A DNA stretch of 64,000 nt from an uncultured Planctomycetales bacterium (lineage in GTDB: Bacteria > Omnitrophota > Gorgyraeia > Zapsychrales > JANLHA01), in contig CAYYRJ010000008.1 in the NCBI GenBank assembly GCA_964474085.1, positions 23,677 to 87,676 on the forward strand, read 5' to 3'. The notes beneath the pieces are model-generated. The model was not told the DNA's origin and searched no databases. It saw only the letters and a list, made by a program, of their open reading frames with translations. The translations under genes were made by a program, and so were the position numbers. This document shows positions 1 through 64,000 of the stretch, piece after piece (positions within the stretch are counted from its first letter, which is position 1; the number at the start of each line of letters is the position of its first letter).

Positions 1-1
1 G

Positions 2-1729
2 TTACTTTCCTTGCAGGGAGTGGAAGGAAAAACATTCCGGCCTTTAGCCATTACGATTATGATCGCGATGTTTAGTTCATTGCTTTATGCGCTTCTTTTT
101 GTTCCGGCATTGAGTGTTCTTATTATGAAATTCAAGAAAGGTTCGTCATTATCATTCGGTGAACGGGTGATGAATACCATACAGAAGGTTTATAAGCCGC
201 CATTGGAATATTTTGTGAAGCGACGTAAATTGACGGTCATTGCGACCATTACCCTCGCTGTCCTCGGTGCGTTAACATTCCCTTTCCTGGGAACCGAATT
301 TACGCCGGAACTTCAGGAAGGCACTTTAGTCGTCCGTGCGACGATGGCACCCTCAATTTCATTAAATCAATCGCGTGACACCGCGCTTTTGATTGAACAA
401 CAGTTAATGAAATTTCCGGAGGTGACGCAAGTTGTAAGTAGAGTGGGGCGCGGTGAAGTTGGAGCCCATGCTGATCCGGTTAATAGTGCGGAAATGTTTG
501 TTACGCTGAAACCTAAAAAGGAATGGAAAACCGCCAAGACCCAAGAGGATTTATTTGAGGCTTTCAGTGAAAAGTTAGAAATATTTCCCGGCGTTAACTT
601 AGGCTTTACTCAGCCGATTGCTATGAGTATCGACGAACTGCTGGAAGGGATTCGTTCGGACTTAGCCATTAAGATATATGGTGAAGACCTTGCTAAGTTA
701 AAAGAAATTGCGGATCAAGTTGTCAACGTTATTAAAGAAGTTAAAGGCTCAGCGGACGTGCAGGCTGATCAAGTCTCAGGTTCGCCGCAATTAGTTATCA
801 CTCCTGATCCTCATAAAATAGCGCGTTATGGTTTGAGTATGGAGCAAGTTCAATCAACCATCCGGGCCGCTATCGGCGGGGAAACTGCTGGTCAGGTTTT
901 TGAAGGCGTTAAACGTTTTGATATTCTGGTGCGTTATCGGGAAGAGGATCGCGCCAGCAAAGATGATATTGCCCGATTGCTATTGTCTGCATCCAACGGT
1001 GTCGCAGTCCCGCTTTCTCAAGTCGCGGATATACGCGAAGTTGTCGGGCCACGGCAAATCACCAGAGAAAATAATCAGCGTTTTATTGTTGTTCAATGTA
1101 ATGTTCGCGGAAGAGATATGGGAAGTTTTGTTCAGGAAGGCCAAAAAGCCATTCAAAACAAAATCAAATTTCCTGCCGGATACATCGTCGAGTGGGGCGG
1201 ACAATTTGAACTTCAGCAGAAGGCGAACAAAAGGCTAGCTGTTGTCGTTCCAATTACGCTGGGATTAATTTTTCTTTTACTTTATTCCAGTTTCAATTCT
1301 ATTCCTAAGGCATTGTTGATTGTTTTGAATATTCCCTTGGCTTTAGTGGGCGGATTAATAGCCCTTTTTCTCTCCGGTGAGAACCTTTCTGTTCCTTCCT
1401 CTATCGGCTTTATTGCCCTTTTTGGGATTGCGGTAGGGAATGGTCTGGTTTTAGTTTCTCGAATCAGTCAACTACGGCTGGAAGGAAAAGAAATGATGGA
1501 CGCTGCCATTCAAGGCGGATGCGACAGGTTGCGGCCTGTGTTAATGACGGCGTTGTGCACCATGATCGGTTTGATTCCTCTGGTTTTTTCGCACGGAACA
1601 GGTTCAGAAGTTCAAAGGCCATTAGCGATTGTCGTTATTGGCGGACTGATTTCATCAACATTCTTGACGCTATTTGCCATTCCCGCGTTTTACGGATGGT
1701 TCGTTAAAGAAGAAGCGGTAGAATTCTAA
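2..1729 (+). CDS. Heavy-metal efflux RND transporter permease (CzcA/CusA family), C-terminal part. The 5' end is truncated by the window edge.
   Basis: Open frame from position 2 with no start codon. Translation shows AcrB/CzcA-type TM helices and a periplasmic domain; ends EEAVEF. Downstream genes are in a metal-resistance context. Confidence 0.8.
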   Translation, partial: LLSLQGVEGKTFRPLAITIMIAMFSSLLYALLFVPALSVLIMKFKKGSSLSFGERVMNTIQKVYKPPLEYFVKRRKLTVIATITLAVLGALTFPFLGTEFTPELQEGTLVVRATMAPSISLNQSRDTALLIEQQLMKFPEVTQVVSRVGRGEVGAHADPVNSAEMFVTLKPKKEWKTAKTQEDLFEAFSEKLEIFPGVNLGFTQPIAMSIDELLEGIRSDLAIKIYGEDLAKLKEIADQVVNVIKEVKGSADVQADQVSGSPQLVITPDPHKIARYGLSMEQVQSTIRAAIGGETAGQVFEGVKRFDILVRYREEDRASKDDIARLLLSASNGVAVPLSQVADIREVVGPRQITRENNQRFIVVQCNVRGRDMGSFVQEGQKAIQNKIKFPAGYIVEWGGQFELQQKANKRLAVVVPITLGLIFLLLYSSFNSIPKALLIVLNIPLALVGGLIALFLSGENLSVPSSIGFIALFGIAVGNGLVLVSRISQLRLEGKEMMDAAIQGGCDRLRPVLMTALCTMIGLIPLVFSHGTGSEVQRPLAIVVIGGLISSTFLTLFAIPAFYGWFVKEEAVEF

Positions 1730-1741
1730 AAGGAGGAACAC

Positions 1742-2080
1742 ATGAAAAAGATAGAAGCATATATTCAACCGTTTATGCTCAGTAAAGTTGTGAATGCCTT
1801 GCGCGCCATCCATATTCACGGGATGTCTGTTGTAGACGCTAAAGGGTTCGGCAAAGAAAAGGATGAGAGTTATCCGCACCATAATGTAGATCATTTGACG
1901 GACTTCACACCTAAGACAAGGATTGAAATTGTGTGTCTTGATGAGGATTATAAAAAAATAATAGAAGCTATTCGCCAATCTGCTCACACAGGACGTAAAG
2001 GAGATGGTAAAATATTCATCAGCAATTTGGAGCACGCTGTCAGCATTCGTAATGGCAAAGAAAATGAAGAGGCAATTTAA
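1742..2080 (+). CDS. P-II (GlnB-like fold) family protein, associated with the metal-efflux operon
   Basis: 112 aa, N-terminus MKKIEAYIQPFML typical of P-II-like proteins. RBS aaggagg upstream; immediately downstream of the RND pump. Confidence 0.55.
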   Translation: MKKIEAYIQPFMLSKVVNALRAIHIHGMSVVDAKGFGKEKDESYPHHNVDHLTDFTPKTRIEIVCLDEDYKKIIEAIRQSAHTGRKGDGKIFISNLEHAVSIRNGKENEEAI

Positions 2081-2186
2081 TTAACAAGGCTACTATGAGC
2101 GAAAATGGTAGTGCACTTTATAATTTATTTAATCAGAAAAAGAAAAAGTCAGGGAAAAGTAACGCTTCAGTAGAGGGGGTATAAAT

Positions 2187-2603
2187 ATGAGAAAGAATGC
2201 TATTGTTTGTGCAGTATTAAGTATTATAGTTTTCTCAGGTTGCCAAACTTTGGGCATGAAATTCAATGATGAGCATACAAAAGCACACAATGTTGAAATT
2301 CAAGTTGATCAAAAATTGAATAAATACATGAAAGGTGTAAGTTTGAGCCATCGGCTTTATGACGGAAAGGCTTTTCTGGCTTTAAGCGGTTCTTTGCAAA
2401 GACCTATTGGATCTTTCACGTCTTTATTAAAAGTTAATGCGAAGTTTTATGACGAGAATGGCCAAGTTGTGGCAGAGTCAAATGACAATGTACGTTTTAG
2501 TCGCATGGGATCGCGAACACATCGCCGCTATAAAGGTTCATTATTCTTAAAGATCGAGGATAATGTGACAATAAAGAAATGTGTTTTAGAGGTGACTGCG
2601 TAA
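2187..2603 (+). CDS. Hypothetical lipoprotein
   Basis: Signal peptide with lipobox-like FSGC; RBS gagggggt; no recognisable domain. Confidence 0.45.
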   Translation: MRKNAIVCAVLSIIVFSGCQTLGMKFNDEHTKAHNVEIQVDQKLNKYMKGVSLSHRLYDGKAFLALSGSLQRPIGSFTSLLKVNAKFYDENGQVVAESNDNVRFSRMGSRTHRRYKGSLFLKIEDNVTIKKCVLEVTA

Positions 2604-2636
2604 ACTAAACAATTAACCAATAAGAGGAGAATGTAA

Positions 2637-2930
2637 ATGAAAAAGAAAGCAATCGTTTTTAGTATGGCAATTTTATTATTCAGTTCTATCAGTTTTGTAT
2701 TTGCTCAAGAGCAAGTAAGCAATGAGAATGTTGTCAAGATTTGTCCAATCTGCGGCCCTGAAGCAAACATGATGGGCAAAGACGATATCGCCTTTGAATA
2801 TGAAGGAAAAACGTATCACTTTTGCAGTCAAGATTGTTTAAAAGCGTTCAAAAAAGATCCTGAAAAATTTGCTAAGAAAATGGATGAGGGAATGAATGTC
2901 GAATCGCACGAAGGGCATGATCATAAATAA
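2637..2930 (+). CDS. YHS/TRASH-domain metal-binding protein with signal peptide
   Basis: Motif CPICGPE...YHFCSQDCLKAFKKDPEKF is typical of YHS domains found next to P-type ATPases. His-rich C-terminus HEGHDHK. Confidence 0.6.
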   Translation: MKKKAIVFSMAILLFSSISFVFAQEQVSNENVVKICPICGPEANMMGKDDIAFEYEGKTYHFCSQDCLKAFKKDPEKFAKKMDEGMNVESHEGHDHK

Positions 2931-2942
2931 TCGAGAGTCAAA

Positions 2943-4844
2943 ATGACTGAACATCAAAATCAATGCGCTACTTGTAATCATAATGATACAAGGCAGGAGT
3001 TTGATGTAACAAAGAATGTATTTCTGATTGCCGTATCTTTGATTCTATTTGTTTGCGGTTTGATTTTTAATCGTCAGTTGCATGAAACGCCCGCTTTTGA
3101 ATATGGACTCTTTCTTTTTGTCTATTTCCTAAGCGGGCGTTTTGTTTTATTAAATGCTTTCCGTAATATTATTCGTGGCCGCATTTTTGATGAAAATTTT
3201 TTGATGAGTATTGCGACCATTGGTGCAATTGCAATTCATCAGCTGCCTGAAGCAGTCGCGGTGATGATTTTCTATCAGGTGGGGGAGTTCTTTCAAGAAA
3301 TCGCACTTAACCGATCTAGACGTTCCATCAAGGCTCTTCTTGAATTAAGGCCGGATTACGCGAATTTAAAACTCAATGGTGAATTTAAAAGAATTTCGCC
3401 TCAAGAGGTTAAAATTGACCAATTGATTGTGATTAAGCCTGGGGAAAAAATCCCTCTGGATGGAGTAGTCATAGAAGGTAGTTCGCAATTAGATACTTCA
3501 GCTTTGACTGGAGAATCTATACCTAGAACAATCAAGTCCGGCGAGGTAGTTTTGGCTGGGATGATTAATAAAACCGGCCTTCTTACCGTCAAAGTTACAA
3601 AGTCATTTGGAGAATCATCTATCTCAAGAATTTTGGAATTGGTTGAGAATGCCAGTAGCAAAAAAGCTGAGACTGAGAAATTTATTACTAAAATTTCGGC
3701 TTATTACACACCCGTTGTCGTTCTGATCGCTTTATTAATTGCTGTCGTTCCACCGCTGATTCTTGCTGGTCAAAGCTTCGACACATGGATTTACCGTGCG
3801 CTGGTTATTTTGGTTATTTCTTGTCCATGCGCGTTAGTGATAAGTATTCCATTGGGTTATTTTGGCGGTATCGGGGGAGCGGCTCGCAGGGGTGTCTTGA
3901 TTAAAGGTTCTAATTTCCTAGACGTTCTTACAGAGATCAAGACAATTGTATTTGATAAGACGGGAACGCTTACTAAAGGTGTTTTTAAAGTAACAGAGGT
4001 TATCGTAAGGAATGGATTTAATCAAAATGAGATCCTTGAATTCACTGCAATAGCTGAATCACAATCCAATCATCCAATTTCTAAATCGATTGTGGAGTCT
4101 TACGGGAAAAGAATTGATTTGTCAGAAGTTTCGGGATTTCAGGAAATATCCGGGCATGGGATTAAAGCTATAGTTCGCGGGAAAGAAGTCATTGCCGGAA
4201 ATGATCGTTTGCTTCACGCCGAGAATATTGAACATGATGTCTGCGAAGTTGTCGGAACTGTTGTTCATGTTGCTATTGATGGACGTTACTGTGGATATAT
4301 CGTCATTTCGGATGAGCTTAAGGATGATGCAGTTCAAGCAATCGAGTCACTAAGAAATGCTGGGATCGAAAAGATTGTTATGTTGACCGGAGATAACAAA
4401 TTCTCAGCGGGAGCAATCGCTAAACGGTTAAACATAGATTCATTTTATGCGGAATTGCTTCCAGAAGATAAGGTCAAGCACTTAGAGGAGATTCAAAAAT
4501 CTCAAGGACATAAAGTTGCTTTTGTTGGAGATGGCATAAACGATGCCCCAGTTTTAGCTCGAGCGGATGTCGGCATAGCGATGGGTGCTTTGGGTTCAGA
4601 TGTTGCGGTCGAAACGGCAGATATTGTCATTATGGCCGATTCTGTTTCTAAAATTGTGACGGCAATTGATATGGCTAAAAGAACCCGTCAAATAATTTGG
4701 CAGAATATATGGCTTGCTTTGGTTGTTAAATCAGTCTTTATTATTTTAGGAAGTTTTGGAGTGGCAACGATGTGGGAAGCTGTGTTCGCGGATATGGGCG
4801 TTGCCCTGCTGTCTATTCTGAATGCAACCCGGCTGTTAAAATAA
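2943..4844 (+). CDS. Heavy-metal translocating P1B-type ATPase (Cd/Zn/Pb-like)
   Basis: CPC motif (SCPCALV), TGES, DKTGTLT, GDGINDAP and MVGDGINDAP-type motifs, and an N-terminal Cys/His metal-binding region. Confidence 0.9.
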   Translation: MTEHQNQCATCNHNDTRQEFDVTKNVFLIAVSLILFVCGLIFNRQLHETPAFEYGLFLFVYFLSGRFVLLNAFRNIIRGRIFDENFLMSIATIGAIAIHQLPEAVAVMIFYQVGEFFQEIALNRSRRSIKALLELRPDYANLKLNGEFKRISPQEVKIDQLIVIKPGEKIPLDGVVIEGSSQLDTSALTGESIPRTIKSGEVVLAGMINKTGLLTVKVTKSFGESSISRILELVENASSKKAETEKFITKISAYYTPVVVLIALLIAVVPPLILAGQSFDTWIYRALVILVISCPCALVISIPLGYFGGIGGAARRGVLIKGSNFLDVLTEIKTIVFDKTGTLTKGVFKVTEVIVRNGFNQNEILEFTAIAESQSNHPISKSIVESYGKRIDLSEVSGFQEISGHGIKAIVRGKEVIAGNDRLLHAENIEHDVCEVVGTVVHVAIDGRYCGYIVISDELKDDAVQAIESLRNAGIEKIVMLTGDNKFSAGAIAKRLNIDSFYAELLPEDKVKHLEEIQKSQGHKVAFVGDGINDAPVLARADVGIAMGALGSDVAVETADIVIMADSVSKIVTAIDMAKRTRQIIWQNIWLALVVKSVFIILGSFGVATMWEAVFADMGVALLSILNATRLLK

Positions 4845-4863
4845 TGGCACAAATCCGGCACAA
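4845..4863 (+). repeat. TGGCACAAATCCGGCACA repeat unit (sigma-54-like TGGCAC-N5-nGGCA). A second copy lies at 5073-5107.
   Basis: 19-nt direct repeat (1 mismatch) on both sides of the orphan tRNA fragment. Matches the -24/-12 sigma-54 spacing. Confidence 0.35.
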
Positions 4864-4930
4864 GAATTTTTGAGGTTTTATAAGTTTAGTTATTTGAAGA
4901 GGTTGTGTAGGAGCCTAGTTCTCTCATAAC

Positions 4931-4967
4931 CTGAAGGTCACAGGTTCAAATCCTGTCCCCGCAACCA
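4931..4967 (+). pseudogene. Orphan tRNA 3' half (T-arm, 3' acceptor strand, discriminator and CCA) with no 5' half
   Basis: acagg-TTCAAAT-cctgt T-arm followed by ccccgca-a-CCA. The complementary 5' acceptor tgcgggg is not present upstream. Confidence 0.5.
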
Positions 4968-4973
4968 AATAAA

Positions 4974-5005
4974 AACCCAGTTTCCGACGAGGATTCTGGG
5001 TTTTT
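4974..5005 (+). terminator. Putative rho-independent terminator
   Basis: aacccag ... ctgggtt stem followed by a T-run, immediately after the tRNA fragment. Confidence 0.35.
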
Positions 5006-5072
5006 GTTTGCCTTGTGCAAATCTTCAATTACTGCCAATTTTGATGAATTTGGGCCATTTTTGATGTAAAGT

Positions 5073-5107
5073 TGGCACAAATCTGGCACATTTTTGGCAC
5101 ATCAAAA
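5073..5107 (+). promoter_or_regulatory. Three tandem TGGCACA boxes (sigma-54-like -24/-12 element) about 100 bp upstream of the island cargo gene
   Basis: tggcacaaatctggcacatttttggcacatc. Boxes are spaced 11-12 bp apart. The first two form TGGCAC-N5-TGGCA. Confidence 0.35.
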
Positions 5108-5208
5108 TCCCCCCTTTGACACCCCATAGTTGCTCGGTCGAAATAATAGCGTGAAAAAGATAAGAGTGTTAAAATAGAAAATTATTATTAATCCCTTTTT
5201 GGGTTTTT

Positions 5209-7845
5209 ATGAGAGACGCAGATAAAAAAATTAAAGAAGCAATTTCAATGGGTGAAAGAAATTTAGAGCTAATTAAATTGGCTCAGAATTTTTGTGCTCA
5301 TATGAGATTGGAAAAAGCGAGAATGGGTGGTACTGGCATCGTTGAACAAATGACCGGGCTGCCAATTGGATCAATGTCTTGTGGTTGCAAATATGCACGT
5401 GCCAACGGTTTTAGTGGCGGGGATACTGAAACGATCGCTATAGATTTTTACGACAGGAATTGTGTTGATTGTGATAAGCGATCTCCTGTAGGCATACCAA
5501 ATTTATTAAACTTAATTGAGGAAAAAAAGAAAAACGAATTAGAACGAAAAAGACAACAAGAGACGCAACAAGCAATATATGAAAAAACTAAGGCTGTTGA
5601 ATTAGAGGCGCGAAGAATCGAAAGGTCTAAGCTGCGTAATGATGACCTCTCGAGGAACTCAATCCTTGATCTTATTGATAAAATAGATGGAGGTTCCCAT
5701 GAAGATGCTGATAAATTAATTGAAACAGCAAAGATAGCACCAGATAAATTTGATTTGGATATTCAAAATGCTCTTTTTAGTCTCATAGATGGTGGGAATT
5801 TCTCTAATGTCGAGTCGGCCATAGAAACACTTACAATAATTGCGAATAATGGCCAATCGATTAATACGGATACAAGAGTAAACTTCAGTTGCAATGAACG
5901 GGAATTGATAGATATTGATCGATTAGTAGTTTCCTCGCTCAAAGCTCTGGATAGAGGTTCAGGGCATAACGAGGCAGCTACAGCAGTTGAATTTTGGCTC
6001 GATAAAAAACATGAAGTATATATAACCGACGATGTAATTGAAGGATTAATCCGCATCGCTTACCCTGCAAGAGAACCACTCTCATTTAGCGCCACTGTTT
6101 ATAGGCCTAGCCCTTTGCAAAGAATATATGATATTTTTCCAGAAAAAGTTTTAGCTACTGTAAGAAAGCTTTTAGCAATCGATGAGAAATGGATTAGAGT
6201 TTCGGCTGCAGGAGCTGCTCGATATATCATAGAAAAAGATGCTCAGTTTGGAATCAATATAGCCGAAACTTTATTGGATTCGTTAGACTTATCCGATGAT
6301 ATGTACGACGGTGGATCTGCTCGAGTAGCTGCCATGCATACTCTGGGAAAAGCTCTTAGTGAAGCGCCAAATGAAATTGATAAGTTCATCCAGGGAAAAA
6401 TTGAAAAAATATCCTCTCATTTAAGAGGGGATATTTTTTATGCATATGATGCGATCTTCCGAGAAGACAGGCGTGGAAAAAAGAGAGAGCTTCCAGAAAA
6501 TCTAAGAAATTTGGTCATCAAAAGACTTTTGGAAACTCTAATACTCAAACCGGATGATGAAAGACTTGAAAAAGCAACGGATATATTGCAAGGATTTGAA
6601 TATGGCCATATGGAATATCTCATCGGCCATGAAGATTTACTTTTGGGAGCGGCTGCACAAATAGCTGCGGAGTTAGACAATCCATATAGCTTGCTTACTG
6701 ATCCTCGGCCAGATTCAATCAAGATGATGGAGTCGACTACGAGACGTATCCATCTTCAATCTGCGTTGGAAGTTATCATGAAGCATGTTGGCTATTTGGG
6801 GAAGATTCGACCTCTTACGATAGGTAATCAAGTCGTCGAGTGTATAAATAATTTAAAGGAGCACAGCGGCCATTTAAAAAGCGCGCTCATTTCTACACTC
6901 GGATATATTGGATCTAGCGCTCAAGGATTGCCTTTGGTCTTACCAAGTCTTAGTTCTGGATTCAGTGATTCCAATTCTTTAGTTCGTTCTTGCGCGGTTG
7001 AATCGTACGGTAATCTTACTTCCCATAAGTCAGTAAGTTTACCATCCTCTTTACATGAATTATTTTGTGCATCTCTTAGCGATCCCTATGTCTTGGTACA
7101 TACGCGAGCCGTTGAGGTATTGCGAAAGTCCCGCCTCCCAGAGGAATATGTTCCTTTAATAAGGAATAAGTTAATCCTTCTAATGTTGGTTTATCGCCAA
7201 GAAAAGAATGGTGCAGATTTTCTAGCAAGATGCATTGATGAACTATTGAATTTAACTGACAGATTCCAACTTGTTGAATCGAAGCTTGCTAATTTTGTTT
7301 TAGGGATAATGCCTCTTATTTCCCCGTATGAGAGGGTTAAAACGTTCATTTTTCATCGCCATCAATTAAAGGAAGCGGAGAAATATTCAGAGCAAGTCGC
7401 AACTTTATTAAATGAAGAGTATCTTTATGGTTTAAACATAGGTGAAGCTATGGAGCTTGTTGGTGAATTACCTGTTGCAGAGGTGTTACGGATCAGGTCC
7501 ATTCTTAAAGATGCAGCTAAGAAATTGATTAGCAATAATCTGTACGGCTATTCTTTGGAAATAATTGAGTTGTTATCAATTGCTTATTGCTGGGATGCGG
7601 CCCACGAGGTGGTTGAATTTTTTGTTAATTCCATTGAAGACACGACAGAAAATAAACCTTTGAGGTTGAAGGCTCTGGCTTATCAGTCCGCCGTAGGACT
7701 AGAAGTAGCAATATTATCCAAAGATGATGCAAAAGCGGAATATTATCGTAAGACGTGGAAAGAAAATCTAATAAAAATACAAAAAGACAATGAGACAAAC
7801 GCAGACAGAAGAAGTTTTTTTAGAGGCATACGATTGCCGCGTTAA
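5209..7845 (+). CDS. Large uncharacterised protein (878 aa) with an N-terminal Cys cluster and HEAT/ARM-like repeats; island cargo
   Basis: Long ORF; Cys motif CGC...CVDC; repeated VRxxAxExL-like helical repeats; AT-rich codon usage. Confidence 0.7.
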   Translation: MRDADKKIKEAISMGERNLELIKLAQNFCAHMRLEKARMGGTGIVEQMTGLPIGSMSCGCKYARANGFSGGDTETIAIDFYDRNCVDCDKRSPVGIPNLLNLIEEKKKNELERKRQQETQQAIYEKTKAVELEARRIERSKLRNDDLSRNSILDLIDKIDGGSHEDADKLIETAKIAPDKFDLDIQNALFSLIDGGNFSNVESAIETLTIIANNGQSINTDTRVNFSCNERELIDIDRLVVSSLKALDRGSGHNEAATAVEFWLDKKHEVYITDDVIEGLIRIAYPAREPLSFSATVYRPSPLQRIYDIFPEKVLATVRKLLAIDEKWIRVSAAGAARYIIEKDAQFGINIAETLLDSLDLSDDMYDGGSARVAAMHTLGKALSEAPNEIDKFIQGKIEKISSHLRGDIFYAYDAIFREDRRGKKRELPENLRNLVIKRLLETLILKPDDERLEKATDILQGFEYGHMEYLIGHEDLLLGAAAQIAAELDNPYSLLTDPRPDSIKMMESTTRRIHLQSALEVIMKHVGYLGKIRPLTIGNQVVECINNLKEHSGHLKSALISTLGYIGSSAQGLPLVLPSLSSGFSDSNSLVRSCAVESYGNLTSHKSVSLPSSLHELFCASLSDPYVLVHTRAVEVLRKSRLPEEYVPLIRNKLILLMLVYRQEKNGADFLARCIDELLNLTDRFQLVESKLANFVLGIMPLISPYERVKTFIFHRHQLKEAEKYSEQVATLLNEEYLYGLNIGEAMELVGELPVAEVLRIRSILKDAAKKLISNNLYGYSLEIIELLSIAYCWDAAHEVVEFFVNSIEDTTENKPLRLKALAYQSAVGLEVAILSKDDAKAEYYRKTWKENLIKIQKDNETNADRRSFFRGIRLPR

Positions 7846-7867
7846 TATTATTAACGGTATAGCTGAT

Positions 7868-9250
7868 ATGAAAAGCGTTGGGGAAAAGTGTTCCGCGCTT
7901 AATAATATCAAGTCTGATATCGATAAAATTATTGAGCTATTAGGCAATAATTATGTGAAGGAGTTTTATTTAATTTTTAAGAGTTTATTTACTGCCTATG
8001 AATTTCTAACGCAATGGGAAGAAGCTGTAAAGAATGCCGCTGAGAATTCAGGTCGATTTCACGAAGCGTATAAATATCACATCAAAGAAGCATTTAAGAA
8101 AATTAATGGGTTAGAACCTAATAAAGATTTGGTTAATGCAGCTAGCGGCATGGACAATATTGTTGTAACCGATGATATCGGGAAAGCCTTAAAATCTTTA
8201 TCCGCTATCCCGTTGCCTTTACCAATTCATTGGGAAGAGGATCCGGAGTTAAAAAAACATTATCTACAAGAAACAAAAAATGCAAAACGAGAGCCGATGA
8301 TAACGGCATTCTTAAATTTTAAGATTAATAATGAAAACCTTCAAGATCCACACCTTATCGATCCAAATACTTTATACGATTTAAATTTAGAAGTCCGAAT
8401 AAACAGATGGCCGGGAAATTCAGAGAAGCTGGTAATTCAGCCATTATCAGATGTCACAGGAGAGAATTATCAAATGCCAACATTTGAAATATCAAAGAAT
8501 GAAAAGAATAAGACTTATCACGTCTCGGGAAGAATGGCGATAAAGATTGGGCAAACATTTGAATCGCAACCGTTAGAGTTTGTATATCAGGCATATATTT
8601 TGCCAGGACAAGAAGTTATCGCTGTTACAGGAAATAACCGGATAAATGTGAGGAGTAATTCTGAAGGCAAGCTCATAATATCTGGATATTACGAGGCAGA
8701 TAAAGTATTAATGACAGTAAGATCAAAAATAACGAAAGAAGCAGGCATCACTTCTGAGCAAAGAATCAACTTTTTGCTAGTGATGAAGCATCTCGCTAAT
8801 ATAGCTGGACAAGCATTAGCATCTAATGATTTCCCGGACGTTTGGGCTGAGAAAGACTTTCAGACGGAGATCAGGAAGCGATTGCGCGCTGTTCCTGAAA
8901 TAGGAAGTCAATTGCTTGAGCATCCTAATGTCGCGGCTGGTATACCAGATTTGTTTTTCAAAAAACTGCAAATAGAACTGAAAACCCAGAACGAAAAGAT
9001 AGTCACTTTAGATAATGCTCAATCATTTTCGCAACAGGGAGCTCAATATGTGGCAGGATCGGATAATCGTTTAGGAATTATTTGTATTCTGGATTGTTCT
9101 GACAAGAAGCTGGCTCCGGGATCATTAATGAATGACATTGGATTGATTTCTGTTCCAGTGCCAGGAATTATTCAGGGTGGTTTTCCTTTGATATTGGGTG
9201 TGGTAATAATTCGAGGTAATCTGGGGAAGCCCAGCTCATTTAGTAAGTAA
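7868..9250 (+). CDS. Uncharacterised protein (about 460 aa) with a C-terminal PD-(D/E)xK-like motif; island cargo
   Basis: ORF 7790-9250; the likely start is ATG 7868, which avoids overlap with the upstream gene. Motif GIPDLFFKKLQIELK near the C-terminus. Confidence 0.6.
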   Translation: MKSVGEKCSALNNIKSDIDKIIELLGNNYVKEFYLIFKSLFTAYEFLTQWEEAVKNAAENSGRFHEAYKYHIKEAFKKINGLEPNKDLVNAASGMDNIVVTDDIGKALKSLSAIPLPLPIHWEEDPELKKHYLQETKNAKREPMITAFLNFKINNENLQDPHLIDPNTLYDLNLEVRINRWPGNSEKLVIQPLSDVTGENYQMPTFEISKNEKNKTYHVSGRMAIKIGQTFESQPLEFVYQAYILPGQEVIAVTGNNRINVRSNSEGKLIISGYYEADKVLMTVRSKITKEAGITSEQRINFLLVMKHLANIAGQALASNDFPDVWAEKDFQTEIRKRLRAVPEIGSQLLEHPNVAAGIPDLFFKKLQIELKTQNEKIVTLDNAQSFSQQGAQYVAGSDNRLGIICILDCSDKKLAPGSLMNDIGLISVPVPGIIQGGFPLILGVVIIRGNLGKPSSFSK

Positions 9251-9251
9251 C

Positions 9252-9479
9252 TTAAGGTAGAAAGAATTTTGTAGGCTTTTTATATATCTTGGCTAGTTCT
9301 TGGAGTTGTACGAGGTCAATTCGACGTTGGCCGGATTCGATTTTAGAAATATAAGATTGGGTTCGCCCCAGTTTATCCGCAGCATCTTCCTGCCGCAATT
9401 TTGCTTCCTCGCGGGCTTTGATCAGTAGTCCAACCAAGCGCTGATGTTCTTTGGAGTAAATGGTTTTCTTTGCAGGCAT
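9252..9479 (-). CDS. XRE-family HTH transcriptional regulator (cI/Cro-like)
   Basis: 75 aa; Q-x-x-L-A-x-x-L-G-x-x-Q-S-Y-I-S-K-I-E HTH signature. Confidence 0.7.
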   Translation of the reverse strand: MPAKKTIYSKEHQRLVGLLIKAREEAKLRQEDAADKLGRTQSYISKIESGQRRIDLVQLQELAKIYKKPTKFFLP

Positions 9480-9510
9480 AAGTATTGTCTTCCCCTATAA
9501 AAAATGATAT

Positions 9511-9540
9511 ATTCCATTATGTAATATGCCAAAATGGAAT
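9511..9540 (+). promoter_or_regulatory. Palindromic operator ATTCCATT-N14-AATGGAAT in the divergent region between the XRE gene and the lipoprotein gene
   Basis: Perfect 8-bp inverted repeats read directly in the sequence. Confidence 0.45.
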
Positions 9541-9551
9541 ATGGAGGCATC

Positions 9552-9998
9552 ATGCGAAATATTGCTCTGATTGTAATTTTGCTTTGCTTCATGGGGTGTT
9601 CGGCCACGGAGTGGAATCAATTGATGTGGGGTAATCCTAACGGGCCGCAGCCAGCCCCTAAACAGTACGGCGCTCTATGTATTACTTGCCAACGTGATTT
9701 TGTGGTGACTGAGCAGATTATTAGTGCTGGGAAGGGAGTTGTTTGTCCATATTGTGGCAAAGAGCAAGATATTCAGATGGCCATGAACCGGTACACATAT
9801 CAAACCCAGCAGCAACAAGAAGTAGCTAATCAGGCTTTTTGGCAAAAGCGACAAGAGACTTTACAGCGAAGGAGAGAAGAAGAGCAGAAAGCAAGTGAGG
9901 AACGGAAAAAATGGTTGTTAGCTCCAAGTCAACGACAATCCACGCATACAAGTTGTAGCCCTAATGGGAGTGGTGGGTTTTCTTGCAATTCTTGGTAA
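9552..9998 (+). CDS. Lipoprotein with a CxxC...CxxC zinc-ribbon and a charged, Q-rich C-terminal helix
   Basis: Signal peptide MRNIALIVILLCFMGCS; motifs CITC...CPYC; QQQQE/RRREEEQK low-complexity region. Confidence 0.5.
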   Translation: MRNIALIVILLCFMGCSATEWNQLMWGNPNGPQPAPKQYGALCITCQRDFVVTEQIISAGKGVVCPYCGKEQDIQMAMNRYTYQTQQQQEVANQAFWQKRQETLQRRREEEQKASEERKKWLLAPSQRQSTHTSCSPNGSGGFSCNSW

Positions 9999-10288
9999 GA
10001 ATATTATTTAAAGAGAGCATTGAAACATGGTTTTTTGCAAAAATTTGTTGATTTTTATTTAAAATTATGGTCTAATTAAAATACGGTTGACAGTACCCGT
10101 ATAAAAAAACTGGTCACTTCTATCCGTCGAAAAGGATCCTTGTTTAAGGGATTAAATGGACGGCTCTACGAAGGGTATCGAGCAGGAAATAGTTGAATCG
10201 CTCGGAACTCTTCGTTTTTTTATTTATTGGCCGAAGATTCGAGCAAGCGCTTGAGTCCTCGGTTTTTTTATTGTTCAAAAGGAGCCAA

Positions 10289-10480
10289 ATGAGAAATGAT
10301 AACTTTTTGAATCAGATTCGTAAGAGGCAAAAGTTAAAACTTAAGGATATTTCCAGTAAAACGGGATTGAGCGTTGGATATTTAGGAACAATTTTTTCCG
10401 GGAGACTTTCATTTGTACCTGAGCAGACCAAAAGTAAGATCGCCATGGCATTGGGTGTTTCAAAAAAATTTATTTATTAA
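10289..10480 (+). CDS. Small XRE-type HTH protein
   Basis: LKDISSKTGLSVGYLGTIFSG HTH. The ORF is listed from 10193 but the likely start is ATG 10289. Confidence 0.45.
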   Translation: MRNDNFLNQIRKRQKLKLKDISSKTGLSVGYLGTIFSGRLSFVPEQTKSKIAMALGVSKKFIY

Positions 10481-10868
10481 GGCATGTGAATTTAATTTTT
10501 GGGCGCCTTTTTGAACTAAACAATTTTGACTAGACCTCATATATAAACGAAAGAGAAAAGATGCTCAACCATGCTTTAACCTATTTAAGACGAGGGTGGG
10601 CTGTATTCCAGGTACAAGTTAAAGAGCTGTTCGGGTGTAAATTCCATGCGTTCTTTCTTTGAGTTTGCGTTCGTAATAGGTTCCAATGGTGGCATCCTTT
10701 TGGCAGTATATTCTTTTTTCGCCTAAAGTTAATTAACCCTTCCGCTTGAGGTCACTGTCGCTGAAAAAATGGGGGAGCATACGGTCAAAGCGGGTTTAAT
10801 TTCCAAATCAAATACTTCTGCGAGAGATGCGTTGTTGAAATTGAATCTTGTAAAAAAGTGAAGGCCTT

Positions 10869-12842
10869 ATGTACAAAGTATTTTGGAACCAAGTAATATC
10901 TCCTCGCCGATTATCAAATGGACATTATATTGCCAACTGCCCACTATGCGGCGAAACAGACGGACATTTCTACGCTAATTATTTATCCGGCCAGTGGGAC
11001 TGTAAAAAATGCCAAGCCAAGGGCAACGCGGTCACGTTCCTGCGGGATCACCAGAGGATGCCGGACGCCCAGATCGCTAATGAACTAAACCGATTAGGTA
11101 TAGCCTCAACTTCTGAATCACAAAGGTTACCCCAACCCAAGAGCGAATACAAGATTTTTGATGAGAAGATGGTCGATTATTATTGTTCCCAATTATCCAC
11201 GGACAAGAAGGCGGAATTTGCCGCGGAGCGCGGGCTGTCTGTTGAGATATTGGATAAGTACCGGCTGGGGATCAATGATATTGGCGAGTTCACTCTCCCC
11301 GTATTCGATACTCAAGGAAAGATTAGAAACATCCTAAGGAAAAAGCCGGGAGAGTCGACCATTTCAATTCAAGGCGGCGAAGGGTTACTTTTCGGAGTTG
11401 AGGACTTAATCGCGCCGGTTATTTTTGTAGTTGAAGGTCCGTGGTCGGCCATGGCCTTAAAAGAACGCGGATTTAAGGCGGTCGGGACTCCCGGGGCCGG
11501 GATTTTGAAGGATAGCCAAGTTGACTTGTTTAAAAGCAAGGAAGTCTATCTAATCCCGGACAACGACGAACCTGGCAGGAAGGGGATGGCGTCAATCGCC
11601 CAGAAGCTCCGCGGCGTTGCGGAAAGCGTTTATACGATAAGTCTACCAGTCCCGGAGAAGAAGGATGCCCGTGATTTCTTTAAGGCTGGTGGTACCGTGG
11701 ACCAGCTTGAGGAACTTATCAAGCAGGCCCGAGAGAATCCGTCTGTGATGGCAGAGTCAGAAATTGAGAAGCACTCCAGCCATAAAAAGTTGTCACCCGT
11801 TCCCAGTTACGACGAATTTATTAAGCAAGAGTTCCCTCCAGTTGAGTTTTTTATCGGTAGTGTAGACGGAGGTGCCTTATTGCAAAAGAACGGGATTACC
11901 ATGATCAGCGCGGAATTTGGCAAGGGCAAAACGCTTTTGGGTTTAAACATGGCTTGGGCCATTACTAAGGGCGTTGATATTTTCCTGGGCTTTCCCGTTA
12001 AGAAGGCCCGGGGGCTTTATTTGATATTTGAGGGCGGCAATTCGTCATTTCAGAAGCGATTAAAGGCCATAGGCGAAGGGGAGTCGAACCCGGACTTATA
12101 CGTGAAGTGTATCGTTCACTCGTTTAATTTGACCCCTACCGGGAACGAGAAGACCGAAGACCAGAAGGAATTTGAGGAAGAGATTGAACGACTTAAGGTC
12201 GACTTTGTTGTTATTGACAACGCCGCGAATGTTTTTTCTGGGGATGAGAATGATCAAAAGCAAGTTAAGCCGTTTATGGATTACCTGATCTCGGTTAAGG
12301 AGAAATTCAGGGTGTCATTTATTATTTTACGGCATTGGAAGAAGACTCAAGCCAAGGGCGGTAGCCCAAAAAGGCAAATGGCAACAGGGTCAATATGGTG
12401 GCTTAACGCGGTGGATAACCAGATATGCCTATCGGGTGAGTCCATAGACAGTATTATCCTAAGCACCGAAAAGGAACGGAACTGTGCTTCATTCTCGCCC
12501 AAAGTGGTCACAATTACAAAGCCGGATTTACATTTTAAGTTTCTCAAGGATTTTGCCAGCAACGGTCCGCGCTATACCGAAGACAACACGCTCCTGCCTG
12601 CTTGGGAGAGTTTCGGGGCCACCCGGGTTAAGCAGACGGACTTGGTTGTCAAGATGACCCAGATTGTCCAGGCCGGTGGGGCTAAGTGTTCAAAACGGAC
12701 AGCTAGTGGGCTTTTAGACAATAGTAAGCGCTTCTTTAAGACGCCTATCGTTCCCGGTAGCAGGAAATCTGGCAATTGGATCGCTTTAAAGCCGGATTCT
12801 GGTATTGAACTTTTTGACGAGGGTGAGGACAATGTTTCTTAA
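10869..12842 (+). CDS. Bifunctional primase-helicase (CHC2-like zinc finger, Toprim, RepA/DnaB-like P-loop)
   Basis: CPLCG...CKKC zinc motif; Toprim E (VVEGPW) and DxD (PDNDEPG); Walker A AEFGKGKT. Architecture typical of P4-alpha/PICI-type replication initiators. Confidence 0.85.
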   Translation: MYKVFWNQVISPRRLSNGHYIANCPLCGETDGHFYANYLSGQWDCKKCQAKGNAVTFLRDHQRMPDAQIANELNRLGIASTSESQRLPQPKSEYKIFDEKMVDYYCSQLSTDKKAEFAAERGLSVEILDKYRLGINDIGEFTLPVFDTQGKIRNILRKKPGESTISIQGGEGLLFGVEDLIAPVIFVVEGPWSAMALKERGFKAVGTPGAGILKDSQVDLFKSKEVYLIPDNDEPGRKGMASIAQKLRGVAESVYTISLPVPEKKDARDFFKAGGTVDQLEELIKQARENPSVMAESEIEKHSSHKKLSPVPSYDEFIKQEFPPVEFFIGSVDGGALLQKNGITMISAEFGKGKTLLGLNMAWAITKGVDIFLGFPVKKARGLYLIFEGGNSSFQKRLKAIGEGESNPDLYVKCIVHSFNLTPTGNEKTEDQKEFEEEIERLKVDFVVIDNAANVFSGDENDQKQVKPFMDYLISVKEKFRVSFIILRHWKKTQAKGGSPKRQMATGSIWWLNAVDNQICLSGESIDSIILSTEKERNCASFSPKVVTITKPDLHFKFLKDFASNGPRYTEDNTLLPAWESFGATRVKQTDLVVKMTQIVQAGGAKCSKRTASGLLDNSKRFFKTPIVPGSRKSGNWIALKPDSGIELFDEGEDNVS

Positions 12843-13068
12843 CTTATCATGCAAAATTGCCGTCTGCACTATAAATGAACGTAAATTTGGTTTCTTAACG
12901 TATGGTGCAAAACGTAATTTTGCATTAGAACGCCACAAAGACGCAAACGGTTGTGGTGCGCATAAAGCGCACAAACAACCTTGCGATGAGGTTTCTTATG
13001 CAGAGGAAAAACACTATATAGGGAAAGAAACGTTTGCATAAGAAAAAAAGAGGTTTGAAAGGAGAACA

Positions 13069-13511
13069 ATGGAGCTAACACCCTCGCATGAAATTTTTGC
13101 CCAGGAGTTGATCGTTAATAAAAGCAACCTAACGTCAGCGTATGCCAAAGCATATCCAAAGGCTTCTTATCCGTCTTGCCGTCAGGGAGTAAGCTGACAG
13201 AAATAATCGACCGTTTGCCACCGGGTCGCATGCGTTCTGATTACAGCAAAAAAAGGGACGCTTTGAGTTCTGTTTCTAGAGAAAAGGAAGAGGAATCAGA
13301 AAGAATAAGCGCGCTCGTGGATATAGCAAAACAAATGAACACGGACTGTTTTATGTGTAAAGAGGTCGTGGAGAAATTTGATCGCAATCAACCTTTAAGC
13401 GATGGAGATAAATATCATATACAATCGCATATCCCTGCGGTAGTCCGGTTGCGGGAATTCAAGGGAAAAGTTTTGGTGAGTATCAAATTATTGATTAACC
13501 ACATATTCTAA
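13069..13511 (+). pseudogene. Frameshifted terminase small-subunit-like gene. The N-terminal HTH is in one frame and the remainder in the +1 frame.
   Basis: 42-aa ORF MELTPSHEIFAQELIVNKSNLTSAYAKAYPKASY matches the TerS N-terminal LTPKQE..F..EY...N.T.A...AGYS signature. ORF 13176-13511 continues in another frame from a TTG. Confidence 0.4.
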
Positions 13512-13972
13512 TTGGATAGGTTCCCGGATGGATCATGACCACAGAAGTTGCGCGCAAAAGGACAATAAGTGCGTGGAATTTAAGTTATAGTGCATAACTT
13601 ACTTTATATCAATTAGTTAAGTGCTGGTTAACATAACCTCAACTATGCGTAACTCATTATATTCCATATCTTTACGATTTGTTGACGCGATTCCCAGCTC
13701 GGCGGTATGTAATTTTACTTAACTTCAATAACTGCATATATTTACAATGAAAAATTAGATAGAAAATATGATGGGAATACACGCGCACGCACAGGTAAGT
13801 ACGTTTATAGCTGGACGCATGTTAGGGCAATTCCATATTTTAAAATTGGCAGGTTGCTACGATTCAAAAAGTCAGAAATCGATCGCTGGATCAACGAGCG
13901 CAGGGTTGAAGAAAGGATAATTTAGGAAGATTAGTTAATTTTAACAGTGAACGTTAAAAAAAGGAGCGAAAA

Positions 13973-14509
13973 ATGGAATCATCTTTTAAATTGAGTGTAA
14001 GTACTTTTATGAGACCAGATCAAGATATTCCGAAATTGATTAGAGCAATGATGAATGATTTGGGGGAGAAAACACCTGATTTTAGCTCGATTCAAGAGGC
14101 ACTGGACTGGTTGAATATGTCCACTGCACCTTTTAAGTTATTTCTAAATTTTATGTTTGAAGACTCCTTGGGTGAGCCGGGTAGGGACTGCCTCAAGAAA
14201 ATACATACAAAATATGGAAAATCACTTATTGAGTTTACATTTGAAGAACTTAAAAACTTTTCATTGACGCCAGAGGGGGAAGAGCTTAAGCGGGTGATTT
14301 TAGTGCGTAAATATCCTATAAGATTTAGCCCCATCGATACCGAATCGCGTGAGGAGTATATTTTTGAGAAAGCAAAATTGGTGTATAAGCTGATTGGGGA
14401 AATTCATTCAGTGATTAAGGCTGGACATAATCCACGAAATTTACTGGCGAGCATGGAGGATTTTCTTTCGGAACCAGAGTATCGATATTTCTTCGAGAGT
14501 GACTATTAA
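13973..14509 (+). CDS. Hypothetical protein (178 aa)
   Basis: ORF with RBS aaggagcg; no recognisable motif. Confidence 0.45.
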   Translation: MESSFKLSVSTFMRPDQDIPKLIRAMMNDLGEKTPDFSSIQEALDWLNMSTAPFKLFLNFMFEDSLGEPGRDCLKKIHTKYGKSLIEFTFEELKNFSLTPEGEELKRVILVRKYPIRFSPIDTESREEYIFEKAKLVYKLIGEIHSVIKAGHNPRNLLASMEDFLSEPEYRYFFESDY

Positions 14510-14558
14510 GAATGAACTCATTTAAGCAGACTTGCGGGGGTAGTTCTTAGGAACTTCG

Positions 14559-14741
14559 ATGGAAAAACGTTTTCTAAATAAAAAAGAACTGGCTGAGTAT
14601 CTGGGCGTTAAGGTTGGCACCCTGTCCGTCTGGGTTTGCTATCGAAAGATCCCGTTTGCCCGTATTGGCAGACTCGTAAAGTTTGACCTGCGTAAAATTG
14701 ATGCTTGGATAGCTGAAAACTCTGTTGAAGTTATGAACTGA
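14559..14741 (+). CDS. AlpA/excisionase-family HTH DNA-binding protein
   Basis: 60 aa; LNKKELAEYLGVKVGTLSVW...IPFARIGRLVKFD matches the Phage_AlpA / Xis HTH_17 pattern. Located upstream of int. Confidence 0.7.
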   Translation: MEKRFLNKKELAEYLGVKVGTLSVWVCYRKIPFARIGRLVKFDLRKIDAWIAENSVEVMN

Positions 14742-14771
14742 TGTTGGTATAATTTGGCGTAAACGCAATTA

Positions 14772-14800
14772 TTGACAATGTATATACATAGATATACAAT
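14772..14800 (+). promoter_or_regulatory. Near-consensus sigma-70 promoter TTGACA-N17-TACAAT with the 12-bp palindrome ATGTATATACAT in the spacer
   Basis: Read directly from the sequence; located upstream of the RHH-int operon. Confidence 0.5.
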
Positions 14801-14811
14801 GGGAGCGTGAG

Positions 14812-14958
14812 ATGTCGAGAGATGAACAGATCAATATCCGCTTAACTCAGGACGAAAAAAAGCAGATTCAGAAAGATGCCCAAGAGCAGGAAAGAACAGC
14901 CAGTAATTTGCTTTTGTGGTGCTGGAAAGAATGGCGAAAGTCGAAAGCGAAGAAATAG
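14812..14958 (+). CDS. Ribbon-helix-helix (CopG/Arc-like) small protein, 48 aa
   Basis: INIRLTQDEKKQIQKDAQEQERTASNLL RHH signature. RBS gggag. Stop TAG sits 1 nt before the int ATG. Confidence 0.5.
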   Translation: MSRDEQINIRLTQDEKKQIQKDAQEQERTASNLLLWCWKEWRKSKAKK

Positions 14959-14959
14959 C

Positions 14960-16078
14960 ATGAATGGTGTATTCCAAAACAAAAAGACTGGGAATTGGTT
15001 TATCGATTATCGCTTGCCTAATGGCAGGCGTCGGCGGGAAACCATTGGCACAAGCAAGAAGCTGGCAGAGAATGTTTTGAGCAAGCGCAAGGTCGGAATT
15101 GCCGAAGGAAAGTTTCTTGATGTTGTTAAGAAGGAGCGTATTAAATTTGAAGATTTTGCCCAAGAATATTTTACTATTCATTCCAAGCAGCACAAGAAGG
15201 GTTGGCAAACTGATTCGTTTAATATAAAAATTTTGAATAGGTTTTTTAAGGGTAAGTATTTATACGAAATCACGCCAGTTGATATCGAGCATTTTAAAAT
15301 CGAGCGGCTCAAAGAAAAGGTTGGCTTAAAAACGATCTCTCTCTCGACTGTTAATCGACAGTTGGACACGCTGCGCGGGATTCTAAATAAAGCAGTCTCG
15401 TGGGGTAAATTGCAAACTAATCCCATGAAGTCAGTTCAATCACTTAAGGTAGCTCCGGGGCGACTTCGTTTTCTTGAGAAAGAGGAGATCGTCAAGCTCT
15501 TATCAAATTGTACGAAAAATCTGCGGCCTATTGTGGTCTTAGCTTTATTTACTGGTATGCGCCGGGGTGAGATTCTTGGTCTTAAATGGCATGATATCGA
15601 CGTTAAGCGGAATATTATTACTCTGTTGGAAACAAAGAATAATCAGAAAAGAGAAGTGCCTATGAGCGAGCATGTAAAAACTGCTCTTATCCGTGTTAGA
15701 AAGCATCCAGATTGCGCATATGTTTTTTGTAATGAAAAAGGTCTACCAGTGCATGACATTCGCAAATCTTACTCGACAGCGCTGCGAAAATCTGGTATAA
15801 AAGATTTTCGCTTTCACGACCTACGCCATACTTTCGCCAGTCAACTGGTCATGGCAGGCGTTGACATCAATACGGTCAGGGAGCTTTTAGGGCATAAAGA
15901 TATTACGATGACTTTACGATATAGTCATTTGGCCCCGAGGCATAAGCAACATGCCGTTGATATTTTGAGCAAGAAAATGGACACTTTTTGGACACTTGAG
16001 GCTAAGCCCAACAATGTTATGAAAAGTGATGTATCAGAAACCATTGAAAATAGATTAGTTACAAATTTCGGGGAGTAG
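14960..16078 (+). CDS. int: Tyrosine-type site-specific integrase
   Basis: R..HDLRHTF...[14 protein letters not shown] catalytic signature. N-terminal SAM-like domain. The 3' end overlaps the tRNA-Pro 5' end. Confidence 0.9.
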
Positions 16079-16145
16079 CGCAGGTGGCTAGCGCGCAACG
16101 TTCGGGACGTTGAGGTCGTGGGTTCAAATCCCACCTTCCCGACCA
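16069..16145 (+). tRNA. tRNA-Pro (anticodon CGG)
   Basis: Manual fold: acceptor cggggag/cttcccg, D-stem gcgc/gcgc, anticodon stem caacg/cgttg with loop ttCGGga, T-arm gtggg-ttcaaat-cccac, discriminator A, encoded CCA. Confidence 0.85.
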
Positions 16146-16180
16146 GACTATAAATAAACGCGCTGTATAAGTTTTGCTGA

Positions 16181-16254
16181 TTTAGGGAGTCCTTTTTAAG
16201 GCGAATTGCGCCATAGAGGCGCCAATCAAATGAGCCGTAAAAGGACTCCTTAAA
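16181..16254 (+). other. Long imperfect hairpin (about 17-bp stem) enclosing an inner gcgcc/ggcgc hairpin, downstream of tRNA-Pro
   Basis: tttagggagtccttttta ... taaaaggactccttaaa inverted repeat. Confidence 0.3.
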
Positions 16255-16348
16255 TCGACAAGTATAGATATTAAATTGCAGTCTGTTAGAGTGTCCTTCC
16301 AATTTCCTACCTTTTATATAATGCTTTTTTCATTGAAAGGAGCCGGAT

Positions 16349-16702
16349 ATGTCTGAAGTCAACATCCAACCGAACTTAGAAATCGAACGCAACTGGGCGA
16401 TGCTGGCGCATTTTTTAGGGTTAGTCCCCATTCCTCTCGTTGGGATTTTAGGTCCGCTGGTTATTTTGCTAATTAAAAAAGGCGAATCAACTTTTGTTGA
16501 AACAAACGCCCGTGAAGCGATGAGTTTTCAAATTACCGTTTTGATCGCTGTCATGATCTCGGCTTGGCTGTGCCTCTTTTTAATCGGGTTTTTATTGCTT
16601 GGGATCATTTTTGTTGCGAATTTTATTTTGGTCATTAGCGCTGCGATCAAGGCAAAAAAAGGCGAAAATTTTCGGTATCCCTTTTCTTTGCGGTTCTTCT
16701 AG
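16349..16702 (+). CDS. Small membrane protein (DUF4870-like)
   Basis: ERNWAMLAHFLGLVPIP motif and several TM helices. Confidence 0.55.
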   Translation: MSEVNIQPNLEIERNWAMLAHFLGLVPIPLVGILGPLVILLIKKGESTFVETNAREAMSFQITVLIAVMISAWLCLFLIGFLLLGIIFVANFILVISAAIKAKKGENFRYPFSLRFF

Positions 16703-16704
16703 CG

Positions 16705-16974
16705 ATGAAAGTCCAAGCGCATGTATATTTTTCGGGAATTGTTCAGGGCGTGGGATTTCGCTACACGACGCATCGTTTTGCTTGCGACTTAGGGTTGTCC
16801 GGCTGGGTCAAAAATCTTTCGGATGGCCGTGTTGAAATGATAGCCCAAGGCCCTCAAGAAAAGGTCGAAGTATTAATCAAAGAGCTAGAACTTCATTTTT
16901 CCGGGTCGATACAAGAGACGCACGTTTCGTATCTTTCTGCCTTAGATAATTTTAACGGGTTTCGTGTGATCTAG
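16705..16974 (+). CDS. acyP: Acylphosphatase
   Basis: VQGVGFRYTT...GWVKNLSDGRVE acylphosphatase signatures. Confidence 0.8.
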   Translation: MKVQAHVYFSGIVQGVGFRYTTHRFACDLGLSGWVKNLSDGRVEMIAQGPQEKVEVLIKELELHFSGSIQETHVSYLSALDNFNGFRVI

Positions 16975-16976
16975 AC

Positions 16977-18989
16977 ATGGACAAAAAACAAGCCGCCCTG
17001 GAGATCAAAAAGCTTAGTGAGCAGATCAACGCTCATAATGAGCGTTATTATAATCTTTCAGATCCGACGGTAAGTGATAGCGAGTATGATGCGCTGTTAA
17101 AAAAGCTTATTGCTCTGGAAGAAAAATTCCCACTTCTTAAAGACTCGGATTCGCCTACCCAAAGAGTCGGGGCTGTTTTGTCCGCGGCCGGGCAAACGGT
17201 TGAGCATCGCACCAAGATGCTTTCGCTGGACAATACCTATTCGATTGAAGATTTAAACGACTGGTTTGGTCGGGTGGCCAAGGGGTTGAAGGATGAAACC
17301 TTTGAGTTTGTGGTGGAACTTAAGATTGACGGAGTGAGCGCATCTTTAAGTTATGAAAACGGCCGCTTTGTTTTGGGGGCAACCCGTGGGGACGGTGTAA
17401 CGGGCGAGGACGTGACAGCGAATTTAAAAACAGTCCGCTCTATTCCGCTGAAGCTTCGCCATGAGCTGGGGCGGTCTTTGCCAAAGTTACTAGAAGTCCG
17501 TGGGGAAATTTATATTAATCGCAAAAAATTTTTACAGATCAATCAACAGCGGCAAGAGCAGGGAGAGGAAGTTTTTGTTAACGCCCGCAACTTGACGAGC
17601 GGTTCGTTAAAATTGTTGGACTCGCGTCAGACAGCCCTGCGCCATTTGGAGTGTTTTGTCCATTCATTTGGGACAGTGAGGGGCAGCGTTTCTGTGGAAA
17701 CGCAGTGGGAATTTTTGTCCGTGGTTAAAAAATATGGTTTTATGGTTAATCCTGAAAGCCGTTTATGCAAAAATAGCGACGAGGTTATCGCTTTTTGTCA
17801 GAAGTGGCAAGAAGCGCGCGACACTTTGCCTTATGAAGTCGATGGGATTGTCGTCAAGGTCAATAATCTTTCGCAGCAGCAAAAGCTGGGCACGACTTTA
17901 AAAAGTCCGCGCTGGGCGGTGGCTTTTAAATTTCCGGCCCGTCAGGCGACGACCAAAATTTTAGCGATTGATGTGCAGGTCGGGCGCACCGGGGTTTTGA
18001 CGCCGGTAGCCAAGCTTTCGCCGGTTGAGTGCGGGGGGGTGACGATTTCAAATGCGACGCTGCATAATTTTGAGGAAATTGCGCGTTTGGGTGTTGGCGT
18101 CGGCGATCGGGTCTTGATCGAACGGGCGGGGGATGTGATTCCTAAGATTGTAAAAGTCGTTGAGTCCGGACAGCGGCACGGCAAAGATTTTGTGGTCCCT
18201 GAGGTTTGTCCGGCCTGCGGCGGTGAAGTTGTGAAGATCAATTTGGAAGATGTGGCGTATCGCTGCATTAATGCGTCGTGTCCCAAACAACTGGAGCGGT
18301 CTATTTTGCATTTTGCCTCGCGCAAAGCGATGGATATTGAGGGCATGGGAGAGGCGCTGGTTAAACAACTGCTCGACAAAGGCTGGGTCAAAAATTTTGC
18401 GGATATTTATGCGCTTAAAAAAGAGCAGTTGATGCAACTGGAATTATTCAAAGAAAAAAAGGCCGAAAATGTATTAGCGCAAATTGCGAAAAGTAAAACA
18501 CAATCCCTGTCACGCTTGCTGTATGCTTTAGGCATAGATAATATTGGTGAAAAGGCCGCTTTTGTCATTGCACAGCGTTTTGGGGAAATGGAAAATTTGC
18601 TTGGTGCAAGCCAGGATCAGATTGACGATATCCCTGAGGTTGGAGAAATCATGGCGCAGTCGGTGTATCGTTTTTTGCATCAGCCTTTGACAAAAAAACT
18701 TCTGGAGTCTTTGCAAAAAGCTGGTCTTAATATGAAAGAAACGACGCAAAAGCGCGCCGGCAAGCTTTCTGGCAAAAAATTTGTTTTTACCGGCGAGCTA
18801 AATAGTTTATCGAGAATGAAAGCAGTAGAAATGGTGCACAACTTAGGCGCGAAGGTGATCGATTCGGTTAGTCAAGGTACGGATTTTGTCGTTGTAGGAG
18901 ACAACCCGGGATCTAAATATCAAAAAGCGGTTACTCTGGGAGTCAAGATTTTGGATCTTCAACAATTTATGGAGCTTTTAAATGAATAA
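16977..18989 (+). CDS. ligA: NAD-dependent DNA ligase
   Basis: KIDG adenylation motif (VVELKIDGVS), Zn-finger CPACG, HhH and C-terminal BRCT. Confidence 0.95.
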   Translation: MDKKQAALEIKKLSEQINAHNERYYNLSDPTVSDSEYDALLKKLIALEEKFPLLKDSDSPTQRVGAVLSAAGQTVEHRTKMLSLDNTYSIEDLNDWFGRVAKGLKDETFEFVVELKIDGVSASLSYENGRFVLGATRGDGVTGEDVTANLKTVRSIPLKLRHELGRSLPKLLEVRGEIYINRKKFLQINQQRQEQGEEVFVNARNLTSGSLKLLDSRQTALRHLECFVHSFGTVRGSVSVETQWEFLSVVKKYGFMVNPESRLCKNSDEVIAFCQKWQEARDTLPYEVDGIVVKVNNLSQQQKLGTTLKSPRWAVAFKFPARQATTKILAIDVQVGRTGVLTPVAKLSPVECGGVTISNATLHNFEEIARLGVGVGDRVLIERAGDVIPKIVKVVESGQRHGKDFVVPEVCPACGGEVVKINLEDVAYRCINASCPKQLERSILHFASRKAMDIEGMGEALVKQLLDKGWVKNFADIYALKKEQLMQLELFKEKKAENVLAQIAKSKTQSLSRLLYALGIDNIGEKAAFVIAQRFGEMENLLGASQDQIDDIPEVGEIMAQSVYRFLHQPLTKKLLESLQKAGLNMKETTQKRAGKLSGKKFVFTGELNSLSRMKAVEMVHNLGAKVIDSVSQGTDFVVVGDNPGSKYQKAVTLGVKILDLQQFMELLNE

Positions 18990-19503
18990 AATGGATTTGC
19001 ATAATTTTCGTTGGGTCGTTGTGCTTATGCTTGTTTTTGCCGTTGGGACAACAAGCGGCTGTGAAACATTGCGCAAAAAGTTTACGCGTCGAAAAAAGAA
19101 TCAGGTCGTCCAAAATGAACAGGTTGCGATTTTAGACCCGATCGATTATCCGGACAAAGTCAAATCTGCCGACCAAGCTTATCAGGAGCATTATTCGCTG
19201 TGGAAAGTTTGGATGAGCGATTTGACATCGATCGTTGAGGATAATGCCAATGAAAAAAAGGTCCTTTATACTTTGGGCCAAATCAAAGAACAGTTAACGG
19301 CGATGCGCGCACTTTTAAGAGAGACAGCGCAAAATCAAATGGATGTCTATTTAAAAGAAGTTGATGATTTAAGCCTCGAATTTGAAAAATCTGCGGCGTT
19401 TCGCAGCAAATCAGCGGTTGTTTCGCGGATACGCACTTTGAGTCGCAATGTGCGAAACGATTTTGCGCCGCAAAAAGTTTCGCAGGGCTTAGCGGCGCTT
19501 TGA
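18982..19503 (+). CDS. Hypothetical lipoprotein
   Basis: Signal peptide with TSGC lipobox. Confidence 0.45.
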   Translation: MNKMDLHNFRWVVVLMLVFAVGTTSGCETLRKKFTRRKKNQVVQNEQVAILDPIDYPDKVKSADQAYQEHYSLWKVWMSDLTSIVEDNANEKKVLYTLGQIKEQLTAMRALLRETAQNQMDVYLKEVDDLSLEFEKSAAFRSKSAVVSRIRTLSRNVRNDFAPQKVSQGLAAL

Positions 19504-19522
19504 GAGCAGTTTTTCGAAAATC

Positions 19523-20410
19523 ATGAAAGAGACAATTGAAAATTTTATTAACTATCTTTCCGTCGAACGTGGCTTGGCGCAAAATACGCTTTTAGCTTAC
19601 CGGCTGGATTTGCAAAAGTATTCTAAACATTTATCCGAAAAGCAGATCACGTCGGTTTTGGAAGTTAAGCGCGAGCATGTGACCGAATTTATTCTTGCGC
19701 AAAAGCAGCAAGGATTGTCGACGACGACGATTTGCCGAAGTTTAGCGGCTGTCAAAATGTTTCATCGGTTTTTGGTCCGTGAGCATTTAGCGCCAACCGA
19801 TCCGACGAACCTTGTCGAAACGCCCAAGCTCTGGAAACGCGTTCCCGACGTGTTATCGCAAGCAGAGATCGATGCGATGATCCGCGCTGCGCTTGGCAAA
19901 AAGCCCCAGCAAATCCGTGACCATGCGATTTTGGAATTGTTTTATGCCAGCGGGATGCGTGTCTCGGAATTAAGCCAACTAAAGGTTGAAAATGTCAATT
20001 TGCAAGTCGGATATGTTCGCTGTTGGGGCAAAGGAAGCAAGGAGCGGGTCATTCCCATTGGGATGCGCTCGCGGGAGTCGATCAAAAAATATTGCGATAG
20101 TGCGCGGCAAAGGCTTTTGAAGTCGCATTTGTCGTCTGACCTTTTTGTGAGCCGTTTAGGAAAAAAAATGACGCGCCAGTCTATCTGGCAGATTATTAAA
20201 GATTACGCGAAAAAAGCAAATATTAAAAAAGTCATCAAGCCGCATACACTGCGTCATACGTTCGCAACGCATCTTTTGCAGCATGGAGCGGATTTACGTT
20301 CAGTGCAGGAAATGTTGGGCCATGCCGATATTGCAACGACACAAATTTATACGCACGTGGATCGCGACCGTTTAAAGACAGTCCACAAACAGTTTCATCC
20401 TCGGGGTTAA
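19523..20410 (+). CDS. Tyrosine recombinase of the XerC/XerD family
   Basis: N-terminal LAYRLDLQKY core-binding domain; catalytic R...HTLRHTFATHLL...GHADIATTQIYTH. Confidence 0.85.
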   Translation: MKETIENFINYLSVERGLAQNTLLAYRLDLQKYSKHLSEKQITSVLEVKREHVTEFILAQKQQGLSTTTICRSLAAVKMFHRFLVREHLAPTDPTNLVETPKLWKRVPDVLSQAEIDAMIRAALGKKPQQIRDHAILELFYASGMRVSELSQLKVENVNLQVGYVRCWGKGSKERVIPIGMRSRESIKKYCDSARQRLLKSHLSSDLFVSRLGKKMTRQSIWQIIKDYAKKANIKKVIKPHTLRHTFATHLLQHGADLRSVQEMLGHADIATTQIYTHVDRDRLKTVHKQFHPRG

Positions 20411-20414
20411 AGTT

Positions 20415-21674
20415 ATGAAAATTGAACTCGGTGGTTTGGATTCCAGGATTTTAACAGACTTGAAATCTGTCGGTCACAAGGCTCAGCAACTGGGTTTTAA
20501 AGCGTACCTCGTCGGTGGAGTGGTACGTGATTTGCTTTTAGGGCAAAAAAGTCTGGATTGGGACATTGTTGTCGAGGGAGAGGCGATTGTTTTGGCTAAA
20601 GCTTTTGTCCTCGGGATTGAAACCCGACTTGTTGCCCACGCGCAGTTTGGCACAGCAACTCTTAACTTCGCTGACGGAAATGCCATGGATTTAGTCAGTG
20701 CCCGCAGCGAACATTATCCGCATCCGGGGGCTTTGCCGGTTGTCAAAAAGGGAATCTTAAGGGAAGACCTTTTTCGTCGGGACTTTACGATCAATGCCCT
20801 GGCGGTCAGTTTGAACCCGGATTCTTTCGGAGAGTTGCAGGATTTTTACGGCGGGTACGACGATTTAAAAAATAAAAAAATCCGCGTTTTGCATGAAAAA
20901 AGTTTTGTGGATGACCCGACACGAATTTTGCGTGCTCTGCGTTTTGCATCGCGATTCGATTTTAAGCTGGAAGCTAAAACGTTACAGTTTTTAAAAGATG
21001 CCCTTGCCGTGCAAGCGCCGTTGACGGTCAAAGCGCCCCGGTATTTTGCGGAATTTCGGAAAATATTTTCTGAAAAATGCCCGCTAGTCTGTTTAAAACG
21101 CTTGGCGCATTTGGGCGCGTTGGATTTCATTACGCCTGGGTTTGTTGCTGACTGGAAACTTCTTTTACGTTTACAGAAGCGCGTTAGGCTTCTTGAAAAA
21201 ACAGACTTTTATTTTGCAAAAGACTGGTCGGGAGTTTTTTTGCTCGCTTTTTTTGCCCGCGCCAGCCAAGATCAGATGAAACATTATGTAAAAAATTTTC
21301 ACCTAACAAAAGAAGAACGCCTGCGTTTGTTTTCGCTTGATGAAATCCCCTCAATTGTCAGGCAGCTCAAGGTTTCGGATCTGGCTGCCAGCGACATTTA
21401 TGAAATTCTCGACCCGCTCGAGCTGGAAATAATTTACTTTATTCGCATGACAACTTCGGTTAATATGGTTGGCCTGCGCGCCCAAAAGTTTTTGCAAAAA
21501 TGGCGTATGGTAAGTTTGGAGATAACCGGAGAAGACCTTAAAAAACTTGGTGTTTTGCCCGGGCGGCAAATGGGTGCTCTTTTGCGCCGTGTGCTTTTAG
21601 AGAAGATCGACGGGAAAATCAAAAGCCATAAGGACGAAATAATTTTTGCCAAACGCCTGATGCTTGTCCCGTAA
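20415..21674 (+). CDS. cca: CCA tRNA nucleotidyltransferase / poly(A) polymerase family protein
   Basis: GGVVRDLLLG...DWD nucleotidyltransferase head motif and RDFTINA motif. Confidence 0.8.
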   Translation: MKIELGGLDSRILTDLKSVGHKAQQLGFKAYLVGGVVRDLLLGQKSLDWDIVVEGEAIVLAKAFVLGIETRLVAHAQFGTATLNFADGNAMDLVSARSEHYPHPGALPVVKKGILREDLFRRDFTINALAVSLNPDSFGELQDFYGGYDDLKNKKIRVLHEKSFVDDPTRILRALRFASRFDFKLEAKTLQFLKDALAVQAPLTVKAPRYFAEFRKIFSEKCPLVCLKRLAHLGALDFITPGFVADWKLLLRLQKRVRLLEKTDFYFAKDWSGVFLLAFFARASQDQMKHYVKNFHLTKEERLRLFSLDEIPSIVRQLKVSDLAASDIYEILDPLELEIIYFIRMTTSVNMVGLRAQKFLQKWRMVSLEITGEDLKKLGVLPGRQMGALLRRVLLEKIDGKIKSHKDEIIFAKRLMLVP

Positions 21675-21689
21675 ACTGGAGTTTAAAAT

Positions 21690-22043
21690 ATGGATCGTAT
21701 CAAAAGAATCAATGAAATGATCAAGCGCGAGATCGGGATGATGCTTTTGGAGGATGTCCGTGACCCGCGTTTAAAATTTGTGACGATCACCGATGTGGTG
21801 GTCAGCAAAGATTTGCAGCATGCCAAAGTGTTTTACAGTTTTTTAGGCAGCGACAAACAAGCGGTGGAAGAGGCGCTTGAAAATGCGCGGGGCTTTATCC
21901 GGCGTTTGATCGGCCAGCGCGTGATTATGCGCTACACGCCTGAGATCACGTTTCTCTATGACAAGTCGATCGAATACGGGGACCGGATTGAACAGACGCT
22001 CGAAGAAATCAAGCGCCGTGCCGACGGTGAAAGTACAACTTAA
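21690..22043 (+). CDS. rbfA: Ribosome-binding factor A
   Basis: RIKRINEMIKREI...VTITDVVVSKDLQHAKVFYS. Confidence 0.9.
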   Translation: MDRIKRINEMIKREIGMMLLEDVRDPRLKFVTITDVVVSKDLQHAKVFYSFLGSDKQAVEEALENARGFIRRLIGQRVIMRYTPEITFLYDKSIEYGDRIEQTLEEIKRRADGESTT

Positions 22044-22051
22044 AACAGCAG

Positions 22052-23035
22052 GTGCCAATGAGTTTAGCTTTGATTCTCCAAAAAATTTCGCAGCATAAAA
22101 CTTTTATTGTGGCAACCCATGTCAATCCGGACCCGGACGCTTTAGCGTCGCAGCTGGCGATGGCAATCTTTTTAAAAGCGTTGGGAAAAAAAGTGATCCT
22201 CTTGGCCGAGGAAATTGTCCCGCAGCGTTACGCATTTTTGCCCAGCGCCGGGCTGATCAAAAAAGTTGATCCTAAAAAAAAGATTGCTTATGATGCCGCG
22301 ATTATCGTCGATTGTGGGGATCTTTCGCGGGTGGGCGCGGTTAAAAAAATCCTTCAAAGCCCCAAGGCGATCATTAATATCGACCATCATATTACCAATG
22401 ATTTTTTTGGGACGATCAATCATGTTGTGCCTCAAGCCTCTTCGACGGCAGAGATTATTTTCGATGTGCTTGAACAGGCTAAGTTTAAGTTGGACAAAAA
22501 AGTTGCGACTCTTTTGTATTTGGGGATCATGACGGATACCGGCTCGTTTCGTTTTGAAAATACGACAAGCCGTACGCATCAGGTTGTCAGCTGCCTGCTC
22601 AAATTTAATCTGCCGGTCAATACTTTTTACCAGAGATTGTATGAAACCGTGCCGCTCTCTGACTTAAAATCCTTTACAAAATTAGTCAGCAACTTTCATT
22701 CGCATTTTGATGGGAAGGTTGTCACCTTGCAGCTACGCCAGAGTGTTGTCAAAAAGTTTTCGAAAGAATTTGATTTGCGGGATAAAATTTTTTCTTATTT
22801 ACGGACGATTAAGGGGGTTGAAGTCATCGCCATTCTGACCGAGCATGGTAAAAATAAAACGCGGGTCAATTTACGTTCGCAGGGTAAGGTGGATGTGGCG
22901 CGCTTGGCCGCCGCGTATGACGGCGGTGGACATAGCCGTGCCAGCGGTTGTGTTGTGGGAAAAAATATTTCTGAGGCGCCCGAAATTATTTTAAACGATT
23001 TAAAAAAACTTCTAAAAAAGAAAACAAAAGCATGA
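22052..23035 (+). CDS. nrnA: DHH/DHHA1 phosphoesterase (NrnA-like oligoribonuclease/pAp phosphatase)
   Basis: HVNPDPDALAS, DHH (NIDHH) and GGGH motifs. Confidence 0.8.
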   Translation: MPMSLALILQKISQHKTFIVATHVNPDPDALASQLAMAIFLKALGKKVILLAEEIVPQRYAFLPSAGLIKKVDPKKKIAYDAAIIVDCGDLSRVGAVKKILQSPKAIINIDHHITNDFFGTINHVVPQASSTAEIIFDVLEQAKFKLDKKVATLLYLGIMTDTGSFRFENTTSRTHQVVSCLLKFNLPVNTFYQRLYETVPLSDLKSFTKLVSNFHSHFDGKVVTLQLRQSVVKKFSKEFDLRDKIFSYLRTIKGVEVIAILTEHGKNKTRVNLRSQGKVDVARLAAAYDGGGHSRASGCVVGKNISEAPEIILNDLKKLLKKKTKA

Positions 23036-23733
23036 TTGAAAAAGAAACGATTGTCCACAAGAATAATGAACGTACCGGAATTGTTGTATTAAACAAACCT
23101 TCGGGGATGACTTCGCATGATGTCGTTGCGCGCGTGCGGCGGATTTTTAGGATGAAGCGCGTCGGACACTCTGGGACGCTTGATCCTTTGGCCACCGGCG
23201 TTTTGGTCATCCTTCTGGGCAAATCAACAAAACTTTTTGAAAAATTTGAAACGTTCGACAAAGCGTATAAAGCTACAATGATTTTTGGAAAAAAGACAAC
23301 GACCGCCGACATTCAGGGAAAAGTCACGCAAGAGTTGGCGTTCGAACATTTAACGCAAGCCCAAATTGAAAACACACTCAAAGAATTTGTCGGTCATACC
23401 GAACAGGTTCCGCCGATGGTTTCGGCTGTTAAGATCAACGGCCAGCGTCTTTATGAGTTGGCCCGCAAGGGGATTGAAGTCGCCCGTGTCCCGCGCAAGA
23501 TCAAGATTGATAAGCTTGAGCTTTTGGATTTTAATATGCCGCGCGTAAAATTTTATTTGGAGTGTTCCAAAGGAACATACGTCCGCAAGCTCGCCGAGGA
23601 TATCGCTGAAAAACTGGGAACTGTTGCTTGCATCGCGCAAATCGAGCGGACAAAGGTCGGGCCGTTTACGATTGATACCGCCGTTGATCTTCAGGATTTA
23701 AACGAAAAGCATATTCTCAATTGGGCCGGGTAG
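23032..23733 (+). CDS. truB: tRNA pseudouridine-55 synthase
   Basis: HSGTLDPLATGVL catalytic Asp motif. Confidence 0.9.
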   Translation: MIEKETIVHKNNERTGIVVLNKPSGMTSHDVVARVRRIFRMKRVGHSGTLDPLATGVLVILLGKSTKLFEKFETFDKAYKATMIFGKKTTTADIQGKVTQELAFEHLTQAQIENTLKEFVGHTEQVPPMVSAVKINGQRLYELARKGIEVARVPRKIKIDKLELLDFNMPRVKFYLECSKGTYVRKLAEDIAEKLGTVACIAQIERTKVGPFTIDTAVDLQDLNEKHILNWAG

Positions 23734-23739
23734 CAGTCC

Positions 23740-24675
23740 ATGAAAATTTTTAAAGGGATTGCCTCTGTCAAAGGCAAATTTAAAAACTCCGTCGTGGCCA
23801 TCGGCGTTTTTGATGGATTGCATCTGGGCCATCAGCTGTTGATCCGCAATGCCGTTAAGCGTGCAAAAGCCCTGGGCGTCAAAGCGATTGTCATGACCTT
23901 TGACCCTCATCCGGCCCATGTGCTTCGTCCCGAAAATCAACTTCCTCTTCTTGTATCTTTGCCGTTTCGCTTGAAGTTGCTTGCCGCTTTGGGCGTTGAT
24001 GCGGTTGTCGTCGTGCGTTTTACAAAAACTTTTTCACATCTTTCTCCGCAGCAGTTTATTTTAAAATATCTTGTCAGACCGTTTTCGCCGCGCGAGATTA
24101 TCGTCGGAGACGATTTTCGTTTTGGACAAAATCGCTCGGGCACGATTTCTGTGTTTATGGATGCGGGCCCAAAATATGCCTTTGAAGTTCTCAGCGTAAA
24201 GACAGGCAAAAAGGGGCATAAAAAATTTAGCAGTACCGCTGCCCGGGATGCGATTGCCGTCGGTAATTTGAAAAAAGCCTTCTTGATTTTAGGGCGGCCT
24301 GTTTCGCTTTTGGGATCTGTTGTTCGAGGAGATCAGCGCGGCAAAACTCTTGGCTACCCGACGGCTAATATGATTCCATCCGGCGAAATTTTGCCACCGC
24401 TGGGCGTTTATTGTGTGCGTATTGTTTTGGGTCGACAATCATTTTTGGGAATCGCTAATGTCGGGGTGCGTCCGTCGTTTCATAAAGAAGATCGTCAGAA
24501 CGTCGAAGTTCATATTTTTGATTTCAAAAAAAATATTTACGGTAAAGAAATCTGCGTTGCATTTTTGCATAAAATCCGCAATGAAATGTATTTCCCATCG
24601 AGCAAAGACCTTGTCGCGCAAATTAAGCGTGATGAAACATTCGCACGAAAATGGTTCTCGCGCCATAAGACTTAA
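23740..24675 (+). CDS. ribF: Bifunctional riboflavin kinase / FAD synthetase
   Basis: GVFDGLHLGHQ nucleotidyltransferase motif; C-terminal riboflavin kinase domain. Confidence 0.9.
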   Translation: MKIFKGIASVKGKFKNSVVAIGVFDGLHLGHQLLIRNAVKRAKALGVKAIVMTFDPHPAHVLRPENQLPLLVSLPFRLKLLAALGVDAVVVVRFTKTFSHLSPQQFILKYLVRPFSPREIIVGDDFRFGQNRSGTISVFMDAGPKYAFEVLSVKTGKKGHKKFSSTAARDAIAVGNLKKAFLILGRPVSLLGSVVRGDQRGKTLGYPTANMIPSGEILPPLGVYCVRIVLGRQSFLGIANVGVRPSFHKEDRQNVEVHIFDFKKNIYGKEICVAFLHKIRNEMYFPSSKDLVAQIKRDETFARKWFSRHKT

Positions 24676-24807
24676 GATTTAAATCCGGCGCATTATTAAT
24701 CTTGCAGAAGTTGATTTTTTTTTATCAATTTTCAAAACTACGGCTCGCCCTGCGATGTGGTTTTGCCACAACCTATTGTATTTATTAAAAATAGCTGAAA
24801 TTTACTG

Positions 24808-24836
24808 TTGACAAGGTGGGGGGCTATTACTAGAAT
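24808..24836 (+). promoter_or_regulatory. Pmra-like sigma-70 promoter TTGACA-N17-TAGAAT upstream of mraZ
   Basis: Exact hexamers with a 17-nt spacer. Confidence 0.55.
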
Positions 24837-24846
24837 GTTGCATGTA

Positions 24847-24870
24847 GTGGAGCAAAGTGGTTTGTTGTGG
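24847..24870 (+). promoter_or_regulatory. Three direct GTGG repeats spaced 10 nt apart (MraZ operator-like)
   Basis: GTGG at 24847, 24857 and 24867, between the -10 element and the mraZ ATG. Confidence 0.5.
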
Positions 24871-24898
24871 AGCACTAACCTTTTTGTCGAGGGCGACA

Positions 24899-25336
24899 AT
24901 GTTTTACGGTGAATACAATCATGGGATTGACAGAAAAGGCCGTCTGATTTTGCCTGCGCGTTTTCGCGAAATTTGCAAAGAATCCGGAATCGAAAAATTC
25001 TTTATTACGCGCGGTTTGGATAAATGTCTTTTTATGTTTACCGAGGAGGAATGGCGGATGCAGGAACAGAAGTTCAAAAATCTGCCGTTTACAAAACAAG
25101 AATCGCGCAGTTTTAACCGTTTGTTTTTTTCTGGGGCAATTTCAGTGGCGCCTGATAAACAAGGCCGTTTTATTATTCCGCAATATTTAAAAGATTACGC
25201 AAACATCAAAAAAGACGCGATTGTGATTGGGATTTCCAATCGTATCGAAATTTGGGATACCAAAAGCTGGCAGACATTTTATGAAACCTCCAGTTCAAGT
25301 TTTGAACAAATCGCCGAAAATATGATCAGTACGTAA
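24899..25336 (+). CDS. mraZ: Transcriptional regulator MraZ
   Basis: MFYGEYNHGIDRKGRLILPARFRE; duplicated MraZ domains. The ORF is listed from 24857 but the likely start is 24899. Confidence 0.9.
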   Translation: MFYGEYNHGIDRKGRLILPARFREICKESGIEKFFITRGLDKCLFMFTEEEWRMQEQKFKNLPFTKQESRSFNRLFFSGAISVAPDKQGRFIIPQYLKDYANIKKDAIVIGISNRIEIWDTKSWQTFYETSSSSFEQIAENMIST

Positions 25337-25359
25337 AGAAAAGGACGAAGCAAGAGAAT

Positions 25360-26292
25360 ATGGTTCACTTTGCTTGGGAAGAAATTAAAAAGAGTATGGA
25401 AGATAAACTCGCACACATACCGGTCATGCATAAGGAAATCGCAGAGTATTTGCGTTTACCGTTAGGCGGGGTTTGTGTCGATGCGACTCTGGGGATGGGC
25501 GGGCATACGCGGCTTTTGACCTCCCAGGTTGGCCCGATGGGAAAAATTATTGCCATCGATCGTGACCGGCAATCGATGGAAACGGCAAAAAAAAATTTGG
25601 AACAATTTGCCGACCAGATTTCGTTTGTGCAGGAAGATTTTCGCAATATTGACCGCGTTTTAGACGGTTTAGGGATCAAAGGTGTCGACGGTGTTTTGCT
25701 CGATTTGGGGATTTCAAGTTTTCAACTTGACAATGAACAGCGCGGATTTAGTATAAAGGCCAATGGTCCGCTAGATATGCGCATGGACCAGGACAGCTGG
25801 CTTTCCGCCTATGATTTGGTCAATTCTTTGTCGGAAAAAGAGCTGTCTTTAATTTTAAAAGATTATGGTGAAGAACGCTGGCATAATCGCATTGCCCGGC
25901 GCTTGGTAGAAGCAAGGTCCCTTCGTCCGATTGAGACGACGAAGGATTTATCCGATATAGTCCTTAAATCGATTCCCTCGGGGAAAAAATGGCAAAAGAT
26001 CCATCCTGCGACGCGGACTTTCCAGGCTTTTCGCATCGCGGTCAACCGAGAGTTAGAATCACTCGACGTAGCCCTTGGAAAAATTGTTCCATATTTAAAA
26101 CCGCAGGGGCGTATTTGTGTCATTTCTTTCCACTCGTTGGAAGACAGGATTGTTAAGAATAAATTCCGCTTCTTTGCCCAGTCCGGCGAGCTTAATCTTG
26201 TTTTAAAAAAACCTTTAACAGTCAGTTCTTACGAAGAAGACGTCAACCCGCGCAGCCGTAGTGCGCTTTTGAGGGTCGCTGAAAAATCGTGA
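25360..26292 (+). CDS. rsmH: 16S rRNA m4C1402 methyltransferase
   Basis: HIPVMHKE...DATLGMGGH SAM-binding motif. Confidence 0.9.
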   Translation: MVHFAWEEIKKSMEDKLAHIPVMHKEIAEYLRLPLGGVCVDATLGMGGHTRLLTSQVGPMGKIIAIDRDRQSMETAKKNLEQFADQISFVQEDFRNIDRVLDGLGIKGVDGVLLDLGISSFQLDNEQRGFSIKANGPLDMRMDQDSWLSAYDLVNSLSEKELSLILKDYGEERWHNRIARRLVEARSLRPIETTKDLSDIVLKSIPSGKKWQKIHPATRTFQAFRIAVNRELESLDVALGKIVPYLKPQGRICVISFHSLEDRIVKNKFRFFAQSGELNLVLKKPLTVSSYEEDVNPRSRSALLRVAEKS

Positions 26293-26358
26293 ACTTTGTA
26301 CGACTGCGGTCGCAAGGGTCGGCTGCCATTCGTAAAAAAATAAATTTTAGGGGGAGCT

Positions 26359-26772
26359 ATGAAACTAATCAAATCAATTCGCGTGATGGTTATCTTGACG
26401 GGCCTGGCGCTGATCTACGTTTATATGCAAATGGAAATTGTCAGCCTTGCTTATGAAGGCAAGCGCAAAGAAAGACAGATTATTGAACTCAATGAAAGCA
26501 CGGGAGCTACAGCATACAAGATTTTGCAATTAAAATCCGCAAATCATTTGGGGGGCAATCTTTTAAGTGAAAACTCGACGTTGCATTTTCAGGACAATGC
26601 GGCAGTTGTCGAGCTTGTCAGCAAAGAATCTTTCTCGTCGACAGAATCTACTGGCAGAACACTTATGCCTGCGAAATCAAACCCATTCTTAAATTTCTTC
26701 TTTAAGGCCCCACCCGAGGCGCGCGCCGAGGAAAAAACGGATTCATTAAAGCCGTGGAGAAGATCTCGTTAA
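26359..26772 (+). CDS. ftsL: FtsL-like cell division protein (N-terminal TM, extended C-terminus)
   Basis: Position between rsmH and ftsI; single TM helix followed by a coiled region. Confidence 0.45.
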   Translation: MKLIKSIRVMVILTGLALIYVYMQMEIVSLAYEGKRKERQIIELNESTGATAYKILQLKSANHLGGNLLSENSTLHFQDNAAVVELVSKESFSSTESTGRTLMPAKSNPFLNFFFKAPPEARAEEKTDSLKPWRRSR

Positions 26773-26815
26773 GAAGGTGTTGTAAGACCATTACCAACAA
26801 CTAAAGTCTCTTAAA

Positions 26816-28501
26816 GTGTACATCCAAAAGCGCTCTCTGCGATTTGTCCTTGTTTTTTTATTGCTTTTTGCAGGCCTTTCGTATTTTACTTTTCAATTGC
26901 TTTTGATCCAGTTTTTTCGCTCCGAACATTTGTCAGAGCTTGCGCAAAAACAGCAGAATTATTTGCTTCCTTTGGAGCCTGTGCGCGGGACGATTTATGA
27001 CCGGCTTTTGCGGCCTTTGGCGGTAAACGTCACGGTTTATTCTGTCTATGCAAATCCTCGTCGGATGAAACCTGCCGAAAAAGATAATGCCGCCCGTCAA
27101 CTGGCCGCAATCCTTAATGTCAATAGCAGCCAGATTCGCGAAAAGCTCAATCGCGAAAAGTATTTTGTGTGGCTTATGCGCAAGGTTCCTTTTGAACTTT
27201 CCGAAAAAATCCGTCACGCAAAGATCAAGGGTATAGGGCTTATTCGTGACAGCAAACGTTATTATCCTAATCAATCACTTGCGGCACATCTGATTGGTTT
27301 TGCCGGCATGGACAATAAAGGTTTGGAAGGCTTGGAGCTTATGTTCGACAAATATTTACGCGGGGAGCCAGGCTATTCACAGATTTTGCGAGACGCCAAA
27401 CAGCGTGAACTTTTGATTGAAAAAAGTTTTTTACCCCCTAAAGACGGATTTAATCTTGTTCTGACGATCGATGAAACGATCCAATACATTAGTGAACGGG
27501 CTCTCGATAAAGCGTTTGCAAAAAGCAATGCGATTGCTGCAACGGTCATTGTCGTCAACCCCAAGACCGGGGAGATTCTCGCTCTTGTTAATCGTCCGAC
27601 GTATGATCTGACAAATGTAGACAAATTCCCGACGGAAAACCGCATGAACCGTGCCATTTCGCTTGTCTATGAACCGGGGTCTGTTTTTAAAATTGTCGCC
27701 GCCTCTGCAGCGCTCGAAGAGGGGGTATTTAAAGAAACCGACAAAATCTTTTGCGAAAACGGAAGTTATAGCGTCGGCGGACACATTCTTCATGACCATC
27801 ATGGACATGGGACATTGACTTTTAGTGAAGTTATGGAACAGTCGAGCAATATCGGGGTGACCAAAATAGCGCAAAAGATGGGACCGGCCACATGGTATAA
27901 ATATGCCAAACGGTTTCGTTTTGGGGACAAGACGGGGATTGACCTTTTAGGCGAAGTCGATGGGTGGGTTAAGAAACCTTCGGTATGGTCTAAGACTTCG
28001 ATTAGTGCTTTGCCGATTGGCCAAGAGGTCACGGTGACACCCATACAGCTGGTTGCGGCGATTGCCGCTATTGCCAATGATGGGGTTTACATGAAACCGC
28101 ACATCGTTAAATACGTTAAAGATAATAACGATGAACTGATCGAATCCGTCAAGTCGCAAGCTGTTTCGCAGGTCATCAGTCCAGAGACAGCCAAGCGTTT
28201 GCAGGCTATTCTCAAGGGGGTCGTCGACCGCGGGACAGCCAAAAAAGCGCAAATCGCTGGGATTTCCGTCGCTGGAAAAACCGGGACCGCTCAAAAGGTC
28301 GAAAACGGCCGATATTCCAAGGACAGTTTTTTTGCGTCGTTTATCGGATTTGCTCCGGTTGAGAATGCACAGCTGGCGGTCATTGTGATGTTTGATGACC
28401 CGCATCCGGATCATTTTGGCGGGACGGTTGCTGCACCGGTTTTTCGTGATATTGTCGTCGACAGTTTAAAATATTTGGATTCAGAAATCATAAAACCATA
28501 A
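26816..28501 (+). CDS. ftsI: Peptidoglycan D,D-transpeptidase FtsI (PBP3)
   Basis: SVFK (SxxK), SSN and KTGT motifs. Confidence 0.85.
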   Translation: MYIQKRSLRFVLVFLLLFAGLSYFTFQLLLIQFFRSEHLSELAQKQQNYLLPLEPVRGTIYDRLLRPLAVNVTVYSVYANPRRMKPAEKDNAARQLAAILNVNSSQIREKLNREKYFVWLMRKVPFELSEKIRHAKIKGIGLIRDSKRYYPNQSLAAHLIGFAGMDNKGLEGLELMFDKYLRGEPGYSQILRDAKQRELLIEKSFLPPKDGFNLVLTIDETIQYISERALDKAFAKSNAIAATVIVVNPKTGEILALVNRPTYDLTNVDKFPTENRMNRAISLVYEPGSVFKIVAASAALEEGVFKETDKIFCENGSYSVGGHILHDHHGHGTLTFSEVMEQSSNIGVTKIAQKMGPATWYKYAKRFRFGDKTGIDLLGEVDGWVKKPSVWSKTSISALPIGQEVTVTPIQLVAAIAAIANDGVYMKPHIVKYVKDNNDELIESVKSQAVSQVISPETAKRLQAILKGVVDRGTAKKAQIAGISVAGKTGTAQKVENGRYSKDSFFASFIGFAPVENAQLAVIVMFDDPHPDHFGGTVAAPVFRDIVVDSLKYLDSEIIKP

Positions 28502-28514
28502 GAAAATTCTTAAA

Positions 28515-29978
28515 ATGAAACTTCAGGAACTGCTCATCAATACGGATGTTGTTGTCATGGAGAGTCATTTCGATACCTTAGACGTCCTTTCTGTGACGGC
28601 GGATTCGCGAAAGGCGGTTGAGGCAAGCCTTTTTGTGGCTTTGCCGGGCCCCAAAACGCATGGTGAGAAGTTTATTGCGCAGGCCATTGCCCAAGGAGCA
28701 AAAGTCATTGTTTCAAAAGAAATGTCGGATTGCAGCGTAATTCCTGACGATGTTTTGCATTTGGTCGTTGACGACCCCCAAAAGTTTTTAGTGACAGTAT
28801 TAAAAAACTTTTACGGTGAACCGTCAAAGAGTGTGAAGTTAATTGGGATTACTGGAACTAATGGCAAGACGACGATTACGTATCTTTTAGAATCTTTGTT
28901 TGCTGCTATCGGCAAAAGCTGTGGGGTCATCGGAACAATCAATCATCGCTACGGTGGAAAAATCATTAAGGCGGCAAACACAACCCCGGGCTTGGTCGAT
29001 AATTTTGCGCTGGTTGCGCAAATGTCCGAGTGTGGGGTTAGCTATTGCGCTATGGAAGTTTCCTCACATGCCCTCGATCAAGGGCGGGTAGAAGGTTTAG
29101 GTTTTCGCTATGGCGTCTTTACAAATCTGACGAGCGACCATTTGGATTATCATAAAACCCGCGAAAATTATTTTTTAGCGAAGTCAAAATTGTTTACGGG
29201 TTTGGAAATGACCGGCAGGGCGATAATTAATATCGACGATGAATTTGGTGAGCGTTTGCAAAAAATGACCGCAAGCCCGGTGTGGACGTATGGGATTAAA
29301 ACTGCGGCGGATTTTTGTGCCCGCAATATCAATCTGGGATTTGAAGGCAGCCGTTTTGATTTGGTGACACCGATAGGGAGCATTGAAATTCAGACAAAGC
29401 TTATCGGGTTACATAATATTTATAATATTTTGTCTGTTGCAGCTGTTGGAGTAGGCGAAGGGTTGACCCTTGAGAGGATCAAAAAAGGCATCGAGTCTTT
29501 AATTGAAGTACCGGGAAGGTTAGAACGCATCGAGGCAGGGCAAAATTTCTATGTATTTGTCGATTACGCCCATACAGAAGATGCGCTGCGCAATGTATTG
29601 TCGAGCATCCGTGCCGTTAAAAAAGCGCGGGTCATTGTTGTTTTTGGCTGCGGCGGGGATCGGGACAAGACCAAGCGTCCGCTTATGGCTAGCGTCGTCG
29701 AGGATTTGTCAGATTTTGCTATCGTCACTAGTGACAATCCGCGCAGCGAAGATCCTCAGCAGATTATCCGCGAAATTGTCGATGGGTTTAAAAAGAAAAA
29801 TCTTAAAGTCGTTGCCGATAGAAAAACAGCCATTGCAGAGGCTTTATCGTTTGCCCAAAAAGGGGATGTGGTTATCATCGCCGGCAAAGGCCATGAGGAT
29901 TATCAGATTTTTAGGGACCAGACGATTGCTTTTGATGAACGCGAAATTGTCAGGGGAATTTTAAATGGCAAAATTTAA
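28515..29978 (+). CDS. murE: UDP-N-acetylmuramoyl-tripeptide synthetase (Mur ligase)
   Basis: GITGTNGKTT P-loop; DNPR motif; synteny. Confidence 0.9.
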   Translation: MKLQELLINTDVVVMESHFDTLDVLSVTADSRKAVEASLFVALPGPKTHGEKFIAQAIAQGAKVIVSKEMSDCSVIPDDVLHLVVDDPQKFLVTVLKNFYGEPSKSVKLIGITGTNGKTTITYLLESLFAAIGKSCGVIGTINHRYGGKIIKAANTTPGLVDNFALVAQMSECGVSYCAMEVSSHALDQGRVEGLGFRYGVFTNLTSDHLDYHKTRENYFLAKSKLFTGLEMTGRAIINIDDEFGERLQKMTASPVWTYGIKTAADFCARNINLGFEGSRFDLVTPIGSIEIQTKLIGLHNIYNILSVAAVGVGEGLTLERIKKGIESLIEVPGRLERIEAGQNFYVFVDYAHTEDALRNVLSSIRAVKKARVIVVFGCGGDRDKTKRPLMASVVEDLSDFAIVTSDNPRSEDPQQIIREIVDGFKKKNLKVVADRKTAIAEALSFAQKGDVVIIAGKGHEDYQIFRDQTIAFDEREIVRGILNGKI

Positions 29979-31335
29979 AATTTTAGAAATTTTAAATGCG
30001 ACTAACGGAAAACTTTTACAAGGTGATCCACAGTCTTTGGTGCATGGCGTGGTCACCAATTCGCGTCTGGTCAAAAAGGGCGATCTTTTTATTGCGATTG
30101 TTGGCGAAAAACATGATGCGCACAGCTTTATTGCGCAGGTGATCAAACAAGGCGCTGGGGCGATTGTCATATCGAACAAAATTGGGCCAGTCCCGGCATC
30201 GGTTGTGGTCATTAAAGTGGCTGACACGACCAAGGCATTAGGAGAGATTGCACGGCTTTATCGTCGGCGTTTTTCACTGCCGGTTATTGCGATTACTGGC
30301 TCGGCCGGCAAGACGACGACCAAGGAAATGATCAGTGCTCTGCTGCAAAAAAAATTTAAGGTGTTAAAGAATATTGGGACTGAAAATAATCAGTTCGGCG
30401 TTCCATTAACATTGCTTAAGCTCAAAGCCAGCCATCAAATCGCTGTTCTGGAAGTCGGCACGAACACCCCTGGCGATATTGCATGGCTCTCGTCGATCGT
30501 GGTTCCAGATGTTGCCGTGATAACCAATATCGGCGAGTCGCATTTAGCGCAGTTGACAAGTCCGGCGGATGTTTTTATTGAAAAGCTTGACCTTATTAAA
30601 GCGCTGCCTAAAAATGGGGTTGCTATTATTAACCGCGATGACCCATTTTTGCAAAAAGTATTGCGGCTGTATAAAGGGAAAGTTCTCGCCTATGCGATAA
30701 AAAATTCGGCAAATTATCAGGCCGGTTCGATTACGTTTGATCACATGAGAGTGGAATTTTCACTCGCGGGGGGCGGAAAGATTATTTTGCCTGGAACAGC
30801 GACGGCCAATGTTTATAATGCCTTGGCTGCAATCGCGGTGGCGCGTTTATTTAAAGTCAGTTGGAACGATATTAAAACGGTACTTAAAAAATTTTCGCTG
30901 CACTCTGGCCGGCAAACGACGGTCAAGGTGGGTCAAATTTTGGTCATCGACGATTCGTATAATGCCAATCCGGTTTCGTTTCGCAGCGCCTTGGAGGCTT
31001 TAAGTCATCATTCATCGACGGGTCGAAAGATCCTTATTTGCGGCGATATGCTTGAGTTGGGAAGTCAAGCGAAGCGTTTGCATGAAAATATTGGCGAAGC
31101 TGCCGCAGTGGTGGGGGTAAACCGGATTATTTCATTTGGAAATTTTTCGAAAAACATAGGTCTGGCAGCAAAGAAAAAAAATCCGGCAATTGAGATTTTT
31201 CACAGCCCAAAAGAAGAAGCGGTTTTAGCACAGATCAAAAAGTCTCTGGGGCCGTCAGACATTGTTTTAGTTAAAGGTTCGAGGGGAATGCACACTGAAC
31301 GATTTGTCGAATTTATTCGAACGGGTTTTAGATAA
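29965..31335 (+). CDS. murF: UDP-N-acetylmuramoyl-tripeptide--D-alanyl-D-alanine ligase
   Basis: ITGSAGKTTTKE P-loop; synteny. Confidence 0.9.
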   Translation: MAKFKILEILNATNGKLLQGDPQSLVHGVVTNSRLVKKGDLFIAIVGEKHDAHSFIAQVIKQGAGAIVISNKIGPVPASVVVIKVADTTKALGEIARLYRRRFSLPVIAITGSAGKTTTKEMISALLQKKFKVLKNIGTENNQFGVPLTLLKLKASHQIAVLEVGTNTPGDIAWLSSIVVPDVAVITNIGESHLAQLTSPADVFIEKLDLIKALPKNGVAIINRDDPFLQKVLRLYKGKVLAYAIKNSANYQAGSITFDHMRVEFSLAGGGKIILPGTATANVYNALAAIAVARLFKVSWNDIKTVLKKFSLHSGRQTTVKVGQILVIDDSYNANPVSFRSALEALSHHSSTGRKILICGDMLELGSQAKRLHENIGEAAAVVGVNRIISFGNFSKNIGLAAKKKNPAIEIFHSPKEEAVLAQIKKSLGPSDIVLVKGSRGMHTERFVEFIRTGFR

Positions 31336-31349
31336 CACAGGAGAACAGA

Positions 31350-32438
31350 ATGTTTTATTGGCTTTCGGAGTTTAGATCGGTATTTTTTGAATTTAATATT
31401 TTCAAGTACATCACGTTTCGTGCGGCGATGGCTGCGGTAACGACATTTGTTCTGTGTATGATTTTTGGTCCCTTGTTTATCAAATACTCCAAACAGCGCG
31501 CGATTCGGGAACGGGCCAAACGAGACGATTGTCCGGCCTTAGACAAATTCCAAACGGCCAAGGAAGGCGTTCCGACGATGGGCGGGATTTTTATTATCGG
31601 CAGCATCTTGATCTCGGTGCTTTTATGGGCAGATCTTTCTAATCGTTACATTATTTTGACATTTTTAACATGCTTGTTTTTTGCTTTGCTCGGTGGACTG
31701 GATGATTATATTAAGTTAAAACAAAAAGGGAAGCACCGCGGTTTGCGGGCGCGCACGAAGTTTGTTTTGCAAGTCCTTTGGGGCATGGCTATCGGCGCGT
31801 ATCTTTATTTGAATCCCGGCCTTAATACTCAGATTGATGTCCCGTTTCTTAAAACGCTTGTCGTTGACTTAGGGGTCTTGTATGTGCCGTTTGTCGCGCT
31901 GGTTATCGTCGGAGCGACGAATGCGGTTAATCTTACCGACGGGATGGATGGGCTGGCGATAGGCTGTGTCATGATTGTCAGTGCGACACTTTCGGTGCTT
32001 TGTTATGTTTCGGGGCATTTGAAATTTAGCGAATATTTGCTTATTCCCTATTTGCCAGGGGCAGGGGAGCTGACAATTTTTTGCTCGGCTATTCTTGGCG
32101 CGAGTTTAGGATTTTTGTGGTTTAATTGTCATCCGGCTTCAGTCTTTATGGGGGATGTCGGTTCGCTGCCTTTAGGCGGAAGCTTAGGGGTTATCGTTAT
32201 TTTTATTAAAAAAGAACTTTTGCTTGTTATTTTAGGCGGTGTTTTTGTCGTCGAGGCTTTATCGGTCATCTTGCAGGTTGCATCATTTAAAACGCGGCGC
32301 AAACGGATTTTTAAAATGTCGCCGTTTCATCATCATTTGCAGTTAAGCGGCTGGCCGGAATCAAAAATCACAATACGTTTTTGGATCATTGGCATTATTC
32401 TGGCTCTGTTAACGTTAACAACTTTAAAAATCAGATAA
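31350..32438 (+). CDS. mraY: Phospho-N-acetylmuramoyl-pentapeptide transferase
   Basis: NAVNLTDGMDGLA and DVGSLPLG motifs. Confidence 0.95.
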   Translation: MFYWLSEFRSVFFEFNIFKYITFRAAMAAVTTFVLCMIFGPLFIKYSKQRAIRERAKRDDCPALDKFQTAKEGVPTMGGIFIIGSILISVLLWADLSNRYIILTFLTCLFFALLGGLDDYIKLKQKGKHRGLRARTKFVLQVLWGMAIGAYLYLNPGLNTQIDVPFLKTLVVDLGVLYVPFVALVIVGATNAVNLTDGMDGLAIGCVMIVSATLSVLCYVSGHLKFSEYLLIPYLPGAGELTIFCSAILGASLGFLWFNCHPASVFMGDVGSLPLGGSLGVIVIFIKKELLLVILGGVFVVEALSVILQVASFKTRRKRIFKMSPFHHHLQLSGWPESKITIRFWIIGIILALLTLTTLKIR

Positions 32439-33700
32439 TGAATTTTAAAAATAAAACAGTTGTTGTTGTTGGGGCAGCCAAAAGCGGGCAGTCGTCGGCG
32501 AGGCTTTTGCATCGCTTAGGGGCGCATGTCAAAATTTCCGAAGCAGGAAAGCCTGATACGTCTGACAAAGAATTCTGTCTTTGGGCCCAACAGAACAATA
32601 TGGCCATGGAGTTTAACGGGCATACGAAAGATTTCATTCTAGAGAGCGATGCGGTTGTCTTAAGTCCCGGTGTGCGTAGTGACGCTTTGCCGGTTCTCTG
32701 GGCACGCGAAAAAAATATTCCTGTCCTCGGAGAAATTGAATTGGGCGCTTTGGTTTGCACCAAGCCAATTATTGCGGTGACGGGTTCAAATGGCAAAACA
32801 ACGGTTTCAACGTTGATTAGCTTGCTTATTAATGCCAACGGTAAAAGGGCGTGTTTGTGCGGCAATGTTGGAACTCCATTTACGGAATTTGTTTTAGAGA
32901 GCGATCGATACGATTATTTTGTGACGGAGATTAGCTCTTTTCAGCTGGAAACCATCCAAACCTTTAAGCCCCATATTGCGGTTCTTTTAAACTTTACACA
33001 AAATCATCTCGACCGGCACAAAGATATGGACGAGTATTTCAACGCGAAAAGACGTATTTTTGAGAATCAGGACCACAATGATTTTGCTGTTTTAAATGCG
33101 CAGGACATCTGGTGTAAAAAAGCGGCGAGCGGCCTTGAATCACGGATTTGTTTTTTTAATCAGGGCGAATTTTCTTCGCAAGGAATTATTAACCCTAATC
33201 ATTTAGCGGTCCTTTGCGTGGCCAAAATTCTCGGCTTGTCTTTAGAGGTCTGTTTGCAGGAGCTAAAAAATTTTAAAGGCGTTGAGCATCGCATGGAAAA
33301 AGTACGTGTTCTTGACGGCGTTGAGTATATCAATGACTCAAAGGCAACGACCGTTGAGGCAGGGCGTTGGGCTTTGGAAAGTACAAGCAAGCCGATTGTC
33401 ATGCTCTGCGGTGGACGGGACAAGAACTTGGATTTTGCGCCGTTGCGTGCGTTGGTCGCACAAAAGGTCAAAAAGATGATTCTTTTTGGGCAAGCGCGCG
33501 CTAAATTGCGGATGGCTTTCGACGGGGCGGTGAGCTTAGAGGAATGCGAAACGCTCGAACAGGCCATTGCCGCAGGCCGGCAGGCGGCCATCGCGGGCGA
33601 TGTCGTGATGCTTGTTCCTATGTGCACTAGTTATGATAGTTTTAAGAATTTTGAAGAGCGTGGGGCTGCGTTTAAACAGATCGTCCGGAATTTGAAGTAA
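32438..33700 (+). CDS. murD: UDP-N-acetylmuramoylalanine--D-glutamate ligase
   Basis: VVGAAKSG Rossmann motif and GSNGKTT P-loop. ATG 32438 overlaps the mraY stop (TAATG). Confidence 0.9.
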   Translation: MNFKNKTVVVVGAAKSGQSSARLLHRLGAHVKISEAGKPDTSDKEFCLWAQQNNMAMEFNGHTKDFILESDAVVLSPGVRSDALPVLWAREKNIPVLGEIELGALVCTKPIIAVTGSNGKTTVSTLISLLINANGKRACLCGNVGTPFTEFVLESDRYDYFVTEISSFQLETIQTFKPHIAVLLNFTQNHLDRHKDMDEYFNAKRRIFENQDHNDFAVLNAQDIWCKKAASGLESRICFFNQGEFSSQGIINPNHLAVLCVAKILGLSLEVCLQELKNFKGVEHRMEKVRVLDGVEYINDSKATTVEAGRWALESTSKPIVMLCGGRDKNLDFAPLRALVAQKVKKMILFGQARAKLRMAFDGAVSLEECETLEQAIAAGRQAAIAGDVVMLVPMCTSYDSFKNFEERGAAFKQIVRNLK

Positions 33701-33717
33701 AAAAAGTTCATTAGCCT

Positions 33718-34809
33718 ATGCGACAACTGCGGATTTCTATTGCCACAATTTGTTTGGCCCTGATTTGTTTAGGGGTCATTATGGTTTATAGCACCAGCGG
33801 CATCAATGCGATGCAGCGCTATGGCGACAGTTTTTATTTTCTCAAGCGTCATCTTGTTTTTTTAGTTATGGGATTTTTGTGTGCCTGCGGGGTTATGGCG
33901 GCAGATTATCGGGATTTGCGAAAAATCATCAAGCCGCTTTTGTTATTTACACTGTTTCTTTTGGTTCTGGTCCTTATTCCGCATATCGGTTCGGTCAGTA
34001 ACGGAGCACGCCGCTGGTTTAAGTTGGGATTTTTTAATTTTCAGCCTACCGAGTTTGCAAAATTAGTCATGCTCGTGTATGCCGCTGATTTTTTAGCTCG
34101 TAAGCCTAATGATGTCAAAAGTTTTCGCCGCGGGTTTTTGCCGCTAATGATTGTTTTAGGGACGTTGTGTGCGCTTATTTTAAAACAGCCGGATTTAGGC
34201 AGCGCCTTTTTAATCGGGTGCGTTGTGGTGATTATGTTTTTTATTGCCGGCGGACAAATCTGGTATTTTGGCATACTCGCTCTGATGGCTATCCCCGGGT
34301 TTTATTTTTTGGTGGTTCGTGTGGCGTACCGCTGGGCGCGGATTGCAACGTTTCTGGACCCCTGGCAGGATCCGCAAGGAGCTGGTTTTCAGTTGACTCA
34401 GTCCCAAATCGCGTTTGGCTCCGGTGGGCTTTGGGGTGTGGGATTAGGGCACAGTATCCAAAAACTTTTTTATTTGCCCGCGGCGCACACGGATTTTGTT
34501 CTTTCGATTATCGGCGAGGAAATGGGATTTTTGGGCGCGTTTACGGTGATCCTTTTATTTGGTACTTTTATTTGGCAGGGGGCACGCATTGCCAAAAGGG
34601 TCAAAGATCCGTTCGGCTATTATTTGGCCTGCGGGATTGTGACAATTATTGGCCTTCAGGCGGTTATCAATGTTGGAGTGACGATCGGTGCTTTACCGAC
34701 GAAGGGTTTGCCGCTGCCCTTTATTAGTTACGGGGGGTCGGCCCTTGTTGTAAATATGATGCTTATTGGGTTGTTGTTAAATATTTCGCGGATTGAAGAT
34801 TGCGCATGA
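33718..34809 (+). CDS. ftsW: Peptidoglycan glycosyltransferase FtsW (SEDS family)
   Basis: About 10 TM helices; PTKGLPLPFISYGGS motif. Confidence 0.9.
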   Translation: MRQLRISIATICLALICLGVIMVYSTSGINAMQRYGDSFYFLKRHLVFLVMGFLCACGVMAADYRDLRKIIKPLLLFTLFLLVLVLIPHIGSVSNGARRWFKLGFFNFQPTEFAKLVMLVYAADFLARKPNDVKSFRRGFLPLMIVLGTLCALILKQPDLGSAFLIGCVVVIMFFIAGGQIWYFGILALMAIPGFYFLVVRVAYRWARIATFLDPWQDPQGAGFQLTQSQIAFGSGGLWGVGLGHSIQKLFYLPAAHTDFVLSIIGEEMGFLGAFTVILLFGTFIWQGARIAKRVKDPFGYYLACGIVTIIGLQAVINVGVTIGALPTKGLPLPFISYGGSALVVNMMLIGLLLNISRIEDCA

Positions 34810-34819
34810 AACCTTTAAT

Positions 34820-34967
34820 CCCAAATTTTGCATTACAATTAATTGCGCGACGATTCGTCGCGCACAAAAAGAAAAATGCAAAATTTGCCTTCGGTTGTCC
34901 TGCAGGGACAAGGTTAACCCCGCACGTCTCGACTTCGTCGAGACATGAGGCCCTTCGGGCGGATTTT
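34820..34967 (+). repeat. Copy A of an approximately 150-bp multi-hairpin intergenic repeat
   Basis: About 90% identical to the reverse complement of 55727-55876. Contains three hairpins (gcgcgacg/cgtcgcgc, ttgtcc/ggacaa, gtctcgac/gtcgagac). Confidence 0.8.
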
Positions 34968-34985
34968 ACTTGGCCAAGCAGGAGC

Positions 34986-36083
34986 TTGGCCAATGAAAAA
35001 TCCGGGTTAAAAATTGTCTTAGCCACCGGCGGCAGCGGGGGACATATTTTCCCGGCGCTAGTTACCGCACAGCAATTAAAAAGCCGCGGGCACACGATTA
35101 TTTTTGCCGGAAGCTTCAAGCATTCGGGCGCCAAAATTCAATCTGCAGGTTTTAAATATTTCGAAATTCACGCAAAAGGATTTTCGATGCGTTCGCCTCT
35201 GGCTGTTTTTCAATTTATTTTGGCGGCAGCGCAATCTTTTTTTGAATCTCAGCATATTTTAAGGCAAATCAAGCCGCAGATCGTCGTCGGATTTGGCGGG
35301 TATGGCGCTTTTACAATTGTTTTGGCCGCTTTTTTGCAACGAATCCCGACAATGATACAGGAACAAAATGTCGTTCCTGGAAAAGCCAATCGTTTGCTTT
35401 CGTTTGTTGCCCGAAGAATTGCCGTCGGGTTTAAAGAGGCGCAAAGCCGTTTTCCGGCATCCAAAGTTTTGGTGACCGGCTGCCCGGCAAGGGCGCTTCC
35501 TGCGGTGATTGACCGCAATGGCGCTTTTGAAAATTTTGGTTTTGCCCAAGGCTTAAAGATCATTTTTGTTTTAGGCGGCAGTCAGGGAAGCCGGCGGATC
35601 AACGCCGAGTTTATAAAAGCCGCCGAAAGATTGAAAGCCAAAATGAATTTTGGCGTCATTCATCTTTGCGGTGCAAATGATGTCGAGCTTTGCAAAGCCG
35701 CTTACCAAAGGCTCGGAATTGCCCACTGGGTAGCCAGTTTTACCGACGAGATATTTAAGGCGTATGCCATTGCGGATTTAGTTGTCAGTCGATCCGGGGC
35801 AATGACGGTAACGGAGCTCGCGGCGTTTTGTTTGCCGGCGATTTTAATTCCCTACCCTTACGCCGGTGGTCATCAGAGGGAGAATGCCTTGGTTTTGACA
35901 AAGACAAAGGCCAGTTGTTTGATCGACGAAAAAGATTTAACGACCGACGTTTTAGAGAAGGCTTTAAGTCAGATGTTAACGAATCCCATCCCTAAAGAGC
36001 AAATTAAAATCGCGTATGAAGGCATTTATCGTCCCGACGCTGCTTTTGTATTAGCCGATGAAATTGAGAGGTTAAAGGCGTGA
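34986..36083 (+). CDS. murG: UDP-GlcNAc:lipid I N-acetylglucosaminyltransferase
   Basis: IVLATGGSGGHIFPA G-loop. The ORF is listed from 34800, but its first 60 codons lie within the intergenic repeat. The start was placed at TTG 34986, just after AGGAG; the exact start is uncertain. Confidence 0.8.
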   Translation: MANEKSGLKIVLATGGSGGHIFPALVTAQQLKSRGHTIIFAGSFKHSGAKIQSAGFKYFEIHAKGFSMRSPLAVFQFILAAAQSFFESQHILRQIKPQIVVGFGGYGAFTIVLAAFLQRIPTMIQEQNVVPGKANRLLSFVARRIAVGFKEAQSRFPASKVLVTGCPARALPAVIDRNGAFENFGFAQGLKIIFVLGGSQGSRRINAEFIKAAERLKAKMNFGVIHLCGANDVELCKAAYQRLGIAHWVASFTDEIFKAYAIADLVVSRSGAMTVTELAAFCLPAILIPYPYAGGHQRENALVLTKTKASCLIDEKDLTTDVLEKALSQMLTNPIPKEQIKIAYEGIYRPDAAFVLADEIERLKA

Positions 36084-36226
36084 AACAGTGGAGAAATTAT
36101 CTTCAAATTTTTTCTCGAGAACAGTTGCGGGTCCCCCGCTTTGCGGGACTTACGCTGCCCCTGCGGCACCCTACCGTCCTCGCAAGTTGCGGGCGGCAGG
36201 GTACCCGCCTTCGGGTCACCCGCCCA
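36084..36226 (+). other. GC-rich structured leader with overlapping alternative hairpins (gcggg-tcc-cccgc / cccgc-ttt-gcggg) and gggt(a/c)acccgcc direct repeats
   Basis: Read from the sequence. Locally higher GC than the flanks. Located between murG and the peptidase-like gene. Confidence 0.35.
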
Positions 36227-37009
36227 ATGAGTTTAATATTTTTTGTGCTGGTGTTATTTTTTCTATTAAGCTCGGCCGGCGCAGAAGGCGAGTCATGGAA
36301 GAAGTATGACTCGCGGTATTTCGTGATTTATTACAAAAATGCACCGCTGGATTTTGTCGAGAATGTCTCCGAAACCGCTCAGGAATTGTATGAAGAGATC
36401 CCGCGCAATTTGGGTTTTATCCGTTACAAGGGCTGGATGACGGACGAGCGGGCGGCGATTTATATTTATGATGACCAACAAGAGTATCAGGCGCATGCAA
36501 AGAATATGGAATGGTCAGCCGGTCAGGCAATTGTCGCGCAGAAAGAGATCCGGACTTTTCCGTCGGCGGCTGGCTTTTTTGATTCAACGCTTCCGCATGA
36601 ATTAGCGCATATTATTTTTAGAGAGTTTATCGGCAACACACCGGTCCCCGTTTGGCTTGACGAGGGAGTTGCGATGTACCAGGAAAAAGCCAAACGCTGG
36701 GGAGCCAATAAAGTTGTCGGGCAAGCGATCAAGAAGGGCCAATTTATCCCCTTATCGCAATTGACTGCGCAGCGATTAAGCCAGGAAAAAGACAAAGAAA
36801 TCATTAATATTTTTTATGCCGAAAGTGCGAGTATTGTGTATTATATGGTCGTTGAATTAGGGGAGGCGCGTTTTGAAAATTTTTGCCGCAAATTAAGCCA
36901 AGGCATTAATTTTGAGCAGGCTTTAGATGAGAATTACGGCCGTTTTCGCAATATTGAAGATTTAAACGACCGTTGGGTCGAATATCTTAAATCACAAATC
37001 AAAGAATAA
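36227..37009 (+). CDS. Secreted HExxH zinc-metallopeptidase-like protein (peptidase MA-like), inserted within the dcw cluster
   Basis: Signal peptide MSLIFFVLVLFFLLSSAGA; HELAH motif. Confidence 0.55.
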   Translation: MSLIFFVLVLFFLLSSAGAEGESWKKYDSRYFVIYYKNAPLDFVENVSETAQELYEEIPRNLGFIRYKGWMTDERAAIYIYDDQQEYQAHAKNMEWSAGQAIVAQKEIRTFPSAAGFFDSTLPHELAHIIFREFIGNTPVPVWLDEGVAMYQEKAKRWGANKVVGQAIKKGQFIPLSQLTAQRLSQEKDKEIINIFYAESASIVYYMVVELGEARFENFCRKLSQGINFEQALDENYGRFRNIEDLNDRWVEYLKSQIKE

Positions 37010-37015
37010 TATTTT

Positions 37016-38398
37016 ATGCAATATCATTTTATCGGGGTTGGCGGGGTTGGTGTCGGGACTTTAGCGTCTTTGATGCTCGACAAGGGCCATACGATTAGCG
37101 GGTCGGACGTAAAAGAAAGTGCGCTTTCTGTTTTGCTTCGCAAAAAAGGAGCTCAAATCTTTATGGGCCACGCGGCCACCAACGTCGGGAATGCGGATTA
37201 TGTTGTTTACTCTTCAGCGATTGGCTTTGACAATCCTGAGCTGCAGGTTGCCCGCCAAAAAAAGATTCCGATTCTAAAACGCGCTGAGCTTCTAGCGCAG
37301 ATTATGGATAATCATATCGGCATCACAATTGCCGGTGCGCACGGAAAAACAACGACAACTTCGATGATTTCGCATTTGTTGCTCACCGCTGGGCTTAATC
37401 CCACAACAGCGGTCGGCGGAATCCTCAATGGCGCATCTTACAATGCGAATTTAGGCGGCGGAAAATATTTTGTTGCTGAAGTTGATGAAAGTGACGGGTC
37501 ATTTCTTTATTTTGCTCCGCGCTATTCGATCGTGACGAATATCGATTTTGAACATTTGGATTTTTATCAGACATGGGAAAATATCGTCAAGGCCTACGAG
37601 CAATTTGTGGCGCGTACTTTGCCCGACGGGCTTTTGATCGGGTGCGGTGATGACACGCGTTTAAAGGAAATTCTTTTAAAAAGCAAGCGCAAGTATTTGA
37701 CGTATGGCTTTTCGCCGGTCAATGATTTGCACACACAGACGATGCGTTTTGTCAATAATGAGTGTTGCTGCTGGGAATTTGACTGCCTTTTTAAAAACCA
37801 AAAGCTGCCGCGTTTTGAATTGACGATTCCCGGTCAGCATAATATTCTCAACGCAATGGCGTGCATTACGTTGGGGTTAGAGCTTAAAATTGATCCGGAA
37901 ATCATTCAGAAGAGTTTGCGAAGTTTTTCTGGTGTTAAAAGGCGTTTTGAGCGAAAGGGGAATTTTAATGGGGTTGAAATTGTCGATGATTACGGCCATC
38001 ATCCGACGGAAATCATTGCAACGCTCAAGGCGGCCCATTCGGTTAAGCAAAAGCGTTTGATTACCGTTTTTCAGCCGCACCGTTTTAGCCGGACAAAATT
38101 TTTGATGGAAGATTTTGTCAAAGCTTTAAGCCAGAGCGATGTTTTGATTTTGACCGATATTTATGCGGCCAGCGAAGAGCCGATTGCGGGAGTCTCATCG
38201 GAGATTTTGATGGAAAAAATTTTGCAAGCCGGCAAAACAGAGGCGCTGTATTTGAAAAAAGAAAATATCGTCGAGCATCTGGCGCGTATCGTCCAGCCTG
38301 GGGATTTGGTCTTGACTCTTGGCGCTGGTGATATTTATCGTGCTGGCGAAGAGTTGTTGAAAGAACTGCAAACAAAAACGGTTTTGGAAAGACAATAG
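37016..38398 (+). CDS. murC: UDP-N-acetylmuramate--L-alanine ligase
   Basis: IGVGGVG...GAHGKTTTTS P-loop. Confidence 0.9.
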   Translation: MQYHFIGVGGVGVGTLASLMLDKGHTISGSDVKESALSVLLRKKGAQIFMGHAATNVGNADYVVYSSAIGFDNPELQVARQKKIPILKRAELLAQIMDNHIGITIAGAHGKTTTTSMISHLLLTAGLNPTTAVGGILNGASYNANLGGGKYFVAEVDESDGSFLYFAPRYSIVTNIDFEHLDFYQTWENIVKAYEQFVARTLPDGLLIGCGDDTRLKEILLKSKRKYLTYGFSPVNDLHTQTMRFVNNECCCWEFDCLFKNQKLPRFELTIPGQHNILNAMACITLGLELKIDPEIIQKSLRSFSGVKRRFERKGNFNGVEIVDDYGHHPTEIIATLKAAHSVKQKRLITVFQPHRFSRTKFLMEDFVKALSQSDVLILTDIYAASEEPIAGVSSEILMEKILQAGKTEALYLKKENIVEHLARIVQPGDLVLTLGAGDIYRAGEELLKELQTKTVLERQ

Positions 38399-38399
38399 A

Positions 38400-39374
38400 A
38401 TGACAACCAATCATCTAGAAGCTGCGCAGTTAGGACGTATTGGGGTCTTGATGGGCGGGTGCTCCTCGGAGAGCGAGATTTCCTTAAAGAGCGGCAAAGC
38501 TGTTTTTGAAGCTTTAACGAATGCCGGCTGTGATGCTGTTGCGTTAAAAATCAATACGACAAACCCGGATGAAATTTTAGCGCAGATCGCCTTAGCTCAG
38601 ATTGACCTTGCTTTTTTAGTCTTGCACGGAAAATTTGGTGAAGATGGGACAATTCAAACGATTCTTGAAAATGCCGGTATCGCTTACAGCGGTTCGGGAC
38701 CGCAGGCAAGTCGGCTGGCGATGGACAAAGCCTCGACGCAGATGCTTGTTCAAAAAGCAGGGATCAAAATCCCGGATTTTTTTATTCTCGAAAAAAAAGA
38801 TCAGCCTCATGCGTTAAAGTTTTTGGGAAATTTTGGCGGTTGTCCTGTCGTCGTTAAACCATCCTGTGAAGGCTCAAGCATCGGGATTACGATTGTTCAT
38901 CACAGCCAAGATTTTTTGTCGGCGGTAGATTCGGCCTTTGAGTTTGGAGAACGGATTTTGGTTGACCGTTATATTCAGGGCAAGGAAGTTACAGCCGCAG
39001 TTTTAGGGACAGAGGCTTTATCTTTAGTTGAAATACGCCCTAGGGGGAAATTTTTTGATTTTAGCTCAAAGTACCAAAAAGGCATGAGCGATTATATTGT
39101 GCCGGCAGAAATTGATGCGAATATCGCAGGTCATATTCAAGCGATGGCGCAAAAAGTTTTTAAGCTCGTCGGTTGCCGGGACATGGCGCGGGCCGATTTT
39201 ATTGTTGATCAGAACAATCAAGCCTATTTTTTGGAAATCAATACGATTCCAGGATTTACCTCGACGAGCCTTTTGCCGATGGCCGCTGGGCACAAGGGTT
39301 TGAATTTTACGGATCTATGTCTACAAATTGCCGGGTTTGCCTGCGCACGGCGTGTTCGTCAGAAAGTAGTTTAA
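38400..39374 (+). CDS. ddl: D-alanine--D-alanine ligase
   Basis: ATP-grasp fold; C-terminal ...EINTIPG...SL motif. Confidence 0.9.
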   Translation: MTTNHLEAAQLGRIGVLMGGCSSESEISLKSGKAVFEALTNAGCDAVALKINTTNPDEILAQIALAQIDLAFLVLHGKFGEDGTIQTILENAGIAYSGSGPQASRLAMDKASTQMLVQKAGIKIPDFFILEKKDQPHALKFLGNFGGCPVVVKPSCEGSSIGITIVHHSQDFLSAVDSAFEFGERILVDRYIQGKEVTAAVLGTEALSLVEIRPRGKFFDFSSKYQKGMSDYIVPAEIDANIAGHIQAMAQKVFKLVGCRDMARADFIVDQNNQAYFLEINTIPGFTSTSLLPMAAGHKGLNFTDLCLQIAGFACARRVRQKVV

Positions 39375-39375
39375 C

Positions 39376-40158
39376 GTGGCTAAAAAAAATGAGTCCGCTG
39401 GACAAAAAATTGCTGGCATAATTTTGCAATACTTTATTATTGTTGTCTGTATTGCCTTTGTGTTTTTTAGCGCTGTCCAGGGCATGTATTATTATTTGCG
39501 CACGTCCCCGATTTTTAAGATCCGTGAAGTTGTTTCCGATCAGTCGCTATTGTTTATCCGCACCCGGACATTGGACCGGTTGATTGGGCAAAGTATTTTT
39601 GACGTCGATCTTTATGCAGTTCAGCGGCGTTTGCAGGTAGAATATCCGCAAATTGATCATTTGCGGATTTATCGGCAATTTCCAAACCGGATCTATGTTG
39701 ATGCGATTAGGCGGGATCCGTTTGCGGTGATTTCAACAAAACGTCAGCAGATTTTGATCGACAAAGACGGGATTGTTTTGTCGCTTAGCGTTGGGGCCAA
39801 TCACAAATTGCCGGTTATCAGTGGTTTGAGTTTGGAACAAAATGCGCTCGTCGGCAAACCGCTGCGGCATGGGGATGTAGCTTTAGCGGCGGCGATCATT
39901 AAAAATATCAAGGAAAATTCCCATTTAGAATCGATGCCGGTCGTCAGTTTGGATTTGACAAATCTTTCGCAGATCCAATGCGTCTTGGCCAATGGGATGA
40001 AAATTCTTTTGGCTGAAGATAAAATCCAGCAAAAAATTACGATGCTTGGGATCGTCATTTCGCAGGGCAAAATCAAGCCCCAAGAGATCAATTATATTGA
40101 CTTGCGGTTTAAGGAACCGATTCTTAATAAGAAAATAAAAGATAAAAACGATAATTGA
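39376..40158 (+). CDS. ftsQ: Cell division protein FtsQ/DivIB
   Basis: N-terminal TM helix followed by a POTRA-like domain. GTG start overlaps the ddl stop. Synteny with ddl and ftsA. Confidence 0.7.
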   Translation: MAKKNESAGQKIAGIILQYFIIVVCIAFVFFSAVQGMYYYLRTSPIFKIREVVSDQSLLFIRTRTLDRLIGQSIFDVDLYAVQRRLQVEYPQIDHLRIYRQFPNRIYVDAIRRDPFAVISTKRQQILIDKDGIVLSLSVGANHKLPVISGLSLEQNALVGKPLRHGDVALAAAIIKNIKENSHLESMPVVSLDLTNLSQIQCVLANGMKILLAEDKIQQKITMLGIVISQGKIKPQEINYIDLRFKEPILNKKIKDKNDN

Positions 40159-40180
40159 AGAAATTCTCGACGAGGTCTGT

Positions 40181-41419
40181 ATGCTCAAAAATTTTGTGTC
40201 ACGAAAATATTATTGTGGGTTTGATTTAGGATCGCTGAGCGTCAAGGCCGCTCTGATAAAAGATTTGGACAATCAACCCTCAGAGCTTTTGGGTGTTTAC
40301 GAAATGAAAACCGCAGGGTTTAAGAACGGAGCGCTCACCGATTTAAGCGAGCTTGCCGAATGTGTGCATTTGACCATTGGGGGTCTTTTGGGAAAGACGG
40401 GGATCAAGTTAAAAGAGATTCATCTGGGCGTTGGCGGCGAGATGCTCCAGAAGCATTATTCCAGCGCGCTTATCCCGCTTTTAGAGCGCGGGAGCAAAGT
40501 GATTTCAAACAATGATCTGCGAAAGGTCAAGGAGCAAGCCAAAATTTTAGGGGCTGGCATTGAGGAGGATGTTCTTCATAATATTGCGCAGTACTATAAA
40601 GTCGATGATGTCAAAACGACGCTTAATCCGATCGGGTTATACGGTCGAAAAATCGAGATCAACACACTGCTGCTTTTAGTGAAACATATTCAAATGCAAA
40701 ATTTGGTCAAAGCGGTCAATCAGGCGGGGTTTGATGTGGCCAATATTTTTTATACTTCGTATACGTCCTCGCAGGCGTGTTTGAGCGAATATCACCGTCG
40801 ACAGGGTTGTGTCTTAGTTGATATCGGTGCGATCATGACGGATATCCTTATTTTTCATGATGGATTTTTGAAATATGTAGTTAACATTCCTCTTGGGGGA
40901 GAACATTTGACGCAAAGTATTGCCAATCGTTTGGACATTCCATTTGAACTGGCCGAAGACATCAAGAAATCTTACGCGTTTGCTCTAAGTTCTCAAGGGC
41001 ATAGCGATGAAGAAATTTTGATAAAGAATTCAGACGGGTACACGCCGATCAAAAAAGAAATTATCGCGCAAGCCTTGGAGCCGGCGGTCGCGCGTTTTGT
41101 CGACTTGGTTTTGCAGGCGATTAAAAATTCGAATTTGGAAAACGAGATCAAAGCAGGAATGGTTATGATTGGCGGCGGTTCGCTTTTGCCGGGGCTTGAG
41201 GAGCGCATTGAACAAGCGGCCAAAATGCCAGTTAAGGTGGGCAAAATTAATATTACAACGAAACGGTTGCCTTACGCCGCTAAGTATTGTGCGGCTGTTG
41301 GTTTAGCGTTGTCGGGGTTATCTTATGCCCGCGGACGTTTAGCCGCAGAAGAAGGAAATTTAGGTCTCAAACAAAAAATTTCCAACAAAGTTGTCGAGTT
41401 GTATCAAGAGTATTTCTAA
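40181..41419 (+). CDS. ftsA: Cell division protein FtsA (actin-like ATPase)
   Basis: GFDLGS...VLVDIGA...MIGGGS actin-fold motifs. Confidence 0.9.
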   Translation: MLKNFVSRKYYCGFDLGSLSVKAALIKDLDNQPSELLGVYEMKTAGFKNGALTDLSELAECVHLTIGGLLGKTGIKLKEIHLGVGGEMLQKHYSSALIPLLERGSKVISNNDLRKVKEQAKILGAGIEEDVLHNIAQYYKVDDVKTTLNPIGLYGRKIEINTLLLLVKHIQMQNLVKAVNQAGFDVANIFYTSYTSSQACLSEYHRRQGCVLVDIGAIMTDILIFHDGFLKYVVNIPLGGEHLTQSIANRLDIPFELAEDIKKSYAFALSSQGHSDEEILIKNSDGYTPIKKEIIAQALEPAVARFVDLVLQAIKNSNLENEIKAGMVMIGGGSLLPGLEERIEQAAKMPVKVGKINITTKRLPYAAKYCAAVGLALSGLSYARGRLAAEEGNLGLKQKISNKVVELYQEYF

Positions 41420-41429
41420 ATTCGAGGCG

Positions 41430-41530
41430 AGAACTCTCGCCGAGCATTTAGTCCTGCGAAGTCCAACGCGTCGCACTTGGACGAAGCAGGATTAAATTCG
41501 ACGTGGACTACCTCGAGGGGACTCCCCTCG
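41430..41530 (+). other. GC-rich multi-hairpin element immediately after ftsA; probably a bidirectional terminator or structured RNA
   Basis: ggcgaga/ctcgcc, tcctgc..gtccaa/ttggac..gcagga and cgagggga/tcccctcg stems. Confidence 0.35.
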
Positions 41531-41533
41531 AAT

Positions 41534-43000
41534 TTAGTTTTCAGGAATATAAGTACAACGAAACCCTAAGTTCGCGTAAGCGCTGTTCTCGGGAAATATC
41601 CATGCCGAGTATATTCCGCCACGGCGTTCATGTGCTCCTGTTTTAAAACGGCGGGCATGGCTGTCGGGATCTGGCCCCGGCTGGTAGGATCTTGGTTCAT
41701 CAAATTTCCCGCCCCGAAATATTCCCATGTATGTGAAAGAATCGAAACGAATTAAACCAAAACCAAGCTGGTCATAGTAAGGTGTCGCATAAGTATTAGC
41801 TGGAAGAAAAGCCAGTTTGTTTGTTGATGCTTGCGGATCTGGTGGAAAAAGAAAAGGCGTTATGCGGGGATATTCTTCAATAGGGCCATCATTGTAGTCA
41901 TCAAGCGGCAGCTTATTGAACTTTGTATCGTTGAGTTGATAAATTTCTGTATAAAGTCCAATACCCGAGGAATCTAGTGTTCCGCCCGCATCTACCCACG
42001 AGTTCATATTTCCAGCCATATCCCAAATCTTTTTATTAGTAGTTAAAGGATTCTCAAGTAGAAAGATTCTTTTTTGCCAGAAATCATCATGAAGTTTATC
42101 TGTGCAATTAGGGTTGTGTGTGCCAAAGCACGGATCTGCGTCTGTAGGGTCAGCCGCCAAAAAATTTTGACCAGTTTCACAGCCCGAAGGAGCAGGTGAA
42201 GCGCTACAATCACCATCGCTGTGCCCTGTTGGAATGTGGCCCGCGCCCACGGCGTCTTCAGACCAGTTTTGCAGATTATTTTCAATACTATAAGCGACTG
42301 TCATCCATTCGGCGTTGGTGATCAGATGAAATTCTCCCGGAATTCCAGCTTTATTAAGGTTCCTACAGGCTTGTTGAGCTTGTGCTAAAGTAAGATTTCC
42401 CCACGGCATATCTTCCGGACGCGATTCGGGCTTATAATTGTCGATATCTCCCAAGTTGGGATTATTGCGTGGACCATCACTATCTCGGTGGGGCGCCCCT
42501 GATGTTTTATAAACCGGTTTCATATGATATTTAGAAACGCAAAAGTCTTTGATGGTTCCCGCTGCTGGGTTTCTGGGGATAGGGACAAATCCTTGCGGAC
42601 AGCAAGGGACATCGGGAATACTGCCCATATAGACCCAGTTTGCCCCGTTACAATAACGCATGACTCCTAAATCGTTATCATACTCTTGTTGTCCTGTGAT
42701 AACGCAGCCATTGACACTTATGCCGCAGATTAAATTAAACTTTCTAGCTCCATCACAAAATTCCATGCGGTTGGTCGTTGTATTATATGTTTGTTGGCCT
42801 TCTACCGAACACGTTCCAATCGATTTCTGGTGCGCAGCCGGAACGCCAGCTGGTTTCCATTCTCCGTCTTTGAACCGTTCCATCTGTTGGGTGTCCGCAT
42901 TATATCTTTGTTCTGAATCAGCATTTGCTTCTGGTAATACGGCAGGTAAAGATAAAAAAATACCGGCGGTCAAAGTAAAAATCAAAAATTTTATTTTCAT
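41534..43000 (-). CDS. Secreted FGE-sulfatase (SUMF1/DUF323) domain protein with three N-terminal Cys-containing repeats
   Basis: Signal peptide; repeats ...M-x-F/Y-C-D/N-G-x-x-W...; C-terminal GNMNSW ... RGG ... GFRC signatures. Confidence 0.65.
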   Translation of the reverse strand: MKIKFLIFTLTAGIFLSLPAVLPEANADSEQRYNADTQQMERFKDGEWKPAGVPAAHQKSIGTCSVEGQQTYNTTTNRMEFCDGARKFNLICGISVNGCVITGQQEYDNDLGVMRYCNGANWVYMGSIPDVPCCPQGFVPIPRNPAAGTIKDFCVSKYHMKPVYKTSGAPHRDSDGPRNNPNLGDIDNYKPESRPEDMPWGNLTLAQAQQACRNLNKAGIPGEFHLITNAEWMTVAYSIENNLQNWSEDAVGAGHIPTGHSDGDCSASPAPSGCETGQNFLAADPTDADPCFGTHNPNCTDKLHDDFWQKRIFLLENPLTTNKKIWDMAGNMNSWVDAGGTLDSSGIGLYTEIYQLNDTKFNKLPLDDYNDGPIEEYPRITPFLFPPDPQASTNKLAFLPANTYATPYYDQLGFGLIRFDSFTYMGIFRGGKFDEPRSYQPGPDPDSHARRFKTGAHERRGGIYSAWIFPENSAYANLGFRCTYIPEN

Positions 43001-43013
43001 CGTCAGAATCCTT

Positions 43014-43358
43014 TCAATTATTCGGCTTTCGTCGGCTTTGATAAAAAGAAATATCCTTGAGGATCGTTTTAAGCCGTGTGACTTCGCTAAACATATAAAG
43101 CATCCAAAAAGAATTTAAAAGCATCAAAATAATAATGATATGCGTGCCGGCGTTTTGCTGGATCAAGAGTTGTTCGACCACATTGCCTTTGGCAGAGTCG
43201 TGCGCAATATCAATGGTGCGAAACGTGTTCATCAAAAAAATGAAAAAAATGACGACGAGGATAAATTCAAAAAAGAGAATATAAAAATGCCGCATCATCC
43301 AGCGGGAAGCTTGCGTGTCCCATTGCCTAACTTTATTCATAAAATCTGAAAATGCCAT
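43014..43358 (-). CDS. Small membrane protein (two TM helices), hypothetical
   Basis: Hydrophobic segments; sits in an operon between the two secreted proteins. Confidence 0.45.
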   Translation of the reverse strand: MAFSDFMNKVRQWDTQASRWMMRHFYILFFEFILVVIFFIFLMNTFRTIDIAHDSAKGNVVEQLLIQQNAGTHIIIILMLLNSFWMLYMFSEVTRLKTILKDISFYQSRRKPNN

Positions 43359-43373
43359 CAGGATTCCTTATGT

Positions 43374-44663
43374 TTAAGGTGTTAAAACCGGTTCTTTGAT
43401 TGTCCGGGAATTTTTTAAGGATTCGATTTGCTGTTGTTGCTCATAAATTTGTTGGGATTGCGCTTTTAATTGTTGGCCAAGGGTTTGATTTTGATTTTTA
43501 AGTTCTTTGACCGCTTCGATCAAAGGGGCAATTAAAGACGGATAATCAACAGCTTTTGCGCCCTCTTGACCATAAACAGATTCGGGAAATATTTTTTCGA
43601 CCTCTTGCGCGATAACGCCGATATGTTTTCGATGATCTGTTTGCTGCGCATTGTCTTTCCATTCAAACGAAACCCCATTAAGACGTGAAATTTTGTCGAG
43701 CGCATTTTGGACCGGAGCAATATCTTTTTTAAGTGCTGCATCCGAGGTCAGGATTAACGCGGTGGCCCGGATATTGCCGTTGACATCGAGTCTTTGCTCA
43801 GGCGCTGGTGTATTAATCCCGACCCAGCCATTGGCCGTGATAGTCAAAACATCCCCATTGCGAGCGGCAACGTTGTTTGAGCTGATCATCACATATGGCA
43901 AACTATTGGCGAACAAGGCCAAAGGAGGATAAGTGGCGTTTCCGGCCAGTTCAAGAATGGCTGAAGGTGAGGTATCGCGTATGCCCAAATAACCGTTACC
44001 GTTTAAATGAAATTGTTCAACCGGATTTGCTGCGGCCGAGCCGTCACGCAAGAAAATTCCGAATGAAGATTGCAAGGAACCTGCAGTTAAATTTTCAAAA
44101 AGAGCGCGAAGGATCACATGATCCCCGGCGGTTCCAGCAAAAGCGATTCTTCCTCCGGGGCCTTGTCCGGCATTAACTAGCGTAGACATATTTTGTAGGC
44201 GTATGTAAGTCGGTGAAACAGCAGGATTGCTGGCGCCGCTTAAAATGTGCAGATAGCTTGTCGGATCATTCGTTCCGATACCGACATAGGGTTGGCGCAC
44301 GTCGACATTTCCGTATAGCGCAAAATCTCGTAAGTAGTATTGATCGATGTCAGCAATGCTGTCGAACTTTAGTAGATTTGCGCCGACAATTGTTCTTTCC
44401 CAGAGGCCGTTACCTACGGGCACCCAATTTGATGTCTGGCATTGATTAATAACATTAGTTGTATTTGGAATGTACAATGTCCCTTCTTGTTCATCTGTGC
44501 AGGTTGCTCCAAGCGTATCTCGCGGCACAAGGCGCAGCCGATCATAAGCGCCATAAGGGGCTGGATAATAGGAAGTTAAGGTGATGGTGTTGGTTGTTGC
44601 GGCAGCAAAAGCGAACGTCGAAAGATTTAACCCTAAAAAAGCAAGGATAAACAAGCGCTTCAT
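43374..44663 (-). CDS. Secreted protein with a phage tail-fibre / endosialidase-type C-terminal intramolecular chaperone (peptidase S74-like) domain
   Basis: Signal peptide. C-terminal DIAPVQNALDKISRLNGVSFEWKD...HIGVIAQEVEKIFPESV followed by a coiled-coil Q-rich tail. Confidence 0.6.
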   Translation of the reverse strand: MKRLFILAFLGLNLSTFAFAAATTNTITLTSYYPAPYGAYDRLRLVPRDTLGATCTDEQEGTLYIPNTTNVINQCQTSNWVPVGNGLWERTIVGANLLKFDSIADIDQYYLRDFALYGNVDVRQPYVGIGTNDPTSYLHILSGASNPAVSPTYIRLQNMSTLVNAGQGPGGRIAFAGTAGDHVILRALFENLTAGSLQSSFGIFLRDGSAAANPVEQFHLNGNGYLGIRDTSPSAILELAGNATYPPLALFANSLPYVMISSNNVAARNGDVLTITANGWVGINTPAPEQRLDVNGNIRATALILTSDAALKKDIAPVQNALDKISRLNGVSFEWKDNAQQTDHRKHIGVIAQEVEKIFPESVYGQEGAKAVDYPSLIAPLIEAVKELKNQNQTLGQQLKAQSQQIYEQQQQIESLKNSRTIKEPVLTP

Positions 44664-44766
44664 CAGAAACTCCTTTATAGTAAATTATATTAATGATACA
44701 TAGTATTTAGTATAAAATTAACTTTGTCAAGGCACATCAAAAACAAAACGACTTTTTTAAAGAAAT

Positions 44767-46662
44767 ATGCTTCCAAAATCCCGATTTTTAAAACCAACCC
44801 TTTTAACCCTTGTGCTGGTGTGTGTTTTTTGGGCTTATTGGCCGTCGCTTTTTAATGGTTTTGTTTCTTGGGACGATAATCTTTATGTTGTTGAAAATGA
44901 AACCATCCGCCATCTTTCGGGAACGTCGTTAAAAACGATTTTTACGACCGATGTGTCGCTTAATTACACGCCGCTGACAAGTTTGTCGTTTGCCGGGGAG
45001 TACCATTTCTTTAAATACAATCCGTTTTATTATCATCTGGACAATTTGCTTCTGCATTTGGCCGTTGTCGCGCTTGTTTTTATTTTAGCGCTGCGTTTGT
45101 CTTTGTCGTTAACAGTAGCGGCACTCGCGGCGCTTTTTTTTGGCCTTCATCCGATGCATGTCGAATCCGTCGCGTGGGTTACCGAGCGAAAAGATGTCCT
45201 CTATGCGTTTTTTTATATGCTGGCATTGGTGCTTTATTGGAATTATTTGACGGGAAAGTCAAGGGTTTCTTATTTTGGAAGTTTGATTTGCGGATTGTTG
45301 AGTATTTTGTCTAAGCCGATGGCTTTGAGTTTGCCGCTTGTGCTTTTTGTCCTCGACTGGTTTTGGGGACGAAAACAAGATCGAAAATTATTTTTTGAAA
45401 AGATCCCCTTTGCCCTTGTGATTTTTCCGATCGCTTGGCTGACCTATAGTCTCAATGCGCGCGTCATTGAGCTTAAATTTCCCGACGCTGTTCTGACTTG
45501 GGGCTGGACACTGACGTTTTATTTGAAAAAATTTGTTTTGCCGTTTGATTTTTTGCCATTGTACGAACTGCCGTCTCCCGTCACATTAAGCAATCCGGAA
45601 TTTATCGGCGCGCTGATTTTTGCGATTTTTATCGTTTCGAGTCTAATTTATTTTAGAAAAAACCGATGGCTCGTGTTTGCGTTTCTTTTTTATTTTGTTT
45701 CGATCTTCTTTCTGTTGCGGTTTGATAGCAGAGCAGATCTTTGTGTTGTGGCGGACAGATTTATGTATTTGCCCAGTGTTGGATTTTGTATTTTGGCGGC
45801 TGTTTATTTTCGACGTTTATTTTTTTGGAGTAAAAGTCAAAACAAGTTATTTCCTGTCGGGCTTTGTGTGATTGCGTTTGGCTGTCTATTGTTTTTGGGC
45901 ACAACAACGTTTCATCAAACAAAAATTTGGGGCGACGGGATTGCGTTTTGGAATAAAGTCCTTAAAAATTATCCAGCCAACGCGCTTGGGTATAATCAGC
46001 GCGGGCTTGCCTACAAAGAACGCTGGGATTTAGAAAGTGCATTAGCCGATTATTCTCAAGCCATTGCGCTTTTGCCGGCGTATGATTTTGCGTTGACGAA
46101 TCGCGGGATTGTTCATAAAGAAATGGGAAAATTTGAGCAGGCATACGACGACCATACGCAGGCAATTGCGGTCAATCGGGATTTTAGTGAGGCGTATCTT
46201 AATCGTGGAAATGTTTTGTTTTCGGCCGGAGATTTTAAAGCGGCGATTGCTGATTACACGAAAGCCATTGGCACAATTGGAGTTTCGGCTCGCCGAAACT
46301 CAACGGCCTATCGCGCAGAAAGCTATAGCCGTCGAGGTTCAGCTTATTTTTTCATGAAAGACTATGGGAATGCTTTGAGCGATTTTAATGCCGCCTTAGA
46401 AATAAATCCTGACAATGTTGTCGCTTTGGATAATCGTGCTATTATTTTTAGTATTCGGCGGCAAAAAGACAAAGCCTTGGCGGATTTTGAACGGTCCTTG
46501 AAACTTGTTGGCGGCAATGCGGTCAATTATGTTAATCGCGCCCAGCTTTTTTATGAAAGCGGGGATAAAAAATCCGCTTTGTCGGATATCAATTTTGCTT
46601 TAATTTTAAAGCCGGAATATCAGCGAGCGCTTGAATTAAAATCGCTGATTGAAAAACAATGA
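44767..46662 (+). CDS. TMTC-like membrane protein: N-terminal polytopic PMT_2/DUF1736-like domain plus C-terminal TPR repeats (putative protein O-glycosyl/mannosyltransferase)
   Basis: About 9 TM helices, then multiple TPR motifs (AxxxYxxAIxLxP...). Confidence 0.65.
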   Translation: MLPKSRFLKPTLLTLVLVCVFWAYWPSLFNGFVSWDDNLYVVENETIRHLSGTSLKTIFTTDVSLNYTPLTSLSFAGEYHFFKYNPFYYHLDNLLLHLAVVALVFILALRLSLSLTVAALAALFFGLHPMHVESVAWVTERKDVLYAFFYMLALVLYWNYLTGKSRVSYFGSLICGLLSILSKPMALSLPLVLFVLDWFWGRKQDRKLFFEKIPFALVIFPIAWLTYSLNARVIELKFPDAVLTWGWTLTFYLKKFVLPFDFLPLYELPSPVTLSNPEFIGALIFAIFIVSSLIYFRKNRWLVFAFLFYFVSIFFLLRFDSRADLCVVADRFMYLPSVGFCILAAVYFRRLFFWSKSQNKLFPVGLCVIAFGCLLFLGTTTFHQTKIWGDGIAFWNKVLKNYPANALGYNQRGLAYKERWDLESALADYSQAIALLPAYDFALTNRGIVHKEMGKFEQAYDDHTQAIAVNRDFSEAYLNRGNVLFSAGDFKAAIADYTKAIGTIGVSARRNSTAYRAESYSRRGSAYFFMKDYGNALSDFNAALEINPDNVVALDNRAIIFSIRRQKDKALADFERSLKLVGGNAVNYVNRAQLFYESGDKKSALSDINFALILKPEYQRALELKSLIEKQ

Positions 46663-46681
46663 TCACCAAAAGGAGAGATCT

Positions 46682-47275
46682 ATGAAAGTTTTTATTTTAG
46701 CTATTATTATTTTAGCGGTTGTTATGATTCTCTCGATGAAAGTTTTTGCACAAGCGCCAGCTCAGGAAAAGAATATAGCGTCGGATAAAAGCGTAAATGT
46801 TTTTTCTTTTACAATGAAAGATATCGACGAGCAAGATGTGAACCTTGCTGATTTTAAAGGAAAAACCCTGTTGATTGTCAACACAGCTTCCAAATGCGGG
46901 TATACGCCGCAATACGCTGCGCTTGAACAGTTATATCAAGAGTACAAGGATCGCGGCTTTGTTGTGCTGGCTTTCCCAGCCAATAATTTTATGGGGCAGG
47001 AGCCGGGAAGTGATAAAGAAATCAAAGATTTTTGTCTGCTCAAGTATAAGACGACGTTTCCGGTTTTTGCCAAAACAAGCGTTAAGGGTGGAGACATCAA
47101 TCCGTTGTACCGATATCTGACGACTCAGGCGGGGTTTGACGGCCCGATCAAATGGAATTTTAATAAATTTTTGGTTTCGCCTGATGGAGAAGTGGTTGCC
47201 CGCTTTGATTCTTCCGTTGAGCCCAAAGCGTCTGAACTTGTCGCGCAGCTTCAACAAATTCTTCCCCAAAAGTAG
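46682..47275 (+). CDS. Glutathione peroxidase (Cys-type), exported
   Basis: NTASKCGYT...FPANNFMGQEPG GPx motifs; signal peptide. The ORF is listed from 46649 but the likely start is 46682, preceded by AGGAG. Confidence 0.85.
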   Translation: MKVFILAIIILAVVMILSMKVFAQAPAQEKNIASDKSVNVFSFTMKDIDEQDVNLADFKGKTLLIVNTASKCGYTPQYAALEQLYQEYKDRGFVVLAFPANNFMGQEPGSDKEIKDFCLLKYKTTFPVFAKTSVKGGDINPLYRYLTTQAGFDGPIKWNFNKFLVSPDGEVVARFDSSVEPKASELVAQLQQILPQK

Positions 47276-47293
47276 ATTTAAAAGGAGCACGTC

Positions 47294-48145
47294 ATGCCGC
47301 ATGCGATTCTCTTAATATCTTGTCCCGACCAAAAAGGGATTACGTCGTCTGTCACGTCGTTTGTTTTTGAAAACGGCGGTAATATCATTGATGCCAGCCA
47401 GCATATCGATGAGCAGACCAATACTTTTTTTATGCGGATCGAATGGTCGCTCGACGGCTTTAAAATGGCAAGCTCCAAGATTGCAACGGCTTTTGAGCGG
47501 ATCGCCAAAAAGTTTGGCATGAGCTGGGAGCTTTATTTTACGGGTGAAAAGTTGCGTGTTGCGGTTTTCGTTTCGCAGCATTTGCATTGTCTTTATGATC
47601 TTCTCTTGCGTCAAAAAGAAGGTCAATTGTCTTGCACAATTGCCCTGATTGTCAGTAACCACCCTCAAGCGGCTGTTGTCGCAAAAGCTTTTGGAATCAA
47701 ATTTGTCCACATGCCGATTAATCCGCAAAATAAAAAAGCGCAGGAAAAGCGTCAGCTCTCACTTTTGAAAAAAGAGCGCATCGAGCTTGTCATTTTAGCC
47801 CGCTACCATCAAATTTTAAGCGCGGATTTTGTGGCGCATTTTTTCAACCGCATTATTAACATTCACCACTCTTTTTTGCCGGCTTTTGCAGGTAAAAATC
47901 CTTATGATCAGGCGTATCAAAAAGGCGTCAAGTTGATTGGTGCGACCAGTCACTTTGTTATTGCGGCGCTTGATCAGGGGCCGATTATCGAGCAGGACAC
48001 GGTGCGCATTAGTCATCGGGATTCCATCGACGATTTAAAGCTTAAAGGCCAGGACTTGGAAAAAATTGTTTTAAGCCGCGCTGTCCGCTGGTATTTGGAG
48101 CGCAAAATTTTGACCCTTGGGAACAAAACGGTTGTTTTCGATTAG
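47294..48145 (+). CDS. purU: Formyltetrahydrofolate deformylase
   Basis: N-terminal ACT domain; formyltransferase motif HHSFLPAFAG. Confidence 0.9.
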   Translation: MPHAILLISCPDQKGITSSVTSFVFENGGNIIDASQHIDEQTNTFFMRIEWSLDGFKMASSKIATAFERIAKKFGMSWELYFTGEKLRVAVFVSQHLHCLYDLLLRQKEGQLSCTIALIVSNHPQAAVVAKAFGIKFVHMPINPQNKKAQEKRQLSLLKKERIELVILARYHQILSADFVAHFFNRIINIHHSFLPAFAGKNPYDQAYQKGVKLIGATSHFVIAALDQGPIIEQDTVRISHRDSIDDLKLKGQDLEKIVLSRAVRWYLERKILTLGNKTVVFD

Positions 48146-48148
48146 ATG

Positions 48149-48754
48149 TTACTTAGTATCGAGTTTTTTATGCGCTTCTAAGTTGATGCTGACAGCAACT
48201 TCATCGCCGAGAATGTATCCGCCTTGGTCCATTTGTTTGTTCCATTTGACCCCAAAATCCTGACGATTAATTTTGGTTTGGCCAGAAATGCCGATGACAT
48301 TGTCCCCGCTCATCGGGCTTTTGATTGGGCCGGATATCGTTAAGGTTAAACTGATAGGTTTTGTGACGCCCTTGATCATCAGCTCTCCGGCAACGGTCAA
48401 AGTGTTGCCTTTGCTTGTGACAGCTGTGCTTTTAAAAGTGATCGAGGGATTGGCATCGGCGTCGAAAAAATCCGCGTTGCGCAAATGGGCATCGCGCGCT
48501 TCGTTTTGCGTGTTAATGCTTTTTGTTTCGATAGTAGCTTCTAGTTGTGTTGCGGTTGGGTCTTTGGCGTCGAGCGTGATCGAACCGCTAAAGGTTTTAA
48601 AATTTCCCTGCACATCACTGACCGTTAGATGCTTGATCGAAAACCCGATATTCGAATGGACGGCATCGATGACGTAGGTGTCTGCAGCGAACGTGGGGAC
48701 AGCCGTTAACAAACTCAAAAAAACAGCAAAAAAATAACCGTGTAATGTTTTCAC
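48149..48754 (-). CDS. YceI-family periplasmic protein
   Basis: Signal peptide; YceI-like beta-barrel motifs (IDAVHSNIGFSIKH...). Confidence 0.8.
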   Translation of the reverse strand: MKTLHGYFFAVFLSLLTAVPTFAADTYVIDAVHSNIGFSIKHLTVSDVQGNFKTFSGSITLDAKDPTATQLEATIETKSINTQNEARDAHLRNADFFDADANPSITFKSTAVTSKGNTLTVAGELMIKGVTKPISLTLTISGPIKSPMSGDNVIGISGQTKINRQDFGVKWNKQMDQGGYILGDEVAVSINLEAHKKLDTK

Positions 48755-48879
48755 AAAGTCCTCCGTGGTTTATGGTTGAATAATTATTCCTATTTAAGCG
48801 CGTAAATCCGCAAAGTCAAATTCTATTTGTTTTGCAACAAAAGAAAATATTTCCTGTGAATTAGAATCGTTTTGCTAAA

Positions 48880-49359
48880 ATGCTTTCCGGCAATTTTACA
48901 GTTTTAATTTTTGAGGGAAAAATGTTAAGGTTTTTTAAAGAATACCGACAGAAAAAAGAATTTAGGCGAGATTTTTTGTCGTTTTTTTTCGAAGCGCAAT
49001 CTAATTTGGAACAATACTATGTGATGTTTCAATTAGGACGTTTGCGGTTTTTTTCTCTCGACGCTTGGCAAAAGATTGGCGGCCGTCTCGATATTGCCTG
49101 GGATCATGCGGTTAAAGAATACATCCACCGGATAGCCGAATATAATCGGGTTCTTAAAGAGTACAAGGATTTTGAACTTTGGTACAACGAAGATTTGGAC
49201 CATAAGAATCAGGAAAACGGACGACTGTTGCATAAGAAAAAAGAATTAGCACAAGAGCAGTTTGCTGGCCTGGAGGAAATTATCAAGCCGGCGGTTTCCG
49301 CGCTTTATGACCAATCGCTGCGGCAGAAGTTTATTAAACCTGTGGGGCGAACAACTTAA
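48880..49359 (+). CDS. Hypothetical protein
   Basis: ORF only; no motif. Confidence 0.35.
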   Translation: MLSGNFTVLIFEGKMLRFFKEYRQKKEFRRDFLSFFFEAQSNLEQYYVMFQLGRLRFFSLDAWQKIGGRLDIAWDHAVKEYIHRIAEYNRVLKEYKDFELWYNEDLDHKNQENGRLLHKKKELAQEQFAGLEEIIKPAVSALYDQSLRQKFIKPVGRTT

Positions 49360-49371
49360 AAAGGCCAGCAA

Positions 49372-50283
49372 ATGATTTCCCTTTCGACAGCTTGGAATTA
49401 TCGTGCCGGTGTTAGTATGCACGATCTTTTAAATGAGATCAAACAAACTGGTGTCACTGCCGTCGAGTTGGGCTATAAAATCACGGCGGCCCAATTAGAG
49501 CAGGCGTTTGCCTTATTAAAAGAGATGGATTTGAAAGTTTCGAGTGTCCATAATTTTTGTCCGCTTCCCGACGATTATCCTTCGGTGCGCCATGCGTCGA
49601 ATTATTACCGTTTAACAGCGCTTGATGAAAATGAGCGCAGGCTGGCTGTTGTTTGGACCAAAAAATCTGTCGATACCGCATTGCGTTTTGGCGCTGGGGT
49701 CGTCGTCATCCACGCAGGAATGGTTGAAATGCCGGAAGATTTGTCAGAAAAACTTTTTAAAACGTACAAGGTTTCCGACCAGGGTGCTCTCGCTTTTGAA
49801 GAGCTGCGCGGGCGGTTTCTTAAAGAACGCCAAAAGGCCGCAGGCCCATATATCGATGCAGTCATAAAAAGTTTGGCAGAACTTTTGCCTTATGCTCAGG
49901 ATAAAAATATTAAGATTGGCTTAGAAACTCGATATTATCCGACGGAAATTCCGAATTTTGAAGAAATTGGCCAGTTGCTGGCTAAGTTTCACAGCGGGGG
50001 TTTGTGGTATTGGCATGATGTCGGGCATGCGCAGGCTAATGACATTTTGGGGATTTATAGTCATCAGGAGTGTTTGAAGCGCTATGAAAAAGAGTTGATT
50101 GGGTTTCATTTGCATGGGATTAAAATTTTGCGTGATCATCAGGCGCCGCTGGTGGGCGATTTTGATATCAAGCAGGTTTATCCTTTTATTAAAAAGCATC
50201 ATATCAAGGTTATCGAGTCGCACGCCTCTGCGACAAAAGAACAAATCTCTGTGGCTGTCAATGAATTTTCAAAGCTGGAGTAA
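49372..50283 (+). CDS. Sugar phosphate isomerase/epimerase (xylose isomerase-like TIM barrel)
   Basis: AP_endonuc_2-like pattern: conserved E/H/D residues (GLETRYYP...HDVGH...HLHG). Confidence 0.65.
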   Translation: MISLSTAWNYRAGVSMHDLLNEIKQTGVTAVELGYKITAAQLEQAFALLKEMDLKVSSVHNFCPLPDDYPSVRHASNYYRLTALDENERRLAVVWTKKSVDTALRFGAGVVVIHAGMVEMPEDLSEKLFKTYKVSDQGALAFEELRGRFLKERQKAAGPYIDAVIKSLAELLPYAQDKNIKIGLETRYYPTEIPNFEEIGQLLAKFHSGGLWYWHDVGHAQANDILGIYSHQECLKRYEKELIGFHLHGIKILRDHQAPLVGDFDIKQVYPFIKKHHIKVIESHASATKEQISVAVNEFSKLE

Positions 50284-50289
50284 TAATCG

Positions 50290-50751
50290 ATGAAACTTTA
50301 TCTTGTTCGGCACGGCAATGCCGTCGGAGGAATAGATGATGTCGCGCGGCCTTTAAGCCGTGAAGGCATTGATGAAGTCAAAAAAGTTGCGGACTTTTTG
50401 AAAAAGCATGATTGCCAGCCGCAGGTCATTTATCACAGTGTCCGCCTGCGCGCCAAGCAGACAGCCGAGATTATTCATCAGCGGCTGAAGGTCAAAAAGC
50501 TTTTGCTGGAACGCTCAGGCTTATCGCCGGATGATCCTGTCGCAGAAATTGCTGATTTTGTCGATGAGCAAAAAGATGATTGTATGTTTGTCGGCCATAT
50601 GCCGTTTATGGGGCATTTGGTTTCGCTTTTGGTTTCGGGAGAAGAAAATCGCAACCTCGTTGCGTTTCCCACCGGAGGGGTGGCGGTTTTAGAAAAAAAG
50701 AATTCCGGCCCGTGGCTGATTACCGGGATGATCGATCCCAAAATTTTGTAA
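50290..50751 (+). CDS. sixA: Phosphohistidine phosphatase SixA
   Basis: MKLYLVRHGNA...HMPFMGHL histidine phosphatase motifs. Confidence 0.75.
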   Translation: MKLYLVRHGNAVGGIDDVARPLSREGIDEVKKVADFLKKHDCQPQVIYHSVRLRAKQTAEIIHQRLKVKKLLLERSGLSPDDPVAEIADFVDEQKDDCMFVGHMPFMGHLVSLLVSGEENRNLVAFPTGGVAVLEKKNSGPWLITGMIDPKIL

Positions 50752-50758
50752 ATAGGCT

Positions 50759-52084
50759 ATGAATGAAAATCAGATTTTAACGGTTTCGCAGTTAAACGGA
50801 TATATTAAGGAAGTCCTTAACATGGGATTTCCCTCCGGCGTTTGGGTGTGCGGAGAGATTCAGGGCTTTAATCGCAATCGGGACAAGTCCCATGTTTTTT
50901 TTGAGCTTTGCGAAAAAGACCCGATTTCCAAAGATGTCTTGGCGCGCATAGGCTTGGTGATTTTTTCCGGTCGTAAGGCGTATATTGAACAAGTTTTAAA
51001 GAACGCCCAAAACGCGTTTAGTCTCAAAGATGATATCGAAGTGAAATTTTATTGCCGGGTGGATTTTTATCCGCCGCATGGCGTTGTAAGACTTATCGTC
51101 GAGAATATTGACCCGATTTATACGCTGGGCAAAATTGCGCAAGAAAAGCAAAGGCTTATTGCGTTATTAAAGGAAAAAGGGACGCTTGAAAAAAACAAGC
51201 AATTGTTGTTGCCGACGGTTCCTTTAAATATTGGGCTTATCACGTCTTATGATTCGGCTGCGTATAATGATTTTATTTCCGAACTTAAGTTAAGCGGCTA
51301 TGCGTTTAAAATTTTTTGCCGCAATACGCTGATGCAAGGCAAGGCCTGTGGCGATGATGTTTGCCAGGCGCTTAATGAGCTTTCGCTGATTAAAAATCTC
51401 GATCTTGTCGTGATTACCCGTGGCGGAGGCTCGATTGCCGATCTTAGTTGTTTTGATAGCCAGGCCATTGCCGAAAAAATTGCTGGGTTTCGTTTGCCGG
51501 TTTTAAGCGGGATAGGCCATGAGATTAATATTACGATTACTGATTTGGCGGCGCACACTTATCAAAAAACACCGACGGCAATTGCGCAGTTTATTGTTGG
51601 GATTGTTAAGAATTTTTTGGACACCGCAGAGCAGAAAGTCGAATCTGTTATTAAACAGTCGATCGAATATATGGCCGACGAAAAAAAGCGGCTGCACTCG
51701 CAGGCTTTGGATATTGCGGCGGCGACCAATGACTTTTTAAAACAGCATCAGTCCGGCTTTGTCCGTCGAGAGGAAAAAATCACAGCTTTGCCCGTGCAAT
51801 TTTTGGAAAAACAAAAATTGAAGATTTCTGCTGCGCAAACGGCTCTGACTAAAGATCTTCTCATTCGGTTTAAGCAAGAAACATTGCGGTTAGAGAATTT
51901 TTACCGTTTGGTCAAGCTCGCCAGTCCGGACAAAACTTTGCGTCGGGGCTTTAGCATTACCCGTTTAGCCGACGGGACGCTTGTGCGCAGCGTCACGCAG
52001 GCCAACATAAACGATGCGCTTGTTGTCGAGTTGTCCGACGGAAAGATTAACAGTGTCGTCAAGTCAAAGGGAGGGGCAAAGTGA
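50759..52084 (+). CDS. xseA: Exodeoxyribonuclease VII large subunit
   Basis: N-terminal OB fold; central ITRGGGS...D motif. Confidence 0.9.
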   Translation: MNENQILTVSQLNGYIKEVLNMGFPSGVWVCGEIQGFNRNRDKSHVFFELCEKDPISKDVLARIGLVIFSGRKAYIEQVLKNAQNAFSLKDDIEVKFYCRVDFYPPHGVVRLIVENIDPIYTLGKIAQEKQRLIALLKEKGTLEKNKQLLLPTVPLNIGLITSYDSAAYNDFISELKLSGYAFKIFCRNTLMQGKACGDDVCQALNELSLIKNLDLVVITRGGGSIADLSCFDSQAIAEKIAGFRLPVLSGIGHEINITITDLAAHTYQKTPTAIAQFIVGIVKNFLDTAEQKVESVIKQSIEYMADEKKRLHSQALDIAAATNDFLKQHQSGFVRREEKITALPVQFLEKQKLKISAAQTALTKDLLIRFKQETLRLENFYRLVKLASPDKTLRRGFSITRLADGTLVRSVTQANINDALVVELSDGKINSVVKSKGGAK

Positions 52085-52299
52085 CCGAAGTTAAATATAG
52101 CAAAGCGATAAAGAAGCTCGACGAGATTTTAGCCAAGATTGAAACACAGGAGATTGACGTCGATGAACTGGCTGACAATGTCAAAGAGGCGGTCGATCTT
52201 TTAAAAGTCTGCAAGAACAAAATTGAAAAAGCGCAGCTTGAGGTCAAAAAAGTTGTCGCAGGCTTTGCGTCTGAGGACATTGATGACGAAAAAGACTAG
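52081..52299 (+). CDS. xseB: Exodeoxyribonuclease VII small subunit
   Basis: 72 aa helical protein; KLDEILAKIE; overlaps the xseA stop. Confidence 0.85.
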   Translation: MTEVKYSKAIKKLDEILAKIETQEIDVDELADNVKEAVDLLKVCKNKIEKAQLEVKKVVAGFASEDIDDEKD

Positions 52300-52915
52300 T
52301 TTTTCAAGCCGCAAGTTAATTAAATTTGGTTTTGCTGTTTTGGCGGTTGTTGCCGCGGTTTTTGCCAACGTTGTCGATAAACCGCAGCACCGTCAGGCGC
52401 TTGTGGTTAAAGTTTATGATGGTGACACCGTTGGTTTGTCCGATGGACAAAAGGTGCGGTTGATCGGGATTGATACGCCTGAGCAGTTTGAAAGCAATAA
52501 ACTTTTTGCCGATGCGGGTAAAACTGGTCAGGATGTCGCTGTTATCAAAGCGATGGGCAAGAGGGCGCATGAATTTACCAGCCGCTGGGTTTTGGGTCAG
52601 AGCGTGCGTTTGGAATTTGACCGTGAAAAGCATGATCGATATGGACGGCTGTTAGCATATTTGTACATGCCGTTTCCACATCCGCCTTTGTCGGATTTGC
52701 CTCGCGCGGGATATATTGTTAACATCGACGGCAAAAAGTGGTATTTTGTCAATGCGACAATTGTCCAGTCCGGGTTTGCCAAACCGATGTCGATTGCGCC
52801 CAATGATAAATATAAGGAAATCTTTCAGGCGCTTTACGAGCAGGCGAAGGAATATCATTTAGGGTTGTGGGAACAAAAAGTTTCTGTCAAAACATCGCGC
52901 AAGAATCATAAATAA
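52283..52915 (+). CDS. Secreted thermonuclease (SNase-like)
   Basis: VYDGDTV...RLIGIDTPE...RYGRLLAY SNase motifs; signal peptide. The ORF is listed from 52223; the likely start at 52283 still overlaps the xseB end. Confidence 0.7.
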   Translation: MTKKTSFSSRKLIKFGFAVLAVVAAVFANVVDKPQHRQALVVKVYDGDTVGLSDGQKVRLIGIDTPEQFESNKLFADAGKTGQDVAVIKAMGKRAHEFTSRWVLGQSVRLEFDREKHDRYGRLLAYLYMPFPHPPLSDLPRAGYIVNIDGKKWYFVNATIVQSGFAKPMSIAPNDKYKEIFQALYEQAKEYHLGLWEQKVSVKTSRKNHK

Positions 52916-52919
52916 TGGT

Positions 52920-53258
52920 ATGATGCGTTTCGTTTCGAGATCGTATATGGCTAAAAATATCACATCCGTTGGGGAGTTTTTGAGCAGCCCGATTTTTATG
53001 GCCGTTGTGGCCGTTTTGGTTGTGGGGGTGTGTTTTTTTGCTTTGATTAGGCTTTATTGGGTCTGGTACAAGAAAAACATTTTGCGTTCGAAAAAGGCAG
53101 ATGTTGCTGGACGAACCCCAACGCTTTTTGATGTCCGTCAGCTTTTAATCAGCGGTCAAAAAGAGGCGGCGGTAAAGGTTTATCGTAAAATTTTTAATGT
53201 CGAACAGAAAGAAGCGCAAGCAGCCGTCGACGCGCTCGAGAAAAATTTGCGCCCATAG
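52920..53258 (+). CDS. Hypothetical small membrane-anchored protein
   Basis: ORF with an N-terminal TM helix; no confident motif. Confidence 0.35.
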   Translation: MMRFVSRSYMAKNITSVGEFLSSPIFMAVVAVLVVGVCFFALIRLYWVWYKKNILRSKKADVAGRTPTLFDVRQLLISGQKEAAVKVYRKIFNVEQKEAQAAVDALEKNLRP

Positions 53259-53322
53259 CTCAATTGGATAGAGCACTAGTCTTCGGAACTAGGTGTTGGG
53301 GGTTCAAATCCCTCTGGGCGCG
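53248..53322 (+). tRNA. tRNA-Arg (anticodon TCG)
   Basis: Manual fold: acceptor gcgccca/tgggcgc, D-stem gctc/gagc, anticodon stem ctagt/actag with loop ctTCGga, T-arm ggggg-ttcaaat-ccctc, discriminator G. Confidence 0.8.
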
Positions 53323-53462
53323 CATTCAAATTCACCCTTTCTTAGGGTGGATTTGAATGCGTTAAGATAAGTTGAACCTATGGCGAATGCCATAGGTTCC
53401 GACCGAGTGTAACGAGGAAGCCCCTAAGCGGCAAAGCCGCTGGGGAAATCCCTCTGGGCGCG
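53323..53462 (+). repeat. Hairpin-rich approximately 120-bp segment ending in a 17-bp direct repeat of the tRNA-Arg 3' end (AAATCCCTCTGGGCGCG at 53446-53462)
   Basis: Three stems (15 bp, 10 bp, 6+4 bp). The direct repeat is identical to 53306-53322. Looks like an att scar or a miniature element. Confidence 0.55.
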
Positions 53463-53494
53463 TATTTTTTGAAATTGTTTTATTTTAATCAAAG

Positions 53495-55618
53495 TTGATC
53501 AACGTGAATTCTGGCCAACAGTCCTATTTTATTTCCCGTTTTGTTATTCTATTCTCACTTTTGATTGCTGTGTGTTTGGGGGCGGCGTTATGGAATATTA
53601 ACCCCTGGCCCACCGACGCTGAAACGTATTATTTGCCGGCGGCGTTGCGCATCCCGCATATTCAATATCTTTCCGAAATCCATCTGACCGAAGGCATCGA
53701 AAAAGTTCGCTGGCTGCATGGCAAGGAATTTTATGTGGTCGGAATTTCACTTCTTCAGTTTATGCTCAATGATTTTGAAAGCCTGCGTCCCTTTATGCTT
53801 TTGGGCCTTGCTGCGATTGCGATCTCTTCGATTTTAATTTTTTATATTGCTCGGCGGCTGTGGGGAGAATGGATCGCTCTGGGGTGTTATTTTGCGTTTG
53901 CATTCAGTTTTTGGCCGTACATTTATATTCTTTTTGCCAAACATCAGACCTTGGGGTTAATGTTCTTTTTGTTTTCGGCTGTATTTTTGCTCAATTCAAC
54001 AAGGTTTCGTTTTGGGCCGGCATGGTTTTTATTGTCGGGCTTAAGTTTGGGCGCGAGTTTCTTTTCATCGACGGTCAGCAGTTTGTATATATTTTATTAT
54101 TTTGCTGTTTTTTTCTTTGTTTTCTTTTCGGAAAAATATAAAAGTTTTGGAAATCTTGTCAAAAGTCTGTTCGTGCGTGGACTTTTGGTCATCGTTGGAA
54201 CTGTCGGTGTTTTTATTTATGTGAATTTGCCGGATGTTTTTCTCAACATAAAAAATTGTGCCCAGTATGTGCATATCAGCGGGGCGTTCAATCATTTTTA
54301 TTATAATCAAGTAGCGTTACAGCAATGGTTTACCCATATTAACGTCGGGGAGATTAGAGCTGGCTGGATATGGGTTTTAAAATATCTTTTTTTAATCTTG
54401 CCGGTTTTGCTGCCCGTATATTTTGCGGGTGTCTTTTATTTGTGTGGGCGTATTTTTAAAGAAAAATCTTGGGGTTCGCGATTAAAAATTTTGGGCGTGG
54501 TTCTTTTGAGCATGTCTTCCCCGGCGATGGCGGATGCGGCCAAAGTGGCACAGTACGGGTCGAATTATTTTCCAACCATCGTCGGCATTATTCTTTTGAT
54601 CGCGTATGCGTTAAACGACTTGGCTAAAAAAATTGATTTTAAAGATCCGCTTGTCGTGACAAGGGTGCGCATTTTTTCTCTCGGGTTTTTGGTGCTGTAT
54701 GCGTCGATGAATCTGTATACTTTTGTTAACGATGTTTATGTCCCTCGCATGGCCACGACGTTTTTGTCGGAAAAAATCAAGTCGTTAGGCGTTGATCGTC
54801 TGGCGACTTATCGCGTGCATTTTCATCGGAATCAATTTGTGTTTTGTTTAAATGCAAAATTGCGCGAAAATCTCCATTGGTATGGCATCAAGTCTTTGGA
54901 TCAGCTGGAAGAAGGCTATGTGATTGTTCCGCCATCGACGGGAGATTCGATTTATGTCGCTTCATCAACGTCCTATAATAATTTTGACAAAGACCCTGTT
55001 TTAGTCGGTTTTCTTCGCAATGATTTATTAAAGAATTGTGCGGTAGCTTCTTATCGGACTTTGGCTAGCAGCCGGATTTGGCAGCAGGAAGAAGAAATTT
55101 TAAGTTACCGCGACTTGATTTTAAACCATCGGTTTCCGCAGGATGCGCTGGGCCGCGTTTGGCTCTTGGATGCCGCCAAGGTCAAGGCGCAAAAGGAAAA
55201 CATTAAATTTTCTTTAGAAGATCGTGTGCTTTTGTCGGGCAAAATTAATAATATCGGGACTGCCGAAAAGTTTTATATGTTCGAAGGCCAGCGTCTGGCG
55301 ATGCGTCAAACGACTGTCGTGCGTTTTCTTTTGACGCAGGTCTGGAAAAAAGGTAACCCGGATGATTCACTGGTTGCGTCAGTTTACCGGACAGACCCAA
55401 ACGAACCGATTTGGCTGCCTGTCGGCAAAAATTTTACTTCGCAACCTTTGACGGCGGAGGAAATTAAACCCAAGAGCGATGAGGGCGTTGCTGTTTTTTA
55501 TTTTAAAGAGCCGCTTGTCCTTAATCGCGGTGTTTACAATTTTGTGATTTACCGTACGGGAAAGCCCGACGACAAGAATTATTATCAGATCGACAACAGG
55601 CATTTTGCCGTCAAGTAA
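53495..55618 (+). CDS. GT-C superfamily membrane glycosyltransferase-like protein (ArnT/PMT-like N-terminal polytopic domain plus C-terminal soluble domain)
   Basis: About 12 N-terminal TM helices; TTG start is uncertain; hairpin terminator after the stop. Confidence 0.55.
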   Translation: MINVNSGQQSYFISRFVILFSLLIAVCLGAALWNINPWPTDAETYYLPAALRIPHIQYLSEIHLTEGIEKVRWLHGKEFYVVGISLLQFMLNDFESLRPFMLLGLAAIAISSILIFYIARRLWGEWIALGCYFAFAFSFWPYIYILFAKHQTLGLMFFLFSAVFLLNSTRFRFGPAWFLLSGLSLGASFFSSTVSSLYIFYYFAVFFFVFFSEKYKSFGNLVKSLFVRGLLVIVGTVGVFIYVNLPDVFLNIKNCAQYVHISGAFNHFYYNQVALQQWFTHINVGEIRAGWIWVLKYLFLILPVLLPVYFAGVFYLCGRIFKEKSWGSRLKILGVVLLSMSSPAMADAAKVAQYGSNYFPTIVGIILLIAYALNDLAKKIDFKDPLVVTRVRIFSLGFLVLYASMNLYTFVNDVYVPRMATTFLSEKIKSLGVDRLATYRVHFHRNQFVFCLNAKLRENLHWYGIKSLDQLEEGYVIVPPSTGDSIYVASSTSYNNFDKDPVLVGFLRNDLLKNCAVASYRTLASSRIWQQEEEILSYRDLILNHRFPQDALGRVWLLDAAKVKAQKENIKFSLEDRVLLSGKINNIGTAEKFYMFEGQRLAMRQTTVVRFLLTQVWKKGNPDDSLVASVYRTDPNEPIWLPVGKNFTSQPLTAEEIKPKSDEGVAVFYFKEPLVLNRGVYNFVIYRTGKPDDKNYYQIDNRHFAVK

Positions 55619-55726
55619 AGATTGCGAAGAAAACGCAATTTGCTTCTTTACATTTTTTAAACATTTATATATTATACCGGTTATTAAACCCGGATTTTGC
55701 ATTGGCCTCGCTTCTACGAGGCAAAG

Positions 55727-55876
55727 CAAAATCCGCCCAAAGGGCCGCATGTCTTAACAAAGTTAAGACGTGCGGGGTTAATCCTTGTCCCTGTGGGACA
55801 ACCGAAGGCAAATTTTGCATTTCCCTTTTTGTGCGCGACATATCGTCGCGCAATGTGGTGTAATGCAAAATTTGGG
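55727..55876 (-). repeat. Copy B of the approximately 150-bp multi-hairpin intergenic repeat (inverted relative to copy A)
   Basis: About 90% identical to the reverse complement of copy A. Stems are preserved by paired substitutions (gtcttaac/gttaagac in B versus gtctcgac/gtcgagac in A). Confidence 0.8.
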
Positions 55877-55910
55877 ATAAAATTTAATTTTGCTTCTGAT
55901 CGCGGGCCTA

Positions 55911-57011
55911 ATGCATTTTCAACAGATAGAACTTAAACAAACTCCCCTTTATGAGCAGCATGTTTTGCTCGGGGCTAAAATGGTTGGCTTTGGCGGTTGG
56001 GACATGCCCTTGCAGTATGAAGGGATTTTGGCTGAATATGCAGCAACCCGACGGGAAGTTTCGGTTTTTGACACTTCGCACATGGGCGAATTTATCGTCA
56101 CGGGCTCTTTGCAAACCTGTGGCTTGGATCGGTTGGTTACGCAGCGTTTAGGTGATTTAGCGCCCGGCGCTTGTCGGTATGGCGTTTTATTAAAGGAAGA
56201 TGGCGGCGTTTTAGATGATTTGATTGTTTATCGTTTAGCACAAGAAAAATGGATGATTGTCGTTAACAGCGCGACGATAGAAAAAGACGCATCGCAGTTT
56301 GCCAGCCATCTAGCCTCCGAGGCGCAATTTTCAAATATTTCTTCCTCGACGGGGAAATTGGATATCCAAGGCCCCAAATCGCGGGAGCTTCTTTCGCAAT
56401 TTATTAAAGGGATTGAAAAACTTTCCTATTATACCTTTGGCGAGTTTGACGTTTTGGGGACACAGGCAATCGTCAGTCGCAGCGGTTATACGGGTGAATT
56501 GGGTTATGAAATTTATTTCCCTTGGGAGCAGACTCCTGCTTTGTGGAACAAAATTTTGGCGTTGGGCGCTAAACCGGCGGGTTTGGGAAGTCGTGATGTT
56601 TTGCGCCTGGAGATGGGATATAGCCTTTATGGCCATGAATTAGGCGAGGATATTTCTCCGCTTGAGGCTGGCTTGGAACGATTTATCGACTGGGAAAAAG
56701 ATTTTATCGGTAAGTCGGTTTTGGTCAGTCAAAAACAAGCCGGGTTAAAGCGCAGTCTGATCGCTTTTGTTTCAGCCACCCGGCGTTCGCCGCGCAGCGA
56801 TTTTGAAATTTATTCAACCGACAGTAAAAAAATCGGTCATGTGACCAGCGGAACCTTTTCGCCGACGCTTGAAAAGGGAATCGGTCTTGGTTTTGTCGAA
56901 CCCGGATACGCAAAAATCGGGGAAAAGCTTTCCGTCGGTCAAGGACAAAATCGTTTTGAAGTCAGCGTTGTGGCCAAACCATTTTATAAACACGGAACTT
57001 TCCGCAAGTAA
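55911..57011 (+). CDS. gcvT: Glycine cleavage system aminomethyltransferase T
   Basis: LKQTPLYEQH...FGGWDMPLQY. The start is likely ATG 55911. Confidence 0.9.
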   Translation: MHFQQIELKQTPLYEQHVLLGAKMVGFGGWDMPLQYEGILAEYAATRREVSVFDTSHMGEFIVTGSLQTCGLDRLVTQRLGDLAPGACRYGVLLKEDGGVLDDLIVYRLAQEKWMIVVNSATIEKDASQFASHLASEAQFSNISSSTGKLDIQGPKSRELLSQFIKGIEKLSYYTFGEFDVLGTQAIVSRSGYTGELGYEIYFPWEQTPALWNKILALGAKPAGLGSRDVLRLEMGYSLYGHELGEDISPLEAGLERFIDWEKDFIGKSVLVSQKQAGLKRSLIAFVSATRRSPRSDFEIYSTDSKKIGHVTSGTFSPTLEKGIGLGFVEPGYAKIGEKLSVGQGQNRFEVSVVAKPFYKHGTFRK

Positions 57012-57028
57012 AAAGGAGTCAAGTACAA

Positions 57029-57414
57029 TGGAAGTGATCGAAGATTATTTTTACACGAAAGAACATGAGTGGGTCCGTATCGATGATAATATTGCGACCG
57101 TTGGGATTAGCGAATATGCCCAATCCGCATTAGGCGATATTACCTTTGTTGAATTGCCCGAAGAAGGGTTGGAAGTTGAACAATTTGAACAGTTTGCGTC
57201 CGTTGAATCTGTCAAGGCGGCCAGCGATATTTATTGTCCTATGTCAGGGACCGTCATTGAAGTTAACGAAGAGCTTGATTCATCACCGGATTTGGTTAAT
57301 CGTGATTGCTATGAAAAAGGGTGGTTGGTTAAAATCGAAATTTCAAATCTTGAAGATAAAGCGAATTTGATGACATCGGTCGAATATCAAAAATTTTTAG
57401 AAAGCCTGGAGTAA
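57029..57414 (+). CDS. gcvH: Glycine cleavage system H protein
   Basis: YTKEHEWV...ESVKAASD lipoyl-lysine motif. The ORF is listed from 56869 but the real start is ATG 57029 after AGGAG. Confidence 0.9.
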
Positions 57415-57419
57415 TTTTC

Positions 57420-58757
57420 TTGAATCCTTATATCGCCAATACGCAGGACGAAATATCGCAAATGCTTTCTGTCATAGGGGTTAAAACCATCGACGATCTT
57501 TTTGCGGATATTAAGCCTACTCAGCGGCCTAAAAGTTTTGATATTCCCTCCGGCAAATCCGAAATGCAAGTCGTCGAACACATTCGCCGCTTAGCTGCCA
57601 AAAACCGCGATGACCTTGTGCTTTTTTTAGGCGGCGGGTATTACGATCATTATGTCCCTTCGGCCGTCAGCGCCCTTATTTCGCGCGCCGAATTTTATAC
57701 CGCCTACACCCCATATCAGCCTGAATGTTCGCAAGGGACTCTGCAAGCGCTTTATGAATATCAGAGTGCGATTTGTGCCTTAACGGGAATGGACGTGTCA
57801 AATGCGTCTATTTATGACGGGGGAACGGCGCTTTATGAAGCGCTTATGATGGCGGTGCGTATTACCGGGCGCAAACGTGTCATTATGGACGGGGGAGTCA
57901 GTCCAATTTATCGTACGATTTTGCGTACGTACACCAAAAGCCTTGATATCGAATTTTTAGAAACCTCGGTCAGTCACGGTCAGGCAGATCGGTCGGCCAT
58001 TGCCAAACATCTGGACACAAATACCGCTGCGATCATTTTGCAGAATCCGAACTTTTTTGGAACCATCGACGATCATACCGACATCATAGCCCAGGCGCAT
58101 GCCAAGGGCATTTTGGCTATTGCCAGCGTTTATCCGATTGCGATGGCGCTTTTAAAAACGCCCGGAGAAATGGGTGCGGACATTGTGACTGGCGAAGGAC
58201 AAAGTTTGGGGCTATCGTTAAATTTTGGCGGTCCGTATTTGGGTTTTATGACCACGCGCAAAGAATTTATTCGAAAAATGCCCGGGCGTATCGTCGCCCA
58301 AACCGTCGATTCGTATGGCCGGCGGTGTTTTGTCAATACGCTTCAGGCGCGCGAACAGCATATCCGTCGGGAAAAGGCGACATCCAATATTTGTACAAAT
58401 GTCTCGTTATGCGCTGTTCAGGCGTCAATGTTCATGTCTCTTTTAGGAAAAGAAGGGTTGCAACAGTTAGCGCAGCTGAATTTAGACAAAGCCGAGTTTT
58501 GCCGCCAGCTTTTGGAAAAAATTCCCGGCGTCCAAGTCAAGCGCAGTAACCCGACGTTTAATGAGTTTACGGTTTGTCTTAACAAAGATGCTAATTTTGT
58601 GATTGAAGCGATGCTTGCCAAGGGTTTTGCCGCTGGGTTTCCGTTGGGCCGCTATTATCCGGGCATGGAAAACTATATGATTGTGGCGGTTACCGAAAAG
58701 CGGACACGCGAAGAAATTGAGCGTTATGCAGAAGCTTTAAAGGAAGTGCTCAAATGA
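57420..58757 (+). CDS. gcvPA: Glycine dehydrogenase (decarboxylating) subunit 1
   Basis: Split P-protein, N-terminal half; TTG start. Confidence 0.9.
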   Translation: MNPYIANTQDEISQMLSVIGVKTIDDLFADIKPTQRPKSFDIPSGKSEMQVVEHIRRLAAKNRDDLVLFLGGGYYDHYVPSAVSALISRAEFYTAYTPYQPECSQGTLQALYEYQSAICALTGMDVSNASIYDGGTALYEALMMAVRITGRKRVIMDGGVSPIYRTILRTYTKSLDIEFLETSVSHGQADRSAIAKHLDTNTAAIILQNPNFFGTIDDHTDIIAQAHAKGILAIASVYPIAMALLKTPGEMGADIVTGEGQSLGLSLNFGGPYLGFMTTRKEFIRKMPGRIVAQTVDSYGRRCFVNTLQAREQHIRREKATSNICTNVSLCAVQASMFMSLLGKEGLQQLAQLNLDKAEFCRQLLEKIPGVQVKRSNPTFNEFTVCLNKDANFVIEAMLAKGFAAGFPLGRYYPGMENYMIVAVTEKRTREEIERYAEALKEVLK

Positions 58758-60253
58758 AACTTATTTTTGAAAAAAGTGTTCCCGGCCGACATAGTTTTGG
58801 TCTTCCCTCAAGTGACGTGCGCGTCAAATGCCAGGTTGAGACCAAATATTTGCGTCAAGAGCCTGCAGCGCTGGCGCAGGTTACGGAACTAGAAGTTGTA
58901 CGTCATTTTACGCAGTTGTCGCGGCTTAATTACTGTATTGACACCAACTTTTATCCGTTGGGTTCGTGCACGATGAAATACAACCCTAAATTTACCGAAC
59001 GCGTCGCTAACCTAAGTGGCATGGCTGACCTACATCCTTTGCTGCCGCAATTGCGTCAGGGAGAAACGTTAACCCAAGGGGCGCTTGAAGTTTTGTATGA
59101 CTTAGAAAAACTCCTCTGCGAAATTACCGGGATGGACAACTATACGCTTCAGCCTTTGGCCGGTGCGCATGGCGAATTAACCGGAGTTATGATGATGGCC
59201 GCGTATCACAAGGCCAAAGGCAATAACAAAAAATATATTCTCGTTCCCGATTCCGCACATGGAACAAATCCGGCGACGGCTGCCATTGCCGGGTATGAAA
59301 TTATTACAATTCCTTCGAACGAAAAAGGCGTCATGGACTTGGCCTTGCTGAAGGAAAAAATAACGCCGGATGTTGCTGGCCTTATGATCACAAACCCGAA
59401 CACGGTCGGTATTTTTGACTCGGATATTGATCAGATTGCAGAAATGGTTCATAGCGTCGATGGGCTGATGTATTATGACGGGGCGAATTTGAACGCGATT
59501 TTAGGCCGTTGCCGGCCTGGGGATATTGGATTTGACGTGATGCATTTAAACGTCCATAAGACTTTTTCGACGCCTCATGGCGGAGGTGGACCTGGCGCCG
59601 GACCGGTGGGCGTTAATAAAAAGCTCGCCAAGTATTTGCCGATTTCGCGCGTTGTCAAACGTGCGGATGGAATGTTTGCGCTTGATTATGATTATCCCGA
59701 CTCGATCGGTTATGTCGCGTCCTTATATGGAAACTTTGCTCTGCTTTTGCGCGCGTATGCGTACATTTTACTTTTAGGCAAACAAGGCTTGATCGAAGCG
59801 AGCAATCACGCGGTTCTTAATGCGAATTATTTGCTCAAGAAATTGAAAAATAATTTTGACCTTCCTTTTGACCGGATTTGTATGCACGAAGTTGTCTTGT
59901 CGGCGGGCAAACAGGCATCGCGCGGCGTTCATGCGATAGACATTGCAAAATATCTTATCGATCAGGGCGTTCATCCTCCGACGGTATATTTCCCGCTTAC
60001 GGTCAAGGAAGCGATTATGATTGAGCCGACCGAAAATGAATCGAAAGAAACTCTGGATGATTTTGTTGCGCTTATGCTCGCCGCGGACGCTCTTAGTCAA
60101 AGTGCGCCGGAGAATTTTAAGGATTTCCCAAAGACCATGGCGGTCAGCCGTCCTGACGAAGTTAAGGCCGCACGGGATTTGAATACAAATTTTTTTCAGA
60201 AAGTTCCATCCGACGCTTCCGCAAAGAAATCTAAGCAACCTGCAGCCGCTTAA
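58754..60253 (+). CDS. gcvPB: Glycine dehydrogenase (decarboxylating) subunit 2
   Basis: PLP-binding NVHKTFSTPHGGGGPG (Lys) motif. Confidence 0.9.
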   Translation: MKLIFEKSVPGRHSFGLPSSDVRVKCQVETKYLRQEPAALAQVTELEVVRHFTQLSRLNYCIDTNFYPLGSCTMKYNPKFTERVANLSGMADLHPLLPQLRQGETLTQGALEVLYDLEKLLCEITGMDNYTLQPLAGAHGELTGVMMMAAYHKAKGNNKKYILVPDSAHGTNPATAAIAGYEIITIPSNEKGVMDLALLKEKITPDVAGLMITNPNTVGIFDSDIDQIAEMVHSVDGLMYYDGANLNAILGRCRPGDIGFDVMHLNVHKTFSTPHGGGGPGAGPVGVNKKLAKYLPISRVVKRADGMFALDYDYPDSIGYVASLYGNFALLLRAYAYILLLGKQGLIEASNHAVLNANYLLKKLKNNFDLPFDRICMHEVVLSAGKQASRGVHAIDIAKYLIDQGVHPPTVYFPLTVKEAIMIEPTENESKETLDDFVALMLAADALSQSAPENFKDFPKTMAVSRPDEVKAARDLNTNFFQKVPSDASAKKSKQPAAA

Positions 60254-60258
60254 TTGAA

Positions 60259-61002
60259 ATGATTCCGATCCGGGTTGATCATTTTAAGGATATTTCTTTT
60301 GCGGATCCCAGCGAGAATATTCTTTACGATGATGTGCTTTTGAGTTTGGCCGAAGAAGGCAAACTGGGGAACACTTTGCGGATTTGGGAGTCGCCTGTTT
60401 ATTTTGTTGTCTTAGGTCGAACAGGAAAAGTTGAAGAGGACCTCGACTTAGAAAACCTCAAGGCGGACGCTGTGCCGGTTTTGCGTCGCAGTTCAGGTGG
60501 CGGAACGGTAGTTCAAGGTGCCGGCTGTCTTAATTATTCTTTTGTCCTTTCCAAGGAAACGACCCCGGCTTTAAACGATCTGCGAGGTTCGTATCATATT
60601 ATTTTAGAAGGAGTTTTGACGCTATTATCCAACTTGAATATTAACGCCGTATTTCGTCCGATTTCGGATTTGGCCTTGCAAAACAGTGAAAAGAAATTTT
60701 CCGGAAACGCACAGCGGCGCGGGCGAAATTTTATTCTTCACCATGGGACAATTCTTTATGATTTTAATCTTGGACAAATTTCGCGTTATCTTAGGATGCC
60801 CAAAGATGTTCCCGAATACCGCAAGGGCCGCTCGCACACGGATTTTGTTACAAACATTACGTCGACAAAAAAAGATTTGATAGCGCAGTTTAAAAGTTGT
60901 TACCCTCCATCCGATAGTCAGATTTGTACCAAACCAACCTCTCAAGAACAGGATCGACTTTCTGAATTTGTGCGTTTGCGTCCCTGTGTTTTAAAATTTT
61001 AG
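60259..61002 (+). CDS. Lipoate-protein ligase / octanoyltransferase (BPL/LPL catalytic domain)
   Basis: RRSSGGGTV and KKFSGNAQ (catalytic Lys) motifs; located next to gcvH. Confidence 0.7.
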   Translation: MIPIRVDHFKDISFADPSENILYDDVLLSLAEEGKLGNTLRIWESPVYFVVLGRTGKVEEDLDLENLKADAVPVLRRSSGGGTVVQGAGCLNYSFVLSKETTPALNDLRGSYHIILEGVLTLLSNLNINAVFRPISDLALQNSEKKFSGNAQRRGRNFILHHGTILYDFNLGQISRYLRMPKDVPEYRKGRSHTDFVTNITSTKKDLIAQFKSCYPPSDSQICTKPTSQEQDRLSEFVRLRPCVLKF

Positions 61003-61097
61003 ACAGCAAAAAGTTTAAAAATTTTAAAGAGTTTGCGTTGACAGTCTTTATGCGCAATCTATAATAAAAAAGAATTTTTAAAAATCAGGAGCGGTAG

Positions 61098-61466
61098 ATG
61101 AAAAAAATTCCTTTTTTATTTTTTGTGATCGCCTTGGCCGTCGGTTCGGCAGTTTATGCGCAGTCTCAGGCTAAGGATAAATCCTCCGACGTTAAAGAAC
61201 CAAAGCCGCCGGCGCCAACTGCTTTTTGGGCCAAAGAGTTGCCCAAGGTCACCTCAAAAATCGAAAAACGTTACGATATCAACCGCGACGAGATTTTGCA
61301 AACTTCTGAAACAAAAATCTTTTTGCGCGATGTTCTGGCCGAAGTGGCGAATAAGACTAGTTTTAATGTTTCGGACAGCGTTTTGTTAAAGGCCTACGAT
61401 AAAAATAAAGACGGGATTATCAGCAAACTTGAGGTCGACGAAATCAAAAAAGATACTTCTTATTAA
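61098..61466 (+). CDS. Small secreted protein with two EF-hand-like calcium-binding loops
   Basis: Signal peptide; DINRDEILQTSE and DKNKDGIISKLE loops. Confidence 0.5.
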   Translation: MKKIPFLFFVIALAVGSAVYAQSQAKDKSSDVKEPKPPAPTAFWAKELPKVTSKIEKRYDINRDEILQTSETKIFLRDVLAEVANKTSFNVSDSVLLKAYDKNKDGIISKLEVDEIKKDTSY

Positions 61467-61473
61467 GGTGAAA

Positions 61474-62745
61474 ATGAAAAAATTTTGCTCGGTTCTTTCT
61501 GTGTTTTTTGTTTTTTTCTTCGGTTCTTGTCTGGCGCAAAGCCAAGAGACATCTTCCTCCCAAACGCCTGTTGCCCCAACCCTTCCCGCAACGGCCATGA
61601 CCCACGAGGATTATTTAAAGTTTTTCGAAAAGGTTTATGACACGATGGATAAGAATTACTACTATCCTGTTTCTCGTGACGTCTATGATCGTTTTGTTAA
61701 AAAGTTTGATCAAAAAATTTATTCGCGATTAAAAACCGCGGGTAAAAGTGCGGATTTTATCAAATGGCGCAGTGCCGCGTATCTTGTCGAGGCGATGAAG
61801 TCGTCGGAAGATATTTTTTCAGCCTTTATGCCGCCTAAGTTTGCTGAAAAATATGAAAAAGAAGCGCTCGGCAAAAAAATTGATTTAGGGATTGAAGGCA
61901 AGCTGACGCCCGACGGATATTTGCTCAGCAAGGTTGAAATCCGTTCCGATGCCTACGAAAAAGGTTTGCGCGAAAAAGATGTGATTCTTAAAATCGATGG
62001 CGTTTTAGTCGGGACTTTGACTGACAAAAAAATCATTGATCTTTTAACGCCGCTTGAGAATGCCAAAGTTCTTTTGGAGTATCGCGACAGTGTTAAAAAA
62101 GAAATTCATAGTATCGAAGCGATAAGCAAAGAGTATTTTAAGCAATTGGTCTTTATGGTCCCTGTCGATGTGCCGGGCGTTTATTGCTTTAAAATTGAGC
62201 ATTTTAACCGTATGACCGGTGAGGACATGACGCGGCTGATGGATGAAATTTTATCGTACGGGGACTCGAGCTTGATTATTGACTTGCGGGGAAACCCCGG
62301 TGGCCCGCCTTTGGCGGCGCAGGAAATTTCAGGGTTCTTCTTAACGCCGAAAGAACAGTTGACATATTTTAAGTGGAAAAATCGACCGCCGGCCAAGCTT
62401 TATGTCCCGGAATTTCCGGCAAAATACCAATATCGCGGCGACATTGCAATCCTCGTCAATGAAAAAAGCGGAAGCGCCTCCGAGCTTTTTAGCGGGATTA
62501 TGCAGTGGCGTAATCGGGCGATTGTTATGGGTAAGAATACCGCCGGACAAGTTTTTTTAAAGAGTATGTTTAACTTTGATGATAATTCGATGCTGCTTTT
62601 GGTGACCGCGCGCGGTCATCGACCCGACGGGGAAGTGTTTAGCTTTGGCGGTGTTGTTCCGAATGTGCCTGAGCCAGCGGATTCGAGTGATTTGATCCAT
62701 TATGCCGCAGAATATTTAGTGGCTCACAAGGCAAAAGCCAAGTAA
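61474..62745 (+). CDS. S41-family C-terminal processing peptidase
   Basis: IIDLRGNPGG and GSASE (Ser) motifs; signal peptide. The likely start is ATG 61474. Confidence 0.8.
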   Translation: MKKFCSVLSVFFVFFFGSCLAQSQETSSSQTPVAPTLPATAMTHEDYLKFFEKVYDTMDKNYYYPVSRDVYDRFVKKFDQKIYSRLKTAGKSADFIKWRSAAYLVEAMKSSEDIFSAFMPPKFAEKYEKEALGKKIDLGIEGKLTPDGYLLSKVEIRSDAYEKGLREKDVILKIDGVLVGTLTDKKIIDLLTPLENAKVLLEYRDSVKKEIHSIEAISKEYFKQLVFMVPVDVPGVYCFKIEHFNRMTGEDMTRLMDEILSYGDSSLIIDLRGNPGGPPLAAQEISGFFLTPKEQLTYFKWKNRPPAKLYVPEFPAKYQYRGDIAILVNEKSGSASELFSGIMQWRNRAIVMGKNTAGQVFLKSMFNFDDNSMLLLVTARGHRPDGEVFSFGGVVPNVPEPADSSDLIHYAAEYLVAHKAKAK

Positions 62746-62752
62746 TCGGCCT

Positions 62753-63112
62753 ATGAATATATTTCCGATTTTTGTCGTTTCGCAGGTGATTGCCATTAGT
62801 GTTATTGTGGTGATTTTAAAGCGAATCCTAGACGGAAATTTGGCCGATTTAGCGATAGGTCAGCTCGAGTCAGGGCGGGTGAATTTTAAAAAGAGTTTTG
62901 ATTCACCAAACGTTAAATTTGTGGTCATTACCCACAAAAAAATTGATGAGATTTATCGGGATCGAATTTTAAAAGCATTGGCAAAAAATATGGCCGGCAA
63001 AGTCGAGGTGGATTTTCAGATCGATGCTAAAATTTTGGGCGGCATGATTATCCGTTTCGGTGATAACACGGTGGATTGCAGTTTGATTGATCGTTTGCGG
63101 CGGGCGCGTTGA
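62753..63112 (+). CDS. Hypothetical membrane-anchored protein
   Basis: ORF with an N-terminal TM helix. Confidence 0.35.
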   Translation: MNIFPIFVVSQVIAISVIVVILKRILDGNLADLAIGQLESGRVNFKKSFDSPNVKFVVITHKKIDEIYRDRILKALAKNMAGKVEVDFQIDAKILGGMIIRFGDNTVDCSLIDRLRRAR

Positions 63113-63924
63113 AAATGGCTGATCCTAAAATTCTTGCTATTTTGCCGGCTTTTAATGAAAGCGGCAATATTGGTCAAACCGTTCGTGAATTGCAAAAGCT
63201 TTCTTTTGCTCTCGATATTTTGGTTGTCGATGATGGCTCGGTTGATCAAACAGCGCAACAAGCTCAACTTGCAGGTGCCAATGTCGTTTCGTTGCCGTTT
63301 AATTTGGGAATCGGCGGGGCTGTGCAGACGGGATTTTTGTATGCGCTTGCGAATGGTTATGATTTTGCAGTGCAGGTTGACGGCGACGGGCAGCATGATG
63401 CAGAGTATTTAAGAGTGATTTTAGACCCTGTTTTGAATGCAAAAGCCGATATTGTCGTTGGAAGCCGTTTTATGCCTGAGGATCGCGCAGCGACGTCCGA
63501 AGGAATGCCGAGCCCATCTGGGCCAGGCGTGGGCCGTCAATCTAGCTGGCGCTCATCGGCGATACGCCGTGTAGGAATTCATTTTTTTGCATGGTTGATC
63601 AGTGGTTTGACGGGGTTTCGTGTTACGGACCCGACGTCGGGGTTTCGTGCGTTTAATACAAAAGCGATTGAAACATTTGCTCAGAATTATCCGCAGGATT
63701 TTCCTGAGCCGGAATCGATAGTCATTGCCCGTTGTTTTGGGTTGCGGTTGATGGAAGTTCCGGTGCAAATGCGCAAGCGAGTCTACGGGCAGAGTTCGAT
63801 ACGGTATTTTAAAACGTTGTATTACATGATTAAAGTTACCGTCGCGATCTTGCTGGACATGCTAAAGAGTAGTAAATCGGGATACCATGTCGTCCCGATT
63901 GTCGAAAAAGGAAGTTTAAAATGA
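63109..63924 (+). CDS. GT2-family polyprenol-phosphate glycosyltransferase (DPM1-like)
   Basis: ILPAFNES...VVDDGSVDQT and DGD.QHD motifs. Confidence 0.8.
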   Translation: MKMADPKILAILPAFNESGNIGQTVRELQKLSFALDILVVDDGSVDQTAQQAQLAGANVVSLPFNLGIGGAVQTGFLYALANGYDFAVQVDGDGQHDAEYLRVILDPVLNAKADIVVGSRFMPEDRAATSEGMPSPSGPGVGRQSSWRSSAIRRVGIHFFAWLISGLTGFRVTDPTSGFRAFNTKAIETFAQNYPQDFPEPESIVIARCFGLRLMEVPVQMRKRVYGQSSIRYFKTLYYMIKVTVAILLDMLKSSKSGYHVVPIVEKGSLK

Positions 63925-64000
63925 ATGTTCGTTTGCTTTCAATCATTCTTGCCGTTTTGTTTTTCTTTTTGGTTATTGACCTGATCCGGCGCGAAAAATT
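63921..64000 (+). CDS. Start of a small membrane protein gene; partial, runs off the window
   Basis: ATG 63921 overlaps the GT2 stop; hydrophobic N-terminus MNVRLLSIILAVLFFFLVIDLI. Confidence 0.35.
   Translation, partial: MNVRLLSIILAVLFFFLVIDLIRREK

Follow-up and report, generated by a model that had tools for sequence, protein, structure and literature searches.

A tRNA-Pro-associated island with an initiator tRNA piece at its left end: a probable mosaic within a mirror-polarity integrase family

The window, by which we mean the whole 64,000-nucleotide stretch of DNA that was analysed, contains an integrative island of 11 kb with limits at about 4930 and 16068. Besides Olokun-like defence cargo it encodes HTH regulators, a primase/helicase, an excisionase and a tyrosine integrase; a piece of one tRNA gene lies at its left end and an intact copy of another at its right end. 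Its features are the following, in window coordinates:

4845..4875, plus strand: degenerate version of the repeat found in the left arm (TGGCACAAATCCGGCACA...ATTTTTG), beginning just past the stop codon of the ATPase
4923..4967, plus strand: orphan 3' part of initiator tRNA-fMet, identified by a 45-mer that recurs without a mismatch in intact tRNA-Met(CAU) genes
4971..5005, plus strand: hairpin AAAAACCCAG / CTGGGTTTTT, read from the sequence, with a T-run after it
5068..5125, plus strand: highly conserved left-arm block with three copies of TGGCACA spaced 11 nt apart (5073-5101), from comparison with a sibling island
5209..9250, plus strand: cargo, the ORFs 5209-7845 and 7790-9250, which overlap each other and resemble OloA and OloB of the Olokun defence system
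9252..9479, minus strand: HTH (Xre/cI-type) regulator, with PHROG transcriptional regulator matches
10869..12842, plus strand: primase/helicase (zinc ribbon, Toprim and AAA_25 by Pfam; PHROG DNA primase/helicase, 5.4e-36)
14559..14741, plus strand: excisionase-like HTH_17 protein of AlpA/Xis type (PF12728, 5e-10; PHROG excisionase, 1.1e-08)
14876..16078, plus strand: tyrosine integrase of 400 aa (PF00589, 9.6e-37; PHROG integrase, 3.7e-82)
15978..15995, plus strand: integrase-side (P) arm-type repeat TGGACACTTTTTGGACAC, inside the integrase codons for DTFWT
16068..16107, plus strand: predicted element-borne identity block, a T followed by the 5' half of tRNA-Pro up to and including the anticodon loop TTCGGGA (16101-16107)
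16069-16145, plus strand: intact tRNA-Pro(CGG), by ARAGORN and as a complete tRNA by Rfam (62.9 bits)

The cargo ORFs gave no match in Pfam and PHROG searches and were recognized by PADLOC as OloA (7.9e-20) and OloB (3.5e-12), and no island ORF had a Pfam or PHROG match to helper-exploitation genes for capsid size redirection or packaging. The defence slot varies within the family: a sibling island, L012, has SIR2 and HerA in place of the Olokun-like genes and shares with the window a backbone made up of the HTH regulator and an ORF at 9534-9998, the DNA of which is 76% identical to L012 3590-3961. An excisionase-like gene directly precedes the integrase in relatives as well, and the islands, this one included, range in size from 4 to 11 kb. 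The relative L018 carries a small-terminase-like gene.

At the right end the integrase gene, in which the conserved HxxR ... H ... Y motifs of tyrosine recombinases can be read, runs into tRNA-Pro(CGG). Its stop codon TAG (16076-16078) occupies tRNA positions 8-10 (U8-A9-G10), which bears out the overlap of 10 nt reported in the preliminary description of this DNA. The ORF is complete and the overlapped segment sits within the predicted element-borne block, so integration does not split the gene. The overlap of the stop codon is itself incidental. With no stop at the usual place, the frame runs on until it meets the conserved U8-A9-G10, which reads as TAG. The repeat within the integrase codons, presumed to be an arm-type site, lies 91 nt from the start of the tRNA.

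This arrangement recurs in relatives. Homologs of the integrase number more than 6,600 at E<=1e-20 and belong to Candidatus Omnitrophota wherever the source gives a name. For comparison we used 13 independent groups of related integrase loci, mostly from Candidatus Omnitrophota and metagenomes, with integrase identities of 24-80%. All 13 have a co-oriented tRNA (Pro-CGG, Pro-TGG, Leu-CAA, Lys-CTT or Ser-GCT) directly after the excisionase-integrase pair, overlapping the integrase or at most 12 nt past its stop, which usually falls 3-12 nt upstream of the tRNA. Eighteen of the 120 best homologs have a protein end of ...GE or ...GA, reading in as in the window, and there are others that read through the tRNA. 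The distance from the arm repeat in the integrase gene to the tRNA start is 92 nt in nine relatives and 93 and 95 in two more. Judged by these loci, the integrase/tRNA geometry is a trait of the whole family.

The far ends of five relatives (L015, L018, L145, L146/147 and L148) reveal what is exchanged. Their islands, of 4-10 kb, are flanked by direct repeats of 40-43 nt that extend from tRNA position -1/-2 to 38/39, that is, over the 5' half up to and including the anticodon loop. At the far end stands a displaced 5' half of the same tRNA, immediately before the far arm and not at a distance from it. Because of these repeats, attP can be taken to carry the tRNA 5' half and the displaced 5' half to mark the far end. 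TGGACAC occurs twice in each arm of L015, L018, L145 and L148, where the copies co-vary between arms, and the far arm of L146 has a close variant of this pair. Integration at the 5' side of the tRNA, one of three suggestions made earlier for this island, is therefore strongly supported, both by the tRNA after the integrase in 13 of 13 groups and by the displaced 5' half in five.

In this picture the family uses the anticodon loop of its tRNA targets as the place of recombination, with a polarity that is the mirror image of the classical one, and the attP of the element would hold the tRNA 5' half (-2 to 38/39) directly past the integrase ORF. Strand exchange, the exact crossover point of which we infer, would occur in or at the 7-nt loop and link the 5' half brought by the element with the 3' half of the resident gene, leaving the integrase to end a few nucleotides before a rebuilt tRNA, while the resident 5' half and the native promoter region would be displaced to the far end. 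Since attP would carry the same 5' half, the integrase ORF would come through integration unsplit. The block at 16068..16107 is predicted by analogy with the repeats of the five relatives, and tRNA-Pro(CGG) can on that analogy be reconstructed as an island-borne 5' half and a resident 3' half that integration brought together.

Two further observations bear on the right end. Logan contigs L001 and L004 both stop at 16097, which is the branch point that would be expected in a 31-mer graph if identity with another context begins at 16068. In addition, the locus of tRNA-Pro(CGG), acylphosphatase, LigA and XerC is syntenic in L015/L016, where the same chromosomal position is occupied by a different island of the same integrase family. 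Neither an empty site or island-free contig nor an excised circle junction was recovered for the window island among the contigs examined, and for this reason its left boundary and history rest on analogy.

At the left end, the slot in which the relatives would lead one to expect a displaced half of tRNA-Pro is occupied by the 45-nt sequence CTCATAACCTGAAGGTCACAGGTTCAAATCCTGTCCCCGCAACCA. The preliminary description had recognized here the 3' half of an orphan tRNA; the piece is real and longer than was noted, comprising the anticodon loop CTCATAA (4923-4929), the 3' strand of the anticodon stem, the variable region, the T arm, the acceptor strand and an encoded CCA (4965-4967). No complete tRNA over 4890-4967 was found by ARAGORN or, at E<=1, by Rfam, and the 32 nt upstream of the orphan bear a weak likeness to the 5' half of tRNA-fMet (p about 0.03). 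The owner of the piece, which that description had proposed to search for, is the initiator tRNA-Met(CAU), intact in many genomes. Because the 45-mer matches those genes exactly, it is tRNA-fMet and not tRNA-Pro; as had been observed, it does not match the 3' end of tRNA-Pro, the sole identity between the two being the generic T-loop GGTTCAAATCC. The search for a duplicated tRNA-Pro 5' half returned none in the 64 kb at <=3 mismatches besides the intact gene's own, and no family member targeting tRNA-fMet was found among the related integrase loci. For this family such a far end is abnormal. The anticodon loops at the two ends differ, CTCATAA of tRNA-fMet on the left and TTCGGGA of tRNA-Pro on the right, and a repeat of attL/attR type bounded by the anticodon loop is absent in the window. 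The idea that the orphan is the island's own far-end att repeat is not supported: the piece comes from another tRNA, and its polarity is that of classical att cores, which consist of the 3' part.

The same 45-mer is also present without a 5' half in L067 and in dozens of IMG/VR contigs, as a classical att core. One may accordingly ask whether two unrelated events adjoin here, the orphan being the classical attR of a separate island that extends leftward from a tRNA-fMet anticodon loop. That island might include the czc/ATPase genes, 4968-5067 might be the native downstream flank of tRNA-fMet, and the attL of the tRNA-Pro island, a displaced Pro 5' half with about 120 nt of arm, might have been deleted. 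The fragment begins exactly at C32, like the classical fragments just mentioned; the hairpin and T-run directly after its CCA could be a native tRNA-fMet terminator; the spot is variable, since the DNA downstream of the ATPase is different in every relative; and integration scars are known in the family, an additional 16-nt tRNA-Pro 5' relic in L146 being one.

What follows the orphan on its right is nevertheless no ordinary chromosomal DNA, and this speaks against two events. The hairpin loop contains CCGACGAGGA (4984-4993), a conserved far-arm box of the integrase family, and it lies +56 nt from the anticodon loop, compared with 55-56 nt in L015, L018, L145, L146 and L148. The chance of such a placement is about 2e-4, and it was seen in 0 of 181 tRNA-fMet contexts. 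Beyond it, the block at 5068..5125 is 95% identical to positions 181-238 of L012/L014, the remainder of the two islands being about 75% identical, and an IS element breaks the L012 arm at the point where homology to the window starts. The three TGGCACA copies in this block are presumed to be far-arm (P') arm-type sites, the block taking the place that the TGGACAC pair has in the far arm of relatives. Less in keeping with the family pattern, they lie +143 nt from the loop, as against +119 to +122 for the TGGACAC pairs of the relatives, and unlike in the other relatives they do not match the integrase-side repeat TGGACAC, a mismatch shared by the sibling L012; a second TGGACAC repeat was not found in the 64 kb. 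To the left of the orphan, homology to the czc-ATPase operons of relatives stops at 4844/4845. The degenerate copy at 4845..4875 agrees with 5073-5090 at 17 of 18 positions (about 28 nt are similar, with one indel), and one would not expect to meet this island's left-arm repeat in the arm of a foreign one. The interval 4845-4922 has no resemblance to the integrase tail. Finally, neither an intact tRNA-fMet nor a second integrase was seen on that side, where the window reaches 4.9 kb upstream. Two adjoining events are on balance unlikely, if still deserving of some weight. Because the DNA to its right has the family's far-arm landmarks at the expected offsets, the orphan would instead be built into the island's own left arm, and not stand beside it.

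If it is part of the arm, the island could conceivably be a normal, mobile family member, in which the far arm naturally holds a stretch derived from tRNA-fMet. The true attL, together with a displaced tRNA-Pro 5' half, would then stand farther to the left or have been moved to another place by a rearrangement. Where the far arm begins, L018 (z=3.4) and L145 (z=3.9) retain decayed relics of their cognate tRNA 3' half, which indicates that tRNA-derived DNA is normal at this place, and the break at 16097 in Logan contigs from two samples suggests that a second context for the T and the tRNA-Pro 5' part exists in those populations. Island-free cells would explain that second context equally well, however, and the search of the 64 kb at <=3 mismatches left no tRNA-Pro 5' half to serve as attL. 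The ATPase stop codon moreover abuts 4845, and the displaced half of the relatives immediately precedes the far arm. We regard this account as highly improbable.

The metagenomic source and the breaks of short-read graphs at 4950, 5072 and 16097 might also raise suspicion of a chimeric contig, or the tRNA-like string might be due to chance. Independent assemblies match the window at 4771-9904 (L152, 99.9%), 2055-4950 (L010) and 14768-16173 (L003), and each junction is spanned by such assemblies (L152, L003, L002 and L006) at 99.9-100% identity. An exact repeat of more than 31 nt, the 34-mer 5068-5101 that the window has in common with L012, accounts for the break at 5072, and those at 4950 and 16097 fit the shared 45-mer and the shared tRNA 5' part. 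Coincidence is hard to reconcile with a match to tRNA-fMet at 45 of 45 positions, a 32-mer having been matched in 0 of 100 shuffles. The likelihood of artefact or accident is close to negligible.

Our preferred reading, to which we give a probability of roughly 70%, is that the window holds an island of a mirror-polarity tRNA integrase family with a mosaic and probably non-excising left end. Its far arm would consist of the tRNA-fMet anticodon loop and 3' half, standing without a displaced tRNA-Pro 5' half, then the CCGACGAG box 56 nt past the loop, then the arm repeats, and the origin of this arm would be an att site in which tRNA-fMet was the target. It may have been joined to a tRNA-Pro-type integrase/att module when related elements recombined, or when one integration succeeded another and a deletion came afterwards. 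The preliminary description had already suggested an element that was there before, or integrations in tandem or in succession, and either may account for the orphan. Because the two ends carry different anticodon loops and tRNAs, their sequences suggest a mosaic that is probably immobile, and simple attL x attR recombination could probably no longer excise the present island. A more speculative extension, which we consider doubtful, is that the family descends from an attP with a whole tRNA gene, either half of which can decay to leave either polarity. The window would then be a switch intermediate, or of dual specificity, its far arm keeping the classical tRNA-fMet loop-to-CCA part and its integrase-side arm the mirror-type tRNA-Pro 5' half. 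If true, this would show directly by what route tRNA-targeting integrases switch their target as well as their polarity.

In the classical form of tRNA integration, attP holds everything from the loop onward to the 3' end, and what becomes displaced is a 3' fragment; a classification by Williams from 2002, which PMC6563490 cites, reportedly includes the anticodon loop as a sublocation. Islands and prophages of the classical anticodon-loop type resemble the present family in that the 7-nt loop marks the limit of the identity block, the tRNA is restored and the symmetric anticodon stem is presumably the core site. The orphan 45-mer has exactly the classical form and is used in that way in many IMG/VR contigs, whereas the identity block of the window's integrase family starts at the 5' end and reaches as far as the loop.

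Archaeal integrases of the SSV1 type have attP inside the integrase gene, which integration splits. The likeness here is that the integrase ORF overlaps the att region, with an arm repeat in its codons and its stop codon in the identity block. In contrast to SSV1, the integrase is unsplit, as the element takes the overlapped 5' half along and the ORF is identical in attP and attR.

Defence cargo and insertion at tRNA genes are also known from P4-like satellites and similar small integrative elements. The present islands are like P4-like and PICI-like satellites in their integrase, AlpA-type excisionase, primase/helicase, HTH regulators and variable defence slot, and like P4-like satellites in their sizes of 4-11 kb and insertion at tRNA genes. 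They differ in their reversed tRNA polarity and in that capsid-hijacking (psu/sid-like) or helper-exploitation genes were not identified among the ORFs of the window's island.

The closest likeness is to elements that use the 5' part of a tRNA, a mode that is known but rare: recombination at the 5'-distal part is considerably less frequent than at the 3' part, according to PMC6563490, which cites Zhao and Williams 2002 and archaeal cases. Such elements carry the tRNA 5' portion and rebuild the gene at the integrase-proximal end, and the displaced fragment at the far end is the 5' one, as seen directly here in five relatives and, for the integrase-proximal end, at the right end of the window. 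The window copy departs from them in having no matching displaced half. The mode is here a trait of a whole large, mostly Omnitrophota-associated family with several tRNA targets, and the arm site lies inside the integrase ORF at a fixed distance of ~92 nt.

The right end of the island (approximately 4930-16068 of the window) is the normal attR of an element of mirror polarity, one that carries the 5′ half of its target tRNA rather than the 3′ part. Within 5209-16078, all genes lie on the plus strand except one HTH regulator.

Features of the island and its flanks (positions in the window)
Left of the island: czc-type efflux, P-II, YHS and P-type ATPase operon
5209-9250, plus strand: two large ORFs resembling the Olokun defence proteins OloA/OloB
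9252-9479, minus strand: Xre-type regulator, followed by small ORFs
10869-12842, plus strand: primase/helicase
14559-14741, plus strand: HTH_17 excisionase, followed by the integrase
14876-16078, plus strand: tyrosine integrase, 400 aa (PF00589, 9.6e-37)
16069-16145, plus strand: tRNA-Pro(CGG) (ARAGORN; Rfam 62.9 bits over the whole model)
Right of the island: DUF4870, acylphosphatase, LigA and a XerC/D-like gene

The 3′ end of the integrase gene reads AAT TTC GGG GAG TAG, with the stop codon formed by tRNA bases 8-10. The preliminary description had placed this stop inside the 5′ end of tRNA-Pro with a 10-nt overlap, and ARAGORN, Rfam and the ORF coordinates all agree with it; int, tRNA and the next gene are moreover spanned by the independent contigs L003, L002 and L006. 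In the samples SRR12487046 and SRR12487035, contigs break off at 16097. The same read-in, giving a protein that ends in ...GE or ...GA, is found in 18 of the 120 best homologs, several of which continue through the tRNA. The overlap itself is incidental, because int in this family stops within a dozen bases of the tRNA and a copy that has lost its usual stop simply runs on to the conserved U8-A9-G10. No sigma-70 promoter for tRNA-Pro was predicted inside the int tail.

The integrase has thousands of close homologs (roughly 6,600), which belong to Candidatus Omnitrophota MAGs wherever the source gives a name; our scan of IMG/VR found no relative. We gathered the DNA around 13 independent groups of related integrase loci, and a same-strand tRNA gene directly follows int in all 13 (Pro-CGG, Pro-TGG, Leu-CAA, Lys-CTT or Ser-GCT), the int stop usually lying 3-12 nt upstream of it. 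Near its end int contains a TGGACAC-N4-TGGACAC repeat encoded by conserved DTFWT codons, which L149 is the sole examined relative to lack. This repeat lies 92 nt before the tRNA start in nine relatives (including L015 at 11148, L018 at 11016 and L145 at 11013), 93 and 95 nt in two, and 91 nt in the window (15978). The distance does not vary with the identity of the tRNA, so the tail of the protein and the DNA site are jointly constrained.

Where enough upstream DNA was available to judge the far end, direct repeats of 40-43 nt were found in five relatives (L015, L018, L145, L146/L147 and L148), bounding islands of 4-10 kb. Each repeat comprises the 5′ half of the tRNA up to and including the anticodon loop, preceded by one or two bases. 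The displaced piece is thus a 5′ half, so that attP must carry a 5′ half right after int, and since it is the same 5′ half, integration leaves the int ORF unsplit. Strand exchange would take place in or at the 7-nt anticodon loop, at whose 3′ edge the block of identity stops, with the anticodon stem as the likely symmetric core. Integration on the 5′ side, which had been raised as one possibility from the window alone, is thus borne out by the displaced 5′ halves of five relatives together with the int/tRNA order in 13 of 13 groups.

The window's own chromosomal locus (tRNA-Pro-CGG, acylphosphatase, LigA, XerC) recurs in L015/L016, where it is occupied by a different island that encodes a conjugative coupling protein and an integrase 77% identical to that of the window. 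A boundary further to the right, with tRNA-Pro as island cargo, was rejected on account of this synteny and of the absence of a second copy of the tRNA 45-mer that stands at the left end. The second integrase-family gene of the region, a XerC/D-type recombinase (19523-20410), lies outside the island and belongs to a conserved housekeeping block whose synteny extends to L015/L016. L146 carries an additional 16-nt stretch of the tRNA-Pro 5′ end (5177-5192; L147 1444-1459), 61 nt upstream of its 43-nt displaced half, and this stretch looks like a scar left there by a previous integration into that site.

Integration of this kind would also rearrange transcription. L148 has a perfect TATAAT approximately 18 nt before its repeat, from which it follows that the native tRNA promoter region was probably displaced along with the 5′ half and now points into the island, facing its cargo genes. 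The rebuilt tRNA, only 3-12 nt after int, would then probably depend on transcription from the island. L148 (~355-387) and L015 (~1600-1642) have homologous native DNA immediately upstream of their displaced 5′ halves.

The far arm of the relatives, at the island end away from int, is as regular as the int side. A conserved box, CCGACGAGAA, lies 55-56 nt past the loop in all five, and the TGGACAC repeat recurs 119-122 nt past the loop, where in L015, L018, L145 and L148 it equals the int-side copy down to element-specific variants. Judged by sequence, these two-armed repeats look as arm-type Int sites would. The first ~40 nt of the arm resemble the 3′ half of the cognate tRNA in L018 (1533-1575, z = 3.4) and L145 (3955-3995, z = 3.9), for example CCCCTTGGCAA and CCTTCCACGA, and show no such resemblance in the other three relatives; the two relics suggest that ancestral attP sites may have held a whole tRNA.

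At the left end of the window's island, 4923-4967 reads CTCATAACCTGAAGGTCACAGGTTCAAATCCTGTCCCCGCAACCA. This 45-mer is the exact loop-to-CCA part of intact tRNA-Met(CAU) genes with an initiator-type acceptor end, which are present in many Alphaproteobacteria and in one Planctomycetaceae MAG. Lacking its 5′ half, it is also found in L067 (a Verrucomicrobia MAG), in L039, L058, L078, L092 and L135, and in dozens of IMG/VR contigs (L159-L218), often near contig ends; in all these cases it is a heavily used classical att core. The junctions of the left end are reproduced independently, by L152 (window 4771-9904 at 99.9%) and L010 (2055-4950). Neither ARAGORN nor Rfam at E ≤ 1 finds a complete tRNA at the orphan. 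A decayed full-length tRNA at 4890-4967 was likewise rejected, the resemblance to an fMet D-arm being weak (p about 0.03).

The preliminary description had noted that the orphan 3′ half does not match tRNA-Pro, and this is correct: the two have only a generic T-loop 11-mer in common. Its treatment of the orphan as the att partner of this island did not survive, since the orphan is tRNA-fMet and the island ends share no direct repeat beyond that 11-mer. Nowhere else in the 64-kb window is there a tRNA-Pro 5′ half, nor does the TGGACAC repeat recur. Crossover within the T-loop is ruled out as well, as the T stems of both tRNAs are internally complementary and neither tRNA is therefore chimeric there. 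The role of the orphan is only partly resolved.

The window's loop ends at 4929. When counting starts at 4930, the box CCGACGAGGA falls at +56, which matches the five relatives exactly. With at most one mismatch it occurs five times on this strand within 64 kb, so that coincidence at +56 would have a probability of about 2e-4, and it is at +56 in 0 of 181 other tRNA-fMet contexts. At +143 a triple TGGCACA with 11-nt spacing is followed by TTGACAC, within a block of 58 nt (5068-5125) that shares 95% identity with the left end of a sibling island, L012/L014 (L012 181-238), the rest of the two islands being ~75% identical. An exact 34-mer common to the window and L012 accounts for the start of Logan contig L001 at 5072. 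From its sequence the block could serve as an operator, a promoter or a set of arm sites; as a sigma-54 promoter, its TGGCACA repeats have the GG-N10-GC spacing and an off-consensus -12 element. Taken together, 4930-5208 behaves in sequence as a family far arm, with a perfect tRNA-fMet 3′ half in the place that unrelated sequence or a decayed remnant of the cognate 3′ half occupies in the relatives. The left end is a far arm of the family's type, but its tRNA is a different one.

Between the ATPase stop and the loop lie 78 nt that start with a degenerate TGGCACA repeat (17/18 identity, ~28 nt similar), beyond which 4845-4922 holds no convincing tRNA 5′ half. As a remnant of an int tail this flank was rejected (p = 0.69; no similarity to family loci by short-word BLAST). 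The main rival to a family far arm is that the orphan is the classical tRNA-fMet attR of an unrelated island to the left, the true attL having been deleted. This would explain the C32 boundary and the hairpin after CCA, but it accounts for neither the +56 box nor the repeat copy left of the fragment, and we consider it unlikely. Another improbable reading is that the family descends from whole-tRNA attP sites decaying to either polarity, with the window copy an intermediate in the switch, for which the only evidence is the two cognate relics in L018 and L145 and the weak D-arm resemblance.

The two ends of the island do not match. Their anticodon loops, CTCATAA on the left and TTCGGGA on the right, agree at only 3 of 7 positions, so that, with exchange in the loop as proposed, recombination between them in their present form is not expected. 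The island is on this ground probably a mosaic, fixed in place, and could owe its origin to recombination between related elements that differed in tRNA specificity, or to integrations in succession together with deletion.

The operon on the left (1-4844), with its czc efflux, YHS and P-type ATPase genes, is kept in the relatives L153, L154 and L156 at 71-77% DNA identity, its P-II gene in the window and L156 only. Homology ends at the ATPase stop codon, and the DNA that follows differs in each relative, that of L156 being a serine-recombinase element with a primase. No empty site was found: every contig that encodes one of the exact proteins (DUF4870, YHS, ATPase, int or cargo) either carries the island or ends before reaching it, and among ATPase relatives at 77-81% identity the downstream DNA is unrelated. 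In the sibling, an IS3-family transposase (HTH_Tnp_1; L012 1-181) lies a few bases from the conserved left-arm block at the contig end, and this IS3-like element occupies the very point at which the sibling becomes homologous to the window. A SIR2 homolog tried as a route past it led to an unrelated defence island. The slot adjoining the left arm holds Olokun-like OloA/OloB in the window (5209-9250) and SIR2+HerA in the sibling (L012 431-3248), and looks like an exchangeable position for defence cargo. In IMG/VR, a left-arm 29-mer and both left-junction strings had no matches. One IMG/VR contig, L226 (783-940), contains an exact match to the arm motif, ATGGACACTTTTTGGACAC, at ~95 nt from a tRNA(CAT) 3′ fragment in inverted orientation, and the 6.7 kb of it that were covered include no related integrase; the match may be fortuitous or may belong to a distant element with classical polarity.

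Island-finding tools and the textbook order expect a tRNA, int, the island and then a 3′ fragment. A family with the opposite order will be missed or misbounded by such tools, and the resulting misannotation weighs most in Omnitrophota and similar uncultured phyla that are known from MAGs only. The rigid architecture, with an arm site inside the int ORF, a spacing of ~92 nt and the +56 box, makes this a clean system in which to study how integrases choose and change their targets. The mismatched ends of the window copy may have caught such a change in progress or, more modestly, may illustrate the way in which an island becomes fixed in its chromosome. No description of this integrase family was found in the literature searched. 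Recombination with the 5′-distal part of a tRNA is known, and PMC6563490, citing Zhao and Williams 2002 and archaeal cases, gives it as considerably less frequent than recombination with the 3′ part. The mode of integration is known but rare; the new details are the family itself, the rigidity of its architecture and the mismatch between the two ends of the window copy.

Follow-up and report, generated by a model that had tools for sequence, protein, structure and literature searches.

PICIs (phage-inducible chromosomal islands, such as SaPIs and elements of the EcCICFT073 type) measure about 10 kb and carry a terminal integrase, a repressor/Cro-like switch of divergent layout, a primase or replicase beside a stretch rich in repeats, TerS and accessory (defence) cargo; structural and lysis genes are absent. 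P4-like satellites (Rousset et al. 2022, PMC9122126) combine a tRNA-associated integrase, an excisionase or AlpA-type HTH protein and a primase-helicase with a variable slot for anti-phage systems; P4 uses the 3' end of its tRNA gene and sits downstream of it. Tycheposons (Hackl et al., bioRxiv 10.1101/2020.12.28.424599) use tyrosine recombinases that are specific for particular tRNAs and differ in the tRNA they target; their PICI-like and cargo-only forms have one integration module in common, and they show partial tRNA repeats, with accretion of islands beside the tRNA. Integration into the 5' part of tRNA genes has also been reported (Zhao & Williams 2002, J Bacteriol 184:859; for archaeal cases see the citations in PMC6563490). 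In these cases the element takes the place of the 5' part of the tRNA gene, which turns the usual orientation around and obliges the element to bring its own transcription signals.

Apart from the tRNA end used by P4 and its position, the traits listed for each of these groups recur in an island that we analysed in a 64,000-nucleotide stretch of DNA (the window), the TerS gene being present in the island's family. In the reading that we favour, with some reserve, the chromosome of a Candidatus Omnitrophota bacterium carries at window positions ~4845-16108 (~11.2 kb) an integrative element of PICI-like, phage-satellite type, and this copy of it is degenerate. It differs from described PICIs in that its integrase reads outward into the tRNA and replaces the tRNA 5' half, in its order (cargo, switch, primase, terS, xis, int), in its host, an uncultured Omnitrophota bacterium, and in its broken terS. 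The sequence-only reading had proposed a P4-like or PICI satellite. The small replicative integrative gene set and the PICI likeness were borne out, whereas the P4-like label was rejected, since Psu, Sid and Delta did not turn up in Pfam and PHROG searches and the primase is of the DnaG-type Toprim plus AAA_25 kind, not of the P4 alpha type. Unlike P4, the element lies upstream of its tRNA. Tycheposons belong to a phylum other than that of the window, and are likened to the island by the features named above. As far as the sources above go, the known 5'-part cases are isolated, whereas here a whole integrase lineage is involved (12 loci, 4-5 tRNA anticodon types), with arm repeats embedded in the integrase reading frame.

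The right-hand end of the island is marked by two features.

16069-16145, plus strand: tRNA-Pro(CGG), intact, identical to the tRNA of empty-site relatives
16067-16108, plus strand: expected att core, tRNA-Pro -2 to about +39, taking in the anticodon loop; its position follows that of the 40-43 nt repeats in relatives

Three Omnitrophota relatives (L005, L008 and L013) have an empty site, with the housekeeping genes rib-fabFGZ-(metY) directly upstream of the same tRNA-Pro, and share with the window the block tRNA-Pro-DUF4870-acyP-ligA. Their homology to the window begins at 16064-16068, that is, it breaks at the 5' end of tRNA-Pro, and nothing to the left of 16068 is syntenic with L005 or L008. 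The left junction is spanned by an independent contig (L100) and the right one by three (L001, L004 and L122); the Logan contig L099, which begins at 5072, runs across the whole element. In two Logan samples, unitigs are interrupted at 16097 (16067+30). The GC content is 0.381 in the cargo, versus 0.476 in the primase gene and 0.446 in the host DNA to the right. Judged by these comparisons, the island is a real inserted mobile element, as the sequence-only reading had it, and adjoins tRNA-Pro(CGG) on its upstream side; the AT-richer cargo at the far left and the relatives without insertion that this reading predicted were also borne out. The empty-site comparison leaves the left border unset, since synteny with the relatives is lacking in the czc/ATPase flank too.

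Next to the tRNA stands the integration module.

14559-14741, plus strand: HTH_17 excisionase-type protein, 60 aa (HTH_17, 5e-10)
14772-14800, plus strand: sigma-70-like promoter TTGACA-17-TACAAT, the best in the island, upstream of the RHH and integrase genes
14812-14958, plus strand: ribbon-helix-helix (RHH) protein, 48 aa, NikA/Arc-like, ending 2 nt before the integrase ATG
14876-16078, plus strand: tyrosine integrase ORF, with a homologue-supported start at 14960 (Pfam Phage_integrase, 1e-36)
15978-15995, plus strand: two 11-nt-phased TGGACAC units, inside the C-terminal codons of the integrase

The integrase has the catalytic residues R..HxxR..H..Y, and its stop codon (16076-16078) falls inside the tRNA-Pro gene. 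The RHH protein matches a NikA-like family with 27.9 bits (cut-off 27; E 2.6e-6) and an Arc-like PHROG at 3e-4. The TGGACAC units are probable arm-type sites (P arm).

In all 12 related integrases considered (11 metagenome loci and L112), the gene ends within about 15 nt of a tRNA on the same strand or overlaps it, the tRNAs being Pro-CGG, Pro-TGG, Leu-CAA and Lys-CTT, and the HTH_17 excisionase-type gene is kept beside the integrase across the family. Four distinct elements have both ends (L089, L090/L091, L092 and L112), and in each the tRNA 5' half (-2 to about +39/41) is repeated without mismatch over 40-43 nt at the far end, 4.2-9.6 kb upstream. In every related locus with both ends, TGGACAS units occur exactly twice, once per arm; complete members have 11-nt-phased TGGACAC units about 70 nt before the core, in the C-terminal codons of int, and about 110-120 nt after it. 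In L089 a promoter-like TTGACG-17-TAAAAT, read from the sequence, precedes the orphan 5' half. From these repeats, the integrase family is one that replaces the tRNA 5' half, not the usual 3' half, so that its elements lie upstream of an intact tRNA. Most of the integrase relatives (L089-L092) have only xis-int in common with the window and carry neither primase nor TerS, so the integrase family extends beyond any satellite family.

The orphan to be expected on the left is thus a tRNA 5' half, which is missing: neither half of tRNA-Pro was found a second time, whether in the window or in the next 5.2 kb to its left. What lies there is an att-like relic.

4845-4862, plus strand: TGGCACA and CGGCACA, a pair of 11-nt-phased units immediately behind the ATPase stop, forming the outer flank of the relic
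4904-4967, plus strand: initiator-tRNA(fMet)-like relic, 3' half well kept, 5' part degraded
4966-5010, plus strand: hairpin followed by a T-run, terminator-like, with CGACGAG in its loop
5073-5101, plus strand: three 11-nt-phased TGGCACA units, positioned like the P'-arm units of relatives

Homology to the ATPase clusters of relatives ends at 4844. The phased-unit pattern has three matches in the window, versus 0.01 expected. The 3' half of the relic (~4923-4967, from the anticodon loop CTCATAA to CCCCGCAACCA) matches initiator tRNA-fMet, although neither ARAGORN nor Rfam calls a tRNA at 4904-4967. It therefore cannot be an att duplicate of tRNA-Pro, and that candidate was rejected. The sequence-only reading, which took the tRNA and an orphan tRNA 3' half as the bounds of the element, fails here: the two are not an att pair, the left piece coming from another tRNA and the family repeating the 5' half. 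Related elements keep the CGACGAG motif of the hairpin loop in their P' arms. The TGGCACA of the left units differs from the P'-arm unit of relatives, TGGACAC, and the two arms of the window are mismatched (TGGACAC twice at 15978, TGGCACA three times at 5073), whereas relatives have the same unit in both. The TGGCACA units at 5073-5101 also fit a sigma-54 -24/-12 pattern.

The relic, a tRNA-derived core flanked on either side by arm-type units, resembles an attP or the junction of tandem elements, and could be an internal scar (4845-5101) between two elements of a larger composite island that includes the acr3-arsC-czcCBA-ATPase metal-resistance genes. The lack of synteny left of 16068 would fit such an island, as would the variability of the region downstream of the ATPase, where L118 and L120 have other mobile elements. 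We regard this as possible, if doubtful, since the 10 kb to the left contain no tRNA-Pro 5' half and no integrase, the czc-ATPase cluster stays together in relatives, where its neighbours differ, and the scar derives from tRNA-fMet, not from tRNA-Pro.

The remaining features, between the cargo and the integration module, belong to regulation, replication and packaging.

9252-9479, minus strand: XRE/HTH_3 repressor-like regulator, 75 aa (Pfam HTH_3, 1.7e-13; PHROG transcriptional repressor families)
9509-9542, no strand assigned: palindromic operator candidate ATATTCCATTATG/CAAAATGGAATAT, 13-nt arms, overlapping divergent promoter-like sites
9552-9998, plus strand: small lipoprotein-like protein with a zinc ribbon, of no known family; listed ORF start, 9534
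10289-10480, plus strand: small HTH protein, Cro-like, 63 aa (phrog_8; Pfam HTH_3 at 1.3e-4, narrowly missing the cut-off)
10869-12842, plus strand: primase-helicase, intact (CHC2/Zn_ribbon_DnaG, Toprim_2, AAA_25 at 5.7e-22; phrog_239 at 5e-36)
12834-13060, no strand assigned: repeat-rich intergenic stretch, GTTTCTTAAC..TGCAAAA twice and several palindromes
13069-13197, plus strand: terS pseudogene, N-terminus of a Terminase_2 TerS (42 codons, 13069-13194, then a stop)
13973-14509, plus strand: 178-aa protein, no family match

The repressor-like gene is divergent from the rest of the element, and ATTCCATAT half-sites of the operator candidate recur at 13661, 13830 and 13969. Homologues of the primase were found in the satellite-like element L112 and in the phage-like contig L111, and none in IMG/VR. 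The repeat-rich stretch is, by its sequence, a candidate origin or packaging site. The terS stump is 57% identical to the N-terminus of the L112 Terminase_2 (tblastn 6e-12, blastp 3e-15) and its sequence is identical in L099. The gene calls made earlier from the sequence alone, namely a tyrosine integrase with an RHH gene beside it, cI/Cro-like HTH regulators with palindromic operators, a Toprim/P-loop primase-helicase and a decayed terS-like gene, agree with these matches. For the AlpA-type excisionase, the excisionase-type HTH protein stands and the AlpA assignment does not, the match being to PF12728 (HTH_17) and not to the AlpA model itself.

Integrase, excisionase, cI/Cro-like switch, primase-helicase and terS fragment are all genes of prophage type, and could be the lysogeny and replication module that remained of a decayed temperate prophage. 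This origin appears very improbable. Pfam and PHROG scans of all ORFs found no structural or lysis genes in the island and no remnants of capsid, portal, tail or lysis functions; family members with both att ends are just 4.2-9.6 kb long and are also without structural genes; and 50,697 phage records contain no close DNA or protein relative, the best identities being 31-32%.

The satellite reading is helped by the intact relative L112, which has the same order as the window: cargo, HTH_3 (minus strand), HTH_17, primase, Terminase_2 TerS, xis, int and tRNA. Its integrase is 73% identical to that of the window and its primase N-terminus 59%, and an intact Terminase_2 TerS (8.9e-10) occupies the position of the stump, which, at the level of sequence, supports a PICI-like satellite family. 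In the window itself, small size (within the range of about 8-18 kb), an integrase at one end, the divergent repressor/Cro-like switch and the lack of structural and lysis genes are the PICI traits present; the packaging-hijack function is missing, the 42-codon stump being all that is left of terS. The satellite status of this copy rests on its architecture and on one relative with TerS. That it depends on a helper phage is our inference; neither such a phage nor a capsid-remodelling gene or a packaging signal was identified.

Most relatives of the integrase are xis-int cargo carriers of 4-7 kb without primase or TerS, the family matched by the RHH protein is a relaxosome accessory one, and the window has a non-functional terS and no identified helper. 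The element might accordingly be a helper-independent integrative replicative cargo carrier, tycheposon-like or integrative mobilizable, that moves by vesicles, transformation or conjugative mobilisation and whose terS is an incidental leftover of phage exchange. We consider this unlikely, given that L112, the closest locus sharing both primase N-terminus and integrase, keeps its TerS intact at the same position, that no relaxase or oriT-type gene was found in Pfam and PHROG scans, and that a primase homologue lies in a phage-like contig.

The cargo of the island consists of two genes, whose identity the sequence-only reading had missed.

5209-7845, plus strand: OloA-like protein, 878 aa, helical-repeat/adaptin-like (PADLOC OloA, 7.9e-20; weak HEAT match)
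7790-9250, plus strand: OloB-like protein, 486 aa (PADLOC OloB, 3.5e-12; LmuA C-terminus, 3.7e-8)

Olokun consists of an adaptin-like protein, OloA, and a PD-(D/E)XK nuclease, OloB (bioRxiv 10.1101/2025.07.10.664194). The pair in the window is likewise adjacent and in the order OloA-OloB, with both members matching PADLOC models; oloB overlaps oloA by 56 nt on the same strand. A helical-repeat signal is present in OloA, and the OloB-like protein has a PD-(D/E)XK motif, GIPD(387)...E-L-K(399), near residues 385-399; its structure prediction gave no usable fold (pLDDT 36), and no PDB relative was found. The matches are distant (69.6 and 44.2 bits, HMM scores read without curated thresholds), the window OloA has 878 aa versus 596 model positions, and the function is predicted from sequence. 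These data support the AT-rich cargo (5209-9250) as an anti-phage, Olokun-like pair. In L112 the same position holds seven genes unrelated to those of the window, so the position behaves as a variable slot, in line with the anti-phage cargo in a variable hotspot that had been proposed.

A mechanism can be proposed for the family. Int and the HTH_17 excisionase, perhaps with the RHH protein, would recombine the attP core, a copy of the tRNA 5' half lying just after int, with the chromosomal tRNA, the crossover presumably falling in or near the anticodon loop. As the core copies the 5' half, the working tRNA would take its 5' half from the element; at the far end, the original 5' half and the host promoter would be left orphaned. 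Transcription of the tRNA would then probably begin within the element, at the RHH-int promoter, and read through. The repressor/Cro-like switch would control the primase-helicase, which would replicate the excised circle, and TerS would redirect the packaging of a helper phage. The slot between attL and the repressor would carry the cargo. In the present copy, the tRNA-Pro 5' half and the TGGACAC attL would have been replaced by the fMet 3'-half relic with its TGGCACA units. Because the cognate attL is missing and the att-like relic has different arm repeats, this copy is probably chimeric or rearranged between two related elements, no longer excisable and fixed as a defence island, in which the Olokun-like adaptin and PD-(D/E)XK-nuclease cargo would protect the host from other phages.

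Searches with the neighbouring LigA protein as query returned Candidatus Omnitrophota MAGs, and the block tRNA-Pro(CGG)-DUF4870-acylphosphatase-ligA was kept in five related genomes (L005, L007, L008, L009 and L013). Between L005 and the window, identity was 91% at the amino acid level for LigA and 89% at the nucleotide level for the right flank. Nucleotide homology between the window and its relatives starts at 16064–16068, at the first base of the tRNA, whose sequence is the same in the window, L005 and L008. Upstream of tRNA-Pro, riboflavin genes, fabF, fabG and fabZ were present in L005, L008 and L013, plus metY in L005 and L008, whereas none of these genes was found within the 64 kb window. 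The right junction is crossed by contigs L001, L004 (97%) and L122, the left junction by L100, and contig L099 holds the whole element, with 100% identity over 5072–16097. Because these independent contigs span both junctions and the whole element, an assembly chimera was ruled out. The island is an insertion in an Omnitrophota chromosome. In one Logan sample, contigs stop at 4950 and 5072; these ends may be random, since the coverage of the organism is about 3x (cov_ values in ENA contig names). A reciprocal junction was sought through the metY orthologue, for which the best match, L116, came from a different organism (77% nucleotide identity, versus 89% for the window).

Family searches recovered in the window every gene listed by the sequence-only reading. 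Almost all genes to the left of tRNA-Pro lie on the plus strand, and tRNA-Pro(CGG) itself, at 16069–16145, is the only tRNA detected in the region (ARAGORN, Rfam).

Genes of the island (window positions)
5209–7845, OloA-like protein (PADLOC 7.9e-20)
7790–9250, OloB-like protein (PADLOC 3.5e-12; its C-terminus matches the LmuA model)
9252–9479, minus strand, XRE repressor (HTH_3 1.7e-13)
9534/9552–9998, lipoprotein-like zinc-ribbon protein, no family
10289–10480, small HTH protein, slightly under the Pfam cut-off
10869–12842, primase-helicase (CHC2 zinc ribbon, Toprim_2, AAA_25 5.7e-22; phrog_239 5e-36)
13973–14509, 178-aa protein without a match in family searches
14559–14741, excisionase-type protein (HTH_17 5e-10)
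14812–14958, ribbon-helix-helix (RHH) protein, 48 aa (NikA-like, 27.9 bits, over cut-off; Arc-like PHROG)
14876/14960–16078, tyrosine integrase (Phage_integrase 1e-36)

Homologues back ATG 14960 as the integrase start, and the RHH stop codon lies 2 nt before it. The best sigma-70-like promoter of the island (14772–14800) is directly upstream of this RHH-int pair. Between the repressor gene and the plus strand genes, a palindrome with 13-nt arms (9509–9542) lies within divergent promoter-like sites. With a GC content of 0.381, the OloAB genes lie below the whole element (0.405), the host DNA on the right (0.446) and the primase gene (0.476).

Several smaller features were also observed. Half-sites of the operator palindrome (ATTCCATAT) occur three times in 13661–13979, upstream of the 178-aa gene, which suggests that this gene is under the control of the same repressor. 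Upstream of the small HTH gene, two hairpin and T-run structures in tandem (10190–10272) both end with the repeat GTTTTTTTATT; they had no match in Rfam, and might function as terminators, as an attenuator or as a small RNA. A short ORF directly upstream of the DnaG-type primase (10562–10663, MLNHALTYLRRGWAVFQV...) is similar to the motif at the N-terminus of bifunctional Prim-Pol proteins and may be the relic of a replaced replicase; Pfam gave no support for this 33-aa peptide. In the host DNA directly downstream of tRNA-Pro, an inverted repeat (16174–16261) has 23-nt arms, 87% complementary, and a 42-nt spacer.

A metagenome scan with the integrase gave 11 loci, with 53–79% identity. In all 11, the end of the integrase gene overlaps, or lies within about 15 nt of, a tRNA gene on the same strand (Pro-CGG, Pro-TGG, Leu-CAA or Lys-CTT). 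Likewise, the integrase of L112, a relative with an intact small terminase gene, is 73% identical and ends at tRNA-Leu(CAA). All loci with sufficient upstream sequence had a perfect 40–43 nt direct repeat, located 4.2–9.6 kb upstream.

Distal repeats in the related loci (positions within each locus)
L089, 3915–3954
L090, 5238–5280 (L091 is the same element)
L092, 388–428
L112, 4774–4814

Every repeat corresponds to tRNA positions −2 to +39/41, that is, to the 5′ half through the end of the anticodon loop. Each element therefore precedes the intact tRNA and provides it with a 5′ half, the original promoter-proximal half being left orphaned. In L089 a promoter-like TTGACG-17-TAAAAT stands ahead of the orphan half, and in L112 the orphan half directly follows a tRNA-Ala. 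Cases of integration into the 5′ part of a tRNA gene have been described, and are said to be much rarer than those in the 3′ part (PMC6563490, section 7, citing Zhao & Williams 2002). Most members of the integrase family (L089–L092) are plain cargo carriers, sharing xis-int alone with the window. In L090, 16 nt of the tRNA-Pro 5′ end occur once more (5177–5192; L091, 1444–1459), about 60 nt ahead of the 43-nt attL repeat, which suggests a scar of an earlier integration at the same site. In the window, the integrase frame extends five codons beyond the stop position of the relatives (16067–16078); its TAG stop is made of tRNA-Pro nucleotides 8–10, and both the C-terminus and the stop thus fall within the att core as well as the tRNA gene.

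Inspection of the sequence around the cores revealed short phased repeats. In the relatives, a TGGACAC/TGGACAG pair with 11-nt phasing lies in the C-terminal codons of the integrase, about 70 nt before the core (15978–15995 in the window), and a second set lies about 110–120 nt past the distal core; every locus containing both ends has exactly two occurrences. A CGACGAG motif (CGACAAG in L112) follows the distal core by about 55–60 nt. From their position, phasing and conservation, we infer that the TGGACAC/TGGACAG units are arm-type integrase sites.

The IMG/VR collection was scanned for pairs of the variant TGGCACA. Nine contigs were found, and in five of them the motif coincided with or adjoined the end of a distant tyrosine integrase (26–30% identical), two of these five (L102 and L110) having a tRNA 3′ end nearby. 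Because TGGCACA recurs at the ends of distant integrases, it is a recurrent integrase-associated motif. The scan contained no close relatives of the element, only distant integrases of high-GC prophages with units near their ends, and these matches may serve only as support for the arm-site reading. In four of these prophages (L102, L106, L108 and L109), phased TGGCAC(A/G) units lie in the C-terminal integrase codons, and in L110 immediately upstream of the integrase start; the tRNA 3′ ends close by in L102 and L110 are on the reverse strand. Arm-type repeats inside integrase genes may be widespread.

The left end of the island departs from this family pattern. No direct repeat of tRNA-Pro was found there, and neither half of tRNA-Pro has another copy elsewhere in the window or in L096, which adds 5.2 kb on the left and brought only acr3-arsC-czcCBA, neither a tRNA nor an att site being found. 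The piece at about 4923–4967, read from sequence alone as an orphan tRNA 3′ half, aligned with initiator tRNA-fMet instead of tRNA-Pro: an anticodon loop CTCATAA is followed by a compensated T-arm and then by CCCCGCAACCA, with a degraded 5′ part upstream and a hairpin terminator (4966–5010) after it. Neither ARAGORN nor Rfam gave this piece a tRNA score. The surroundings of the piece are organised like an att site. Two phased units, TGGCACA and CGGCACA, lie at 4845–4862, directly past the stop codon of an ATPase gene, a CGACGAG motif at 4986–4992, and three phased TGGCACA units at 5073–5101; this unit pattern was observed three times in the window, versus 0.01 expected. With the core taken to stop where the fMet-like anticodon loop stops, CGACGAG and the units are spaced much as in the P′ arms (the distal-side arms) of the relatives. 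The left-end units read TGGCACA, versus TGGACAC in the element's own integrase gene. The units at 5084–5101 and 4845–4862 also fit the sigma-54 −24/−12 pattern (TGGCAC-N5-TGGCA, GG-N10-GC), 108 nt upstream of oloA and on the right strand for it; they might also, or instead, serve as a sigma-54 promoter of the defence genes.

To the left, window positions 1–4844 and L096 form a metal and arsenic resistance cluster (acr3, arsC-type LMWPc, czcC, czcB, czcA, PII-like, lipoprotein, YHS-domain and Cd/Zn P-type ATPase genes). Its czcCBA-PII-YHS-ATPase part is a conserved unit in L118 (81%), L120 and L121 (77%), and homology to the window ends exactly at the ATPase stop codon. The DNA beyond is different in each, in L118 a serine-recombinase and DUF5906-primase element, so the position looks like a mobile-element hotspot. 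No tRNA-fMet was found downstream of the ATPase in the relatives L118–L121, which show only the end of homology. In our reading, 4845–16068 is variable, element-derived DNA that ends on the left in an att relic from a related element with specificity for the initiator tRNA, and the island is probably a chimera or rearrangement product, formed for example when two related elements from different tRNA loci recombined. An event of this kind would also account for the rib-fab-metY genes no longer adjoining tRNA-Pro. As the cognate attL is missing, the island is probably unable to excise through its own integrase.

The comparison with L112 bears on the satellite character of the island. The L112 element is 9.6 kb long, in a 359 kb chromosomal contig, with the order: orphan tRNA-Leu 5′ half, arm units, seven unknown genes, HTH_3 (minus strand), HTH_17, YozE-like gene, primase, a 139-aa Terminase_2 small terminase (Pfam 8.9e-10, over cut-off), xis, int and tRNA-Leu. 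In the window, the interval between primase and xis contains 42 codons (13069–13194) that share 57% identity with the L112 TerS at its N-terminus and end at a stop codon (tblastn 6e-12, blastp 3e-15, phrog_51 5e-4). The same stump is present in the independent contig L099, and the suspected decay of terS is confirmed. A frameshifted TerS C-terminus in the ORF 13176–13511 was unsupported by BLAST or Pfam.

The design of the element matches the PICI type of phage satellite (integrase, repressor switch, replicase, small terminase in the family, about 10 kb, no structural genes). The proposed likeness to P4-like satellites did not hold, as Psu, Sid and Delta are absent and the primase is of the DnaG type. 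Homologues of the primase-helicase are rare (30, all metagenomic, none in IMG/VR) and share the zinc-ribbon/Toprim primase, with differing fused helicase modules. One of them, 39% identical, is carried by L111 (Logan SRR17828886, 23 kb), a phage-like contig with capsid, P22-type portal and large-terminase (Terminase_6N) genes, which gives a lead to phages of related hosts and possibly to a helper lineage. No helper phage was identified, and the phage-satellite lifestyle is proposed from the design of the element. The present copy keeps int, xis, RHH, primase and OloAB intact and has lost terS and the cognate attL; it looks like a satellite turning into a fixed defence island.

Its cargo, the overlapping genes at 5209–9250, matches both PADLOC models of Olokun, a two-gene anti-phage system in which adaptin-like OloA and the PD-(D/E)XK nuclease OloB form a 2:2 complex (bioRxiv 10.1101/2025.07.10.664194). 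The OloA-like protein has a weak HEAT-repeat signal, and the OloB-like protein has GIPD...ELK at residues 385–399. PDB sequence searches returned nothing for either protein, and a single-sequence structure of OloB was unusable (pLDDT 36). The cargo slot is variable, since in L112 seven unrelated genes, none with a match in the defence and phage libraries, occupy the region from the distal att site to the repressor gene.

Beyond the observed insertion, gene content, family-wide integrase-tRNA adjacency, 5′-half repeats, phased units and terS stump, a life cycle can be proposed. Int would act on a core that lies immediately 3′ of its gene and recombine it with the tRNA of the chromosome, the exchange falling within or close to the anticodon loop, and directionality would be set by Xis and possibly also by the RHH protein. 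The working tRNA would then be transcribed from the element, as no terminator was found between int and tRNA. The repressor switch would control the primase-helicase, which would replicate the circle from the repeat-rich 12834–13060; TerS of intact members would divert helper-phage packaging, and OloAB would protect the host. The joint reading, to which we give a low probability, is that the integrase lineage systematically captures the promoter-proximal tRNA half, so that the tRNA would be a downstream cistron of the RHH-int operon and host tRNA expression would be coupled to the regulatory state of the element, possibly as a built-in retention or addiction device or as a sensor, in a previously undescribed Omnitrophota satellite family with arm sites in the integrase frame.

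That satellites carry defence genes is already established (PMC9122126), and so is the existence of tRNA-specific integrase families with PICI-like and cargo-only forms, the tycheposons (bioRxiv 10.1101/2020.12.28.424599). A literature search found no description of such elements in Omnitrophota. New here are this host phylum, the consistent use by an entire integrase lineage of the reversed, 5′-half mode of tRNA integration, and arm repeats within the integrase reading frame.

Omnitrophota is a phylum of very small, uncultured bacteria, and to our knowledge its phages and mobile elements are barely known. Satellite-like, defence-carrying islands are now extended to it, and a whole integrase lineage is documented for the rarely reported replacement of the tRNA 5′ half. 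Software that expects an intact tRNA, then the element, then a 3′ fragment will miss such elements or put them on the wrong side. With its int, xis, 40-nt core and phased arm repeats, the family is a simple, testable system for the switching of tRNA targets by integrases, and it also allows the dependence of a host tRNA on an element promoter to be tested.

Follow-up and report, generated by a model that had tools for sequence, protein, structure and literature searches.

A divergent oloA-oloB operon, predicted to encode an Olokun anti-phage defence system, in a tRNA-Pro-associated integrative element

Two adjacent genes in the window analysed here, a stretch of 64,000 nucleotides from an uncultured bacterium, are best explained as a divergent oloA-oloB operon, that is, a predicted Olokun anti-phage defence system, a reading to which we assign a probability of roughly 0.85. 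PMC10121019 credits Millman et al. (2022) with the description of Olokun, and the passages on this system in a preprint (bioRxiv 10.1101/2025.07.10.664194) present the Pseudomonas system, PfOlokun, as a 2:2 complex of an adaptin-like OloA and OloB, a PD-(D/E)xK nuclease. The first of our two proteins (ORF1) matched the PADLOC OloA profile PDLC03925 with an E-value of 7.9e-20, its residues 70-689 aligning to positions 20-443 of the 596-position profile (coverage 71% for the profile and 70% for ORF1, the match ending at residue 689 of 878), and the second (ORF2) matched the OloB profile PDLC03926 (E 3.5e-12, residues 135-439). Their relatives matched the same profiles strongly: all 17 ORF1 homologues were recognized by the OloA profile (best E 4.5e-61, with near full-length profile coverage), one of them spanning profile positions 10-577, and 77 of the 81 ORF2 relatives were recognized by the OloB profile (best E 1.1e-57).

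A first-pass annotation, made from the letters of the DNA, had proposed a novel two-gene defence module in which a helical-repeat protein is paired with a PD-(D/E)xK nuclease, neither being recognized as a member of a named family. The PADLOC profiles and the conserved nuclease motif support the module as such. An undescribed system without named relatives would be in keeping with the absence of any significant family for either protein in Pfam, NCBIfam and PHROGs (or, in Pfam, for the 81 OloB relatives), and with searches of PDB chains by sequence using the family profiles, which detected no solved Olokun structure and gave weak helical and alphaRep matches only. However, both proteins and nearly all of their relatives match the Olokun profiles, and the pair agrees with the published passages on Olokun in the order of its domains and genes and in its type of nuclease; we regard an undescribed system as very improbable. 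Judged by its sequence, the pair is an addition to an already described system and no new type. It resembles known Olokun in being a two-gene operon with oloA followed by oloB, in a large OloA that lacks an NTPase motif and is probably of helical-repeat, adaptin-like build, in an OloB that combines an N-terminal helical domain with a PD-(D/E)xK nuclease, in matching both PADLOC models and in its location in defence and mobile islands.

Both ORFs were confirmed on the forward strand, with oloA first and oloB adjacent on the same strand (Table 1), in agreement with the linkage and the length of the first protein given in the first-pass annotation. The second protein had been put at about 460 aa, which corresponds to an internal ATG at 7868, and the genes had been called nearly overlapping. 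The oloB start is most likely at 7790, since the 26 residues upstream of the internal ATG are kept in 13 homologues and align within fused OloA-OloB proteins; counted from this first ATG the protein has 486 residues, and the two genes therefore overlap by 56 nt. Within the overlap, homologues keep both the tail of OloA (NxxRR...G) and the N-terminus of OloB. A programmed frameshift at the T-run at 7815-7821 was considered and dropped, as a -1 shift misses the oloB frame. The pair is AT-rich, as initially described: its GC content is 0.381, the window averages 0.436 (sd 0.022 between stretches of equal size), and the pair ranks lowest or second-lowest among 120 such stretches.

Table 1. Coordinates of the oloA-oloB pair, its predicted domains and the surrounding island (positions in the window)
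Feature	Position	Strand	Remarks
Three TGGCACA boxes	5073..5101	+	starts 5073, 5084, 5095; 11-nt spacing; end 108 nt before oloA ATG
oloA-like gene (ORF1)	5209..7845	+	878 aa, ATG start; probable helical-repeat, adaptin/HEAT-like partner protein of Olokun; PADLOC OloA match
Four-Cys region of OloA (C29, C60, C85, C88)	5293..5472	+	candidate metal-binding site
HEAT-signature stretch of OloA, residues 554-609	6868..7035	+	sole part with a sequence-detectable signature
oloA 3' end / oloB 5' end overlap	7790..7845	+	56 nt, two different reading frames
oloB-like gene (ORF2)	7790..9250	+	486 aa; predicted effector nuclease of Olokun; PADLOC OloB match, AF2 model
OloB N-terminal helical domain, residues 1-164	7790..8281	+	
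OloB middle beta-sandwich (Ig-like) domain, residues 172-289	8303..8656	+	strands in AF2 model
OloB C-terminal PD-(D/E)xK nuclease domain, residues 301-486	8690..9247	+	
OloB catalytic motif block	8849..9049	+	E354 ... D387 ... E396-L-K398 ... Q416-xxx-Y420; contains GIPDLFFKKLQIELK
XRE-type HTH regulator	9252..9479	-	75 aa; abuts oloB stop codon
Second HTH gene of island	10193..10480		
Primase-helicase of island	10869..12842	+	CHC2 zinc finger, Toprim, AAA_25
Tyrosine integrase of island	14876..16078	+	3' end overlaps tRNA-Pro by 10 nt
tRNA-Pro (CGG)	16069..16145	+	integrase end of island; ARAGORN

OloB (AF2 model with pLDDT 92.1) is a protein of three parts, in which an N-terminal helical domain and an Ig-like beta-sandwich precede a PD-(D/E)xK nuclease with E354, D387, E396 and K398 as its predicted catalytic residues and, in addition, a Q416-xxx-Y420 motif. 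For the middle domain, Foldseek searches of the PDB returned CARDB, NCX CBD1, RhoGDI/UNC119 and integrin beta-sandwich domains (E 1e-3 to 1e-4). The C-terminal domain has the alpha-beta-beta-beta-alpha-beta core of RecB/Cas4-type and restriction nucleases (Cas4 4r5q, McrC 6hz4, BamHI 1bam, Shedu SduA 8ps4) and, as in those enzymes, acidic residues and a lysine lie on strands 2 and 3, with QxxxY, the motif name for the helix motif of RecB-family nucleases, on the next helix. In an alignment of 81 OloB sequences with a mean column identity of 34%, G384, E396, K398, Q416 and Y420 show no variation, and conservation is at least 90% at both E354 and D387; in the model, these residues lie on helix 1, strands 2 and 3 and helix 2, and the predicted catalytic residues are intact in this protein. 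Conservation and model together support the D...ExK motif as the conserved catalytic core of the OloB nuclease. The first-pass annotation was right to suspect a nuclease motif in this region, but GIPDLFFKKLQIELK occupies residues 384-398, about 90 residues short of the C-terminus, rather than the end of the protein.

The same domain links OloB to Lamassu: over residues 350-486, its last 137 residues, ORF2 matches the C-terminal part of PADLOC LmuA (PDLC03853) with an E-value of 3.7e-8, as do 64 of the 81 relatives, with E-values down to 2.6e-21, consistent with homologous nuclease domains. This similarity might be taken to indicate a system of Lamassu type, or another nuclease system, with just the effector nuclease domain in common with OloB. 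We consider this hardly credible, as the LmuA match is limited to the nuclease domain and the N-terminal two-thirds of ORF2 differ from LmuA, whereas the OloB match extends upstream of the nuclease core and the neighbouring gene encodes a HEAT-like OloA instead of LmuB. No SMC or LmuB-like ORF was found between 4845 and 16145, and the island holds no other Lamassu partner.

The helical-repeat character attributed to the first protein is probable, although the HEAT/ARM-like array that had been described is only weakly detectable by sequence: the Pfam matches at residues 554-609, HEAT with E 0.0074 and HEAT_2 with E 0.02, were both under the gathering score, and the OloA family profile matched alphaRep (designed HEAT-type) chains over one stretch (E 3.8e-6). 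A P-loop motif was looked for in ORF1 and none was found. The CGC (C58, C60) and CVDC (C85, C88) motifs noted as an N-terminal cysteine cluster are present, but the conserved set consists of C29, C60, C85 and C88, which occur in 33, 34, 34 and 35, respectively, of 35 OloA-like sequences (20 of them OloA-OloB fusions), while C58 is not conserved across the family. These four cysteines are a candidate metal-binding site, and we propose that OloA is a non-enzymatic alpha-helical-repeat scaffold bearing this conserved N-terminal site.

The two genes recur as a pair, with the same order and adjacency, in five other, unrelated contexts. Single-protein OloA-OloB fusions of about 1300 aa account for 20 of the best 150 profile matches, and one is encoded on a Sorangium chromosome. 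Neighbours of defence type at other loci include GmrSD, BrxC_BrxD with a DEAD helicase and TerB, and an N6_N4 methyltransferase, and tblastn against plasmids gave a single partial match, in Rhizobium. Close relatives are few (14 and 17 for the two proteins among 5.8 billion proteins). With most of the family the pair shares 20-35% identity, and its specificity or regulation may for this reason differ from that of the rest.

Complex formation, DNA target and phage specificity can be predicted for this pair by analogy with the Pseudomonas system. In the complex expected of the two proteins, the N-domain of OloB would be held by OloA and a pair of nuclease domains would lie next to each other; upon phage infection, this complex would cut phage DNA and spare that of the host. 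The gene overlap and the natural fusions lend such an assembly indirect support. In the published passages, PfOlokun degrades T7, SECphi17 and SPO1 DNA in vitro but not E. coli DNA, and nuclease-site mutants lose dsDNA cleavage (bioRxiv 10.1101/2025.07.10.664194). The same source reports that the in vitro targets only partly match the in vivo defence and that plasmid DNA is nicked, which would also suit an abortive-infection or addiction module of the Olokun family, resembling a toxin-antitoxin pair. Here OloA would restrain OloB, and freed OloB would damage host DNA, killing infected cells or stabilizing the island, with no selective restriction of phage DNA; the tight coupling and overlap of the genes, their natural fusions and their place as mobile-element cargo fit such a module as well. 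Nevertheless, purified PfOlokun left E. coli genomic DNA undegraded, according to those passages, and fusions in about 13% of the top relatives fit a holoenzyme better than a labile antitoxin. We consider the addiction module unlikely and prefer a predicted Olokun complex directed at phage DNA.

Low in GC, the operon is cargo of an approximately 11 kb integrative element beside tRNA-Pro and sits at the end farthest from the integrase, the distal position being as the first-pass annotation had described it. The element encodes an integrase (Pfam Phage_integrase 9.6e-37; PHROG integrase 3.7e-82), a primase-helicase (Pfam AAA_25 5.7e-22, Toprim_2 5e-7; PHROG DNA primase/helicase 5.4e-36) and an XRE-type HTH protein that matches PHROG families of transcriptional regulators and repressors, with E-values down to 1.6e-10, and carries Pfam HTH_31/HTH_3 in the precomputed annotation of the identical contig. 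An integrase, a regulator and a primase/replication module, as looked for in satellites of the PICI or P4-like type, are all present. The earlier term "satellite-like" is nonetheless unproven: the island shows no recognizable genes for a capsid, for packaging or for helper hijacking, an absence that is weak evidence, and no att direct repeats were detected, nor a tRNA-Pro repeat at the left island end. The ORFs at 9534-9998, 13176-13511 and 13973-14509 had neither a PHROG nor a significant Pfam match, and that at 12805-13041 had no PHROG match. Breaks in Logan contigs at 4950, 5072 and 16097 were rejected as att sites, probably reflecting repeated k-mers (tRNA-like sequence and TGGCACA boxes). 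Exact-match scans of metagenome contigs with flank sequences returned nothing, and searches for the flanking ATPase and LigA led only to the NCBI assembly and to short Logan-run contigs, which also contain the pair. The description of this end of the island as variable is only partly apt, as a related island, whose integrase is 51% identical, bears the same gene pair.

The triple TGGCACA box that had been placed about 100 bp upstream of oloA was located (Table 1), and a two-box copy lies at 4845-4862. With 9 occurrences in the window against 6.0 expected, the heptamer is not enriched; its signal is tight clustering and not count. Since no such boxes were found upstream of oloA at other loci, they are probably features of the island or host setting and not of Olokun. 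A scan of viral contigs with TGGCACAAATCYGGCACA gave 9 matches, judged by a rough estimate to be near chance, and blastn of those viral loci against the island region 4701-16400 revealed no similarity.

Compared with known Olokun, the pair belongs to a deep-branching clade, with moderate profile E-values of 1e-12 to 1e-20 and only 14-17 close homologues known; its genes overlap, and it is carried by a small integrase/primase element in an uncultured bacterium of about 44% GC. The passages on Olokun in the preprint (bioRxiv 10.1101/2025.07.10.664194) make no mention of the conserved OloA four-cysteine set or the OloB Ig-like domain. It is conceivable, although rather doubtful, that this rare clade differs mechanistically from the Pseudomonas system, with the four cysteines binding zinc or an Fe-S cluster, with either these cysteines or the Ig-like domain serving as the phage-sensing or DNA-discriminating element, and with a carrier that is a true phage satellite using Olokun against competing phages. 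The locus is of value as a divergent Olokun operon of environmental origin, and so is the accompanying family-wide alignment, which fixes the OloB catalytic residues, exposes the conserved four-cysteine site of OloA and reveals recurrent OloA-OloB fusions, which argue for a single holoenzyme. The catalytic residues, the fusions and the cysteine site provide testable handles on Olokun.

The adjoining genes OloA-like ORF1 and OloB-like ORF2 (see the table) most probably form a divergent branch within the Olokun family and are a new member of a known defence family, an assignment to which we give a probability of roughly 0.85-0.9. General databases gave little indication of this, as ORF1 had only sub-threshold HEAT matches and ORF2 no credible match in Pfam, and neither was matched in NCBIfam or PHROGs. 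In the defence-specific PADLOC library, ORF1 matched OloA (PDLC03925; residues 70-689 aligned with positions 20-443 of the 596-position profile, E 7.9e-20) and ORF2 matched OloB (PDLC03926; E 3.5e-12, residues 135-439), while ORF2 residues 350-486 also matched the C-terminal part of one profile for the Lamassu effector LmuA (E 3.7e-8). Since these scores are moderate, the relatives of both proteins were checked against PADLOC as well. A word-indexed search of 5.8 billion proteins returned only 14 homologs of ORF2 and 17 of ORF1; a full search with a profile built from the ORF2 alignment returned 589 cluster representatives at E <= 1e-3, 266 of them at 1e-30 or better. The OloB profile was matched by 77 of 81 full-length ORF2 relatives (best 1.1e-57) and the LmuA C-terminal part by 64 of the 81. 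All 17 ORF1 relatives matched OloA (best 4.5e-61), and because the best of these matches span profile positions 10-577 (protein residues 10-854), the overall architecture is that of a canonical OloA. The first-pass annotation had considered the pair an unnamed system, which these profile matches to the pair and nearly all its relatives contradict; its reading of the anatomy (helical repeats, a Cys cluster, a D...ExK site, defence cargo) holds.

Features of the OloAB pair, its island, the OloB model and related loci
Feature	Position	Strand	Length	Remark
ORF1 (OloA-like)	5209-7845	+	878 aa	
ORF2 (OloB-like)	7790-9250	+	486 aa	
CzcA-like efflux, PII-like and YHS-domain genes				left of pair
P-type ATPase	2943-4844			left of pair
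tRNA 3' half, CAT anticodon loop, then terminator-like hairpin	about 4910-4968			left of pair
XRE regulator	9252-9479	-	75 aa	right of pair
Cys-containing putative lipoprotein	9534-9998		154 aa	right of pair
Second HTH gene				right of pair, between 154-aa ORF and primase-helicase
Primase-helicase	10869-12842			right of pair
Three small uncharacterized ORFs				between primase-helicase and integrase
Tyrosine integrase	14876-16078			3' end shares 10 nt with tRNA-Pro(CGG)
OloB helical domain	residues 1-164			AlphaFold2 model
OloB beta-sandwich (Ig-like)	residues 172-289			AlphaFold2 model
OloB alpha/beta domain	residues 301-486			AlphaFold2 model
Loci L003/L004				pair adjoins GmrSD type IV restriction gene
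Locus L006				pair on Planctomycetia MAG contig
Locus L007	5337-9293		1318 aa	single-chain OloA-OloB fusion, Sorangium sp. So ce726 chromosome
Locus L009				pair adjoins DEAD helicase, BrxC_BrxD and TerB proteins
Locus L010				pair on another integrase island, with N6_N4 methyltransferase
Locus L011				pair adjoins SNF2 and radical-SAM genes

Two linked genes had been proposed at this position; both are present as plus-strand ORFs, and the description needed only minor corrections. The earlier length of the second, about 460 aa, corresponds to an internal ATG at 7868. We place its start at 7790, based on the fact that the 26 residues preceding that ATG are kept in 12 of 13 ORF2 homologs (A13, R17 and I20 being nearly invariant) and fall within the aligned part of fused OloA-OloB proteins (profile positions 4-10 onward); ORF1 and ORF2 therefore share 56 nt, which they read in different frames. 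At a GC content of 0.381, where the window averages 0.436, the pair is about the lowest 4-kb stretch of the window.

The same gene order, overlapping or abutting, recurs in five other unrelated contexts, and fusions of an OloA-like N-terminal part to an OloB-like part (1160-1360 aa) account for 20 of the best 150 ORF2-profile matches. Such fusions and conserved adjacency argue that OloA and OloB work as a single unit. In L003 (5430-8056) and L004, the Cys-containing N-terminus of the OloA homolog is separated from the remainder by a frameshift at about residue 80, which is either an error of sequencing or the sign of a decaying copy. In an Acidobacteriota MAG (L008, 8001-8327), the recognizable OloB-like part comprises only the last ~112 nuclease-domain residues (51% identity) with no intact ORF, and looks like the remnant of a pseudogene; a 350-aa minus-strand ORF adjoins it.

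The AlphaFold2 model of OloB, built with an 81-sequence alignment (mean pLDDT 92.1), has a nuclease-like alpha/beta domain at its C-terminus. Across these 81 sequences (34% mean column identity), G384, E396, K398, Q416, Y420 and P481 are invariant, and conservation is 90% or higher at E354, D387 and K439; the motif GIPDLFFKKLQIELK corresponds to residues 384-398. In the modeled domain the first core helix begins with E354, D387 lies ahead of strand 2, strand 3 holds E396-L-K398 and the next helix holds Q416-xxx-Y420. The QxxxY motif is one that RecB/Cas4-type enzymes typically carry. As modeled, this layout is the classical nuclease arrangement, and for this reason the D...ExK active site suggested previously is correct. 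Lack of a nuclease-like fold, named in the first-pass annotation as grounds for refutation, is not what the model shows. Family membership, gene linkage and the nuclease fold with its catalytic residues are the parts of our account that the analysis shows.

OloA lacks a P-loop, as judged by a motif check of ORF1, and its HEAT signature is detectable by sequence only around residues 554-609; the rest of its repeat architecture is presumed from the family name and the published "adaptin-like" description. The CGC (C58, C60) and CVDC (C85, C88) motifs of the proposed Cys cluster are both present, and C29 (N-W/F-C), C60, C85 and C88 (N-C-x-x-C) are conserved in 33-35 of 35 OloA-like sequences, fusions included, while C58 is not. 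The conserved set is a candidate metal site, for zinc or Fe-S.

The reading of the pair as cargo of an integrative element, at the end opposite the tyrosine integrase, is supported. The label "satellite-like" is unproven, since comparison with PHROGs revealed no recognizable gene for a capsid, for packaging or for helper hijacking. On the related island L010, located at tRNA-Met, the OloAB pair is 51-55% identical to that of the window and the integrase 51% identical; the other genes differ. In both islands, 10 nt at the 5' end of the neighboring tRNA also belong to the integrase ORF (window 14876-16145, tRNA-Pro; L010 14433-15625, tRNA-Met), which puts the element on the 5' side of the tRNA, an unusual geometry. 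Just 3' of tRNA-Pro is a MamF_MmsF-family ORF (Pfam; about 16349-16702), and after it come an acylphosphatase gene and LigA, according to the annotation of the matching NCBI contig. The N-terminus of the 154-aa ORF, which is divergent to the XRE gene, resembles a signal peptide with a lipobox (LLCFMGC). The protein also contains two pairs of CxxC and a tail rich in Q and E, and it has no family match in Pfam or PHROGs; our guess is an island surface or exclusion protein.

A repeat search of the island ends found no flanking direct repeats. A Logan contig of 11,026 nt (run SRR12487046) coincides from end to end with window 5072-16097 (100% identity), and a second contig of that run stops at 4950. 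Repeated k-mers, rather than att sites, are the probable cause of these breaks; population heterogeneity for the island could also produce them. The tRNA 3' half (within 4893-5008; anticodon loop CTCATAA, T-arm and CCCCGCAACCA, then a hairpin and T-run) was not called by ARAGORN and is not a repeat of tRNA-Pro (16069-16145); possibly it was left behind when an earlier element integrated into a tRNA-Met-like gene. This fragment is bracketed by TGGCACAAATCCGGCACA (4845-4862), which immediately follows the stop codon of the ATPase gene, and by TGGCACAAATCTGGCACATTTTTGGCACA (5073-5101), 228 nt beyond.

The triple TGGCACA box noted upstream of the pair was confirmed, with copies at 5073, 5084 and 5095, the last ending 108 nt ahead of the ORF1 ATG. 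No such boxes were found upstream of oloA in the other loci, and they are probably a feature of the island or host site. Sigma-54 promoters have GG-N10-GC spacing (-24/-12), a pattern that adjacent boxes give through their 11-nt spacing; the boxes are candidates for a sigma-54-like promoter pattern or, alternatively, for iterated protein-binding sites.

For Pseudomonas Olokun, a preprint (bioRxiv 10.1101/2025.07.10.664194) describes a 2:2 OloA-OloB complex, backed by mass photometry and AlphaFold3, with OloA bound to the helical domain at the N-terminus of OloB and the two nuclease domains side by side. Once purified, the complex degraded T7, SECphi17 and SPO1 genomic DNA, but not that of E. 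coli, and nicked plasmid DNA; nuclease-site mutations abolished dsDNA cleavage and destabilized the complex. By homology, OloA of the window would be scaffold and regulator and OloB the effector, with phage DNA degraded upon infection; we infer complex formation, substrate and trigger by the same analogy. A module that acts through abortive infection, or one that serves for addiction, appears quite improbable, and an anti-phage mechanism by DNA degradation is likely at this locus.

What these data add to the knowledge of Olokun is small: a family-wide map of catalytic residues and the finding that OloA-OloB fusions are frequent. A third such addition consists of two features for which we found no mention in the parts of the preprint consulted, the conserved Cys4 site of OloA and the Ig-like domain of OloB.

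Follow-up and report, generated by a model that had tools for sequence, protein, structure and literature searches.

The question raised by this locus is what kind of element is represented by a structured repeat that occurs twice, in inverted orientation, within the window (the whole analyzed stretch of 64,000 nt). The sequence-only reading had proposed either a REP/BIME- or MITE-like structured element, or a repeated small RNA or riboregulator. Our results indicate, with a probability of about 0.88, that the feature is a MITE, that is, a non-coding, non-autonomous DNA transposon of 187–192 nt. The family, which occurs in Omnitrophota-like bacteria, is previously undescribed and is an ordinary kind of element; a full-text literature search found no report of a MITE for Omnitrophota.

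The repeat had been estimated at approx. 150 bp; however, the alignment of 27 family members sets the core at 187–188 nt in the window. Pairwise alignment and a repeat finder placed the similarity across arms 34814–35011 and 55684–55882, and nhmmer detected exactly two copies. These lie inverted to each other at about the positions originally given, with an identity of approx. 86% (mean column identity across 252 aligned columns, flanks counted in) rather than approx. 90%, and their arms are 87% and 83% complementary. The copies and the genes beside them are as follows.

34820–35006, + strand: MITE copy A, 187-nt core, sense to murG (not 34820–34967)
55689–55876, − strand: MITE copy B, 188-nt core, antisense to the flanking genes (not 55727–55876)
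33718–34809, + strand: ftsW (Pfam FTSW_RODA_SPOVE), upstream of murG
55917–57011, + strand: gcvT (Pfam GCV_T and GCV_T_C)

The hairpin beside each copy (34970–34993 and 55702–55725), previously taken to be additional and unrelated, turned out to belong to the element and to be homologous in the two copies. This hairpin has a compensatory change of its own between the copies (ggccAAg/cTTggcc versus gccTCg/cGAggc) and is enclosed by an additional helix (ggatttt.../...aaaatcc). The two sites had also been described as unrelated intergenic regions. This holds for copy B, located between a gene encoding a 707-aa PMT_2-like protein and gcvT, the core ending 41 nt from the gcvT start codon with 40 bases in between; the same site is occupied in the related MAG CAZWOH (ortholog L013). 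Copy A, in contrast, lies 14 nt inside the reading frame of murG.

Some further features of the window were recorded. A terminator-like hairpin (AGATTGCGAAGAAAACGCAATTT; 55619–55641) is present directly 3′ of the 707-aa gene, upstream of copy B and outside the element. On the minus strand there is a 428-aa ORF (43374–44660) with a domain of the Peptidase_S74 (endosialidase chaperone) family, as is typical of phage tail fibres, adjoined by a 487-aa ORF (41534–42997) that matches no family; the region around these two ORFs is otherwise plus-strand, and they may be what is left of a prophage.

In order to define the family, an exact 19-mer from the centre of the element was looked for in 185,579 species, each represented by a single genome. 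Among the 38 loci matched, 34 were true loci, all of them from four related MAGs, one being Candidatus Omnitrophota SZ_szas25bin.37 and the other three bearing the label "uncultured Planctomycetales"; the remaining four loci were chance matches of 19–21 nt. BLAST and nhmmer resolved 39 copies in the window (two) and the four MAGs: 27 of full length (core 187–192 nt), three with an internal deletion in the first arm, five cut by contig ends, three consisting of the first 85–96 nt only, and one 80-nt internal-deletion derivative. The latter (L020, 6783–6860) has retained both ends. An even shorter derivative of 45 nt (L019, 4680–4724) contains little beyond the terminal repeats (CCCTGATTTTGCGTTACA...AATGTAAAATCCACC) and has TTAAT on either side. 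The same locus encodes two tandem paralogues (1803–3080 and 3407–4675; approx. 70% DNA identity), both of them PilZ-plus-FeeM (N-acyl amino acid synthase) proteins.

Copies from the other MAGs are 83–93% identical to copy A, whereas the MurG proteins of these MAGs are just 69–71% identical, and subfamily variants are common to different genomes. Such uniformity fits a family whose copies are kept alike by ongoing transposition or by movement from host to host. A scan of viral contigs with the central 19-mer gave no matches, a scan with the right end gave one chance match within a coding region, and a BLAST search of plasmids with the element gave no match. When the two most frequent reading frames of the element were translated and used as protein queries, they yielded no matches and one short match, respectively; these frames are thus rare, being almost absent from public protein sets. 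The left end (CCCAAATTTTGCATTACA) was discarded as a probe for metagenomes, since all of the contigs among the matches listed (at least 120) carry an unrelated repeat sharing this 18-mer. That repeat (...gaccccctgtccccattatcccccaaatc CCCAAATTTTGCATTACA aatagtagttttttgctcgaaacacactg...), which contains the exact 18-mer of the left end, is highly abundant and occurs in at least 120 JGI contigs (L039–L158), e.g. Ga0209149, Ga0209338, Ga0209339, Ga0209428 and Ga0209637.

The ends of the element and any target-site duplications, which it had been suggested to check, could both be defined. In the 27-copy alignment similarity stops exactly outside CCC...GGG, and the termini are imperfect inverted repeats of 15 nt (CCCAAATTTTGCATT / AATGCAAAATCCGGG), with 13 of 15 positions matching between CCCAAATTTTGCATT and the reverse complement CCCGGATTTTGCATT. 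Variation in the alignment is lowest in these columns (minor-allele fraction 0.010 for the left repeat and 0.023 for the other, compared with 0.131 for unpaired columns). The motif AATGCAAAAT occurs four times in the element, twice in each orientation, so that each terminal repeat pairs with its own internal inverted copy. The core is flanked by a 5-bp direct repeat with the consensus TTNAW. The terminal features in the window are listed below.

34820–34834, + strand: left terminal inverted repeat of copy A (CCCAAATTTTGCATT), also the 5′ arm of helix P1 (P1 partner at 34875–34887)
34992–35006, + strand: right terminal inverted repeat of copy A (AATGAAAAATCCGGG; family consensus AATGCAAAATCCGGG)
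34815–34819, + strand: left duplication of copy A (TTAAT), in murG codons 4–5
35007–35011, + strand: right duplication of copy A (TTAAA)
55877–55881, − strand: duplication at the left of copy B (TTTAT, in the orientation of the element)
55684–55688, − strand: duplication at the right of copy B (TTTAA, in the orientation of the element)
61064–61068, − strand: empty target site with a single TTTAT, filled in the CAZWOH ortholog (L025, 3541–3728)

In 14 of 26 independent copies the left and right 5-mers agree perfectly (4.0 expected); none of 20000 shuffles, in which the right-hand 5-mers were permuted among copies, reached 14. The variable third (middle) base matches between left and right in 24 of 26 copies, and the 5-mers co-vary from side to side (CTAAA/CTAAA, TTCAT/TTCAT, TTCAA/TTCAA); TTTAT is among the commonest duplications of the family. 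The proposal that copies might be absent from orthologous sites in relatives was borne out by three clear occupied/empty pairs: (i) locus L028 carries the element and L002 is empty, with a single TTCGA, (ii) the TTTAT site of the window listed above is filled in CAZWOH, and (iii) the ftsW-murG junction is empty in CAZNNZ, which has a single TTGAA at the site of copy A. The target 5-mers are compositionally constrained, and one occupied/empty pair alone cannot separate a duplication from a 5-nt tail of the element; the case for duplication comes from the correlation of left and right 5-mers across copies.

The position of copy A deserves a detailed description. The ORF starting at 34800 had been dismissed as a translation artefact of the repeat; its frame is in fact that of murG, with the native ATG at 34806 and a stop-free, in-frame insertion.

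34806–36083, + strand: murG frame of 425 codons, insertion included; its native ATG (34806) and the stop codon of ftsW overlap (ATGA)

Two other ORFs, 34763(−) and 55379–55750(−), are probably artefacts, and neither matches a family. Copy A is inserted in codon 5 of murG, where the junction reads ATGA (34806–34809), AAA CCT, [TTAAT], the 187-nt core, [TTAAA], AAT TGT C... Deletion of the core and one duplication gives back ATG AAA CCT TTA AAA ATT GTC, i.e. MKPLKIVLATGG, the orthologous N-terminus; the MurG proteins of the closest relatives (69–71% identical) begin with MKPLKILLATGG or MKSGLKILIATGG. The core plus the 5-bp duplication amounts to 192 nt, or 64 stop-free codons, the core itself being read as 62 codons and parts of two more (peptide IPNFALQLIARRF...ANEKSG). 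The 64 additional residues, without which the protein would have 361 aa, precede the first position of the Glyco_transf_28 profile. The sole alternative in-frame start is a TTG at 34986, with an AGGAG 1 nt upstream, too near to serve well. The same insertion, with the frame open, is present in a JGI contig that shares 99.3% identity with the window and is annotated as encoding a 425-aa MurG; the strain also occurs in JGI 3300038404. From the intact frame we infer that MurG would be made with a 64-residue N-terminal insertion.

In JAYRHV (L159) and CAZNNZ (L160) ftsW and murG overlap by 4 nt without a spacer. The start of murG in JAYRHV (L159, 2501–2520; JAYRHV010000123) reads ATGAAA-TCCGGG-TTAAA AATT, with the additional bases at the exact site of copy A. 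TCCGGG corresponds to the last 6 bases of the element and is followed by the duplication, which suggests that this site is probably a deletion footprint that has added one residue to MurG (MKSGLKIL).

Most copies are located 0–70 nt from the ends of flanking ORFs, and two of the 39 are clearly intragenic, namely copy A and the copy in locus L018. The latter (710–896) is inserted antisense and in frame in a gene for a GspD-like secretin (649–2442), within the part that encodes the signal peptide, and the ATG of its terminal repeat is in frame with the remaining gene. Another copy (L010, 3723–3919) lies exactly at the ATGA stop/start overlap of a Peptidase_M48 gene and a DUF192 gene, with ATGAA (gene strand) as the duplicated target. 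Both the upstream stop and the downstream start have been kept at this site, and a 5-codon mini-ORF from the terminal-repeat ATG ends on a TGA that overlaps the downstream ATG.

With respect to flanking long ORFs, 24 copies are antisense (as is copy B) and six are sense (as is copy A; binomial p = 0.0014); a manual count gave 23:7 (p = 0.005). Asymmetry of the target was considered as the cause of this bias and rejected, as all 13 copies with a symmetric target (TTNAA in 12 and its variant CTAAA in one, read from tables) are antisense. Scans for consensus promoters and terminators found none conserved in the element and none distinguishing the two orientations. The bias may reflect either selection within transcription units or coupling to the direction of replication.

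Both terminal repeats have an outward-facing ATG. At the left end, the only one scored, it opens a 5-codon ORF ending in the duplication in 18 of 27 copies. On the sense strand, an AGGAG in the loop of the last hairpin (H5) lies 8 nt before the ATG of the right repeat, which in copy A opens MKNPG*, with its stop within the duplication (34980–35010). Taken together with the duplication, the most frequent length is divisible by three and leaves frames open. The open frame varies between copies, both orientations are used, and there is no conserved peptide. On the gene strand the target reads WTNAA, a pattern that takes in stop codons as well as the ATGA(A) overlap of stop and start; the duplication can therefore restore the upstream stop together with the downstream start, as seen at L010. 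The target, the outward ATGs, the multiple-of-three length and the orientation bias together raise the idea of a "translation-compatible" MITE adapted to packed operons, whose fold would act on polycistronic mRNA as a processing/stability module or a coupling device; we regard this as a tentative and rather doubtful proposal.

The predicted fold of the element is very stable. The energies of the two window copies are −89 and −91.6 kcal/mol (z of approx. −9.7 and −9.9), none of 200 shuffles folded as well, and the reverse complement folds equally well (z −10.1). Three hairpins had been described for each copy, whereas RNAalifold applied to 27 copies predicted 66 pairs in nine helices with five terminal hairpins: P1 encloses H1, the short hairpins H2, H3 and H4 follow, P5 encloses H5, and a closing helix (AACCC/GGGTT) is predicted. 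In copy A these are located as follows.

34844–34864, + strand: H1 (tgcgcgacg att cgtcgcgca), inside P1
34896–34910, + strand: H2 (tgtcct gca gggaca)
34926–34944, + strand: H3 (gtctcgac ttc gtcgagac), the stem quoted in the sequence-only reading
34950–34960, + strand: H4 (gccc ttc gggc), invariant in 27/27 copies
34961–35003, + strand: right arm, P5 (ggattttac / gaaaaatcc) around H5 (ttggccaag caggag cttggccaa)

The compensatory change from which selection on structure had been argued is present (gtctCGac/gtCGagac in copy A and gtctTAac/gtTAagac in copy B): in H3, CG/CG is replaced by TA/TA in copy B and its ortholog L013, and the loop triplet is hypervariable. Across the 27 copies, 97.6% of cells are paired on the consensus structure. 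Both sides have changed in 12 pairs, compared with 3.6 in shuffles (0 of 500 as many) and at most five in slid controls. Covariation occurs in five of the nine helices (H2, H3, P5, H5 and the closing helix), helices 8 and 9 contain seven of the 12 covarying pairs, and P1, H1 and H4 show none. In one copy (L010a) the stem of H2 has been wholly replaced and is nevertheless paired (gcgg ttta ccgc). Variability is 3.5 times lower in paired columns (0.037) than in unpaired columns (0.131; p = 1e-4).

The pairing constraint on the element is real. The double changes are partly subfamily-defining and shared between genomes, and correspond to roughly 10–12 independent events; departures to G.U on the sense strand, and to A.C, which would be G.U on the other strand, number 12 and 9 distinct events (p = 0.66), i.e. 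there is no strand asymmetry. Given this balance, the folding of both strands and the small number of events, RNA-level selection of a given strand is not demonstrated. Possible sources of the constraint are hairpins in single-stranded DNA, RNA of either strand, and mutation that corrects palindromes, as compensation within close palindromes can arise mutationally too. The compensatory changes might accordingly be products of template switching ("quasi-palindrome correction") in the close inverted repeats of a neutral MITE. The symmetry of the covariation between strands, the concentration of double changes in short-loop hairpins (H3, H5) and in P5, and the few events, several of which define cross-genome subfamilies, all agree with such a process. 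The 3.5 times lower variability of stems compared with loops, however, points to purifying constraint and not to correction alone; the process does not sit well, either, with the invariance of H4 and P1 or with L010a, which has swapped the whole H2 stem for a different paired one. We consider this explanation of the changes unlikely.

Two further readings concern the nature of the element itself. If the copies were repeated small RNA or riboregulator genes, or cis-regulatory RNA modules, selection would act on the fold as their product, with dispersal as a secondary matter. The stability of the fold (z approx. −9.7), the genuine covariation in five of nine helices, loops evolving 3.5 times faster than stems, the 24:6 orientation bias, and the placement of most copies 0–70 nt from gene ends, so that they are probably co-transcribed, all speak for such genes or modules. 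We nevertheless judge this reading very improbable. It does not account for target-site duplications, empty orthologous sites and deletion derivatives that retain the ends, or for the copies inside murG and a secretin gene; the element lacks a conserved promoter and a conserved terminator, its two strands fold equally well, departures to G.U and to A.C are in balance by event, and mRNA in the commoner orientation receives the strand with fewer G.U pairs. At the gathering threshold the only Rfam matches in the window were two tRNAs, and under permissive settings the best match over the element was mir-96 (E-value 0.1; 20 bits versus a cut-off of 65). The other reading is that a Y1/HUH transposase mobilises the element as single-stranded DNA, in the manner of REP/BIME-RAYT or of palindrome-associated elements derived from IS200/IS605; the end hairpins would then be recognition structures, and the bias would reflect insertion into the lagging-strand template. 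Each end does form its own hairpin, P5 covaries and changes in the terminal repeats are compensated in the internal partner, the orientation relative to genes is biased, and the target (TTNAW) is short and specific. REP/BIME with RAYT likewise are dispersed extragenic palindromes with an orientation bias. However, Y1 transposition (IS200/IS605) makes no target duplication, whereas the co-varying 5-mers on the two sides of the element indicate one. REPs measure 20–40 nt, come with no target duplication and are associated with a Y1 transposase, and none of these three properties holds for the element, a 187-nt unit with inverted termini and a 5-bp duplication; among the neighbouring and minus-strand ORFs scanned with Pfam there was no transposase, and hence no RAYT or TnpA gene. 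Both this mode of mobilisation and the roles it would give to the hairpins and the bias therefore appear extremely improbable.

The preferred reading remains that of a MITE, as the multiple copies, terminal inverted repeats, 5-bp duplications, empty orthologous sites and deletion derivatives bear out the MITE-like alternative of the sequence-only reading. ORFs across the element match no Pfam family and no transposase gene lies within it. The element inserts at TTNAW sites, those 5 bp being duplicated, and would be mobilised by a DDE-type transposase acting in trans through 5-bp staggered cuts. IS1380-like elements, which have CC ends and 4–5-bp duplications, may be considered as a candidate IS family. 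An autonomous partner, i.e. a transposase bounded by the same ends, was not found in approx. 260 kb of sequence, where the only extra sites resembling the terminal repeats were the 45-nt derivative and one chance site, and no segment besides the element was present in multiple copies. As single-stranded DNA or RNA, the element is predicted to fold into the long arms P1 and P5 and hairpins H1–H5. Copy B represents an ordinary intergenic insertion upstream of gcvT. With copy A in place, murG stays open from the ftsW-coupled ATG and encodes a 425-aa protein in which 64 residues precede the first strand of the fold, and the folded RNA may affect expression of the operon. The hairpin-forming ends and the 24:6 bias are atypical as requirements of a DDE MITE, and the MITE reading alone does not explain them.

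These observations have consequences for annotation and assembly. Gene callers read through the element (JGI calls a 425-aa MurG), several ORFs of the related MAGs "start" within copies, making start-codon calls near copies unreliable, and the many copies at contig ends suggest that the family probably breaks the assemblies of these MAGs. Copy A is a clean non-Rickettsia case of a palindromic mobile element in frame within a normally essential gene; the insertion is intact in two near-identical populations, with a probable deletion footprint in another genus-level relative. With its covariation, lack of strand asymmetry and orientation bias, the family also provides a compact data set on why the hairpins of MITEs are conserved. 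Notable extras of the family are the in-frame copy within murG, the biased orientation and the covarying hairpins of the ends; these do not reveal a new kind of system.

Comparison with known systems places the element among several groups of small bacterial repeats. Rickettsia palindromic elements (RPEs) are mainly inserted in frame within ORFs and encode a conserved peptide. Copy A and the L018 copy resemble them in being palindromic, approx. 150–190 nt long and in frame, with the gene staying open (PMC10969869). RPEs are frequently intragenic, in contrast to the element (2/39 clearly so), which also differs in having clear terminal repeats, target duplications and no conserved peptide, frames and orientations being variable. 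The bcr1 repeats of the Bacillus cereus group are likewise multi-copy and approx. 150 nt long, with features of mobile elements and a TTTAT motif at the ends, and their mechanism has been described as possibly resembling site-specific recombination (PMC6542083). The variable middle base of the duplication argues instead for staggered-cut transposition of our element; bcr1 belongs to a different phylum, and the likeness is one of described features.

Further parallels are provided by MITEs, whose defining features are small size, terminal inverted repeats, direct repeats from target duplication and dispersed copies (PMC10969869). Correia/NEMIS (of Neisseria), ERIC and RUP are, like the element, small, AT-rich and non-coding, with terminal inverted repeats, direct repeats generated by target duplication, and dispersed copies mostly at gene boundaries, the transcripts of which have predicted very stable stem-loops (PMC10969869). 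The comparison with prokaryotic MITEs is made by described features, no sequence relationship being known, and the host of the element is an uncultured Omnitrophota-like lineage, unlike the hosts of Correia, ERIC and RUP. In Correia/NEMIS elements the target duplication is TA, the terminal repeats measure 26 nt and an IHF site is present. The element, with its 5-bp duplication (TTNAW) and 15-nt terminal repeats, cannot be counted among them. Finally, each end of the element is a self-contained hairpin, formed by a terminal repeat and its internal copy rather than by simple pairing of one terminus with the other.
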